From Mobula hypostoma (taxonomy: Eukaryota): a stretch of 64,000 bases of DNA. A model generated the notes under the pieces. It had not been told where the DNA came from. It made no database searches and saw only the letters and a program-made list of their open reading frames with translations. Position numbers and translations under genes: made by a program. The stretch covers positions 48,238,001-48,302,000 of the forward strand of contig NC_086097.1 in assembly GCF_963921235.1 (NCBI RefSeq), given 5' to 3'. Below are positions 1-64,000 of this stretch, one piece after another. Numbering within the stretch: the first letter of the stretch is position 1; each line of letters opens with the position of its first letter.

Positions 1-399
1 AGTATCTGGCTCGACAGGCCATGTTTGGCCTTCGAACTCATCCCACTTCCTGCACAACTTCTTTACTCACTAGGGTCCCAGATCCTGAGGTCCCTTGAAA
101 ATGACTGGGGCTTTGTTTCCACATTCCCTTTAAAATTGCTAGATCCACTGGAACACTTATTATTCTAATTTGGAACTGTTTAAAAAATGTGATCTAATAT
201 TGTATTGGAGTATTAGTAACATCCAACAGTCTGTAAAATCTGCCAGTCCAGCGCTACCGAAAAACTGAGTATTACCAGTTTAATTGTATATTTTGCCGTT
301 ATTCCTGAATGCTCCAAATTTTATATTGGAGTGAATCTTGAGAATGTTGCATACAGAAATACGCCCTTCTGCCCAATGTGGTTGCATTACTGGTTCTGT

Positions 400-1152
400 C
401 CACTGACCTCCCTCCTGGCACCTACAGCACGCCTGCCCCTATACTTTCTCCCTCACCATCATTCGTAGTACATCTTGGGAGCCTGTCGGGGCCACCTATT
501 GTATCTGCTGCTCCCAGTGTGGTCTCCTCTACATCAGTGAGACCCGACACCGACAAGGAGACAGCTTCATCCAGCATTTTCGGTCTGTTGCTGCAAAATA
601 ACAAAACTCCTGGTGGCTACCTATTTCAATTTGACCTCCCATTCTATACGGACATGTTGGTCCATGGCCTTCTCTAATGCCATGATGAGGCCTATCTCAG
701 GTTGGAGGAGCAACACCCCATATTCTGTCTGGGTAGCTTCCAGTCTGATGGCATGAACATTGATTTCTGCAACTCCTGGTAATTTCTCCCCCCTGCCTGC
801 TTTTTCTATTTGCCATTCTGGTAACTCTCTCCTCTCTTACCCATCACTTCCCTGTGGTTCCACTCCTCTCTCCTCTTTATTGGCCTAATGTTTTCCTCAG
901 TCCTTCACCTCTTCTACCTATCACTTTCCAGCTTCTCATTTTATCTCCTTCCTCCCCCCCCCTCACCTGGTCTCACCCATCACCTGTCATCTTCTCTGTA
1001 CTCCTTCCCCCCACCCCCCAACCTTCTTATTTCAGCTTCTTCCCCCTTCCTTTCCTCAGAAAGAATGCTGGCCATAAATATCAACTGGTTATTCTTCTCT
1101 GTAGATGCTGCCTGACTTGCAGGATTATTCCAGCCTTTTGTGCGTGTTGTTT
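400..1152 (+). mobile_element. Degraded Penelope-like element 3' fragment (GIY-YIG remnant, pyrimidine-rich region, tail)
   Basis: Similar to 5890-6707 (ctcaggttggaggagcaacac..., ctgatggcatgaacattgatttc, agatgctgcctga); many indels. Confidence 0.75.
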
Positions 1153-2580
1153 TCCGCAAAGTATTTAGACCTGATTTTTTGAATGGATGCCTGTGGTCAA
1201 GAATCTGATTAGGTGCAGGCTGAGAAACTGCAGGTGGGTTGCAAGCAAAATTCCTAGTTGCTGGCCAAAATGGGAAAATCTAACAGCACTATCCTTTTGT
1301 TTTTCTTTATTGTTTAATATGGAATATCTTATTTTCTTTGAAAACAGGTCTCAACAACAGGGGTGTGATAAGAGTCCCAGTTTACTAACTATGGAGACTA
1401 CCTGTCACTCCATATGAAGTGCATGTCAAATGATCTAATGGACATGCTGCATTATATTTTTGTGAAGGATAAGCAATATTTTGGAGGCTTCCAATATGAT
1501 ACAGATGTGATTCAGCTCCCAGCTGTATGCTTCCCATCTCAGTGTCAGAGAAAATGGTGGTTGATAAAATGAACTGGTTCAAATTTTAATCTTTTTTAAA
1601 ATGAGCGTTCACTTTGCAATCAACCTGTTTGACAGCTCAGATACTTTTGTTTACTTCCACCACATTGGCATTTGCTAAATGAATCAAGATGCATTTGATT
1701 AGTTTATATATATCAATCCTATTTGGGGATTTATTGCTTAATTGGTGAACCCTCCTGTTCAACACTTTGGTCCTATATGGAGATAAGTTCAAAAGCAATA
1801 CTGTAAGATAACTGGATAGAGATGTAAAAAGGATTTGGCTGAGGGGCAGGCTAAGAGGGCTCAACAAATAAATATTCCAGAGGGCCAGCACCAACTTATT
1901 TGACTGAATGGTCTTTCTCTGTGTTCTATAGTTCAAAATAAGTGTAATATCTTCAGCTGACATGCAATAGCTTTAAGATATGGTGCATTCATGTCCTGTA
2001 TAGAAATATTTTAAATCTTTATGAGAGCATATAAATGAAATTCAGTTTAATATTTTAGAGAAAGACTTTGAGATCTATTATGATCCTCTGAATTTGAGCA
2101 AATTGTTCAGAAATCAGGACAATTTTGCATGGTAATCAAGGAGCCGGGGGTGGCGTGGTGGCGTGGTGTGGTGATAATCCTGACCTCTTCCTTCTCTTCT
2201 TCGGGTGTTATTGAACACCCATGTTGGCACTGTGCTCATTAGGTCACTAAAGTGTCATTGTGGTTCCATGAATGACACATTTAATCAGTTGTCTTTAGAA
2301 GAAATTGGTTCCTGAATAAGTGCAGCAAGTGGCGACTGAGGTAAATCGTTACGTGATTGTTTTCAATAAGTATCTGCCCAAGCTGCAAACTGGCTAGCTG
2401 GGTTAAAATTCATCCCAATTATATTGCTGCATTTTTATCATCCTGGACCTCTGCCAGGAGGAAGATTTAGAATTACAAGGCACTGAACCAATTGGAGCCG
2501 TTATATTGGTGCTACTGTACTGATACAACACCTCTTGATTGGCCATTTACGAATCAACTTCAGCATATGTTTGGAAATTT

Positions 2581-2708
2581 GAAGGGTCTTGGCACGAAAT
2601 GTTGACTGTACTTTTTTTCCATAGATGCTGCCTGGCCTGCTGAGTTCCTCCAGCATTTTGTATGTGTCACTTGGATTAATAGCATCTGCAGAATTTCTCT
2701 TGTTTGTG
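2581..2708 (+). mobile_element. Penelope-like 3'-end fragment, older subfamily, with decayed hammerhead
   Basis: gaagggtcttggcacgaaatgttgactg...gatgctgcctggcctgctgagttcctccagcatttt...agcatctgcagaatttctc resembles 6618-6707 plus the tail. Confidence 0.75.
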
Positions 2709-4670
2709 CTTATTTATGGTACTTCTGATACATCTGTGTCAGGAAGAGCTGGTGATTACTGGACCATTCAACGTTCAATGAGTGATAGAATATCTGTGGC
2801 CTGATTAGTGTCTGTGGTGTCTTTGTAAACTGCAAATTATCCAACATACTGGTGTGAAAAATTTTGTTCTAAGTGCTACAAATCAGCTGGGTAGTTAACT
2901 GAACTTCACGCCTTAGTTCTTAAAATTGCCCTTATTGAGAAAAAAGGCAGAGACAAACACACATTAAAAATTCCTCCCTGCAGTGAAATCTAGCTTACTC
3001 ATGCTCATGAAATAGTAATAAAGGTTTTCTTTCTTCTCACATAAACGTAAACTGGAACCTCCAATTATCCCATGTGGATCTGAAGAAAGTTTGCTACATA
3101 CTAAGTAAGCTGAGAAACCCCTCAAAGTGTGATGAAGGCAACCTACTGTTGGGGGGTTGATAGTTTATTATTTCAAGTCTTGTACTGCTGCTCGACTATA
3201 GGCTGGAACCTCTCTGAAGGAATAATAAGAGCATGAAGTAACACCATAAATATCTGCACTGGAAGATATTCGATTCACTTAAAGAAGTTGTAATTGGTGA
3301 CTTAGAAACATAAAAGACCTACAGCACAATACAGGCCCTTTTGCCCACAATGCTGTGCTGAACATGTACTTACTTAGAAAGTACATAAGGTTAACCATAG
3401 CCCTCTATTTTCCTAAGCTCTATGTACCCATCCAGGAGTCTCTTAGCGGAGCCTATCGTATCCGCCTCCACCATCGTTGCCGGCAGCCCATTCCACGCAC
3501 TCACCACTCTCCGCATAAAAAACTTAACCCTGACATCTCCTCTGTACTACTTCTAAGCACCTTAAAACTGTGCCCTCTTGTGTTAGCTATTTCAGCCCTG
3601 GGAAAAAGCCTCTGACTATCCACACGATCAATGCCTCTCATCATCTTATACACCTCTATCAGGTCACCTCTCATCCTCCGTCACTCCAAGGAGAGAAGGC
3701 TGAGTTCACTCCACCTATTCTCATAAGGCGTGCTCCCCAATCCAGGCAACATCCTTGTAAATCTCCTCTGCACACTTTCTATGGTTTCCACATCCTTCCT
3801 GTAGTGAGGTGACCAGAACTGAACACAGTACCCCTAGTGTGGCCTGACCAGGGTCCTATATAGCTGTAACATTACCTCTCGACTATTAAACTCAGTCCCT
3901 CGGTTGATGAAGGCCAATGCACCATGCCTTCTTAACCACAGAATCAACCTGTGCAGCAGCTTTGAGTGTCCTATAGACTTGGACCCCAAGATCCCTCTGA
4001 TCCTCCACACTGCCAAGAGTCTTACCATTAATACTATATTCTGCCATCGTATTTGACCTACCAAAATGAACCACCTCACGCTTACCTGGGTTGAACTCCG
4101 TCTGCCACTTCTTAGCCCAGTTTTGCATCCTATCAATGTCCTGCTGTAACCTCTGACAGCCCTCCACACTATCCACAACACCCCCCACAACCTTTATGTC
4201 TTCAGCAAATTTACTAACCCATCCCTCCACTTCCTCATCCAGGTCATTTATAAAAATCACGAAGAGTAGGAGGTCCTAGAACAGATCCCTGAGGCACACC
4301 ACTGGTCACCAACCTCCATGCAGAATATGACCCGTCTACAACCACTCTTTGCCTTCTGTGAACAAGCCAATTCTGGATCCACAAAGCAAGGTTCCCTTGG
4401 ATCCCATGCCTCCTTACTTTCTCAATAAGCCTTGCATGGGGTACCTTATCAAATGCCTTGCCGAAATCCATATACACTACATCTACTGCTCTGCCTTCAT
4501 CAACGTGCTTAGTCACATCCTCAAAAAATTCAGTCAGGCTCATAAGGTACGACCTGCCTTTTCCAAAGCCATCAACAACAGGAATTCTGCAGATGCTGGA
4601 AATTCAACCAACACACATCAAAGTTGCTGGTGAACGCAGCAGGCCAGGTAGCATCTGTAGGAAGAGGTGC

Positions 4671-4706
4671 AGTCGACGTTTCAGGCCGAGACCCTTCGTC
4701 AGGACT
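4671..4706 (-). ncRNA. Minimal type I hammerhead ribozyme in the inverted arm
   Basis: Reverse complement reads AGTCCTGACGAAGGGTCTCGGCCTGAAACGTCGACT. Confidence 0.75.
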
Positions 4707-5181
4707 AACTGAAGGAAGAGTGAGTAAGGGATTTGAAAGCTGGAGGGGGAGGGGGAGATGCAAAATGATAGGAGAAGACAGGAGGGGGAGGGATAGAGCC
4801 AAGAGCTGGACAGGTGATAGGCAAAAGGGGATATGGGACAGGAGGTCCGGGAAGAAAGACGGGGGGGGGGGGGTGACCCAGAGGATGGGCAAGAGGTATA
4901 TTCAGAGGGACAGAGGGAGAAAAAGGAGAGTGAGAGAAAGAACGTGTGCATAAAAATGAGTAACAGATGGGGTACGAGGGGGAGGTGGGGCCTTAGCAGA
5001 AGTTAGAGAAGTCGATGTTCATGCCATCAGGTTGGAGGCTACCCAGACGGAATATAAGGTGTTGTTCCTCCAACCTGAGTGTGCCTTCATCTTTACAGTA
5101 GGGGAGGCCGTGGATAGACATGTCAGAATGGGAATGGGATGTGGAATTAAAATGTGTGGCCAACAAAATTAAAATTTTGTT

Positions 5182-6311
5182 GTGTTTGTGGAACAATCTA
5201 TGTTCCATGCCTATTCTGGTATCTGTCCCCCACTTTTCCTTCGCTACATCGACGACTGCATTGGCGCTGCTTCCTGCACGCATGCAGAACTCGGTGACTT
5301 TATTAACTTTGCCTCCAACTTTCACCCTGCCCTCAAGTTTACCTGGTCCATTTCCGACACCTCCCTCCCCTTTCTAGATCTTTCTGTCTCTGTCTCTGGA
5401 GACAGCTTATCCACTGATGTCTACTATAAGCCTACTGACTCTCACAGCTATCTAGACTATTCCTCTTCTCACCCTGTCTCTTGCAAAAACGCCATCCCCT
5501 TCTCGCAATTCCTCTGTCTCCGCCGCATCTGCTCTCAGGATGAGGCTTTTCACTCTAGGACGAGGGAGATGTCTTCCTTTTTTAAAGAAAGGAGCTTCCC
5601 TTCCTCCACTATCAACTCTGCTTTTAAACGCATCTCCCCCATTTTACGTACATCTGCTCTAACTCCATCCTCCCGCCACCCCACTAGGAATAGGGTTCCC
5701 CTGGTCCTCACCTACCACCCCACCAGCCTCCAGGTCCAACATATTATTCTCCGTAACTTCCGCCACCTCCAACGGGATCCCACCACTAAGCACATCTTTC
5801 CCTCCCCCCCCCCTCTGCATTCCGCAGGGATCGCTCCCTACGCAACTCCCTTGTCCATTCGTCCCCCCCATCCCTCCCCACTGATCTCCCTCCTGGCACT
5901 TATCCGTGTAAGCGGAACAAGTGCTACACACACCCTTATACTTCCTCCCTTACCACCATTCAGGGCCCCAAACAGTCCTTCCAGGTGAGGCAACACTTCA
6001 CCTGTGAGTTGACTGGGGTGATATACTGCGTCCGGTGCTCTGGATGTGGCCTTTTATATATTGGCGAGACCCGACACAGACTGGGAGACCGCTTTGCTGA
6101 ACATCTACGCTCTGTCCGCCAGAGAAAGCAGGATCTCCCAGTGGCCACACATTTTAATTCTACATCCCATTCCCATTCTGACATGTCTATCCACGGCCTC
6201 CTCTACTGTAAAGATGAAGCCACACTCAGGTTGGAGGAACAACACCTTATATTCCGTCTGGGTAGCCTCCAACCTGATGGCATGAACATCGACTTCTCTA
6301 ACTTCTGCTAA
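5182..6311 (+). pseudogene. Partial Penelope RT + Cys-rich linker + GIY-YIG endonuclease ORF, frameshifted at the poly-C near 5810
   Basis: ORF 5182..5988 joins the frame of 5985..6311 via ...SAFRRDRSLRNSLV...PCKRNKCYT...QVRQHFTC; lacks the RT N-terminus. Confidence 0.85.
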
Positions 6312-6608
6312 GGCCCCACCTCCCCCTCGTACCCCATCTGTTACTTATTTTTATGCACACATTCTTTCTCTCACTCTCCTTTTTCTCCCTCTGTCCCTCT
6401 GAATATACCTCTTGCCCATCCTCTGGGTTCCCCCCCCCACCTTGTCTTTCTTCCCGGACCTCCTGTCCCATGATCCTCTCGTATCCCCTTTTGCCTATCA
6501 CCTGTCCAGCTCTTGGCTCTATCCCTCCCCCTCCTGTCTGCTCCTATCATTTTGGATCTCCCCCTCCCCCTCCAACTTTCAAATCCCTTACTCACTCTTC
6601 CTTCAGTT

Positions 6609-6644
6609 AGTCCTGACGAAGGGTCTCAGCCTGAAACGTCGACT
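6609..6644 (+). ncRNA. Minimal type I hammerhead ribozyme in the Penelope 3' region
   Basis: AGTC-CTGACGA-aggg tctcag cct-GAAA-CGTC-GACT: catalytic boxes, stem I AGTC/GACT, short stem II, palindromic ACGT stem III; predicted cut after GUC at 6640. Confidence 0.75.
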
Positions 6645-7654
6645 GCACCTCTTCCTAGAGATGCTGCCTGGCCTGCTGCGTTCACCAGCAACTTTGATGT
6701 GTGTTGCTTTTACAAAGCCATGCTGACGTTTCCTAATCATATTATGCCTCTCCAAATGCTCATAAATCCTGCCTCTCAAGATCTTTTCCATTAACTTACT
6801 AACCACTGAAGTATGACCACTGGTCTATATTTTTCCTGGGCTATCTCTACTTCCCTTCTTGAATAAGGGAACAATATTTGCAACCCTCCAATCCTCTGGA
6901 ACCTCTCCTGTCGCCATTGATGATGCAAAGATCATTGGCAGAGGCTCAGCAATCTCCTCCCTTGCCTCCCACAGTAGCCTGGGGTTCATCTCATCCGGTC
7001 CCGGAGACTTGTCCAACATGATGGTTTCCAAAATCTCCAGCACATCCTCTTTCTTAATGTTTATATGCTCAAGCTTTTCAATCCGCCGTAAGTCATCCCT
7101 ACAATCGGCAAGGTCCTTTTCCACAGTGAATATTGAAGCAAAGTATTCATTAAGTATCTCTGCTATCTCCTCCGGTTCCATACACACTTTTCCACTGTCA
7201 CACTTGATTGGTCCTATTCTCTCACGTCTTATCCTCTCACTCTTCACATACTTGTCGAATGCCTTGGGGTTTTCTTTAATCCTGTTCGCCAAAGCCTTCT
7301 CATGACCCCTTCTGGCTCTCCTATAATTTCATTCTTAAGCTTCTTTCTGCTAGCCTTACAATCTTGTAGATCTCTATCATTACCTAATTTTTTTGAAACT
7401 TTTGTAAGCTTTTCTTTTCTTCTTGACTAGACTTTCAACAGCCTTTGTACACCACGGTTCCTGTACCCTACTATCCTTTCCCTGTCTCATTGGGACGTAC
7501 CTATGCAGAACTCCACGCAAACATCCCCTGAATATTTGCCACATTTCTACCGTACATTTCCCTGAGAACATCTGTTCTCAATTTATGCTTCCAAGTTCCT
7601 GCCTGAGAGCTTCATATTTTCCCTTACTCCAATTTACTTGATTTCTTGGTGAGA

Positions 7655-8073
7655 TACAAATAAAACTCTAATAATCTGGCACCCTTTGGACAAGCATATG
7701 TTCCATAAATTGAATATTACTCCTATTAAGACCATATATTTCATTTCTTAAATACTTTAGACAGTGTCATAATAAATGTTACAGTGAATCCAAAGAGTTT
7801 AAACAGAGCAAGAAATGTACAAGCGTTCCAGACTTTTGCTACGGTTACACATTTACCTCTGTTCCTGATCTCTGGGTTCGGACTCCAACTCCAAATCCAT
7901 CTGCACACCCAGCTCATGGTCTGGGTGTTAGATGTACTCTAGACCCCTGGCTCTGGCCCACTCTACTTGCACTCTGGATCACTGGCTCCCACTCCAGACT
8001 AATGAGTGAGTGAGCTGCCAAACAACCAGGATTTCTGAACAATTGAAAGCTGCATATTCAGAGTTGTACTGTA
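7655..8073. mobile_element. Possible decayed Tc1/pogo-like MITE
   Basis: Degenerate inverted ends tacaaataaaactctaataat / atattcagagttgtactgta with TA flanks. Confidence 0.3.
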
Positions 8074-11000
8074 AATTCGGTCCATCCGATTGGTCTCACC
8101 ATGAGAACTGCAAAATAAATTTCTGGGGCAGACATTTCACCTTTTAGTTTACTTATATCACTCTCCTTTGTTAGTCTTATTGTTTATGAAATAACAGCTT
8201 AGAGCCTAAGTGGACATTGTAAGGGGAAACAAGTAATGGTTAAAAATGCTGGGTGGGTCACGGTTAATGTACTGTGTATTGTTTTGAGTGCGCTGTTACA
8301 GAAAGAACAATGGAACAACAGGAATCATGGAAGCTAGACATAGCATAATATCAAAACAACTGTGATTATAAACAGAAATATGAATTACTCTTCTGCTGGA
8401 GCAGAGAAATTGAATGCGGCAATTGAATACCGTGGGGAATACTTCTTAAGTCAAGAATTTGAAGAAGACAGGAGATGGCTGCCTGATCTAAATTGATCAA
8501 GAAGGTCACTTTTAAGGACTCTTTATAACTCATGTTCTCAGTGGTTACTTTTTAATTGCACAGTTTGTCTTTTGTTTGCACATTGGTTATCAGTCTTTGT
8601 CTGTTCATGTATAATTTTTTTGTAAAATTTTATGGAATTTTTCCCCTGTAAGTGCCAGCAAGAAAATTAATCTCAAGGTAGTATATAATATTATATAATA
8701 ATTTTCACTTTGAACTTTTCTTCTACGTATAATTTAAGATCGCAGTCAATCAAATTGGAGAAGAAAAAGGTGTAAGTTTTTGCTCCACTTTAACTGCTTC
8801 CCTGCCAGGTCTCTGCTTGGTGGAGAGTGAGTTAAAAAAAACCATTTGAAAATGAATAATTAATCAGCACTTCCTTTTCATGTTTGAACTTGAACATCTG
8901 CTTGCCACTGGAGCCGCATGAATCTCAGTCTATCAACTTAGGGAGAGAAGGGGAAAGGGAAAACTAATAAACAAAGATTTAGAAAAATTTCTGAATCTAG
9001 AACCCTTTTCTCATTGTACTTAGCTGTAAAGAAGAGAGTGCATTAAAAAAATTCAATCGGGGAGGATAATATAACTATAATAGAAGCTGCCAGATCATTT
9101 TTATCCATTAATTTAAATGAACTATAATTCAGAAAGGCCCCAATACAGTTGTGCAATTCTCCTGGCCCTGATCAGCCTGTAAGCATGAATTGTGTCAAGG
9201 GATATTTTATTTTCAATTGCAAGAGGAGAAAAATCATTCCAGTAAAGTCTGTGAAATGGATGTTAAGGAATTATGATCTTTGATTTTCAGAGAGCAGGGA
9301 GTAAATACTCCTTTGATCATTAAAGTGCATAGCTTTTATGTCTAGTAAAGTGGCACTTTCTGTTTTTCTTCTTGGGATAAAAGATGTGGAAAGTCAACTA
9401 CCCCAGTCACAGAAATATAGGCTCCAAAAACACAACAGGAATGTCAAAGCCTTTGTGTATGGCTTCTGACATAAACTCCATTCCTTATTGTGATGGTCTT
9501 CTCCTCTCCTGACAGCTAAGGTGGCATGAAATTATATGCAATTGCTGTTTAATCGAAAGCTGATTTTCCAACCCTCTCTATCGCAAAGGCTTTCATCTCT
9601 GTATAATAGTGTTTGTCTTTGCAACTCCATCAGCTCATCTACTATTAAAACCTTATTTGGGCGCCAGTAAAGTACGGACTTGACTCATCCCAAGTTTTGC
9701 CAGCCAGCATCACATCCCCCATACTTCATTACTGGAAGCTCAACCTTGGGTTTGGCAAACACCGGCTCCTTTCTTTGGTGGCTGTTCCTGAACGTCTCTG
9801 AGCATCAGAACTCTCTTCTAAAACTCAACATCTCTCAATATTTCTGAAACCTATCCCCTTAATTAAGCATTTGGTTATCTATCCTCCTATTTATGAATTT
9901 GGTGCACTAGCTAAATTTGTCTGATTACTCCAATATGAAGCATGCTATGGTATTTTCCTGCCATAAGAGCAGCTCATGAATACACATTATTGTTTGTCAT
10001 GCAGTCTTATTTTCTTTACTACTCACAGTTCACAGTTTAAGATTTTGACACCTTCCCAGAGGAAGATTCCACGGGCTCCATTAGCTCTCCAAATGCCCAT
10101 TATTGATCCACAGGGCTCCATGGCAAACAATGCAGTTCCCTCGACTAGGAGGGTGAAGTGTGAGATTGCTGGTGGTGATGGTTTTTGCAGTACAGGCTGA
10201 TACAGTCCTTATTTAGCAGTCACTGGGTATTGGTATGAAATGGGAGACCTGACTGACTTGTTCAGTGAGGAAAGGTGGTGCAGAGACTGTGAATTGTACA
10301 TTAAAAGCAATTGTATTCCCAGGTAATCCAAGGCAAATCACTTCCCTGACCCAGGTGACCTGTATGTCTTTGCTCTACAGTCAAATTTTAAAGAATCAGC
10401 TATCATTGGTAACAACGTTAGGACAAATCTTGTTATTAAGAAAATTTACAACAATAATCATTATGCATTTTATTTTACTTTAATTATTGTATGACTCGAT
10501 TTTCTGACCTGCTGTGCCCAGGCAGTAATTGGATTTAATATGTGAAAATGAGATATTGTAATTAAATGGTGAGGGTGGCTTATTACTATCTGTGATTGTA
10601 TATTGCATCCCATATTAATCCAAATTCCCATCTAACCTTCTACTAATAAGCAACATACACTCACTAAAACATTAAACATAACAGCAGTGCTAAATTGAAG
10701 GAAAGCAACCAAGACTAGAATGCACTTTTCTCACAGACCATTACATTGAGTCTGACAATGCAATGAATGCTACAGGAATATTTCTATTATCATATTTCTG
10801 CTTTGCTGTTGATTCTTTTTTTTCTGTTTTTATATTATTTTTTTTGCTCAGCACAACAAAACTTTCAATTTCCAGATACACTTACATTTACATTTCTTCC
10901 TCTCACAGATATCAGGTACCAGAACACTTCCACCAAAATATAGACATCACCACAACATCCTATACAAAAGCCCTTAACAGGTTTCTGCGCAGTCGGGAGC

Positions 11001-11285
11001 CCATGGACCCTGCGTCACTAGTTTGCTCTCTTTTTGAACTACTTCTTTATTTTTTATATATTAGCCTAACTTATCATTCTTTAGGTATTGCACTGTACTG
11101 TGGATGCCAAGCAACACGTTTCATGAGATACGGGGGGGGGGGCGCGGGGTGATGATAAGCTTGATTCTGATTCAGGTTTCACATATTGATCAACTTTGTT
11201 TGGGTTCAGAAGGTTGACGTTTCTAGGAGTCTTTTTCTTTTACTCCCGAGAGAAATGTTAAAATGGAACTTTTTAGACAGAATTA

Positions 11286-11722
11286 CATAAGCCCATAAGA
11301 AATAGGAGCAGAATTAGGCCACTCGGACAATTAAGTCTGCTCCACCATTCCATCATGGCTGATTAATTATCCCCCTCAACCGCATTCTCCTGCCATCTCC
11401 TTGTAACTTTTGTTGCCCTTACTAATCAAGAACCTATCAACCTCCGCTTTAAATATACCCAGTGACTTGGCCTCCACAGCTGTCTGTGGCAATGAATTCC
11501 ACAAATTTCCCACCCTCTGGCTAAGGGAATTCCTCCTCATCTCTGTTATAGAGAGGCGTTCTTTTATTCTGAGTTTGTGCCCTTTGGTCCTAGACTCCAT
11601 CACTATAGGAAACAAACCCGCTGCATCCACTCTGTCTAGGCCTTTCAATATTCAATCGGTTTCAATGAGAGCCCCCCCACACCCATTCTTCTCAGGTCCA
11701 GCGAGTACAGGCCCAGAGCCAT
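11286..11722 (-). mobile_element. CR1 LINE 3' fragment
   Basis: ORF2 C-terminus RRNSLSQRVGNLWNSLP plus 3' UTR ending tctgctcctatttcttatg. Confidence 0.85.
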
Positions 11723-13626
11723 GAACTCATAACTAATGAAACACTGTCACTGAAACAATCTACCGCCTGTGTTGCTGAGGATTTCTGGCATTTTCTGTTT
11801 TCACTTGAGCTTTTCTGCATCTGTGATATTTTGTATTCAGCTCAGAATAAATTAGAGCACTGAATATGGAAATCAACAATATAATGGCAAGGAACATGGA
11901 TGCAATTAGTGGCGGTGGAATGGAATTTGGGGCAGGGCCCATCAGAGATGGCTTCAGTCCCATTGCTAATCTGGAGCTTTTATAAATATGTGAACAATGT
12001 AGTTATTATTAGTGATCAATTATTAATTACAATTTAGTCTTTGAACTAACTGATCACCTCAATCAAATAAAAGGCATTTGGATTGCTGGACTATTCTAAC
12101 CTGGTGTACTAGAAATTAGCTTTGGGATGATTTTATGTCACTGCAGCAAATTTGATAGCATATCATCTCGATTAATTCTGACACATCTCGCCATTGTGGC
12201 ACAGACATTGCTTATCCCACCATAAGGTGCTGTCCTGGCTGTTTAAAAGCCTATCAAAGAAAATGGCATAAAGCTGCTTTTCTGAGAACATTTACTGTAA
12301 TCAAGATAGATTTGGCAATATGAATTCAATCTTCTTTGCTGCTATATCCTCTGCACAATGCTTTTGAGGCAGTAGAGTTGCAGTTAAACTGAATAAAATA
12401 AAGTAACTAAGTCTACATTTATCAGTCCATGAATAAATGTAACTTTAGTGAAACAACAGAAGAGAATTACACTGGTGCTGGTTTAGAAATGAATAAATCT
12501 TGGTCAATGTACAATCACCATTTCCCTAGCACATGTGTTGCTAAGTAGCAGTTTTGTATAGTCGATGATACACCGCTTTAGCTCTCAAAGCAGCTCACTT
12601 GAAAACTGGAAATAAATGTGTACTTCACCCAAATGCAGCATTTCTCTGTTATCCAGAACATTTTCAACTTTGCATTAAAATTGGGAATAGCATCGTACTA
12701 TTTAGTAATGTTTATTTAACATGATGGACAAGTAATGAATGTTTTTAGAGTAGTTGACAAGCCAAGTCAAATGATTTTTATAATGCAGAGGCAGAAACAT
12801 GTCCCAGCAGTCCGAGGGCAGGAGGAGGTAGAATCTTTTTCTTCTGGCTAATGAAGAATTCATGATAATCTGTGTGACGTGAGTGAAAGGTGGAAGGAAT
12901 CAGAAGCGGTAATCACGTAATGTGAATGTGTTGCTTCCTCAGTGACACTGGAAAATGGGAGGGGAGGAGGAGAGACCAAGGACAGCTGCCAGTTCACTAC
13001 CAAAGTAATGGAGAAATTTTAATTTGCATCACGATTAACTGAAAGCTGCTCATTGAAGATATTGACAAGGAGGAGTCTTGGACAAGAGAGGCACGGGACA
13101 AATCACGCCTGGGCTTTTGTTTCTTGAGTAAGCACGGATTAGGTTGGATTAGTGTTCAGCTCTCTACTGAGAATTATAAAGGTGCCAGAGAGAGGCAGAA
13201 TTGCTCATCCTCTATGAGCTAAAGCAACTTTTGGATACATGGGGGATCAGATGGAGAGGGAAATTTGAAGCTGAGTAGAAAATTAGCAACTAACAATAAA
13301 CTTAAGCAGGAAGAAAAGCCTGAGCATGTTTTAAAAAAAAAATCCTACCAAGAAGAAGAGAATGTACAATATGATATTCAAGCTTCTCATGATGAGCTAT
13401 CTGATGAGGTATTTATATATCTTGATGACTTGTGCTCGGCATCACTGCAGTGTCTTTGTTGCGCTCAGCGGTTTATCAGAAGTCACCGTGTAATCATGTG
13501 GAAACCTCAATGATTGCTGCTGGACCTAACTGTCCCTACGCATCCCGGATAATGGAATGTCAAAGCAAAATGGATGGGGAAGTTGCTATTTATTGGCTTC
13601 ATGTGCTGGTTATAAACCCTAACTAG

Positions 13627-13646
13627 ATGATGGATTGGAGGGAACT
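13627..13646 (+). CDS. KIF26A: Candidate alternative first coding exon of KIF26A (MMDWRE-L, phase 2)
   Basis: ATG ATG GAT TGG AGG GAA CT is followed by a perfect GTAAGT donor at 13647, with an in-frame TAG directly upstream. Phase 2 matches exon 15297 (CT+A = Leu), giving [16 protein letters not shown]. Confidence 0.65.
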
Positions 13647-15296
13647 GTAAGTAAATTTGGGCATCTTTTCCTGTATTGATTTACAACAGTTGACTTTGGA
13701 CACCTTCATTATACTGCTTATCAATCATATTTTGTACAGTAGATGTTTCATTAAGAAGTTTTAAAAGAATAAATGAATTTCAGGATTATTTGAGTGTGTA
13801 CAAGATATGACTTTTACTAGCTCCTTAATGCTTGTGGAAAATTCCATGCTTTAAAAATGTTATTTAAAGCCTTTCACTAAGTAGCTATTGTAATTTTGAT
13901 TTTTTTCTACAATGCTCCGATTTCGAATTGTTGCCATTTTTTGGTGTTAGAAGTGGATTTTGTTCAAATGCAGACAAACTAAACAGAAAATCCATTGTGG
14001 ATTTAGCCTGGGTCTATGCATCATGTAAGCAATGGATTTGACTGTCCAATTGACTAAAATATATTTAGACCAAAAACCTGCTACCACTGCTAATTGAGAA
14101 AAGAAATATATTCTTTATGAAATACATAGAAGCTGAGCTACGTTTAAAAAAAAAATTTCTTTAGAAAAGGCTGATGTGAACAAGCATGTGTCTTTTTAAA
14201 ACTGGATTTCCGTGTCATTTGTGCTTTCTGCTGTAAGTGTGTTTCATGGAAACTTGCCGTAGCAGCAGGTTAAACCTTTGTCTGCCCAGATGAATAGTAG
14301 ATGTGCATATGTAGCTTTTACATCCTGCTTCCTTTCACAGTCTTTCCCAAGGGAAATGCTATACTAGACTTTATTGAAGTAATAATTATTTCATCAGGTC
14401 TTGTGCATCTCTTGTCTGTATTTGGAGTGGAACCTCCAGAGGCCACAGTTGTCATTTCTTTCCAGGAATGTATAATTTGCACAATTTGAAGGAGAGACAT
14501 CAGCAACTTACCTCATTCTTTTTGAAAGTTGAGATAAATTATGGTCATAACAACCTGCTGTTATTCAAATAAATGCTATGTGGGAAAAGTGAGCTTTTAA
14601 ATCCACTTTACTGTCAGTGCTGAAATAAAATTGAATGTATGATTAGTGATGACGTGACAAAATTAATTTTTCATCTGAGATCTGAAAGTACATTTGTGCT
14701 TTCATGTTTTGTTTCACTGAACTATGCTGCTTTAACGAGCCACAATGGTTCCAAATTATTTATGGACTGCTGTGTTTGCCTGCTGTTTACACCTCTTGAG
14801 TAAACCAGAATTATGCCTGAAAGTGTAATTAATGGGATACTGTAAAAGTGACCATTACTATATATTTTGCAATGTACTATAGGAATGTGAATCCTCTGAA
14901 ATGCCAGTAATTTGTTAGATCACCATGTACTGTATGTACCCGGGCAGCCCATCTGGCCTTGTAGTGACAGGAGGCTGATTTCAACTTTTATAGTGTTGCT
15001 GAGATTTCAGCTGCTTTGGACTCAGCTGTTGAACCCATTCACCAAGTTATAGTTTAATTGAAACTATGTGAGAGAGAAATTAACCGAATATTACCTTGGC
15101 TGTATTTCTGCTGGAGTCTGCCTATATTAGTCTCTTGATAGAACATTCCTATGGAATTTGATTAGAATTAAGTGAGTTGATTTGGGAAACAGCAAATGAT
15201 GACATTGAACATCTGTTTTGTGGAACCAGACTGCATTTGGCAATAAGTAACCCTGCTGTTTTTTTCTCTTCCCCCCCCCCCCACTACATTTCACAG

Positions 15297-15480
15297 AGCA
15301 GCACAAAAGCTGAATCTCTCTTCAAAGCAAAAGAAAAGCCATCCACTCATCCAGCACTCACGTGAGCTTTCAAACTACAGAACAAATTTCAGTGGTATTT
15401 TGCAAGTGTCCCCTCCCCCAGCACCGCCATGCCTTTTGAGGGCTGTGTGTAAAGTCAAGGACAACCCAGGCATCGGAAAG
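15297..15480 (+). CDS. KIF26A: KIF26A exon just upstream of the motor domain ([13 protein letters not shown]...[31 protein letters not shown]); missed by the ORF track
   Basis: Polypyrimidine tract plus CAG acceptor, GTATGA donor at 15481, 184 bp. Translation matches the KIF26-family pre-motor segment. Confidence 0.93.
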
Positions 15481-16500
15481 GTATGAATAAACTATTCTCA
15501 GTGCCTTTGATCTCTATCACTGCTGAAATCTGTGTGAATGATAAATACACAAAATGAATTGAATCCAAGGTGATTTTTTAAATGCTGTTTTTTTCCTAAA
15601 TGTAACTTTCAGTAGCTACAGGTCTAGATGAAATTATGCTATTTACCTCACTTACTGTAATTTCTAAATACAATGAAATATTCAGAAATATTCTGGCTCT
15701 ATGCTGATTTTAGCAGAAGTTATAATCCTTCCATGGTAAAGTTACGGGACGTAAAATGATAAATAAATTGTCACACATACTGAGGTACAGTGGAAAACTT
15801 GTAATTCATTATAACAATGCATAGAAAAAGGGTAAGATAGAACAATAGTAGAATGTGGAATAAAATATTACAATGACATTTAAAATGCAGTGCAGGTAGA
15901 CAATAAGTTACAATATCATAACATGATAGATTGTGAGGTTGAGTCCTCCTTATAACCGTGGGATAGAAGCTGTCCTTCGGCCTTCTGGTACATGCTTTCA
16001 GGCTTTTGCAGCTTTGGTCCAATGGGAGGTGGGCTAGAGATAGTGTCTAGGGTGGGATCTTTGATAATGTTGATTGCTTTATTGAGGCTGTGAGAAGTGG
16101 TTAGTTTCTGTGCCGAGCAGGGTCCAAAGCTCTTTGCAGTTTCTTTTTGTCATGGGCAGAGTAGCTCACATAAAAAGCTGTAATACATCTAAATAGGATG
16201 CTTTCCATGATGCAGCATTAAAAATTGGTGAGGGCGAAAGAGGACATGCCAAATTTCTTTACCATCCTTACCAAGCAGAGGCACTGCAGAGCGTTCTTAG
16301 GCCGTGGCATCTCAATGGTCAGACGAGGACGGGCTATTGGTGATGTTCACTCCGAAAGTCAAAGTACCTATCTGTCACCAGATACAACCCCGAGTTTTGT
16401 TTTCTTGTGGGTATACATAGTAAGTCCAAGCTACACAACAGAATTAATGAATGACTTCACCCAACGGATGGACAAACAATCCATGCAAATACAAATGAGA

Positions 16501-16523
16501 AATAATAATAATAATAATAATAA
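16501..16523. repeat. (AAT)n microsatellite
   Basis: aataataataataataataataa. Confidence 0.9.
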
Positions 16524-17191
16524 ATAAAAAAGCAAGAAATATCAAGAACGTGAGATGAAGCATCCTTAAAAGTGAGTCCCTAGGCTATGGGAGCAGTTCA
16601 GAGATGGGATGAGTGAAGTTCAAGAGCCTGATGGTTGAGGGGTAATAACTGTTCTTGGACATGGTGCTGTAGGTCTTAAGGCTCCTGTACCACCTTCCTG
16701 ATGGCAGCAGAGAGAAGAGAGCCTGGCCTGGGTGGTCTTTGATGATGGATGCTGCTTTCCTGCATCAGTGTTCCATGTAGATGTGCTCAGTGGTGGGCAG
16801 GGCTTTAGCCATGATTGACTAGGCCGTAGCCTCTAGTTTTTGTAGGATTTTCCATTTAAGGGCATTGGTGTTTCCGTAGCAGGCCGTGATGCAACCAATC
16901 AATATACTCTCCACCACACGTCTATAGAAGTTTGTCAAAGTTTTAGATGTGATGCCGAATCTTCACAAACTCCGAGGGAAGTAAAGTGCTGCCATGCTTT
17001 CTTTGTAATTTCACTTACATGCTAGGCTCAGGACAGATCCTCTGAAATAACGATACCGAGGAATTTAAAGTTGCGAATCCTCTCACCTCTGATTCCCCCT
17101 CCCCCATGAGGATTGGCTTATGGGCCTCCAGTTTCCTCCTCTTGAAGTCAATAATAAGCTCCTTTGTCTTGCTGACATTCAGTGAGAGGTT

Positions 17192-17388
17192 AGGGCAACT
17201 CACACAAAATGCTGGAGGAACTCAGCAGGCCAGGCAGCGTCTATGGAGAAGAGTGCAGCTGGCATCTCAGCCTGAATCATCGACTGTGTTTTTTTCTATA
17301 GATGCTGCCTGGCCTGCTGAGTTCCTCCAGCATTTTGTGTGTGTTGCTTGTATTTGCAGCATTTGCAGGTTTTCTCTTGTTTTTGTTG
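17192..17388. mobile_element. Palindromic Penelope 3'-end mini-insertion, older subfamily
   Basis: Inverted arms gcaac..caaaatgctggaggaactcagcaggccaggcagc / gctgcctggcctgctgagttcctccagcattttg..gttgc plus tail. TSD agtgagaggtt at 17181-17191 / 17389-17399. Confidence 0.85.
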
Positions 17389-19802
17389 AGTGAGAGGTTG
17401 TTGTTGTGGTAGCACTCAGCCAGATTTTCACTTGCTCCTATATGCTGATTCATCACCACCCTTTGATTCAACCTACAGCAATGGCGTTGTCAGCAGGCTT
17501 GAATACGGCATTGGAGCTGTGCTTAGCCTCGCGGTCATAAGTGTAAAGCAAGTAGAGTAGGGGCTATGCACACAGCCTTGTGGAGCGTCTGTGCTGATGA
17601 AGATGTTGTTACCAATCTGAACTGACTGGTGTCTACGTGTGAGGAAATGAAGGATCCAATTGCACTAGGAAGTATTGAAGCCAAGATCTTGAAGCTTATT
17701 GATTAGTTTTCAGGGGATGATAGTGTTAAAAGCTGAGCAGTAGTCGATAAAGAGCATCTTGATGTATGGATCTTTGCTGTCTAGATGTTCTAGGTTGAGT
17801 AACGAGCCAATGAAATGTCATCTGCTGGGCACACTGGTTGAATGGTTATTATGCTATTATGGATTTATTGAGAATGCCTGCAAGAAAATTAATCTCAGGG
17901 TTGTATATGGTGGCATATATGTTCTTTGATAATAAATTTGCTTTGAACTTTGAACCTATTGTGCTGGTAGGCAAATTGGAGTGGATTCAAATTACTTCCC
18001 AGGGAGGAGTTAATGTGTTTCATCACCAACCTCTCAAAGCACTTCATCACAGGGAACGTAAGTGCGGCAGAATAATAGCAATTGAGGTATGTTACCACAT
18101 TCTTCTTAGGCACCAGTAGAATTGAAGCTTGCTTGAAGCAGGTGGTACCTTAAACTGCTAAAGCAAGAGGTTAAAGATGTCAGTGAGCACCCCAGCCACA
18201 TGATCAGCACGGGTCTTTAACAGTCGGCCTGGTACCTCATCTGGGCCGAATGCTTTCTGTGAGCATTTGCAAGGATTCTCTTAATGTTGGTCTTAGAGAC
18301 TGAAATCACAGAGTTATTGGGGGCTGTGGGAGTTCATGAAAATTCCTCCATGTTTTGACAGTCAAAATGAGCTTAGAAGACATTGAGCTCATCTGGGAGC
18401 AAAGCCTTGTTGTCGCCAGTGTCTCTTGGTTTAACTGTGTATGAGGTACTAGCATTCAAACCCTGCCACAGCTACTGAGCAGTGACTCAAGTCTGATCCA
18501 GAATTGCCACTTTGACTGTGAGATGGCTTTACAGAGATCGTAGCTGGACCTCCAGTATCTTACTTGATTACCAGACCTGAATGCCACTGATCTGGGCCTC
18601 AGCAGATCTCATGGTTCATCCAGGGCTTCTGGTTGGGGAAGACTTCTGAATGGTTTTGTGGGGACACACTCACCCACGACTCTTTTAATAACGTCCGTGA
18701 CAACCATGGTGTAGTTATTCAGATCCCCTGATGAGTCCTTGTATGTGGCCCAATCCGTCGACTTGACGAAATCCTCTGCCTGCCATGGCCACTTCTATGT
18801 TATTGCTCTTTAGCCTCTGCCTGTATGCAAGTAGGGGAAGGATAGCCAAGTGATCAGATTTCCTGAAGTGCAGTCTAGGCATGGAACGGTAGCCATTCCT
18901 AATTGTAGTAGATTAGTGGTTGAGTGTATTGGGACCCCTGGCACTGTGGGTTATATGCCGATGATAATTGGGCAGAGATTTCTTCAAAGAAGCCTAATTA
19001 AAGACCCGAACAATGATTTGAAATGCACCAAGATGGCAGCATTCAATATCTCAGGTGCCTGGTAGTATGTAAACTAGAAAGTTAAAACTCTCAGTACTCT
19101 TGATCTGAGCATCATTGTTGTAAACTGCAGTGTGTGCCGCCCCCTTTTCCTGAAGTCAACGACCAGCCTTTTTTATTTGCTGACATTGAGGGTTCTGTGT
19201 CTCTAGGCCCTCAATCTCCTTTCTGTACTCTGACCAGTCATTATTTGAGATATGGTCCACTGTGGTGATATCATCTGCAAACCTGAAGATGGGGTTGGAA
19301 CAGAACGTTGGAACAGATAGGAATAGAGTAGGGGTCTGAGGATGCAGCCTTGTGGGGCACTATCGTGGCAGAGGTGTTGTTTCCTATCCTTACTGTTTGT
19401 GGTCTGATGGTCAGTAAGTGAAGGATTCACTTGCAAAGGAAAGAATTGCAGTCTCAAGTCTTGAAATTTGAAGATTCTTTGCTTGGAATTATGGTATTGA
19501 AGGCGAATAAATAATAGTTTAAATGGTGGAGTCACTCTTGTTTATTTGATTCTCGTCCTCAAGTTTCTATGTCTTCATTTCGCACGTTGTAGATGTTGCA
19601 AGACCAGCATTTATTGACCCTCTCTAACTACCCTTGAGCTGGTGGTGGTAAGCTGTCTTATGGATCACTGCAGTCCTACTGATAAAGGTACTCCCACTGT
19701 TGAGAAGGAACAATGGAGGAGGAGAAATGTATTTCAAAGTCAGAGTGTGTGTAGAATGTAAGAATGCAGTAGATAGCATTCCTTCAAATTTAACTGGTAT
19801 TT

Positions 19803-20335
19803 GAAAATCAAAAAGGTGCAGATGCTGGAAATTTGAAATGAAAACATAAAAATGCTGGAAACACCTGGTTAGATAGCAGCCATGGAAAGAGAAATAGCTT
19901 TAACCTTTCAGATCAGAGACCATCAGAACTGGGACTGAGAGAAAACAAGGTTGTTTAGAGTTGGAAGGAAGGTGTGGTGGGGATGGATAGGAGCAATGGA
20001 ATATCTCTGGCAGAATGTGTCCTGGGTTCCTGTGGGACAGGCTGTTGATGAAGCTGACAGGTTAATGGGGAAAGTTAGAGAACACAAACAAAGTAGTATT
20101 AAAGCGGTAAAACGAGCTGCAGCAAATACTTTAGTGTGTCAGGCTATGGTAGTGGAGCGGGAAAAACAGCATGTTACTGGATGACCTGGTGCAGAACTCT
20201 TCAGTTCTGTTACAAACAGAGAAAGCAAATTACTTGAGCAACACACAAAATGCTAGAGGTTTTTCCAGAAGTGGTTGAACTTGATAAGAAATCTGGAAAG
20301 CTATGACATGCCTCGATGGAAGATGAGGTCATACT
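19803..20335 (-). mobile_element. Ancient Penelope-like 3' remnant
   Basis: tgcagatgctggaaatttgaaatgaaaacataaaaatgctggaaacac resembles the reverse complement of the tail. Confidence 0.5.
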
Positions 20336-20784
20336 GAGGTCATATAGCAGTTGCTACTAGGGCCACGGACAAATTAATACAGATGAAATTTAATGCAAAA
20401 AAGTGACAGAAATACAAATGTTTGTACATGAGGAAATGCATATGAATATGGAGGTGCTCAAATGATTCAAGATGAACCAGGATGTCTCCAAAGGCTCTTT
20501 CAGGATTTATTGCTAAACGTGGTAAACTAATTCTGCAGGTCAACACAGCCAATGGCATGCTTAACTGTACAATGTATGCAGTTGAAATAAATCAGAAGAA
20601 ATTGCTACCTAACTGTATGGCCACACATTGAATAGTTAATCCAGCTCTGATACCCAGGAGTAAAGAGATACATTTAAATTCAGGAGGCAGTGTGGAGCTA
20701 AAGGTTTGCTTCTTACTTTAGAAGTTCCTGAATGAGGATGGGCAGGAGAAAGACTTTCATTCTAGAAATTGAGTTATGATATGA

Positions 20785-21105
20785 TGGTATAGTGATTAAT
20801 TAATGGAGTACCATCAAAGGCCTGAAGTTTGGTCCAGGTTTATGAGTTTTAATTCTATCACAGCAGCTGAGTAATTAAGAAATTAATTAAATCTTGGAAT
20901 AAGGCTAGTATTTATAATGGTGTCCATGAAACTGTTGGATTGCTGAAAAACCCCATGTCATCCACTAATGTCCCTTAGTGAAGGAAATCTACCATTCTTA
21001 CCTTGAATGACCAAGATGAAATTCCTGGCCAACAAAGTCAAACTCTTGTCTTCCACCTCTGCTCAGGGCAATTGGAGTTGGACATAAATGCTGGCACTGC
21101 ATGTA
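20785..21105 (+). mobile_element. Ancient SINE-like repeat
   Basis: Resembles a recalled elasmobranch SINE (cactaatgtcccttagtgaaggaaatct...tcagggcaattggagttggacataaatgctggc); not verified by search. Confidence 0.45.
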
Positions 21106-22024
21106 CAAATTACATGAAATCTATATTAAAGCTTTTTTTCAGGGAGACTGTACTTCTAGGATTGATAAAACAAAGGTATGGAAAGAACAAATCCAGAATG
21201 TTATATGTAAATAAATTGCAGGGGTTGTATGGACCCACATTTATTCAGGCTAGAAAGTAAATCTCAACAGGTATCTGTAATTTTTTTTCCTTGAGTCATA
21301 AGTGTTTTAGGTATGGAATGGGCGCTGGCAATACTGTGTGGAGCAATGACTCCAGAATTAGTTATCATGGAGCAGAACAGTTAAGAATTTTTTCTGAATG
21401 GTTAAGCTCAGTAGTATTTCTCACTCTAAGCCATATAATGATTTTGTGAACCCAGCTAGTGCAGAGGGCTAATTGTATTTACTTTGAAAAATTTTTAACT
21501 TTTCTTTCAGTTATGAGACTTGTTGATTATGTTTTTAATCAGAGTATAGTCACCTGGTAATATAGGCAACTGGGAAATGCATGAATGACTGTGTTATCAA
21601 GTACTATCACCCCCTCTCCATATACTGATGAGACAATTGTTGCAGATGGTTTCCTGTGTGCATTACTACATGGATAGTACCTGTATTGTACAGCGTTTAT
21701 GTACACAGCTGTGTGATAGCACTGACTTTACAGTCTTGTAATCAAGTAACATCAAACTACTGCACATAAAGTACCCATGGTTCCCTGTTCTTGTCTTTAG
21801 GGCTGGTTTAATGGTGCTCTCTGCAGTGAATGCTAAATGCCAATTTTCACCTTAACTCTAACAGTGCCATCCTCTTGAAATTCATACCCAGAGTGTAAGA
21901 TTTTGCATAAGGTGTTTGCTTTATAAGCTTTCTGCAAAAGTTGTCCTTTTAGAACTTCTTGGAACTACTAATTGAATACAAAAGAAAATATTCGTTTTAA
22001 AATGGCCGTAATATTATTAGAATG

Positions 22025-22245
22025 ATCCGTAGTTCTTATAGGAGCGTAACACTATTCTGTGCCAGCAGCTTGAGTTAAATTCTGCTGCTGTCTGTAAGGA
22101 GTTTGTATGTGCTCCCGGTGACCCCGCGGGTTTCCTCCCACCTTCCAAAAATGTACAGGTTAATAGATTACTTGGTCTCACAGATGTAATTGGGGTGGGT
22201 ATGTGATCATTGGGCCGAAAGGGCCTGCTATCATCTCTAAATAAT
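22025..22245 (+). mobile_element. tRNA-derived V-SINE-like element
   Basis: V-domain-like core tgtctgtaaggagtttgtatgtgctcccggtgacc..gggtttcctcccaccttccaaaa, with a CR1-like tail gggccgaaagggcctg. Confidence 0.65.
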
Positions 22246-23717
22246 ATAAATAAGTGTATTTTAGATAAGGTTTATACAGAAAAATACTTACAGTGAAACC
22301 TCAATTATCAGTGCAATGCTTTCCCAATTAAGAGGAGATGCTTGTGATTCAAGTCTGCTAAGTATTTCCACACTAATCACTTTTTGACAGCAAAATTATC
22401 CAGTGTGGGAGCAGTTGATTATCAGCTAATCTACAGGCTCATGTCCTCCATGTTGTCACCCCACAAATATATGTCTGTAAAAGTTGCTTGACAGTCCACT
22501 CCTATTTATTGATTTTCAGCATTTGGAAAGTGTGAACAGCAGATTGCACATTTGCTTGCACTCCTGCCTCAAAGGTAAAAGATACTTAAACTCTAAAATA
22601 TGGACACATAAATTATGCATTTGATGAGATCCTGAAATTATCTATGTTCGGTTCTGTAGTTAATGAAGCAAATATTGTAGCACTAATTTAAAAAGAAAAG
22701 CTAGTTTTCCTGATGTCCTGACATTATGCCTTTAATTAAAATAAAATGTAATTTGTTTCTTTTTGTGTAATTTTTCTGTGCTCAAAATACTTAAAATTTA
22801 TAAATGGGATTATAGTTTTACAAAAGGGCAGATCTCTATCATTTCTAGGACTAACTTCCAATATGATGATCATTGTAGAGGTTAACAAGTGTTACAGAAT
22901 CTGACCACCTACAACCCAAGGCCAGTTCCGTATTTTACTCAAACACTATGGTGATATTTAAATCAAAAAATGTTTCATTAGTTGTCCAACTGATGGAATT
23001 TTTGGAGGAAGAGGGTATTTTTGACAGGCAGCTGAATTCATGTCTAACAAGTAACCAATTTAGTCTTTGTTCCTGGGCAAAGGAGAAGAATACCTATTTT
23101 CTTACTATTTGTTTTGTGTAGAAGCCTGTCCATTCTTTTTTAGCAGATCAAGTGAACCCCTGTTGACTGATTACTCTCCTTGTATGTAATTGATATTTTC
23201 AGGTTAGAAATTGCATTATGATTGGGTGTCATATGGCAATATTGTGACTGTATTTTGTATTCAAAGAATAAAATCAGATTGGCAAATAATTGACAGTCAA
23301 AATTGTCATCCAAAATATTAAGCAGGCTTGTTTTTCACTTGGGAATTCTGTTCACAAAGAAGGACTAGTACTCTCTGAGTCTCTCCATGAAATATTCCAT
23401 ATTTTGCTTGATGAATAACTCAGTCCTGTGTCTCATGTTTACTCACTCTCATTCATTATTATCTTGCTTTCCTTAAACTGTTTACTCTCGCCCAGTACAA
23501 AGTGAAAGCATGGACTGGGCTCAGCACAAGCTCTTTGCATGCACACAGCCTGAGGTGGATGTGAAAGCTACTGTTTAAAATGCAACAATTGAAAATATCA
23601 CTTTTGCTCCCTGGTTTCCTATTAATAGAGTTCTTGGAGGCTTATAAAGAAAGTACAGGCTGCTCAGAAATGCTGATAATCCTTCTCCCCCTTCCAATTC
23701 AGACTACATCAAGGAAA

Positions 23718-23910
23718 CACAAACACCAGAAAACCTGCAGATGCTGGAAATCCAAAGGAACACACACAAAATGCTGGAGGGACTCAGCAAGCCAGGCAGC
23801 ATCTATGGAAATGAATAAACAGTCAATGTTTTGGCTTGAAATGTCGACTGTTTACTCTTTTTCATAGATGTTGCCTGGCCTGCTGAGTTCCTCCAGCATT
23901 TTGTGTGTGT
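23718..23910. mobile_element. Palindromic Penelope 3'-end mini-insertion, older subfamily
   Basis: Tail followed by inverted arms meeting at a decayed ribozyme. TSD tacatcaaggaaa (23705-23717) / tacatcaatgaaa (23911-23923). Confidence 0.85.
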
Positions 23911-24058
23911 TACATCAATGAAATCTTGACTGGCATTGATTTGTTTTTTGGCTTTTGTTTCCTTGTTATTGGATGGAGAAAGCACTTTGTAAGAGCTGTA
24001 TATCCTCTTGAAAAATCTTGTCACAAGAATTTGAGAGTCAAGGAAACCTTGATCTCAG

Positions 24059-24390
24059 TGGAGAGAGGTATACAAAATTATGAAGGGTATAGATAGGATA
24101 AATACAAGAAGTCTTTTTCCACAGGTTGGATGGGACTATAACTTAAGGTGATAGGTTAAAGGTGAAAGGTGAATAGTTTAAGGGGAACATGAGGGGAAAC
24201 TTCTTCACACATAGGGTCATGAGAGTGGGAACGAGCTGCCAGTGCAAGTAGTGCATGCAAACTCAATTTCAACATTTAAGAGAAGCTTGGATAGGTATGG
24301 TAGGGGTATGGAGGGCTATGGTCCCGCTGCATGTTGTTTAGAGTAGCAGTTTGGCACAGACTAGATGTCCAAAGGCCATCTATGATTCTG
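24059..24390 (+). mobile_element. CR1 LINE 3' fragment
   Basis: agaggtatacaaaattatgaagggtatagatagg...aacttcttcacacatagggt matches the ORF2 C-terminus of the other CR1 copies. Confidence 0.75.
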
Positions 24391-25182
24391 TGGCTCCCAG
24401 ACTCATCACAGAAACATCATCACATACCTTACTGATGAAATCAGTAGGCTTGGGTTTTCCAAGACTGTTATGAAAGAACTATGTGGAATGTTGAGGGAAG
24501 ATCTTTGGCCATGTTCCCAAGCTTGGACTGCTCGCTCCTCTGAGGTCAAGGTTGTTTTGACTCTCAAATCTTTGTAACAAGATTATTCAAGAGGAAGTAC
24601 AATATTTATTGCCCTCCCCTAACAGTTCTTGAACTGATGGTGGCCAGCCATATTGTTGAACCAGTTCAGTCTTTCAGATGTAGGTACTCCCATGATGCTG
24701 TTGCACAGGGAGATCGAGGATTTAGACCCGTGATAGTGAAGTGAGTGCAGCATATTTCCAGATCAAGATGCTGAGGGGAGACTTCTTTGAGGAGCATAAC
24801 ATCATGTGAGGACTAGGTAAGGCAAATGAGGGCCTATTATCCTTCTCAGTCAGAGAAGACAACAGCTAGAGAGCATTTTTGATATGTGGGTGCTGATGGT
24901 AAGATTGAAATTTATTATGAATCTTCACTTGCCCTGGAGAAGATGCCATTTATCTGCTTTCTTGAAACACTGTAGTGTTTTTGGTGAAGATACCAATGTT
25001 AGAGGGTATTCTGGAGTTATGTGAATATAGCAGATATTAGTTCAAACAAGAACAAGGCTTCAGTTCTCAAGAAGCTTGCAATTAGCCTTTGGTTTGTTTT
25101 TGTAAATTGTAAGTGGTAAACTGAGGTTAAAAGCAGAAGCTGCTCCACAGACAAAGCAAGAACCAAATGTTAAGACAATGGG

Positions 25183-25208
25183 CGTTCACCAGCAACTTTG
25201 ATGTGTGT
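25183..25208 (+). mobile_element. 26-bp Penelope 3'-terminal micro-insertion
   Basis: cgttcaccagcaactttgatgtgtgt is identical to 6679-6704 and lies between a perfect 15-bp duplication tgttaagacaatggg (25168-25182 / 25209-25223). Confidence 0.85.
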
Positions 25209-25324
25209 TGTTAAGACAATGGGGTTGTGTTAATTGGCTTGCATCAAACCAGGCAACATAAGCTAAGTTATTTGCACCATTGTGACTTGAGTTCAAACTG
25301 GCAGACCAGTTGGATGTTGTCATT

Positions 25325-25945
25325 TAATCAAAATCAGAACCAGATCAGGTTTGATATCACCAGCATATGTTGTTAATTTTGTTGTTTTATATATATAGTT
25401 AAATAAGTAGTGCCAAAAAAGTAATGAGGTAATGTCCATTCAGAAATCTGATGGCAGAGGGGAAGAAGCTGTTCCTGAATTGTTGAGTGTGTGCCCTCAG
25501 GTAGCTGTACCTCCTTAATGATGATTGCCACCTTTTTGAGGCGTCCCTCCTTCAAGACATCCCGGATGCTAAAGGAGGCCAGTACCCATGATGGAGCTGA
25601 CTGAGTTCACAACTTTCTGCAGCTTCTTTCGATCCTATGCAGCAGCCCCTCACCCCCGTACCAGACAGTGATGTAGCCAGTTAGAAAGCTCTCCAGAGTA
25701 CATCTATAGAAGTTTGTAAGTGTCTCTGGTGACATTACAAACCTCTTCAAACTCCTAATGAAATGCAGCCACTGTCATGCTTCCTTCGTAACTACATCTT
25801 AATGTTGGGCCCAGGACAGATACTCAGAGTTGTTGACTCCCAGATTCTTGAAATTGTTCATTCTTTCCATGTCTGATCCCTCCTTTAGGACTGGTGTGTG
25901 CTTCCTCGTCTTGCCCTTTCTGAAGTCCACAATCAGTTCAGTCTT
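25325..25945 (-). mobile_element. Rex1/Babar-like LINE 3' fragment
   Basis: cagaaatctgatggcagaggggaagaagctgttcc...acatctatagaagtttg is similar to 16630-17000. Confidence 0.7.
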
Positions 25946-28900
25946 ACGGATCAAACATGGTCACAGGTAGAGGCAACCATTAGTTTTTGTGTACTCGCCA
26001 TATCTGTGAACTCAGAGACAGCCCTGACAATTTTGGGTGTCTGGCTCTCTGTCATCAAAAGGTTTTAGAATATTAGTTTCTCCTAAAGGTGTTTGGACCT
26101 TCAGAGGTGTTTTACCAATTACAATGTGATTCCATTATGTATCCCAAAGGAACCATTTGTCAACCCAAAATATTGAAGTAAACAACGTCGTTCTAAGTAT
26201 TGAAACCGTATTGGATCACCTTCTGTAAACTTTGCTCTTAAGGGTATAAAAATGTGATGTACCTTTGGGTTTATGAGCCTCCACTGAGAATGTCTGCGGA
26301 ATGTGCACAATAAAGACTGCTACATCATCAGCTTCAGTGTTTGTCCAGCGACTTCAATCACAGTCACAACACCATAGACAAAATAACAAGGCAGGAATAT
26401 GATGGAATAATCTCCACCTGTTTGCCGTTCCAGTAACACTCAACAAGTTGAACTCAAAACTCAGTCGCATCTATCACCCTAAACATTCACTCCCTTAAAC
26501 CACAGGGTGTACCTTTTACAAAATGCATGCAGTTTCATGTTGGATATTTTGACAGCTTCTTGCATGCTGCAAATCTCAAGCACTGAGAAGGACAAAATCA
26601 GTAAGTTCCAATGATTTAATGTATTTATTAAATACAAAGGTTCTGAGAAATTGTAATCAAGTACTTTTTTGCCCTGTGGTAGAATGTTCAGAGTAACCAC
26701 ATCTGCTGTATCTAAAATCTAGATGTTCCTAATTTGTCGTGATGTATTTACCCCATCAAAAGATAGTCTTCTGTCCAAAGCTTTACAAACAGATCAGTAT
26801 TAAAACTAGTTTATGATGGAAAAGGTGGAACACCTGCAACTAAATGTCAGTAAATCACAGTCCTGACATAGCCACACATGTTTATTCTGACACCCTAATG
26901 ACCTTCAGAGAAGAGACCAGCCTGCAGGTTTGTAGCATCAAATTTGTGGTAGTGTCAATTTTTCCCAGATTCACAATGAGGTAAATTGAGATGATTTTCT
27001 GTGCATAATTATTGAAATGTAAGATGTCTTAAATGATTGACTGAGCAACTATCCTTGCATGTAATGCAAGGGATCAATAAACCTCAGTAATGTCGGTGAA
27101 CTGTCATCATCTGAAACAAATCTAATTCTACCTTTCTTTTTGCATTTTTTCTTTATTTACATTTATTAATATGTTAATGAATTCAGGAAAGATTATTGAA
27201 GAATATGTGAGAAGAATCCTAATTCATCATTTGCTAGAGCTATGTTATTTGTCTCTAAGCTGTATGTGCATATTTCCATCTGAGATATTTATGAAATTGT
27301 AGCATTGCTGAAATGCATCTCATTATGCCTCTCCTGAATGACTTTAATGTGCTAGATGGTACCTTTATTTCAAAACACTTTTCTGAATTCCCTTTTCAAC
27401 AAATGTCTTGAAGTGGTGTTCCACTTCTGTGATCAGTGAGTAAGTGTTTTACAATCACAAAGCTTCTGTCAGTTTTTCTGACAGAGACCTCTTACGTGAG
27501 ACACGTGGCAAAAAGAGAGGCAATTAAACTCTCCAGTCTGACACAAAATGCGCTTAAAAGGGTCGATGCCAGTAAGATTTGATGCCTTTTCTTTTTTTTT
27601 GAGTGCAGTGGGAAGCCTTGCACTGCCTCTTTACATGGGAAGTACAAAGGGACAAGGATCTTACGGCTATTAAACTTGCAAATGTGACATATATAAACTC
27701 TCTCAATAGAACACTGGCTATTGAACAGCATTTTTATAACCTAGTTGGTGTTATAAATAGTGCACCTGAGATCAGTAAAGAAGTTTGTGCAATTTAACGA
27801 TTTAAACTCAAATGGAAGAAATTACTACCTGGTTAAATAGTGAAATTTGACCAATAACCTGCTTCCACAGAGAAATAGTGTAAATGGAGAATGGGACTTC
27901 CTAATTAGCTCACAATTACGCAAGATTTTGATTATAACTTAATCACATCTATACATACTATGTTACAACTTGACTAGGGAATGGAGGTATCTCGTTTTCT
28001 TAGATAGTTACCTTGGGGGGTTGGGGAGTGTGGGTGGGGAGGTGGGAAGAAGGAGAATCATTGATTGTTGATAAAAATCATATAAATCACTCACAGCCAT
28101 CTTTTTAGCCTGTAATTTTGTAATAAGATAAATGACAGGGGTCTGAAATTGGAAGTGGTTGCTTTCATATTTTTGATAGGTTGTCAGTCAATTGTGGATG
28201 ATATGGTCATTCTTTGTGTGCTGTTTTAGTTGAATAGTTTTTTTGGAATAAAAATTGCCACTGTGGCCTTTGTGAATCAACTCAAGATTTGTTCATTTTA
28301 CAACAGAATAATTACAGCATCAGAGCTCACAGTACAAACATTTTTGATATTCCTGCAGATGACGAATGGCATTGATTTTATTTCGGCTAATCCAAGCAAT
28401 CAATCAAGGTAAATTAGGTAAAGGCATTCATCCTGTAGTCAGATTGATAGAATATTTTCTACAATTTTGTAGATTATTTTTTAAATTTTGGTGAGACAAG
28501 AATCAATCGTTTTAGGTCAAATAAAATACTGGTAGGGTTGTCTACGCAAAATGCGGATAGTGCTCAGCATGCTTTTACAATATAAAAAATAACAACATAA
28601 GTGGCCTGAAAATGTATACATGGAAGGATGTGTCAGGATGGATCTTTTAAAAGGACAATTTATTTACAAATCATAGCAGATAAGTGCAGATATTAGAGCT
28701 TTGTTTAATTATTTCTCAGTTTAGTTAGTTTAGTTTCAGGATAACTTCACAACATATTGTAGTGTTTAAATGAATAACTTAAATGTATTCATTATGTATT
28801 CATCAATGTATTATGAGGGGGAAGCAGCACTGATGACATCTCAGTTTATTTAATAACTTGGTAAACTCTTTTGAGGTGCCTCACAGGAATGTCATTAACA

Positions 28901-29244
28901 AAAGCTGATGTTGAACCATATGAGGGAATATTGAGATAATTAACCAAATGCTTGATCAAAGACATAGATCTATATGGCATTCTAATGGTGGGAGAGAGGT
29001 AGAGGTGTGAAATTCAGGAGTTTTGGGCTTGAGTAGCTAAGATTATTGGTGCAGATGGTGGATCGTTATGGAAGACTGGTAAAGAGAGTAAAATTGTAGC
29101 TGATATTTCCGAGAATCATAGGACTGGAGTAGGTAGTGAGGTGACAGACAATGAATTGATATGAAACCAAGGGTGAGAAAATTAAATTCATGGTGTAGCT
29201 CAACTGAGTCACTGTTATCAGCAAGTTAACATCTTAAAAATGTG

Positions 29245-29447
29245 AGCAACACACATCAAATTTGCTGGTGAACGCAGCAGGCCAGGCAGCATCTCTAGGA
29301 AGAGGTACAGTTGACGTTTCGGGCTGAGACCCTTCGTCAGGACCTTGTACCTCTTCCTAGAGGTGCTGCCTGGCCTGCTGCATTCACCAGCAAATTTGAT
29401 GTGTGTTGCCTGAATTTCCAGCATCTGCAGAATTCCTCGTGTTTACG
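29245..29447. mobile_element. Palindromic Penelope 3'-end mini-insertion with minus-strand hammerhead core
   Basis: Arms 29246-29309 / 29346-29409, tail 29410-29447. Perfect 14-bp TSD atcttaaaaatgtg at 29231-29244 / 29448-29461. Confidence 0.92.
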
Positions 29448-31282
29448 ATCTTAAAAATGTGTTGCATTGTATTTGTTTTTTTCTCTTTTGCAATGCTATT
29501 GCAGTCTTAATTATTTGTATTATCTGAAGTGATTCTCATTCAGTTGCCAGAAACTCTTGTGTTATCGTTCAGCTCTCATTTTTAACTAAAAAAACAGTGA
29601 GGGGCCCTTATTTATTTATTTTACTCTCTTAGTTCCCTTCTTTTCAGGAAGTCCAGAGGGGAGATAGCCTTTTGATTTGATTTCTCCCCCTATACTGCAT
29701 ATGAGCCAAATAGTTTGGGGAGTGATTTTAGTTCTTTACAAATCAGCAGACTAGAAAGTAATTTAATATCTCTGCTTCAAGTTAAATCAGAAACAAAAAT
29801 GTTTTGAGTAGTTGGAAGCATAGTCTCAACTGAATATAATGCACAGCAGAGCTCGGGCAGGGGGATTTACTTTGTACAGAATGTTGAGAGATATTTGACA
29901 GACTTGCAATATTAAGACAAAGGGATGATTTATTTCCATTAGTTGCCCTGAAATAATAATTATGTGAAGTGGAACGGAGAGATCAATATACATACAGAAG
30001 CTGAAGAATGTCAATAATTGAGCAATGATAAAATGGAGAAGCTGGCTGGGTGTCAAAGGGAGAGATTGAGAAAGGGACAGTTAAATTTATTATATTCCTC
30101 TGTACTTTTTTCTCCCTGTTGAATCCAACATTAAACCTATGTTAAGCGAGGCCACTAACAAATCTTATTTAAACAATTTTTTTTGTGTGAATTTGCTTAA
30201 TAAAGAATAAAAAATGCTTTTATGTGCCATAGTGTTCATATAAATTTCGTTGTAACTTCTAAATTGAATATTATATCACAATTAAGAACAGGGCAGTTTC
30301 CTTCCATCCGTAGTCCAAAGCGGCATATTTTCTGTTTACTCACTATTATCTCTCGGATAATCAGCCTAATCTTGTGCAAATGGCAAACGAATATGCCATA
30401 AAGTTGTTGGATTGTTCAGTGTACTAAGAAACCTAACTAGTATTCCTTTGTGGGACCATAAGAGGACTTTCAGGAAAAGGTCCATAAGTCTTTTATCTTT
30501 GTCTAGTTAGAAAAACCGGAACAAACCCCTAGGTTTTCCAAAGTAATTCTGGTAATGGTAAACACTTGCTCCCCCCACCCCCGCTACTCATAGGGATAGT
30601 GAAATCCTTAACATTTCTCATTGTATGAATGAATATTTCTCATCTGTCTTATATTGTTTTTACTGACTACCTTAAATCAGCTTAGCTTATTTATTCACCT
30701 GCCTGAAATGGGAAATAAGTTCTTCCAAAATCATTTCTATCTAGTCGTCCCATAATTATATGCAATTTGATGAAATCTCCGCCCAAAGTCTTCTTTTACA
30801 AAACAGAGTCAATCTTTCCTCTCGTAGTTTTCTCCAACCCTGGTAACATCCTTGTAAATACTCTGCCATTGGCATCACATGCTTCCTTTAGTGCCGTTAG
30901 GGGAACTGCATGAAGTACCCCAACTGTGGTAAAACTAGTTTTTTTTGTACACTGTAGGTGTATTAAAAATTTGTTCAACTAAATGTCACATTCTACCTGC
31001 TGACTCCTGCTTTATACATTTTGATATTTAACAGAGAGCTTTGGAGAGTAATCGGGCTTGTGCATGGGTCATTTGCTTTCTCCTGTAGGATACTGAGCTT
31101 GGTGTTTTTAGCAGGGTTCCAAGCTCACAAATGGGGCTTGTCTGCCGGGTTTACTATTGAACCTCTATACTATTGGTGAAGGAGAATTATTTCCTTAAAA
31201 ACATGTGTATTTTAATTGATATAATAGTTAAATTCTGCAAATTAATGTTGCACATATTGTTACCTAAAAGCATTAGAATGGT

Positions 31283-31692
31283 AGGGTCATAAAGTTGTAT
31301 AGCATAGAAACAGACCCTTCAGCTCAACTTGTCCATGCCAAGCTGTTTTATGCTCATTTGCCTATCCTGTTTTCCTAAAACCTGTCCAAATGCTGTAATT
31401 ATATCTGCCTCTACCACTTCTAGCTACTCATTCTGTCACACTCTACTTTTAGACACATCCATCATAGGAAAAAGACTCTGACCTCTATTTTATCTATACC
31501 ACCCGCCCCCCCATTATTTTATAAACCTCAAATGTCACTCTCTTTTCCTTTATGTTCCAGTGAGAGTAAACCCAGCCTATCCACTGTCTCCTTATAGTTA
31601 AAGTCGTCTTTTCCAGGCAACATCCTGGTGCATCTCTTCTGCTCTCTCTCAATTGCTACCATTTCTGTTGGACTGTGGCAAACAGAACTGTA
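31283..31692 (-). mobile_element. Old CR1 3' fragment
   Basis: agcatagaaacagacccttcagctcaacttgtccatgcc...ccaggcaacatcctggtgcatctcttctg is similar to 3304-3820. Confidence 0.65.
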
Positions 31693-31914
31693 AAAATTAT
31701 TTTCTATTTTGCTAACATATGGTGATTTTATTTAGCAAGTGTTTTTTTCCTCCTCTTTTTCTACCTGTTTTTTCTCTTCACTGGCATAACGTTATTAATA
31801 AAACTTTTTTGACTGTGGCAGTGATGACTTCAGAGGTAGAAGAATTAGGTGAAGGAGCCTGTTACATTCCTACTGAGAATGTTTATATCGGTACGCAAAA
31901 AAATAGAACATAAC

Positions 31915-32100
31915 AGTGGTATCATGGCTCCAGTGACCTGATTTCAATGCTGACCTCCAGTGCCCTTTGTGTAGAATTTATACCTTCTCTCTGTGGCCAG
32001 ATGGGTGCTCCCAGAATGCCCCAGTTCTTCCCTCATCCCAGAAGCATACAGATTGGTAAGATAATTGATCACTTGATGTTATCCTTCGGCATAGGTGAGA
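31915..32100 (+). mobile_element. Decayed V-SINE-like element
   Basis: ctccagtgacctgatttcaatgctgacctccagtgccctttgtgtagaattt...cccagttcttccctcatccca. Confidence 0.5.
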
Positions 32101-33915
32101 CATTGGCATATCACAGGTTCTTAATCTGCGTGTGTGAAAAAATGGGTTTTAAGGAAAGATTAGGGAATGATTGCTCTGAGAATTAACATTACTCAGAGGC
32201 TGAATATCCTCCTTCAATGGCATAATAAAAATGAGAGTCATTACCCCTGTCAGTGTTTCCTTATTCAATCCTTTTAATTTGTCTCTCACTCCAGAAGCTC
32301 TTACTTGCACTTCAGACAAACTAGGTGGTTTCTGTAGAGAAGAAAATGGTGGAGCCCAATCCTGCCCTTGTCCTATGTCTGCACATGTGGTCACTGTGGC
32401 GATGGCCAAGAGCTGAAGGCTTGGCTACTTTTTCTACTTCAGGGCACAAGTTTACCTCCAGTGTCTCCATCTGCCTTGAAATTACATGACTTGAGTTCTC
32501 CATGATCTTGAGATTTATTTCCAAGATGTTAAAGAAGGTCACTAACATACACAGAACCTAAGGAGTAGGTCTGGATATTATAGAATCTGCAATTAAAAAA
32601 ATACATTGACAGAAGATAGGTACAATTTTATACCTAAAAACTTCCTCTGAATATGTCCTCATATGCAGTTGAGAATTGTACTTGTAAAATAGTTGGGGCA
32701 GGAATTACCAGTGTGTAAATGTGTAAGTTAATAACTTATATCCACTTCACAAAAGCCAGTTTGTAAACCCAATATTTCTGCAAATTAAATAGAGCTTAAT
32801 TTTCCATGCCATCACTAAACTCTGTTATGTATCATTTCATAATTATTTATCAGCTTTGCAAAAATTAAACTGAATCTTGCCCTGTAAGTTGCTCTATACA
32901 CAAACAATGTATGTGCTAATGAGTGAGCTAGAAGACCAATCTAATTTGTGAAAGTCATCCACATCTATCAGTTCCAATTAAATCCACAGTAAAATTGTCT
33001 CTGAGCTGAGACCTATATAATGTGATTTACAGTGGAGTGCAATAATGTTGGATTTCATCAGTGGGATTCACAGCAGTATTAATTTAAGGTTAATTAAATC
33101 TGGTACTTTTTATAAAAAGTCCCAGTTTGAATGTCTGAGAGTAACTATGTAACAAGTTAATTGTCTGATTGTATAATATACAATAATTTAATCTTTATGA
33201 GCACGTACTGGACAAAATGAGCATGTTATCAGAATGGTCAGTAGTCGTTAGCAAGGTGCATGTGGGAGGCATTATAATTATGGTTTCAATATGTTGCTCT
33301 TTAGTGTGCAAAATTGAATTTCTTATCACTTTCTAGCAGTCAATGTTGAGTTGTTTGTAGTTACTACATCAGAAATGCACGAGAATCTAGAGAAATAAAA
33401 AAACATTAAGTGCTGGGAGACATAAGTTTGCTTTTTTGGTTAAGAATGTACTACAGTGTATAAAGATGCAGCAGCAAATAAAATGAAGTGTGGATATAAA
33501 ATAGATTTAACTGGATAAATTAGTATGCAAGGATGGATTTTATTTCTGTCTATTCAGCTTGAACAACTGTGGGCTTGTGTGAAACACTGAAATACCACAG
33601 TGGCCCCATTCTGTTTTTATGAGTAGGGCTAGCCTTGAATCTGCCATTTCCATGCCTTTTAGTGATTCACAACAGATGTTTCCTTTATTTTTAAGCTTTG
33701 CTTAGTTTCTGTTATGGGCTTTTACACTGGTTTCGAGCTTTCCATTGGATCAAACTCAGAAGTTAGGTGCAGGTAGTGTTGAAAGCATGGAATGCACTCT
33801 ACACTTGGTGCTATTGATGACCTTCATGGACTCTTTGTTTATGCAGCAAATGTAGGTTTTTAGTAATTTATTGCAGGTTTGTTTCCTGAATAGGAAGCAG
33901 ACAGTATATGGAGGA

Positions 33916-34136
33916 ACATACATCAAAGTTGCTGGTGAACGCAGCAGGCCAAGCAGCATCTATAGGAAGAGGCGCAGTCGACGTTTCAGGCCGAGACCCT
34001 TCGTCAGGACGAAGGGTCTCGGCCTGAAACGTCGACTGCACCTCTTCCTATAGATGCTGCTTGGCCTGCTGCGTTCACCAGCAACTTTGATGTATGTTGC
34101 TTGAATTTCCAGCATCTGCAGAATTCCTGTTGTTTG
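33916..34136. mobile_element. Young palindromic Penelope 3'-end mini-insertion with hammerhead
   Basis: Arms 33915-34005 / 34008-34098 (one mismatch), tail to 34136. TSD agtatatggagga at 33903-33915 / 34137-34149. Confidence 0.93.
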
Positions 34137-35882
34137 AGTATATGGAGGAGATCATTTCCATTCCATGCAAAAATGGTGAAAACCACACATTGCCTCAGAA
34201 GTTTCCTGTCTTCATTAAATTATTGTCAATATTGAAACTTTATTAAAATAGCACCAATGCTTGTTCTTAAAGAAAAAAGGCTGCTATTTCAATCCCGCCT
34301 GACTCCATTCATGTTGGTTCACTTTGGTTGTGAGTTCATAATTAGAGAGGCCCTCCATTGGTCATGGTCGCCAATGAATGTTGTGTCCTAGCTGTCTATG
34401 TTATTGACACGCAAACCAGTATGCATGCCAGGCCAGTTTATAATGAACTAAAAGGGTAAATTAAAGTATAAGAGTTGCTGGACTGAAGAGATCAATAGAG
34501 GCAAAGTTGGAAACAAGATAACGATGAAAGGGATAGGGTTGCTAGAGGCAGAAGTGGTTAGAATGTCTATTGGGATTTATATTTTTATTCAGATTGGTTA
34601 GGAAGGCCATTGAAATTATATGCCTTACATTAACAGCCCAGAGTAAAGCAAATTCTGGTGAGTTTTTGTAATAAAAATGGGCAAGACTTCTTAGGTTTAT
34701 TTATTTTGTCCATTTTTCTGACTGTTGCTAACCACCAGATCAGGCATATTGCCCTATCAGCTCTGCATCATTTGTAAGAGGTTTTACATCCAACACTGCT
34801 AGATATCCCAATGCACCCTGTTGTTCAGTGCTCCTGGGCCAGCATTGATTGTACTGGGTGAGTTGCTGATATGCATAGTCTGTTTTCTTTTTGTGTCTAT
34901 GATGCCAGAATGGAAGAAATATCTTTTGTAATAGATGGAAAATGCTCACTGCACTGGAAAAAAGTTACATGATGGCTCAAGACCATGTCTGTCATTGTCT
35001 CTCAGCCATTCCTCTGTTTCAGTGAGCACAGTACAGACAGAAGCTATCTTCATATTAAGTTGACAACTCACTCAAGTATTTCCTGGTGATGTGTATGCGG
35101 TTTTTCAATTACATGCTGCCAACTGCTTCTTCCATTTAATTGAGTCATAGTCAGCCTTAGTTGCTTCTTGGATCTTGGCTTTGAAACCCGAATGGCAACA
35201 ATAATAAGAATGAGCCTTATTTCTGTGTATATGCTGTCTGTAATTGCTGTGGTGTTCGACTGGAGTACAGTGGATATGGATGGAAGTGTTTTTGTTTGAA
35301 GGTTCCAACATATATAGTATTTGCTACTCTGTCCTGCACTTGTCCTTAGGAACCAGCCTGACCATGGCACCTTCTTCCATGAGTGGTCACGTTGGGTTAG
35401 TTCATCTACATCACTGCATGATAATTGTGAAGGGAGTCTGTGTAGCCTCTTGTTCTAGTCACATAAATGGTGAACTAAGTGAAAGGTGTTTACCTCTGCA
35501 GGAATATTTCTGTAGTTTCTTTTCAAAGATCTGTGAAGGGATCAAATGAGGTACATTTACTAACCAATCCCATTTACCCAACTACCTAACCTTTTTTTCC
35601 TTTTGATATGAAGTGTAAAGCACACGTTGCGCATGAGAGAGTTCAAATTACCTCCCAGTTTATTTGGCATTTAATCCCATTAACACAGGTCATACTTGAC
35701 TAGTTAGCTGCATACTTGTACATTATCTGGATTTCAACTTCTCGAATTCGGATTTTACAGGGTAAAATTGGTTTGAATCATTGAAATACCTGCATTTCCC
35801 GGGTCATCTGCAAAAAATAAGCCAACCAAACTTACTGCTCAAAGGTGATATTGAAAACTGATTGTTTGTTGTTTCCTTTCAG

Positions 35883-36092
35883 GTGAAGGTGATGGTACGG
35901 ATTTGTCCTTCCCAAGGGACAAACAATACATCAGAATCGATGTCCTTTCTGAAAGTAGACTCTCGCAAAAAACAAATAACCCTCTACGACCCCTCAGTGA
36001 GTGGGCATTTGAGTTCCACCCACAGGAGAACAGTGGTTGCAGCTCCAAAAATGTTTGCATTTGATGCAGTTTTCACCCAAGATGCCTCGCAG
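35883..36092 (+). CDS. KIF26A: KIF26A motor-domain exon (VKVMVRICP...[15 protein letters not shown])
   Basis: tttcag acceptor, GTGAGC donor, 210 bp, phase 0/0; kinesin N-terminal strand and FxFD motif. Confidence 0.95.
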
Positions 36093-36206
36093 GTGAGCAG
36101 AAGGAAGATAAAGTAAATAGCTAAGTTCATCCTCAATATCAGCTTGAATTAGTCTTGTATTCATTCCAGTGTAACATAATTTATTCTTTTGCACTAATAA
36201 TCCTAG

Positions 36207-36300
36207 GCTGAGGTCTGTTCAGGAACAGTGGCAGAAGTCATTCAGTCTGTTGTGAATGGTGCAGATGGCTGCATATTCTGTTTTGGTCATGTCAAGCTTG
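36207..36300 (+). CDS. KIF26A: KIF26A motor-domain exon ([32 protein letters not shown]); missed by the ORF track
   Basis: tcctag acceptor, GTGAGC donor, 94 bp; encodes the first part of the P-loop. Confidence 0.95.
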
Positions 36301-37487
36301 GTGAGCTTCCAATTTATTTTTGCTGTTAATTACAGTGTTGGACTAGTAATTACATGCTGTCAACCTCTGTAACAATAAACCTGATAGTATACGACTGAAG
36401 TAGAATTTTCTTTTCAATGGACTTTGCTGATTTACTAAAATTTGTTTCTAAATTATTTCTTGAAACGTCAGTAGGAGCAAAAGCAATAAGGTTTAAAGTA
36501 TAACAGTTAATATGAGATCTTTGATTTTGGCCATGACTTGTTGAATAAATAAGCTATTCTTAGTCATGAAAATGACTTCCCTGTATTGTTCATCATTCAC
36601 ATATCCTACAACCTTCTATTCTACTTCCTTTCTACCCACCCCGGGAATACTTCTTGTACTTCCAAGGCACTTCCAGTACTCAACCTTTGAACCTTTAGTT
36701 TTCAGTGATTGATAATATTATTGCAGCTGTCAATTTGTTCAGCCACTCCATCACCTCTACATTTGGTGGTCACATCCACTGTAAAACCTTTGTTCTCGTT
36801 CCCAGTTCAGGTACCTTGCAGTTTAGAGAAAATGTAACAGATTCTCAGAAATATTAGACTTGGAAGGAGGCCTTTCAGCCTAGGGAGCCCATACTAGCTC
36901 TCTGATTGAGTAATTTATCCATCTTCTCCTCACAGTCCTGCAAGTTCTTTCACTTTGTACTTATTCAGCCCTGCTTTGGGATGTCATAATTGGATTGCCT
37001 CCATTATCACACTAGTTGACTCCAGATTCTAACTCTTTGTGTTATAAGTAGTATTCTCTTCGTGTATCTTTTGATTCTTTAACTAATCACACTTATCCTC
37101 ATGTCCTCTGATTTCTGATCCCTTGAATGACTGACCTGCTGACATCATATATTGCAATGTACCCAATATATTTGTACATTGCCAAGAGGAGTGTGTACTC
37201 TGCACACATAGGTTTCACCCTGAAGTGTAATTTGCCAGTCTGGGTCTCTACTCCTGTGGGAGGCCTATGCACCTCCTGCTGCCTCCAGAGTAACTACAAC
37301 CATAGCAGCTGGCTGCCTCATCTTCCAGTCAGAAGATGTTGAGGTCTGTTGGTGCTCAGAGCACACCACTGAGATGTCAATGTGACATGATCCTCAAGAA
37401 AATGAGGCAAATTTATCATGTTTACGTCTATCTAGATCACTAAAGGAATTAAACAATTGAATATTCGAATTTACTTTTCACTTCCAG

Positions 37488-37750
37488 GAAAGACATATAC
37501 TATGATTGGAAAGGATAATTCAATGCAAAATCTTGGTGTTATTCCTTGTGCAATATCCTGGCTTTTTAAATTAATAAATGAACGCAAGGAGAAAACTGGA
37601 ACTCGATTCTCGGTCAGGGTTTCTGCTGTGGAGATCTGGGGCAAGGATGAAAACCTTAGGGACTTGTTATCTGAAGTGGCCACCGGCAGCCTCCAGGATG
37701 GCCAGTCTCCTGGTGTCTACCTCCGAGAGGACCCAGTCTGTGGGACTCAG
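37488..37750 (+). CDS. KIF26A: KIF26A motor-domain exon ([10 protein letters not shown]...[11 protein letters not shown])
   Basis: ttccag acceptor, GTATTT donor, 263 bp; completes the P-loop GHVKLGKT. Confidence 0.95.
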
Positions 37751-38002
37751 GTATTTTTATTATACTACATTAATTTTGCTGTTTTGAAGTATATTGGTAT
37801 TGTGACATTTCTGTTGTGCATCAAAGAATATTTGAAATGTTCCAGCTATGTTTAAAATGTCACTGCCACAGTCTTGGCTTTACATTTTTTCATCTTTGCT
37901 CCCTTGGTATACATAATTTATTACGAATTGCCCCAGAGACCTAATCTGTTGAGCAGAAATGCAACCCTCTTCCAATTAGTAATAGTTTTCTCTCGTATCC
38001 AG

Positions 38003-38186
38003 CTTCAGAATCAAAACGAGCTGAGAGCCCCCACGGCAGAAAAAGCCGCCTACTTCCTTGATGCTGCAATTGCGTCCAGAAGGACCAGTAGGCCAGACTG
38101 TGATGAGGAGGCGAGGAGGAACTCCCATATGCTCTTTACACTTCACATTTACCAATATCGAATGGATAAGAGTGGCAAAGGGGGAA
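38003..38186 (+). CDS. KIF26A: KIF26A motor-domain exon ([16 protein letters not shown]...[23 protein letters not shown])
   Basis: tccag acceptor, GTATGT donor, 184 bp; switch I region. Confidence 0.95.
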
Positions 38187-38307
38187 GTATGTTCACTTTT
38201 AAGGTCAAAGCAGTATTTTCTTATCATTAAAATAGTTTGCATTCATTATATCGGTTAGTAAATTCAGAGTGGCTCATTGGTTCTATGCACCTTGCTCTTC
38301 CCTTTAG

Positions 38308-38467
38308 TGTCCGGAGGGCGCAGTCGTTTGCACCTGGTAGACTTGGGAAGCTGTGAAAAGGTTCTCAGCAAGAGTCGGGATGGTGGCGGTGGTCTTTGTC
38401 TGTCACTTTCAGCTCTGGGCAATGTCATTTTGGCATTAGTAAATGGGGCTAAACATGTTCCATACAA
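38308..38467 (+). CDS. KIF26A: KIF26A motor-domain exon ([17 protein letters not shown]...GAKHVPYK)
   Basis: ctttag acceptor, GTAAGT donor, 160 bp; switch II region and HVPY motif. Confidence 0.95.
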
Positions 38468-40589
38468 GTAAGTAAAATTCATGAGTAATTAAGAATGAAC
38501 TCTGGGTAAATCATTTTGCTGCAGAGATAATTGTTTATGAAAAGCATTCTGCCTAGAAATTCATTGAGTATGTTTATTTGAAACTTTTGAATGTTCCATT
38601 CTGCCTTAAATCCGCTTCCGTTGCAGACAGTGGAACTGAAATGGGATTCATGGTTGCTATTACACAGCCATTCCTCAATTTATGATAGGCATGACTTCCT
38701 GGAAATTGATTCATGAAATCAGAAATAGTTTGGCAAAACACACTCCATATATTTTGCAACAGTATGTTCCCATAGGCAGAGAATGGTCCACTGTTCATTA
38801 TAATAACAAATACCTTTTGTAACTTGAAGGCACATACAGTATTTAAAAGAGTCAGTGTTATTACAGCATAGAGTTGTATGAGCATTTGTGAGTCAAGAAG
38901 CATTTGTATCTAATAATCTAATTGAATCTATGTCTAATGCTATTGTCCAATCTGAGTTTTTAGATATTTTGGAAAAAGAACAGGTTCCTAAAGCAAAAAT
39001 CATGCTACATTTTTAGATAAGATAGCTATTTCTTATTTTTTTTTAAATGAGGTTTATAAACTGCAACTCTCTCTTTTACAACTTAATCAGTTTTCTGCAT
39101 GTTAGAAAGTAATGATCATCGGTTGTTTCAGGCTTGCAGCCATGTTTCTAGGTGGTCTGCTGGAGTAAACGGTCTGCCCTCTTCACGTGGTTGGGTGGGT
39201 TGGTCTAGGGACTTCAGGTGGAAGAGATCCTGTGCTTTGTCCTACTTGATATTCCTTGGAATTGCGGTGACTGGCCAGGTGTGATTTGCAGCGGATTTGC
39301 TATAATCTTCGGTGGGACAAATTGCCTCGCATTCTGGGGCTAGCCACTCTAAAAACACAGCCACTCATTAGGTATTCCAAACATGGTAAGGCCAGAGGGA
39401 GTGATCAGGGTCTGGCACAACTCAGCTCTTAATTTCTGTTTGGCATGACAGCCAGATTATAAACTATCCAGAATTTACTAACAAATTGTAAGATGGCATG
39501 AATTTAAACTTTTAATTTAAACAAAGGACCGCAGGGACAAAGGACCACATGGGCTCGGTTGTTGGCTCTCAGAAGGAGACACATTGAGCTAAATTTTATT
39601 GGAAAAATAACAGCGTGTTAATAACACACTATTATTAATGCGGAGCAGCATATTGAGGGGATTAAGAAATCCAACATGAATTATGAATCAACAGATCAGT
39701 TTACTTTGATGAATTTATACCTTTTCACTGTTTGCTTCCCAGATATATCCTTGGTTTTCCTGTTATTTTTAATAACTGCTGAATCTGCACACTAATTGAT
39801 CATTAAACCCACTGCATAAAGTTAAAACTTGTGATTTTAAGGCTCCTTTAAATGTGATAATTGCCAATTGCTATGCCAGTCGAACTGTCTAGCCCAGAAA
39901 GAACAATTTAAACTGTTCAGTTTCATCCCACCTGGAACTATATTATTCTTAGAAAATCGAAGTATTTCTAATTTTAGCTTGCTGCTTTGATTTCCTTTTC
40001 CTTTCCCTTTACGCAATTTCCCTCTTTTTATTTTCCTTTCAGTACCTGATCTGATTCTAATTCACCCTTCTCTTCCATTATCTTCTATTGTGCAATCATT
40101 AAATTTCATTGGTTTAGAAGATATTCTGTTAGTCATGCTATCCCCTGAAATTGCTGGAAACCCATCGCCCTGATCAAACTGCGGTCAGCTGACATTTCCA
40201 GCAAATTTTTCTGTTAATAATTTGATCAAATTTGGTGCTTGCTTATGAATGAAAATTGCATCTCAGTCATTTTAATTTAATGTAAGCATTATTGAAGAGT
40301 TGATGAAAGAAAGATAGTTTTTCAAATTTGGATGGAAATGATTTGACACATAACCCAATTGTTCTAAGTTCATTGCCACAGGCCAGAAATATAGAAGCAC
40401 AGCCAGTGAGTGGACAGTTTCTTTACATTTGTACCAATAATAAAAATCTCTGTGGAAAAGGCTTTCTAATTATGCTAAACATGTGATTTTGTAATCATCT
40501 GCCATAATATTTGCTGTATTTGTATTTGTTTGGAATGACATAAAATGTTCCCCATGCACAGAGAATAAAAAGATTTAAGTTAATGGAGA

Positions 40590-40805
40590 CAACAGGAATT
40601 CTGCAGATGCTGGAAATTCAAGCAACATACATCAAAGTTGCTGGTGAACGCAGCAGGCCAAGCAGCATCTATAGGAAGAGGCGCAGTCGACGTTTCAGGC
40701 CGAGACCCTTCGTCAGGACTGACGAAGGGTCTCGGCCTGAAACGTCGACTGCGCCTCTTCCTATAGATGCTGCTTGGCCTGCTGCGTTCACCAGCAACTT
40801 TGATG
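40590..40805. mobile_element. Young palindromic Penelope 3'-end mini-insertion with two hammerhead cores
   Basis: Tail 40590-40627, perfect 89-bp arms 40628-40716 / 40719-40807. TSD taagttaatggaga at 40576-40589 / 40806-40819. Confidence 0.95.
40684..40721 (-). ncRNA. Minimal type I hammerhead ribozyme
   Basis: Reverse complement reads CAGTC-CTGACGA-AGGGTCTCGGCCT-GAAA-CGTC-GACTG, with a 5-bp stem I. Confidence 0.7.
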
Positions 40806-41031
40806 TAAGTTAATGGAGAGATTTTTTTGACTGAAGGGAAGAATTATTCTGTTTTTCTTTACCTGAAATGAAATTCTAACTTAAGACCTTTTTAATCCCT
40901 ATTACACGTGGAATGTGAGGAAAGAGCACAAAATGTAAAGATTTTCCTTCATGTATAAATGAACTAATATTGAAAATGCTTAATCAAACACTTTCCTTGT
41001 ACTTAAATGTATTTGTTCTGTTGCACAACAG

Positions 41032-41194
41032 AGATAGCAAGCTTACTATGCTGTTGAGAGAATCGCTGGGGAATATAAACTGCAGAACAACTATGATCAC
41101 CCATATTTCTGACTCTCCTGTCAACTATGCAGAAACCCTAACAAGCATTCAGCTTGCAGCGCGAATTCATCGAATGAGAAAGAAAAAGTCCAAG
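41032..41194 (+). CDS. KIF26A: KIF26A motor-domain exon ([22 protein letters not shown]...[15 protein letters not shown])
   Basis: aacag acceptor, GTCAGT donor, 163 bp; end of the motor domain. Confidence 0.95.
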
Positions 41195-41382
41195 GTCAGT
41201 CCTGGTTTTGTCTTAAGTTTTAAATGATACTAGTTTCTAATATGGACTTGCAAAGTATTTTGATTACTTTGTTGTGAATAACATTAAATCTTAATATAGT
41301 AAGTATTTATCTCGATTTCTTTTCTGTTATGTTTGTGGTTCTATTTCCACTCTAAAAGTAAACTGTTTTCTTTTTGAACCAG

Positions 41383-44300
41383 TATGCCTCAAGTTCTTCT
41401 GGTGGGGAGAGTTCTTGTGAAGAAGGTCGGATTCGAAGACCGCCTCACTTAAGGCCCTTTCATGCAAGAACCACAGCTCTTGATCCTGATCTTCCAGCAT
41501 TAGGAATATCTAGTGAACCCGACTACTCTTCGAGCAGTGAACAATCATGTGATACAGTTATTTACGTTGGTCCCAACGGTGCAGCACTCTCTGATCGTGA
41601 ACTGACAGATAACGAAGGTCCGCCAGAGTTTGTACCCATAATCCCTTCCCTCAGCAAGAAATGTGAGCCGAAGAAGGGTAAGGAAGCTGCCACAGTTGGT
41701 AAGAGGAGTGAAAGGGATTATTTCAAATGCAACACTTTTGCAGAGTTGCAAGAGAGATTGGAGTGTATTGATGGAAGTGAGGAACCCATCAAATTTTCTT
41801 GTGAGCAGGGACTTTTCATTTGCAGTAGTAGTGTAGGCCCCCCAAGGGTAGAGAATGCGCAATGTATCTCCGTACAGGAAGTGACACAATCTGTCGTGGT
41901 ATCAGAAAAGGTACCTTCTTCACAAATGTATGGAAAACATTCTTCAGTCGAAGCAGGGTCTTGTAAAAAAGGGCAGAATTTGGAGCCCCCCATTTCTGCA
42001 AAGCAACAAAATGGATCACCTGTGTGGAGCCCATCTCACTTGCCTCACTCCATAACAACTGAACATTTAAAGCTGCAGACTCAAGGTGAAGGAAGCAAAC
42101 TGGAAGCAAGTGGTGATAATGAGGCAGAAGGAATCAAGGAAACAACCACGGCTTCCACCAATATGCACAGACCCAACTGCTCTATGACGCAAGAGCAGCC
42201 GCAGGCCACGCCCAGGCCTGTCGTGAGGGAGAAATCATTTTTCAACAGGAGACCTTTGCCGAGCCCTGCTCCCCCACCTCCACAACTGAAAGAAAGGCAA
42301 AGCGTTAGTTCGGAACTCAGCAGCAGTGGTGGAATTAGAACTCCTCCAGTAGGAATGAGCCATCAGAGCACAAGTAAACCTGAATCAGCCATAATTAGAA
42401 AGGAAGTGGGCAACTACAGAAGTGGATATAAGCAATCTGGTGCATCAGACGCAACCGGCTTACGATCAGCATTGCGGAGCGGGTGCATTGACCGAGATAT
42501 GTTGACCACCACCGTGACATTGCAGCAGCCAGTGGAACTGAACGGAGAAGATGAGTTGGTATTTACTGTTGTAGAGGAGCTGTCATTTGAAGGTATTTTG
42601 GAAAGTGGTCGACCGGCTAGCATTATTAGCTTTAATAGTGATTGTTCACTTCAGGCACTGGCTTCGGGTTCACGGCCCGTCAGTATTATTAGTAGCATTA
42701 ATGATGATTTTGAAGCTTATACCTCACCGGCAGCCAATGCTGGATCAAATATAGACACTGCTGGGCTACTTACAGATGATTCTTTTTGCAACAACAGTAG
42801 ACGCTCATCGATTAGCTCCTGGCTCAGTGAAGTAAGTATCTGTGCTATAGAAAGTGACGGAGCACAACCATCCGATACTTTTGTTGTGCAGTCTTGCTAC
42901 AGTTACGGTGAGAAGTTTAACTTGGATTCACCTGATGTGCTGCAAGACATGACCACACCACTGACACTGGCTCAACAAAGCATCTTGAATGATGGTGCAT
43001 TCCGTCCTTCTGAACTGGCTAATGAAATTACGAGCTCAAGCAGACTTCTTTCACACACCAACCAAGGTTCTAATGCCTTAAGTTTATCCAAAGTGATGAC
43101 TGTTACTAATAATTCATCAGTAACTAAGGCAAGCACCCCAGTCCACCATCCTGACCCAACGATTTCTGAAGGCAATCCTGTTTGCTCCTCTAGTCTTCCC
43201 AGGAAAATAAAGTCTACCTCAGCTGTGAGCCAGAGTAGTAGCACAGTACATTGTGGAGAAAGGCAATGGCAAGAAAGTGAGCTCGAGGATCCCTGGTTAC
43301 TTCGCACGAACAGCCAATCAGTACCAAAAATAGAGGATCAAGCACTCTCAGTGAAGTCACCTCCCAAATCTGGTACCAACAGTCAAATTAAACAGCAAAC
43401 AAAAATGGCCCAGAATACTGGGACCATTCCTCGGCTCAGCAAATTTCACACAACAGTTTCCTGTACACAACGAGTTGTGTATGGGTGTGAAATGGCGAGT
43501 AAATCGACTGCGGCTAATGGTGTCACAGGTGTGAATGGCAGAAAGAATGAAGTGCCGGCAAAAGTGGTGCAGGTTAAAAAAGGAAGTGCGATGGTTGCAA
43601 CAATGCCAATAATGCACACCAGTGCCAGTGCTGGAGCTGTACCCAAAGACCAGCGAGACACAAGCAGCTTAAAATCAACAGCTAGTAGGAAAACATCAGC
43701 AGCCAAGACAAGCATGCTGCCAAGGCTCAATGGGACACCGCCAGCACCCCCTGTCCGTAAGTCTAGTCTTGAGCAAAAAAACAGAGCTGTGCCACAAAAA
43801 TGTACCAGTCCAGAGGCAGTTATGGTATCACCTCCCAGATCAGAAGATGAAATAGATCGAGCACTAAATGTGGCTCCTTGTGCTGTTGAGGGTAGCTGCA
43901 ACAAAGCAGCAAACATAAAATCTGATCAGTTCTCCATTAGAAGTATTTCAGCTTCAAAATCCAGAATGCCTAAACTTGAGGCAGTGCATTGCTGTGGAAG
44001 TCAGCTGTCACTCGAGAGGTGTGATAGTCTGTCGTCAGTGGGATCCAAGAACAGTATGACCAAAGAAAGTGGTCACCCTGCCAACAGCAACAACAGCAGA
44101 ACTGGACGCTCAGTACCAAGGCTTGGTGTGTCACCGTCAGCTCCAGTAATGTCTACCCCATCTATTCCTGTGGTCCCCGTACCAGTTAAATCCAATCAAA
44201 CCAAATGTCCTTCCAATAGCAAGGCATTGGTTGCAGGAAACAAGTGTCGAAGCCTCTCTTCAAGCGGTGCAAAGGGGTTAAGCACATCTGTTAAGTCGTT

Positions 44301-44845
44301 AACGCAGTCAGTGGGGCGTAGTTCCAGTGTACCATCGAATGGAAAAACAGTACCTCGCTCAGCACAGGTAGCCAGTTGTAAACCTGGCAAAGGAACAATT
44401 ATGGGAACAAAGCAAGCAGTCAGGGCAGCCAACAGCCGTGTGTCTGAATTAGCTTCTGCAGCCTCATCCAGTAAAGTGGGCCATTTGAGAGGATCTGCTG
44501 ATTCTGATAGTGGGAATGACAGTGGAGTCAACTTGAGTGATGAAATAATGCAGATGCCAGTCTTGCCTTCTCCATACAGTAAAATAACTGCACCAAGACG
44601 GCCTCAGCGTTACAGCAGTGGGCATGGTAGTGACAACAGCAGCGTCCTTAGCGGAGAGCTGCCACCGGCCATGGGAAGAACGGCTCTCTTTTATCACAGC
44701 GGTGGTAGCAGTGGCTATGAGAGTATGATTCGTGACAGTGAGGCAACAGGGAGTGCGTCATCCGCACACGATTCCATGAGTGAAAGTGGGATGTCCACAG
44801 TTGGCCGCAACAGAAGTTCCAAGTCCCCCAAGAAGCGGACAGCAG
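41383..44845 (+). CDS. KIF26A: KIF26A giant exon encoding the Ser/Pro-rich tail (YASSSSGGESSCEEGR...HSGGSSGYESMIRDSEATGS...SPKKRTA)
   Basis: accag acceptor, GTAAAC donor at 44846, 3463 bp open frame with KIF26 blocks (DYSSSSEQSCDTVIYVGP, NGEDELVFTVVEEL, PSPYSKITAPRRP). Residues [29 protein letters not shown] and RRPPHLRPFH favour paralog A over B (from recollection of the human sequences). Confidence 0.93.
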
Positions 44846-47800
44846 GTAAACGTTGTGCATGATATTATTGTACTACTTGACTTGTGTTTCTCGGAATGGG
44901 AAGTTTTAATAAACAACTGGGCAAATAATGATTCTTATGTAGATAATAATGGAAGTTGAAGTTGTATTGTGCAAATGTGTTTTCAGTTCAAGCATTTTAA
45001 AACATTTACTGTTTTAGGTGCTCTAAGTTACAACAAATCTTGTATTAGTAGTTCACTTCATTAATTATTGTGCCACAGAGTTGTGGAGCTACCCACTAAA
45101 AAAGACCATTGTATGATGGCAGTATTACCATTCTCTAGAAACTAGGCTGTCTAAGCTTTTTGCCTGTTATTTCCTAAATTGTCTCCACCAATCCCCATAC
45201 TTTCTTTTTCCTTGAATGACAGCAATTTCTTTCTGGGTTACAATTTTCAGTTCACCACTGCCTTCCAGTATCTTGTCTCTTGTTCATTGTTTGTACCCAA
45301 CTCAGCTGGTTGTTGAATGGAAACACAGTTCCCATTTAAATCTATGATTTTCAAGACAATTGAATTTGCAGGTTCTGAAGCTGTGGTCTGTAAAATGAAA
45401 GGACCTGAACGTGATATGTAATGCAGCTGGGTTAGAAAATGATATGTGTTTGTTGCTGGGTAATACTGTGTTTCAGTTATGTCCTCTGGAAACTGAGGTG
45501 ACATTGAACTTGGGTATATAGTATGAATGCATGTGGACAGTAATTATAAAATGAGAAATGTATATCATGTGATGGACTACTTGTTACTTGCAGTAGGCAC
45601 TAGAGGGTGTGAAGGATGTCTTTGCACTTTCAATATTCAAATGTTGTTAAGAGCCTCAGGGCAGATTAAAAAATTAAAAGGTCAGTTTTGCAGAAAGAAT
45701 TGGTTGCAGAAGAAATGACGTTTAGTTGGCAGCAGTGGGACTCCCTTTAGTTTATTGGGTCAGGATGGTAGATATTACTGAAGGTAGTCTGAGATATGGC
45801 CTACAATATGTAAATGGTCCATTCCTAGAGGTCATCTCCATATGATATAATATTATATTATCCCAATTTTGTCAATGAAAGGGCTTCCCACTGTTTAGAT
45901 ATGTAATATTTCTCTCCATAATTCACTAGCAATGCCTATCAGATTTTACTTGTGGTAGATTAAGGCAATCAATTAGAAACCAGTTGGCATTGTTTAAATC
46001 TACGCACCGACTATGTTAACAATATGTTGAATGCAACCTAAACTGCTTATGATAATTGTGCAAAGTGGACTTGAACAGGAGCAAAGAGCACTGGTTATGT
46101 TTCACCAAGAGAGTTATTATTCTCATCAATAGTTGTCAAATACCAAGATGCTTTCTTTGGAACAGTCACCTCAGTATCAACACCCATTGAACAGCTGGCT
46201 ACACCACAACCTTGTCAGAGAAGAATCTGTGACCTGAAAAGGCTTGTGAAAAAAAATTGTTCAAAGGTTGAAAGGACATTGCTAAGGTGCTATGCCACTG
46301 AAGAAATGGAAGAGTCACAAAGTTCTTTCTAGCAGGCAAACCGTCTACTTTGGAGTTACAGATAATCTGGTGAGTTTTAAATTAATTTGTTTTGTGTGAA
46401 AAATATCATTGTCTGAACTAAGCCGAGGCAGAATCTAAAAAAATAATCTGGACCTTTTTAAAAAATTTCACCAAAAGTATTCCAAGTCTGCCTGAATTTG
46501 AATTGTCTGCTTTCAATCCCACAGGTGATTAACAATTTGTCCTTTGTTCCTTTTGTCTCCTTAGGTGCATTTTTTGAGCTGTACACAATTCAGTGCAATA
46601 GGATTTGATTCTTCCTGACAGCCTGGAGGAGAACCAGAGAGCAAGGAGTCCACTGCTGGGGAGAAGTCATTGGGACTTAATGACAGCATGCCATTCAGAT
46701 GTTTCTCAATGAAAATGAACTTCAGGCGAGGCTTACGGGAGCTGATTGATAGCACTAATTGATTTTCCTGTGCCAAGCTTTAAATCTATGCTATTATCTG
46801 CAGCAAACTTTGATGGAATAATTCACTAGATTTACATTACAACTATGATTACATTTCAAAAGTCCTTCATTGACTACACAGTGTATCAAAAGGTTCTGAA
46901 AGGAAGATGAAAATCGCAATATAAGTGCAAGTCTTTTCTCTTTAATTTAACTTGAACAGTCTATCATTCACCTTAACGACAAGGATGGTTATTAGGTATT
47001 TGTGCATTACTGGCAATGATTTCCCTGTCACTTAATTGAATAATAGAGGCTCAAATTACAGTTTGCAATTTGCAACTTTTGCTAATGGAGTCAAGAGCTA
47101 TGGCCACCAGAATGTAGACTGAATCTCCACTCTATTTGCAAACCATAGCTATAGGAAATGGCAGTAGTCTATTTTCAATCCCTAGGATATTGCACTGGAT
47201 CTGATAACCTCTGGCTCCATGTAGCTATAGCCTGACTCTCAGTGGTGTGAAGGCACCTTCCTCCTATCTGATCATATGCAGAGATTCTCTGGAGTCACCT
47301 CAAGCATTTAGAAGTCCCACATTCAAAGGCTGAGGGAGAAATATGAATAAGAAGCAAACATAGACTTTAATTCATTGCCTAACCCCTCAGGGCAGTGCAG
47401 AGGTGAAATATTTTTTGCTTATAATAGACATACTGATATTGGGACAATTTGATCCCTATATGTGCTAGATAGGTTAAAGCAATGGTGATATTATTGAACA
47501 AATGTTGTAGCAAAACACCATTGAAGCAGTATTGGTCCACACCATTTAGAGGGGATTAAGTACATCAAATAATTCTCCATTGAACGTATCAGTGATTGCA
47601 ATCAGTCTTGAGCAATAACCCCAGTTGGAGGTGATTTATCATACAGGGAATTACAGTCTAATGAGGCGTGACCATTTGAGTAAATACGTGTAACAGCCCA
47701 TGCTACATGAATGTTGGCAGCAGTAATTTTGGAAAATTAACTTTGTGGAAATGGTAAATTGGTTAGTAATGTTTGGTTAATTTAAATGATTACCTGCTTA

Positions 47801-50674
47801 TACAGGAATGTACCAGATGAATTTGAGGGAAAGTAGGTTGTTTTCACACCTATATTGTTTGGTGTTATCTGATAATCACTCATCTACATAGCCATAGTTT
47901 ATCCGGAAAATATTGCATTGTTTGGTGAAATAGAGATAATAAAATAGTTGAATTCCCACAATAATGCTATAAGACCAGCTGCACTCCTCCATGTTGCTTT
48001 GAGGAGTAACCACTCAATATTTGAAGAAAACTGAAAACCTTGCCAAGGGACAACGACACATTAAGTAGTAGCACATCTGCAATGAACCAATCATCCAAAG
48101 GAATTTGCTGACAAACTTTACTTGTAAGATACGAAAGAACAGTTATGTGCTAGTCATTTCAGATAATATGTAATTGTCAACATTGTTTAGTTGTTTAAAT
48201 ATTTCTGCACAGAACTGCGAAGTACTGGTAGAAATTGCACTTACAATATACAGGTATTTGCAATGTATCCATATCATCCATTATTTGTACAATCTATGTG
48301 GGGCTGAGGAGGGGGATAAAGAAGATCAGCCATGATGGAATGGTGGAGCAGACTCGTTGGGCTAAATGGCCCAATTCTGCTCCTATGTCTTATGGTCTTA
48401 TCTGAAGACAGCAATGTAGATAACTACAATTAAATGTATTCTACTTTTGTACTAAGTAATAACTTATTCATTTGTACTATTTTTCTAATTATCCAGTAAA
48501 GTAGTTCTATTCTCATTTATGGCTCTATTGTGTTTTTATTAATATCTCTATTCTCTTCATGATCTTTCACCCAGTGATTTCACAACAGCACTTGAGTCAG
48601 TGTGGAATTATACCAGTTTCTCAATCGTTTCGTTCATTTTGGCATCATGTCCATGAGAGTGCCAACAAAATCAAATGCAAGGTATCCTCTCTGGTACCAG
48701 TAGCAGGAAGATAGCAATCTACATGTATGATGTACAGTTATGTGTGCTTTTTGAATAATACACTGTTGTATTATTTGCAATGAATTTGTGTAACACAGAG
48801 CATGATTCAAAAGATGCCGGTCAATCATTTATATGAATGTTATCTGCTCACACTTCATTGGGTCTGAGCTGCTTCCTTTCAATATTTTGCACAACTAGAA
48901 ATACATTTCATTCAGTGACTGGTGCTGAGGTTTAGATTAAATTAAGGCTTAATTTAAGGCTTAGTTGAGTGTGACTAAAACATTCAGGTAAAATATAATG
49001 ATTGCCTCACTGAAGGTAATTGATTCTATTCCCCAATAATTAGCTTAATTACTGCTTTTCCTCCACCATCCCTAAAATTCCAATTCTCTGGTTATAATTA
49101 TGAATTTGCTTTGCATCAGCTAAACAATTCTAGTATGCTTTCTTAAACATTAGGTGGGCATATCTGAGCATTTTGCCGTTCATCCCTGTCCAAGCCAAAT
49201 GATGCCACTGTCCAGTCTTCCACTGAATTTAATCTTGGACCGTTTCTGAAGATGAACAGGAAACAGATGAGAAATGATTTCTTCTTTAATCTTGCAAAAA
49301 TTTTCACACCCATCTTCACCATCTCCGAGCCAGACCAATACAAATGTAAAATGATAAATACTGCATCTTTTACATTTGGATTGTTCTGGCTAGGTCTAGT
49401 TATCTGCTTCCTTCCTCTTAATATCAGTGACAATTCTTTTGCTTCACCTTATCATTATCAACAGAACCTTTGCTTCCAGATTTACTTCTTTCCAATTCTC
49501 TCTGACACATTCTGCTTCCACACTCCTCCCGCACCCTTCCTTCATAAATCTTCTTAAAATTCAGATCATTTAGTAAGCCTTTATTTCATCTAAATTCTGC
49601 CTTTAGCCCTGTTTACCTTAAGCTTGTATTTAAAGTCCTCTGCATTGTTTTTCCTTTATGTAGTGAAATTGAAATTTGTCCTTTGACTTTTTCTCTTTCT
49701 GTTATGTCTCTAGTCTTTCTTTCTCTTGGAAAAACTTTCTCTCAAATAAGCTCCAGACAATCCTTTTTCGCAGAGATAAGACCCATCTATATCTCCTGTG
49801 CTCTCTTTGTGGGGAATTAGCTCATTAAGCTACCAGTCTAAGTTATCATCTCCCCTACTTGCTGTATAAGCTATTGTAACCACATTCCTATTTTCCTCGG
49901 ACTCTTGCTGTGCTCAGGGAATTAAATGTTATAGGGTACAAGTGCCACCAGCAGATAGTTCTCATTATTTGAAAATAATTTGATTTCTGAGAATTCCTGG
50001 AAATTGAAACATCGTAAGTTGAAATGAGTGCCAGACATCCGTCCACATATAAATGAACGCCGAAATAAAAGACAAAATATTCAAAAACATGCACACTGTT
50101 ATTTATGGAAGATAAACTTGAAAACAAACATGACAGAAGAGAATGAGAATTTTGAGATATCGTTCTTATTTATCAAGATAATTGACAGGGTTGTTAAAGG
50201 TTAAATTGTGTAGGAGAATTGTATACAATTAGAAGCAGAATTCCAGAAGTTTGGACAAAAGGAATGAAGAGCCTTGTTGCTACGAAAGAGGAGAGGAAAT
50301 ACAACATGGTTAGGTTTCAGGCAGTGTCACCGGGCAAGAGAAGGCCCCAGAGCTAAAATAGACTGAGACAGCGAAAGGCTTTGAATGCAGTATTATAAAA
50401 ATTGAATTGAATGTGTTGGGAGAGAGTGAAGCAGTGCATCTGAGGTGAATGGAAATAATGGGGAATTTGGGCTGAGGGTTAACAAGGGTCTGGAACAAAT
50501 TGTTTGTACTGAAATAACACGAAGCAAGCAGCAGAAGGAAGATGGAAGAAATTGAGGTAGAAAGTTTTGTGAGAAATAACATGGAACTGGTTGACGATGG
50601 CACATGTGGGGAGTTAAGAGAAGTTCGGGGGGTGTGGTGGGGGGTTAATATTTAGATGTTATTTAATATATGAG

Positions 50675-50900
50675 GTAAAATCAAAAATGCTGTTGATGTT
50701 GGAAATCTGAAATCTATACAGAGAAAGCTGGAAACACTCAGCCGGTTAGGCAGCATCTGTGGCAAGAGAAACAGTTCATATTTCAGATTGATGACTCTTC
50801 TTTAAAATTGGGGGGGGGGTGGAGAGAGAGAAAATAAGTTAGTTTTAAGTTGCAGAAAGAGTAGAGAAAGGAGGAATACAATAAAGAGGATATCTGAATG
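50675..50900 (-). mobile_element. Ancient Penelope-like 3' remnant
   Basis: gatgttggaaatctgaaat...gctggaaacactcagccggttaggcagcatctgtgg is similar to 19803-19950. Confidence 0.55.
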
Positions 50901-51058
50901 GGTGTGGTCATTTTACCATGGGGATAAGCTGTAAATGAAGTAATTTGGTTGATCTGTTAATGAGGACAGTTATAGGGAAAGAAAGAAATATTACAACAGG
51001 AAAATTAACAAAAGAAAGCAAAATCTGCAATTGCAGATTTATAGGAAAAACTTCAAAG

Positions 51059-52470
51059 ATCATAAGGTATAGGAGCTGAATTTTGGCCCACTGATCTGCT
51101 CCGCTGTATCGTCATGGCTGATCCGTTTTTCTCTCAACCCCAATCTCCTGCCTTCTCTCCGTGTCCCTTCATGTCCTGACTAATCAAGAATCTATCAACC
51201 TCTGCCTGAAATATACCCAAATACTTGGCCTCCACAGTTGGCCTTTTGGCCTCCTCATCTCCGTTCTAAAAGGACGCCACTCTATTCTGTAACACAAAGG
51301 AGGTGGTGATGGATTTTAGGAAGACCAAACCTACATTGCTCCTGTTACTATTGATGGTTAAGACGTGGATATGGTGAGGCCCTCAAATACCTGGGGTTGC
51401 TCCTGGATGACAGACTTTAGTGGAGCACCAACACGGAGGCTGTGTACTAGAAAGGCCAGAGTGACCTCTACTTTCTGAGGAGACTGAGGTCCTTTGGAGT
51501 ATGCAGGCCTTTCCTTCACAAGTTCTACCAGTCTGTTGTCACCAGTACTATCTCCTCTGTGGTGGTGTGCTGGGACAATAGCATCAACACAAGTGATGCC
51601 AACAGGCTCAATAAACTGATTAGAAGGGCTGGCTCTGTTAGAGGAGTCAAACTGGACACACTGGAGGCTGTGGTAGAACAAAGGACCCTACGAAAAATCC
51701 TGGCAATTCTGGACAATGTTTCTCACCTTCTGCATGCCACTTTGGCTGAACAGAGTAGTACTTTTAGTAATAGACTAAGACAACTGCGCTGCTCCAAAGA
51801 GCACTATACGAGGCCATTTTTATCCTCGGCCACTCAGCTCTATCATGAGTCAACCTATAGCTGGGGAAGTGATGACCACCTCTTGTTAGACTGTTTGAGG
51901 TAACTTATTTTTTATTCTTTCTTACTTCTCTCCTCATATTTGAATATCTGTGCACTAGTAATTTTGTGACACTATAATTTCCTTTGGGATCAATAAAGTA
52001 TCTATCTATCTATCTGTCTGTCTATTCTGAGGCTGTGTCCTTTGGTTCTACACTCATTCTCCATAGGAAACATCCTCTCCACACCCACTCTATCACGGCC
52101 TTTCAGCATTCGATAGGTTTCAATGAGGTCATTCATTCCTCTAAATTTCAGTGAGTAGCGGTCCAGAGCCATAAAACGCTTCTCATATGACAAGCCTTTC
52201 AATCCTAGAATCATTTTCGTGAACTTTCTTTGAACCCTATCCAACGTCTGCACATGCTTTCTTAGATAAGTGGCCCAAAACTACTCACAATACTCCAAGT
52301 GAGGCCTCACCTGTGCCTCATCGGCCTCAACATTATCTCCTTGCTTTTATGTTTTAGTCCTCTCTAAATGAATACTAACATGGTATTTTCCTTCCTCATC
52401 ACTGACTCAACCTGCAAATTAACCTTTAGGGAATCCTGGATGAGGATTCCCAAGTCCCTGTGAACCTCTG
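51059..52470 (-). mobile_element. CR1 LINE 3' fragment interrupted by a Rex1/Babar-like insertion
   Basis: ORF 52002..52253 (RVQRKFTKMILGLKGLSYE); 3' UTR at 51059-51289. Confidence 0.8.
51290..52020 (+). mobile_element. Rex1/Babar-like LINE 3' fragment with (TATC)n tail
   Basis: RT C-terminus (DANRLNKLIRRAGSV), aataaa followed by tatctatctatctatc. 9-bp TSD tctattctg at 51281-51289 / 52021-52029. Confidence 0.85.
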
Positions 52471-52984
52471 ATTAACTCAGCAGGTTAAATCATGCTAATA
52501 TCAGACCATTAGACAAAGGAGTGAAATTATGCCATTCAGTCCATTAAATCTGCTCCACTTGAAGCTGGTTATTTGTTGCACTAAAATCCATTTGTCTAAA
52601 ATATTGAGGTAAACTTTAAAATATCCTTTACTTCCAAAAGTCCAGATCCTGCATTCATCTGACTCTGTGGCTGGAGGTTTAGGGGGGATTGGAAAGAAAG
52701 GAAAAGATCGCAGCAGTTCTTTAGTGTCATTAATCACCTATACAGTGCAGGCATCGCTACATGTTACCAACTTCAACATCATAATATCCAACAGATGACA
52801 ATGCGATAATGACAAGCTGATGGAAATCAGTAAACTACAGGAGCTTGGGTATCTGAAATAAAAACAGAAATGGTAGAAATACTCTCCAGCTGTTGCCTGA
52901 CTCACAAAGTCCATCCAGCCTTTTTTGTTTCTATTTTAAATAACCAGATTATCTTTCTTTTTAGATATTCTGACTGAAAAATAG

Positions 52985-53180
52985 CTATTGGATAGGTCAC
53001 TGAAGATAACTGCAAATTTCAAAAGAGTTCCATAGAATCTTTTACATCGACCGGTGAGAGCCCAGATAAGGGGTTTTATCTGAACACTGGCACTTGTGAA
53101 AGTGTTGCATCCCTTCAGTACTACAGGGGAGCACCAGTTGAAATCAAAGAACGTGGAAATATAATCTTTAATTCAGAGAT
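52985..53180 (-). mobile_element. DeuSINE-like (AmnSINE1/SacSINE1-type) remnant
   Basis: atcttttacatcgaccggtgagagc...ggcacttgtgaaagtgttgcatcccttcagtact resembles the recalled Deu-domain consensus; not verified by search. Confidence 0.5.
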
Positions 53181-53447
53181 TAAAATCACCTTTATGACGT
53201 GATAATTCAGGAGAATTCCAGTCCAAAATTTTGGCCAGTGTGTTTTTTTGATGTTTTAGATGAAAAATAATCTATTTTATTGTCAATTATTGGGCTCTGT
53301 TAATATGTACTGCCAGAACTTTTCTGCGTCTGGTCATGAGGAAAGAGGATAGAACTGACAAATAGCGTAGCAGGGCTTGCTCTAAACTGGCATGCGTTGC
53401 TGCTAATAAATCAACACTCAATAATCAGAGCCCTGAATTCAGTTCAG

Positions 53448-56003
53448 TAGTAACAGGGACATCGAGGAGCAGATAGGGAGACAGATACTGGAACGGTGTA
53501 ATAATAACAGGGTTGTCATGGTGGGAGATTTTAATTTCCCAAATATTGATTGGCATCTCCCTAGAGCGAGGGGTTTAGATGGTGTGGAGTTTGTCAGGTG
53601 TGTTCAGGAAGGTTTCCTGATACAGTATGTAGATAAGCCTACAAGACGAGAGGCTGCACATGATCTGGTATTGAGAAATGAACCTGGTCAGGTGTCAGGT
53701 CTCTCAGTGGAAGAGCATTTTGGAGATAGTAAGCACAATTCTATCTCCTCTACAACAGCATTGGAAAGGGATAGGAACAGACAAGTTAGGAAAGTATTTA
53801 ATTGGAGTAAGGGGAAATATGAAGCTATCAGGCAGGAACTTGGAAACATAAATTGGGAACAGATGTTCTCAGGGAAATGTACGGCAGAAATGTGGCAAAT
53901 GTTCAGGAGATATTTGTGTGGCGTTCTGCATAGGTATGTTCCAATGAGACAGGGAAAGGATGGTAGGGTACAGGAACCATGGTGTACAAAGGCTGTTGAA
54001 AATCTAGTCAAGAAGAAAAGAAAAGCTTATGAAAAATTCAAAAAACTAGGTAATGATAGATGTCTAGAGGATTACAAGGCTAGCAGAAAGGAATTTAAGA
54101 ATGAAATTAGGAGACCCAGAAGGGGCCACGAGAAGGCCTTGGTGAGCAGGATTAAGGAAAACCCCAAGGCATTCTACAAATATGTGAAGAGCAAGAGGAT
54201 AAGATGTGAGAGAATAGGACCAATCAAGTGTGACAGTGGAAAAGTGTGTATTGAACCAGAGGAGATAGCAGAGATACTTAATGAATACTTTGCTTCAGTA
54301 TTCACTACGGAAAAGGATCTTGGCGATTGTAGGGATGACTTATAGCAGATTGAAAAGCTTGAGCATATAGACGTTAAGAAAGAGGATGTGCTGGAGCTTT
54401 TGGAAAGCATCAAGTTGAATAAGTCTCCGGGACTGGATGAGATGTACCCCAGGCTACCGTAAGAGGCGAGGGGGTAGATTGCTGAGCATCTGGCAATGAT
54501 CTTTGCATCATCAATGGGGAAGGGAGAGGTTTCAGAGGATTGGAGGGTTACAGATATTGTTCCCTTATTCAAGAAAGGGAGTAGAGATAGCCCAAGAAAT
54601 TATAGACCAGTGAGTCTTACTTCAGTGCTTAGTAAGCACGGCTTTGTCAAAGGCAGGTCGTGCCTTACGAGCCTAATTGAATTTTCTGAGGATGTGACTG
54701 AACACATTGATGAAAGTAAAGCAGTAGATGAAGTGTAACACATATAAAAGTTGCTGGTGAATGCAGCAGGCCAGGCAGCATCTCTAGGAAGAGGTGCAGT
54801 CGACGTTTCAGGCCAAGACCCTTCGTCAGATGTAGTGTATGTGGATTTCAGCAAGGCATTTGATAAGGTACCCCATGCAAAGCTTATTGAGAAAGTAAGG
54901 AGGCATGGGATCCAAGGGGACCCTGCTTTGTGGATCCAGAATTGGCTTGCCCACAGATGGCAGAGAGTGGTTGTAGATGGGTCATATTCTGCATGGAGGT
55001 TGGTGACCAGTGATGTGCCTCAGGGATCTGTTCTGGGACCCCTTCTCTTTGTGATTTTTATAAATGACCTGGATGAGGAAGTGTAGGGATGGGTTAGTAA
55101 ACTGGCTGATGGGGTTATGTTGGATAGTGTGGAGGGCTGTCAGAGGTTACAGCAGGACATCGATAGGATGCAAAACTGGGCTGAGAAGTGGCAGATGGAG
55201 TTCAACCCAGGTAAGTGTGAGGCAGTTCATTTTGGTAGGTCAAATATGATGGCAGAATATAGTATTAATGGTAAGACTCTTGGCAGTGTGGAGGATCAGA
55301 GGGATCTTGGATTCCGAGTCCATAGGACACTCAAAGCTGCTGTGCAGGTTGATTCTGTGGTTAAGAAGGCATACGGTGCATTGGCCTTCATCAACAGTGG
55401 GATTGAGTGTAAGAGCTGAGGGGTAATGTTACAGCTATATGGGACCCTGGTCAGACCCCACTTGGAGTACTGTGCTCAGTTCTGGTCACCTCACTACAGG
55501 AAGGATGTAGAGACTATAGAAAGGGAGCAGAGGAGATTTACAAGGATGTTGCCTGGATTGGGGAGCATGCCTTATGAGAATAGGTTGAGTGAACTCAGCC
55601 TTTTTCCCCTTGGAGCGACGGAGGATGAGAGGTGACCTGATAGAGGTGTATAAAATGATGAGAAGCATTGATTATGTGGATAGTCAGAGGCTTTTTCCCA
55701 GGGCTGAAATGACTAAGACAAGAGGGCCTAGTTTTAAGGTGCTTGGAAATAGGTACAGAGGTGATGTCAGGGGTAAGTTTTTTTTGCTGAGAGTTGTGAG
55801 TGCGTGGAATGGGCTGCCGGCGATGGTGGTGGAGGCGGATATGATAGGGTCTTTTAAGAGACTCCTGGATAGGTACATGGAGCTTAGAAAAATAGAGGGC
55901 TTTTGGTAACCCTGGGTAATTTCTAAAGTAAGTACATGTTCGGCACAGCATTGTGGTCTGAAGGGCCTGTATTTTGCTGTAGGTTTTCTGTGTTTCTATG
56001 TTT
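53448..56003 (+). mobile_element. 5'-truncated CR1 LINE, same family as 3304-7636
   Basis: APE C-terminus (VGDFNFPNIDW), RT ([30 protein letters not shown]) and 3' UTR. Carries stops, a deletion near 54627 and an insertion at 54738. Confidence 0.93.
54738..54827 (-). mobile_element. Single-arm 90-bp Penelope 3'-end insertion ending at the hammerhead CUGA box
   Basis: TSD agatgaagtgta (54726-54737) / agatgtagtgta (54828-54839); it splits the CR1 AVDVVY codons. Confidence 0.88.
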
Positions 56004-56084
56004 ATCTTGTTTCAGTTTGTTCATCTTGCCACAGGACTTCATGATCTTCAATACCAAATTCTCATAGATGGATTTGTTTGACTA

Positions 56085-56785
56085 GTGATGGAGATATATG
56101 CTTAATAATTTCACAGGTGACACAAAATTAATAGTGGTATTGATAGTAAGGATGATAGTCTTGAATTATAAGAGGATGTAGATGAGTTGATTAGATGGGC
56201 AGAGAGATGGCAGATGGAAATTAATCCTGGTAAGTGACATTCTGTGGGAGGACTAACAAGGCTAAGGCATACCGTGTTCTGTTAGTTCTTATATTTTATG
56301 CCCCAGCTAATGAAGGCAAGCATTCCATTTGCCTTCGTAACTGATTTTTCTTCCTGTACTTTTGGGATTCTTGGATTTGAATGCCAAAGTCCATTTTTCC
56401 TCAATAGTCCTGTGGAGTCTACCACACATTGTGTATGTTATAGCCTTGTTAGTCCTCCCAAAATGCATTTGGAATTGAGCCACAACTGGGCTATTGAGTA
56501 CAGTCTGTTTTCACATGGAGAGGATTCAGTGGAGATTCACATTGCCTGGGATGGAATGTTTCAGTTATGTGGAGAGATGAAATAAGCTGGGCTTGTTTTC
56601 CCTGAAGTGGAGGAAATGTAGGGAGGATTTGATAAAGGTGTACAAGATTAAGAGGGGCATAAATAGGCTAGATACTAAGAAAGTTCTCACCAAAGGAAAG
56701 ATATATAAAAGCCAACTGCATAGGTTCAAGGCTCGAAGTGGGTGGTTTAGAAAGGATCTGAGAAATAGTTGCTTTTCTATCTGCT
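56085..56785. mobile_element. Old rearranged CR1 fragments in both orientations
   Basis: RT remnants (ggcagatggaaattaatcctggtaagtg; REDLIKVYKIKRGINRLD) with an inverted middle piece. Confidence 0.55.
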
Positions 56786-57648
56786 GACTTACTTGTAAAC
56801 TCCAAATTTGCTTGTAATGTGATGGTGGAAAATATTTTCACATGGGGAACATCTAATCAGATGATTGAATTTACTTCATTCGAGTGCTCAAACTACAGCA
56901 TTTAATCAGATTTTCCACCTCCACTGGTTGAGTAAATAAGTGCACAATCATGATGTAGCTTTGAAAATTTGTCATACCAACTATTTTTGATTTAAATAGA
57001 AAAAATCTATTTAGAAATATTACCTACCAGCATATTTTAAGCTGATCCTCTAAGTGGCCTTGAGAAGGCAGTGATGAACCACCCCCTTGAACTGTAGCCA
57101 TAAGAATGACAAATATACTTCCACTGTTCTGTTGTATGAGGAACTGCAGTGTAATAGGTTGGGTGCAATCAGTCAATAAGAGTCAGTGTGCATTGCGTTG
57201 AGCTGATTGTTACATTGTTGGCTGAGAATTGATTCTGATTTTATCCATACTATTCATATTGGAATGTGTAAGTATACAACAAACATGGAAAACAGATGAA
57301 AGAAGGAACGTTAATCTTTGACATTGATTCCAGTGCAAGCCGCTCCAGGAGGAGTAGCATGTGATTGCACTGGAGAGAGTGCAGCAGAGATACATATGGA
57401 CATTGCCTGGACTGGAGGATATTAGTTATGGGGTGAGATTGGATAGGCGGTACGTTGTTTATGGAACAAGGGAGACATCAGGGCGATTTGAGTGACATAC
57501 AGTATATAAGATTGAGAGGCATAAATCAGATACATAGTCAAAATCTTTTTCTGTGGTAGGGGTATCCTATGGTAGGGACATGGGATTAAGCTGCAGAAAG
57601 GTGCAAACTCCGCCAACTCCATCGTGAGTACGAGTAATGCGAGTACGA

Positions 57649-59616
57649 GGTGGCATTAGTAATGATCTTTCCAGAATCAGTAGATTCTGTAATGTTTCCG
57701 AAGCACTGGAAAATTGCAAGTGCGATTCCACTCTTCAAGAAGGGAGGGAGGCAGAGATAGGCCTATTAAGGCTGATTTATACTTCTGCGTCAAATGGACG
57801 GCATAACCTACGCAAGTGGCCTATGCACGTTGTGAGCACTTACACTTGTGCGTTGGTGTGTCTGCGTCGCTCTGCAATTCGGGCACGTCGTGCATGCGCA
57901 CCCACCTGCCCGTGCAAGGCTTCATGGTCATGGTAGTCTTTCTCGGGGTAAACAAGTTTAAAGCGGGCGTCTTTTCTCGTAAAAGTGAAATGTGTCCTCC
58001 ATAATTTCGGAGGTCTGTAAAGCTTTATGGAAAGCATTGCAGCCAGAGTTCCTTCCCTGCCCTTCAGTCGCCCAATGGGAAGCTATTGCAGCATAGGAGG
58101 AAATGCGATGCTACCAAGTGGACCAATCACAGTTGTTGCGGTCCGTGTTGCCGCGATGCGTAGTTACATTTTGGGAGAGGTGCGCGTCAGGCTACGGCGT
58201 AGGGATCCACGTAGGCTCTGCATAGGGTTCCTGGTTACGCCATACGTACAGCGTCAATGTGACACAGAAGTATAAATCAGCCTTTAGACTGACCTCAGTG
58301 GTTGGTAAGACATTAGAGCTGATGGTTAAAAGTGTGGTTTCGGGGTACTTGGAGTCACTTGATAAAATAGGCCAAAGTCAGCATGGTTCCTTAAGGGAAA
58401 GTCTTGCCTGACAAATCTGTTAGAATTCTTAGAGGAAATAACAAGCAGGATACTCAGAGGAGAATCAGTGAATGTCGTGTGCTTGGATTTTCAGAAGGCC
58501 TTTGACAAGGTGTCGTACAAGAGGCTGCTTAACAAGATAAGAGCCCATGGTATTACAGGAAAGATACTAGCATGGATAGAGCATTGTCCGATCGGCAGAA
58601 GGCAAAGAGTGTGAATAAAGGAAGCCTTTTCTGATTGGCTGCCGGTGACTAGTGGTGTTCCACATGCGTCATAGGAGTGCTTCTTTTTACGTTGTATGTC
58701 AATGATTTGGCTGATGGAATTGGTGGCTTTGTAGCCAAGTGTGCAGACGATACAAAGATAATTGGAGAGGCAGGTTGAGGAAGCAGGAAGACTGCAGAAG
58801 GACTTGGTCAGATTAAGGGAATGGCCAAAGAAGAGGCAAATGGAATGCAGTGTCGGGAAGTGTTTGGTCACGCACTTTGGAAGAAGGAGCAAAAGCGTGG
58901 ACTATTTTTTAAATGGGAAGAAAATTCAAAAATCCAAGGTGCAAGGGGACTTGAGGATACTCGTGCAGGATTCCTTGAAGGTTAATTTGCAGTTTGAGTT
59001 GGTTGAGACGAAGGCAAATGCAATGTTAGCATTCATTCTGAGAGGACTAGAATATAAAAGCAAGGATATAATGCTGAGGATTCACAAAGCACTGGTGGGG
59101 TCTCACAGAGTACTGTGAGCAGTTTTGGGCCCCTTATTTAAAAAAGAACATGCTGACATTGGAGAGTTCAGAGGAGGTTCATGAGAATCTCTGGGCCTTT
59201 ACTCACTAGAATTTAGAAGAATGAAGAGGGAACTCATTGACACCCATCAAGTATTGAAAGGCCTAGATGGAGTGAATGTGGAGAGGATGCTTCCTATGAT
59301 GAGGAAGTCTAGGACCAAAGGGCGCAGCCTCAGAATAGAAGAATGCACATTTAGAACAGAGATGAAGAGGAATTTCTTTAGCCAGAAGGTGGTGAATCTG
59401 TGGAATTTGTGGCCACAGGTGACTGTGGAGGCCAGGTCATTGGGTGTATTTGAGGCAGAAGATGATGAGTTCTTGATTAGGCAGGGCGTGAAATGTTATG
59501 GGGAGAAGGCAGTAGAATAGGGTTGAGAAGGAAATGGATCGGTCATGATGAAATGGTGGAGCAGATTCGATGGGCCGAATGACCTAATTCTGCTCCTGTG
59601 TTGTCGTCTTATGGTT
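57649..59616 (+). mobile_element. CR1 LINE fragment of a second family, interrupted by a MITE
   Basis: RT remnants (cagcatggttcc, ttggattttcagaaggcctttgacaaggtg; KRNFFSQKVVNLWN) and 3' UTR. Confidence 0.85.
57769..58283. mobile_element. PIF/Harbinger-type (Tourist-like) MITE, 515 bp
   Basis: 24-bp TIRs aggctgatttatacttctgcgtca / tgacacagaagtataaatcagcct (1 mismatch). TTA duplication at 57766-57768 / 58284-58286; removing the element restores the CR1 sequence. Confidence 0.88.
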
Positions 59617-59619
59617 TCA

Positions 59620-60245
59620 CTAGCCCTCCCAGCACTGAGGATGTCTTCAAAAGACAATGCCTCTAAAAGACTATGTCAATCATTAAGGACCCCCATCACC
59701 TAGGTCATGCCCTCTTCTCATTGCTCATTGCTACAATAAGAAGGAAGTACAGGAGCCTGACGATACATTTAGGAACAGCCTCTTCCCTTCTGCCATCTGA
59801 TTTCTGAATGGATAATGAACTCATGTACACTACCTCACTATTTTTTTTCTTCTTAATGCTCTTTTTGCACCTATTTTAATTTATTTCTCACTGTAATTTA
59901 GTTTTTTTATTCCAATGTATTGCAATGTACTGCTGCCACAAAACAACGAATTTCATTACATATGCCAGCGATATTAAATTCGATTCTGACTCTGAAGGTG
60001 AGGGGAAGAATTTTAAAGGGGATCTGAGGGGTATGTTTCTCATGCAGAGAGTGGTTGATATCTGGAATTCGTTGACAGAGGAAGAGGTGGAATTAGATAC
60101 AATCACTAGGTTTGTGAGTCATTTAGCCGGGCAATTGAATAGGCCAGGTGTAGAGAGATCAGTCTTAATGCAGGGAGGTAGGATTCATGCAAGAAGGCCG
60201 GCATGGATGTGATGGACTGAAGGACCTGTTTCTATGCTATATTAT
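59620..60245 (+). mobile_element. Adjacent Rex1/Babar-like 3' fragment (to ~59993) and CR1 3' fragment
   Basis: cattaaggacccccatcacctaggtcatgccctcttctc...gatattaaattcgattctgactctga, then FLMQRVVDIWNSL. Confidence 0.65.
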
Positions 60246-63200
60246 GCCATTAAAGATCTGCACACTGCAAGTAACATCTATTTTGGAGAATAAAATAGCA
60301 AAAAAAAACAGATTTCAATGCAGATTCAAATTTGAGTCACACTTGTAAAACAGTAAAAATCTCCCATCTGGATGAAAGGAAGGAAGTGTAATATTGAATT
60401 TTTTTTTACCTTAGGAAAAAGAACTTGGGGACGTGCAAGTTTGTGAAATATTCCTCCAATGACAGTTTGCATCCGTAAACACAACAGGCAATATGGTGCC
60501 CTGTGTTAAAATTCCCGTGGCTCTAAGATTTCTATGATTAAAGAATCTTAGGTGACTAGAATATTGATACTAGATCCAGTTGCGTTCATACAAAATATTA
60601 CATAATTCGGGACTGAGAGGATTTCATTCATAACTCTCTAGAACATTCCACACTATGCTGTATAAGTGAAACTGAGGCAAAGGCAGATTAGGATATTTCT
60701 GGGGGTGGTAGCAGGGATGAGAAGCTGCAGATGACCTGCCAACTTAAGCCATTTGTCTGCTAGGAGGAATATTTCCTTGAAAGGACATGAAGAAACTTTA
60801 GGTAATACCTCACTCACATAGTTGTAAAGCAGCTGCATGATGTAGTTTGGAACTCCTCCAGCTGTACCTGAATATTTTATACTGAAGGACGGATTGTCAA
60901 TTTTTGTTTAATTAAACGTGCTGTGTTTGCAGTGTTTGGCTGCTCTGAGGTTGAGAGTACAACATCAACATAGCAAAGCAAAACATCTCACAGTTGACGA
61001 AGCTCCTGACTGTGAACTTATTCTCAGGTCAGGGGATGGATAATGTTGGCCAGAGAGGTGCAGAAATTCTGTAAATCTGCTATTTACAAGAAGGCTGAAA
61101 GAACACTGCCCTGGGCTAGATCCAGAAGTGAACAAATTGTAAATACCATTGGTATGGACTGTTTATATTTGTCACCAGTGAAACCACAGGAGGATTATGT
61201 TGCTTTATATGATGAGAAGGGCTGACAAAGTTGGCTCTATGCTATGTCTGAATTCATGTATAGTTTGTAAATGTAATATTTAGTCATGAAGTGAAAATGT
61301 CTTATGCCTTGGAGGAGTTGTGGCCTTTGGAACAAATGATTAAAAGTAAAGTAATAGCACACAGAACTGAGAGCCTGAATCCATTTTTGATTGAATGGGA
61401 TGTACTTTAGCAAGTCATTGTCTTTCATTATACCTTGTGGGATCCAGAGACAATTGTTTTTGCCCTCACCTTGAATCAGTCTCCTCTCTTTTCACAGCAT
61501 AGTTGTTGGATACTGAGGTACGGTATTTGAGAAGAGGCAGCTCATACAGGTTGGCAAAATGCATACAAGTATTTTGCACAACTATGGGAACATACTTTCT
61601 GGGAAAATAATGTAGAACCATGATCTAAATACCATGGGGAAATTATTGCCCTTTAGCCAAGTGCATAAGTTGTGTTGGATTTGAGGAAGTATCTAAGGTG
61701 TAGGTGTCATGGCCTCTTACATTGCTAGCTGGCAGGACTCAGTTTAGGATAATAAAAGAATTTGTGAAACAGTGTAGAAATTTTAAACATCATCTTGAAG
61801 ACAGCATTATGTGAATTGTTAACCAAGTTCAGTCACCTTTTTCTCACAGATAATAACCTTGGTGAAAAACTGAATATATTATATTCACAGTGCCAAACCT
61901 TGATGGTGTTTACAGTACTTTATGACATCGTACAACCAATTCATTGCACCTCTTTCTATTAACATTTGTATGGAATGCAATTATTTGAATTGTATTAGTT
62001 GTAATTGATTGATTGATAATGGATATGAAAAGCAATTATAAAGCAGCAAGAGGAGGGAAGAGGAAATAAATCTCCTAAACCTTTATCTTCATGCTTGACA
62101 CTGATATTCAAATTGTTCAATAATTCTAAAATTGCTCACACATCTCTCTGACATTTATTTTAATTTGAAATATACTTGTGTTGTGGAAGTGACTGAACAT
62201 ACCTGTGTCTTGTGTGGTTATTTAAAGTGTGATGTGAGTGGGTTGATTGGAGATCCGTTTCCTAAGGCAGACACTAGTACGATGGCCCAAATAACTTTCT
62301 GTGCTGGACAGCTCAATTAATCTATTGTAGCTTATCATTACTCAGAAAATATTGCAAAATACACCATTTATAAGACCATATGAAAATGTGACGGCTGCTG
62401 TCATGTACAACAATATGAGTGAGGGTGTAAATGCTACAAGAGCAATTGGTAATTTTTGAATGGAAGCAACAAAGGCTGTTCCAATAACTGAGGCCCATGG
62501 AAAGCCCAGATAGACCAAGGGATATTATCAAAGAGAGTAATCTACAGAATAATCTGTTGGAGGTTCTGACCTCAGTGTCTCAAAGCAATTAGAAACTAAT
62601 TTTTTTTCATTTCACTATAATGGATTTGACCTCCAGCACTTAGCTCAAAAGAATTTTGCAGAGTTTGTGGGAGGGCAATTATAACTGATCAGCAGAAGTA
62701 CCCAGCTTAGACAGTTCTCTCTTTCCACTCAGGTCTATCAGTCATCACAAGACAGACAGAATTTTCTGGCAAATGGTGGAGTCTGGGAGGTAGAGCAAAA
62801 ATTTGATGCAATATTTGGTAATGAAGTTGATTAGCTTATAAGATAGACTACATGTCCTTCTCATGATCTTTATAACTAAAGATTAATTTCAAAATCTGCT
62901 CCATGTAAGGACTGAATACTTTTAGGCAAAACTTGGATCCTTCTATTTACTGATCATTCAATAATCATAATTAATATGCAGCATAACCATGGTAGGTGAA
63001 TCATGAATATGCAAAGAATATCCCCTAATATCCGACTTGTAATTTCTTCTTTCATTTATAGTAGTGGTATGGGTATTGCTTGCAAAGCCGTCCTTTAATT
63101 CCCAACTTTAATCATATGCTTTGTTTGAAGCGTAGATTGGCTTTGCACATCTAATTCTTGGCCCTTGAATTGCAAATGCCCTTCAATTTCTGAAGTGAAC

Positions 63201-64000
63201 TTTTATCTTGATATTTCTGATGTTTTCACTAAACACTGCTCAGAGGGTTATGAACCCCTAAGCAATTTAACAGAAATTACCTATGATAGTAATTAAAGAA
63301 GGGCTGCAATGAATGGATTGAATTTGTAGGAGGATTTACCACTCTCCATTCAAACTCTCGTGAAAGATCATGAGGTATCCCAGAGAAGCAGAATTTTGGG
63401 GCTCTTCCACTGAAATTGTGGTGGGCAGGAGAAGAAAGCCTTAATTGCAGTTCACTCCCTGAAAACATGTATTTTAAATCAATTTTGCATGTTCAAATTA
63501 ATTCTCATGAATATTTGAAATATGGTGAAATATATTGAGGGAGAAAGCTACAAGAAATCATTCAACTGAACTCACAGCATGCTTTTCTTCTGAACTCGAG
63601 GATGATCAGAATAGCAAAGCAAGAAATAAAGGTTCTGAATGGATGTTTGATGTATTGTTGCAGGCAGGATCAAAATGCTGTTGGTATATGGGCTAATTTT
63701 AGTACGTAAAATGAATATATTTATGGGCTTTTGTACGTATGAACTAATTGCATGTCAAATACCTCAATATTTTAATGATTTCTGTATTTGCATGTTTCCT
63801 GATGTTTCCAATGTTCACTGAAATGGTAAATGTCATTATTGTCATGTAATTTCCTAAATGTGCTGCCAGTCTTTCTAAACATGACAGTGCCCACACATCA
63901 TCTCGAATGAATTTATCTCTTATGTCTGCTGCTAATTTTTGTCAACGATTATGTAGCTTGAAGTAATAGCTGTTTTTAGCCCCCGGATAAGGCTTTTGGA

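Follow-up and report, generated by a model that had tools for sequence, protein, structure and literature searches.

Introduction

Endonuclease-bearing Penelope-like elements (PLEs) are known to leave inverted, 5'-truncated insertions in their hosts. The inverted truncated copy, the one-sided tail and the palindromic junction have already been described (in passages of PMC3846280, PMC8557442 and PMC8969392); as reported in PMC3846280 and PMC8557442, these insertions combine a head-to-head copy with a tail of 30-40 bp at one end, a junction palindrome and a target-site duplication (TSD). In those cases, the inverted copy flanks a unit bearing an ORF, and the TSDs cited measure 8-10 bp. The parts of PMC8557442 and PMC11167929 that deal with the building of inverted and tandem PLE insertions call the process undefined.

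Three other systems are closely related. PLE pseudo-LTRs (pLTRs) carry minimal type I hammerheads with a core, a short helix I and a palindromic helix III (PMC4209133). The same source reports opposite-strand hammerhead pairs, 100-700 bp apart, in Schistosoma, its passages on them giving no TSDs, junction map or mechanism, and notes that, in Drosophila virilis, an intron terminates at the 5' end of helix I. In vitro, PAc, a Poseidon element of Anolis, cuts both target strands and extends each; it has AT-rich targets and two internal reverse transcription (RT) starts that bound the tail. PAc belongs to another clade than the element studied here, and the sections on these assays are silent on inverted products and on any stop zone (PMC11167929). 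Finally, non-LTR retrozymes are non-coding derivatives of PLE pLTRs with a hammerhead, arranged as head-to-tail tandem units, according to the part of bioRxiv 10.64898/2026.07.22.740005 that describes them.

Here, we describe PLE-derived stubs in a window of 64,000 nt of the Mobula hypostoma genome. Unlike the inverted insertions cited above, the stubs have two arms of ~60-135 nt each, no ORF, a TSD of 13-14 bp and a copy number estimated in the tens of thousands; their two hammerhead motifs overlap or touch, and they are head-to-head single insertions with differing centres, in contrast to retrozymes. The architecture is thus largely published, which narrows the novelty that a first-pass annotation had suggested. 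Among the papers listed by full-text literature searches, none described the ORF-less class in cartilaginous fish or the junction zone; repeat databases may contain such an entry.

Results

Inverted insertions in the window

Self-comparison of the window revealed five head-to-head repeats of 193-221 bp, whose two arms match the 3' end of the PLE family represented at 4573-6706 (Table 1). The first-pass annotation had listed five inverted-copy insertions of ~200 bp with a ~40-nt tail on one arm; all five were found where it had placed them, each flanked by a separate TSD (13-14 nt) and bearing a tail of ~39 nt on one arm only. All window coordinates count from its first letter. Arm positions are given on a scale in which 0 is the first base of the hammerhead core (window 6613) and cleavage is predicted after +27, following the architecture outlined in PMC4209133. 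The arms were also said to join in or near the hammerhead; this held for the position, at its 5' edge, while an intact core was present only in the insertions at 29245, 33916 and 40590, with none found in those at 17192 and 23718. The term "ribozyme-centred" is true of position, and causation by ribozyme cleavage is putative.

Table 1. Coordinates of PLE-derived insertions and related features in the window.
Feature	Position	Strand	Details
Longer inverted insertion, same PLE family	4573-6706	+	within older LINE-like repeat
TSD of 4573-6706 insertion	4558-4572 and 6707-6721		15 nt
Minimal type I hammerhead motif (by sequence; architecture as in PMC4209133)	6609-6644	+	position 0 = 6613; predicted cleavage after +27
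Older-subfamily mini-insertion	17192-17385	.	tail right; without hammerhead core
TSD of 17192 insertion	17178-17191 and 17386-17399		14 nt, 1 mismatch
Older-subfamily mini-insertion	23718-23910	.	tail left; without hammerhead core
TSD of 23718 insertion	23705-23717 and 23911-23923		13 nt, 1 mismatch
Smallest single-arm stub	25183-25208	+	26-29 nt; 15-nt TSD
Young mini-insertion	29245-29447	.	left arm to hammerhead -3; right arm from just past predicted cleavage site; tail right
TSD of 29245 insertion	29231-29244 and 29448-29461		14 nt
Young mini-insertion	33916-34136	.	short arm left; 3-nt microhomology 34008-34010; tail about 34098-34136
TSD of 33916 insertion	33903-33915 and 34137-34149		13 nt
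Young mini-insertion	40590-40806	.	tail 40590-40628; left arm to 40716; 2-nt centre 40717-40718; right arm 40719-40806
TSD of 40590 insertion	40576-40589 and 40806-40819		14 nt
Single-arm insertion, same PLE family	54738-54827	-	likewise ends at hammerhead position 0
TSD of 54738 single arm	54726-54737 and 54828-54839		12 nt

The longer insertion begins with an inverted, tailed arm of 589 nt (4574-5162), followed by a 5'-truncated forward copy in which the RT/GIY-YIG frames are broken. An empty paralogous site was found for it in 19 alignments, and for the single arm at 54738 in 15 alignments. Window positions 3300-7634 and 53800-56001 hold copies of a single LINE-like repeat (86-90% alike). 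The PLE family struck both, at LINE coordinates ~100 nt from each other. PLE fragments that are older and have no clear TSD were seen at 518-782, 1071-1152 and 2581-2706. In the insertions at 17192 and 23718, the arms are unlike at several non-CpG places, at about +30 to +45, as though two older variants were present; these differences may be explicable by age alone.

The window also contains a kinesin motor-domain exon (37436-37855, forward strand; Pfam E 4e-12) and another exon of the kinesin gene with an open frame of 1166 codons (41362-44862, forward strand). The C-terminal sequence presumably resembles that of KIF26. The 40590 insertion lies between these exons, and is therefore probably intronic.

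Parent element

Among the insertions of a putative Neptune-type PLE, classed as Neptune/Nematis-type by its linker motif, the stubs form the shortest class. One locus, L043, has an open frame of 623 aa with a GIY-YIG match (E 6e-4, under Pfam's cut-off), and 1110 of the 8000 scored candidates match this frame at E <= 1e-30. Many of these relatives contain RT (PF00078) and some contain GIY-YIG (PF01541); the nearest named matches are ray and shark proteins. The window copy at 4573-6706 also gave a weak GIY-YIG match (E 4e-4). Both the L043 translation and the window frame contain a CX2-5CxxC linker and two cysteines within GIY-YIG. This linker, placed before GIY-YIG, marks Neptune and Nematis and is missing in Penelope/Poseidon, according to the section of PMC8557442 on these clades; a candidate assignment to Poseidon was dropped on this evidence.

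At L040:1356-5214 (G000:C1:110,001,356-110,005,214), we identified a 3.86-kb partial-tandem copy (pLTR-ORF-pLTR) that has an open stretch of 612 codons and is flanked by a 13-nt repeat. Exact read-through junctions from pLTR to ORF numbered only 18 in the genome; exact genome matches to four 36-nt arm variants numbered 60,375. Internally deleted, retrozyme-like units make up about ten of these 18 read-through loci. At L257:943-1840 (G000:C5 near 196,244,000), head-to-tail units of ~359 nt, each made of the hammerhead region and ~165 nt of the ORF start, form a retrozyme-like array that is closed by an inverted tailed arm. At L164:1412-1656, a mini-insertion lies within the ORF of a further family member.

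Among the long arms, the first hammerhead box was present in 75/92 and the second in 68/92, and helix I had 4 pairs in 65 of the 83 scored. The core boxes and helix I define a minimal type I hammerhead whose self-cleavage is putative. An Rfam scan gave no match to a hammerhead model, only to hairpin families below threshold.

Abundance

The best matches to the 40590 insertion all have its junction, owing to selection by score, so unbiased samples were drawn instead. A sample of 1.6 Mb, made up of 160 stretches of 10 kb at even spacing, contained 43 short head-to-head pairs, including a few doubtful ones (L213, L215, L245), as well as 3 tail-to-tail pairs. With 12 young and 31 older pairs among the 43, the earlier proposal that subfamilies of different age make the stubs was borne out. 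A TSD was present in 11/12 young and 14/31 older pairs versus 3/42 controls. The genome-wide density is ~1 per 37 kb, lower than the one per 10 kb first suggested; the window is enriched (5 in 64 kb versus 1.7 expected, P = 0.03). Provided that density is even, the genome would hold ~93,000 minimal copies (68,000-126,000).

A stricter pass for the young subfamily in the same sample gave 11 short and 7 long inverted copies among 71 insertions; a TSD of 11-17 nt was found in 11/11 young copies versus 0/65 shifted-flank controls. The sizes form a continuum: among 54 head-to-head pairs, 36 were short and 18 spanned 0.4-4.3 kb. The short ones, picked by arm sequence and spacing alone, are the unselected copies used below; junction counts omit L305-L308 (4/40), at which the 5' walk halted at poly-C tracts.

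Target duplications and outer ends

Of 126 loci examined, 99 carried a single tail and an exact TSD once duplicates and misses had been set aside. The TSD measured 13-14 nt in 69/99 copies (range 11-18), and its A+T content was 67% versus 58%, a likeness to the AT-rich targets of PAc (as given in part of PMC11167929). Empty paralogous sites, in which an older repeat contains the TSD sequence once and no insertion, were found for 31 of the 88 short copies; the TSDs are therefore true duplications. Both longer window controls also have such sites, and none of the five window mini-insertions has an empty paralogue in the fetched DNA. A search of 4 runs for an empty orthologous site of the 40590 insertion met no reads across its flanks.

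The outer end of the tailed arm fell at +125 to +137 in 99/99 copies, and that of the other arm at +82 to +101 in 92/99 (earlier in 7/99), which defines two zones ~37 nt apart. In the unselected copies, the tail was on exactly one arm in 34/36. The outer ends overlapped the TSD somewhat (mean 1.1 and 1.6 nt versus 0.35).

Being short, non-coding, palindromic and present in many copies, the stubs look like MITEs moved by a DNA transposase. However, both ends vary, where a DNA transposon would have fixed ends and a TSD of 2-9 bp, the tail is one-sided, and the sequence derives from the terminus of an RT/GIY-YIG element. Variable ends together with the length of the TSD refute this reading, to which we assign next to no probability. 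The description of the stubs as MITE-looking, non-coding products of PLE retrotransposition is supported, also by the empty sites.

Junctions and stop zone

All 36 unselected junctions were different. Fifteen had microhomology of 1-6 nt, 5 were blunt and 16 contained 1-11 inserted nt; among the inserts of 9-11 nt, 3/5 copied 7-8 nt of neighbouring sequence. Such short, locally copied inserts resemble what we take to be polymerase-theta joining.

Arm ends were concentrated at -10 to +10 (49/72; P = 6e-20 versus an even spread over -60 to +52), with 7/72 farther upstream and 16/72 downstream. Of those downstream of +10, 6 of 16 lay at +25 to +31 (P = 0.04). The hot zone is thus the ribozyme's 5' edge; the predicted cleavage site, about 30 nt farther downstream, is at most a minor peak. 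That ribozyme cleavage sets the centre, with cDNAs running off the cleaved RNA end, would fit this minor peak and the insertions at 29245, L093, L296 and L301; it would account for a minority only, since at least 56/72 arm ends go well beyond the cleavage site. We regard it as highly improbable as a general explanation; moreover, cleavage was unnecessary for insertion in vitro, in the assays reported in part of PMC11167929.

Single arms (at 54737, L063 and L105) end in the same zone as paired arms, indicating that the stop is independent of a partner arm. At -6 to 0, 86/92 arms have a putative initiator-like motif; helix I or a splice acceptor could also account for its conservation. A branch-point-like, pyrimidine-rich stretch, presumably acceptor-like and comparable to the D. 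virilis intron end at helix I (PMC4209133), ends at -6/-2. A check for splicing as a possible cause of the stop zone found GT..AG in 0 of the 15 joints listed out of 195, and the L259 join is without a donor. Read-through 5' ends (18 loci) fell at +7 to +100 or at -25 and beyond, with 0/18 at -10 to +5. The L177 junction (L177:1125-1169) contains 37 nt from +163 to +199, downstream of the tail, indicating that the template extended past the tail.

The two commonest exact junctions tested, those of the 33916 insertion (28 nt, found 404 times in the genome) and the 40590 insertion (32 nt, 198 times), are perfect fold-backs with a 2-nt loop. They match what is expected if one cDNA self-primes at the quasi-palindrome by the hammerhead 5' edge and uses itself as template; such self-priming has been suggested for palindromic PLE junctions in the relevant passage of PMC3846280. 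The region does fold as a hairpin, over -20 to +11, but the strength of this fold does not exceed that of shuffled sequences (z -0.4 to -1.0), and in older subfamilies it is no more than moderate. Furthermore, microhomology is absent from 21/36 junctions, the second arm has a sharp end at +82 to +101, and single arms halt in the same zone without any fold-back. We consider copying of one cDNA on itself unlikely, a judgement to which the haplotypes described below also contribute.

Arm concordance and haplotypes

At non-CpG diagnostic sites, the two arms agreed in 75/76 cases versus 45 expected and in 66/68 versus 36 expected (85 copies). In 135 pairs, a set partly biased towards agreement by the choice of 36 pairs, the arms agreed in 119/122, 121/122 and 100/102 cases; in the stretch common to all four lists, they agreed in 18/21. 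Mismatch between arms was nine-fold higher at CpG sites (7.2%) than at non-CpG sites (0.78%). As non-CpG sites agree, the arms were alike at insertion, and the disagreement at CpG sites argues against later homogenisation. Twelve rare non-CpG variants were common to both arms. These nearly always single-haplotype arms are also what self-priming of one cDNA would give; against it, L146, alone of the 135 young pairs, clearly has two source haplotypes, and the same junction occurs with the tail on either side, although a fold-back strand cannot outrun the start of the strand that it copies.

The copy numbers of the two recurrent junctions led us at first to suspect masters, that is, a non-autonomous family in which a few palindromic copies would be transcribed and then mobilised whole by retrotransposition. 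Likewise, 13 of the best 40 matches to the 40590 insertion round to 100% identity over 215-217 nt. However, these junctions occur on 9 and 8 non-CpG haplotypes and in both orientations to the tail (left/right 12/18 and 17/13 in the first 30 loci of each). Recurrent junctions are also rare overall (1/36 unselected), no shared master centre exists among the 36 differing junctions, and TSDs adjoin the arms, with no common flank among the best matches to 40590. Such a family is very unlikely in our view.

Discussion

The stubs are a short variant of a known insertion type, real and abundant. The features established here are their PLE origin, true TSDs, two outer-end zones, a junction zone, variable joins and single-haplotype arms. 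We think it probable that cDNAs are primed from both target nicks, halted in one zone and end-joined, each stub being made afresh. An endonuclease would nick both strands 13-14 nt apart, and each 3' end would prime reverse transcription, one at ~+130, which would yield the tail, and the other at ~+93. Both cDNAs would tend to finish at -10 to +10, a minority stopping at the ribozyme cleavage site; their ends would then be united by microhomology or short templated inserts, and fill-in would produce the palindrome and the TSD. Where one or both cDNAs extended further, long inverted copies such as 4573-6706 would result.

In L1 twin priming, both nicks likewise prime and the cDNAs are united by microhomology; the L1 pieces come from different parts of the RNA, whereas both arms of a stub cover the same 60-100 nt. 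In favour of priming at both nicks, the outer-end zones match the two RT starts of the Anolis PLE in vitro, as reported in part of PMC11167929. Several observations weigh on the other side: arm concordance is equally compatible with fold-back of one cDNA, two source haplotypes are clear in only 1/135 young pairs, the two most frequent exact junctions among those tested fold back perfectly, and the outer ends overlap the TSD, as opposed to the homology-independent start described in vitro in that part of PMC11167929.

As for what sets the stop zone, our first choice is the RNA 5' end, the template RNA most likely beginning there; a pause at an RNA hairpin is the second. An RNA start at this place predicts read-through 5' ends at -10 to +5, which were seen in 0/18 loci. 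A more specific scheme, which we hold as tentative and rather doubtful, is that reverse transcription begins ~100-140 nt in from the transcript's 5' end and runs off at the hammerhead 5' edge. A long copy would then need a jump to a matching 3' repeat or a circular RNA, and failure of both strands would give a joined palindrome. Pointers to this scheme are the stretch from downstream of the tail in L177 and the presumed initiator-like motif. Moreover, the in vitro template requires sequence downstream of the tail (in the assays covered by part of PMC11167929), and such sequence is offered by the pLTR-ORF junction only. If the scheme were true, PLEs would have a retrovirus-like strand transfer coupled to two-strand target priming.

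Stubs will be taken for MITEs or, given the sub-threshold Rfam matches, for microRNA hairpins, which is a risk for annotation. From the predicted folds, intronic copies would give 60-90 bp of double-stranded RNA in host transcripts. For PLEs themselves, stubs are a dense, measurable record of integration, the estimated 68,000-126,000 minimal copies sharply defining the nick stagger, both start sites and a stop zone.
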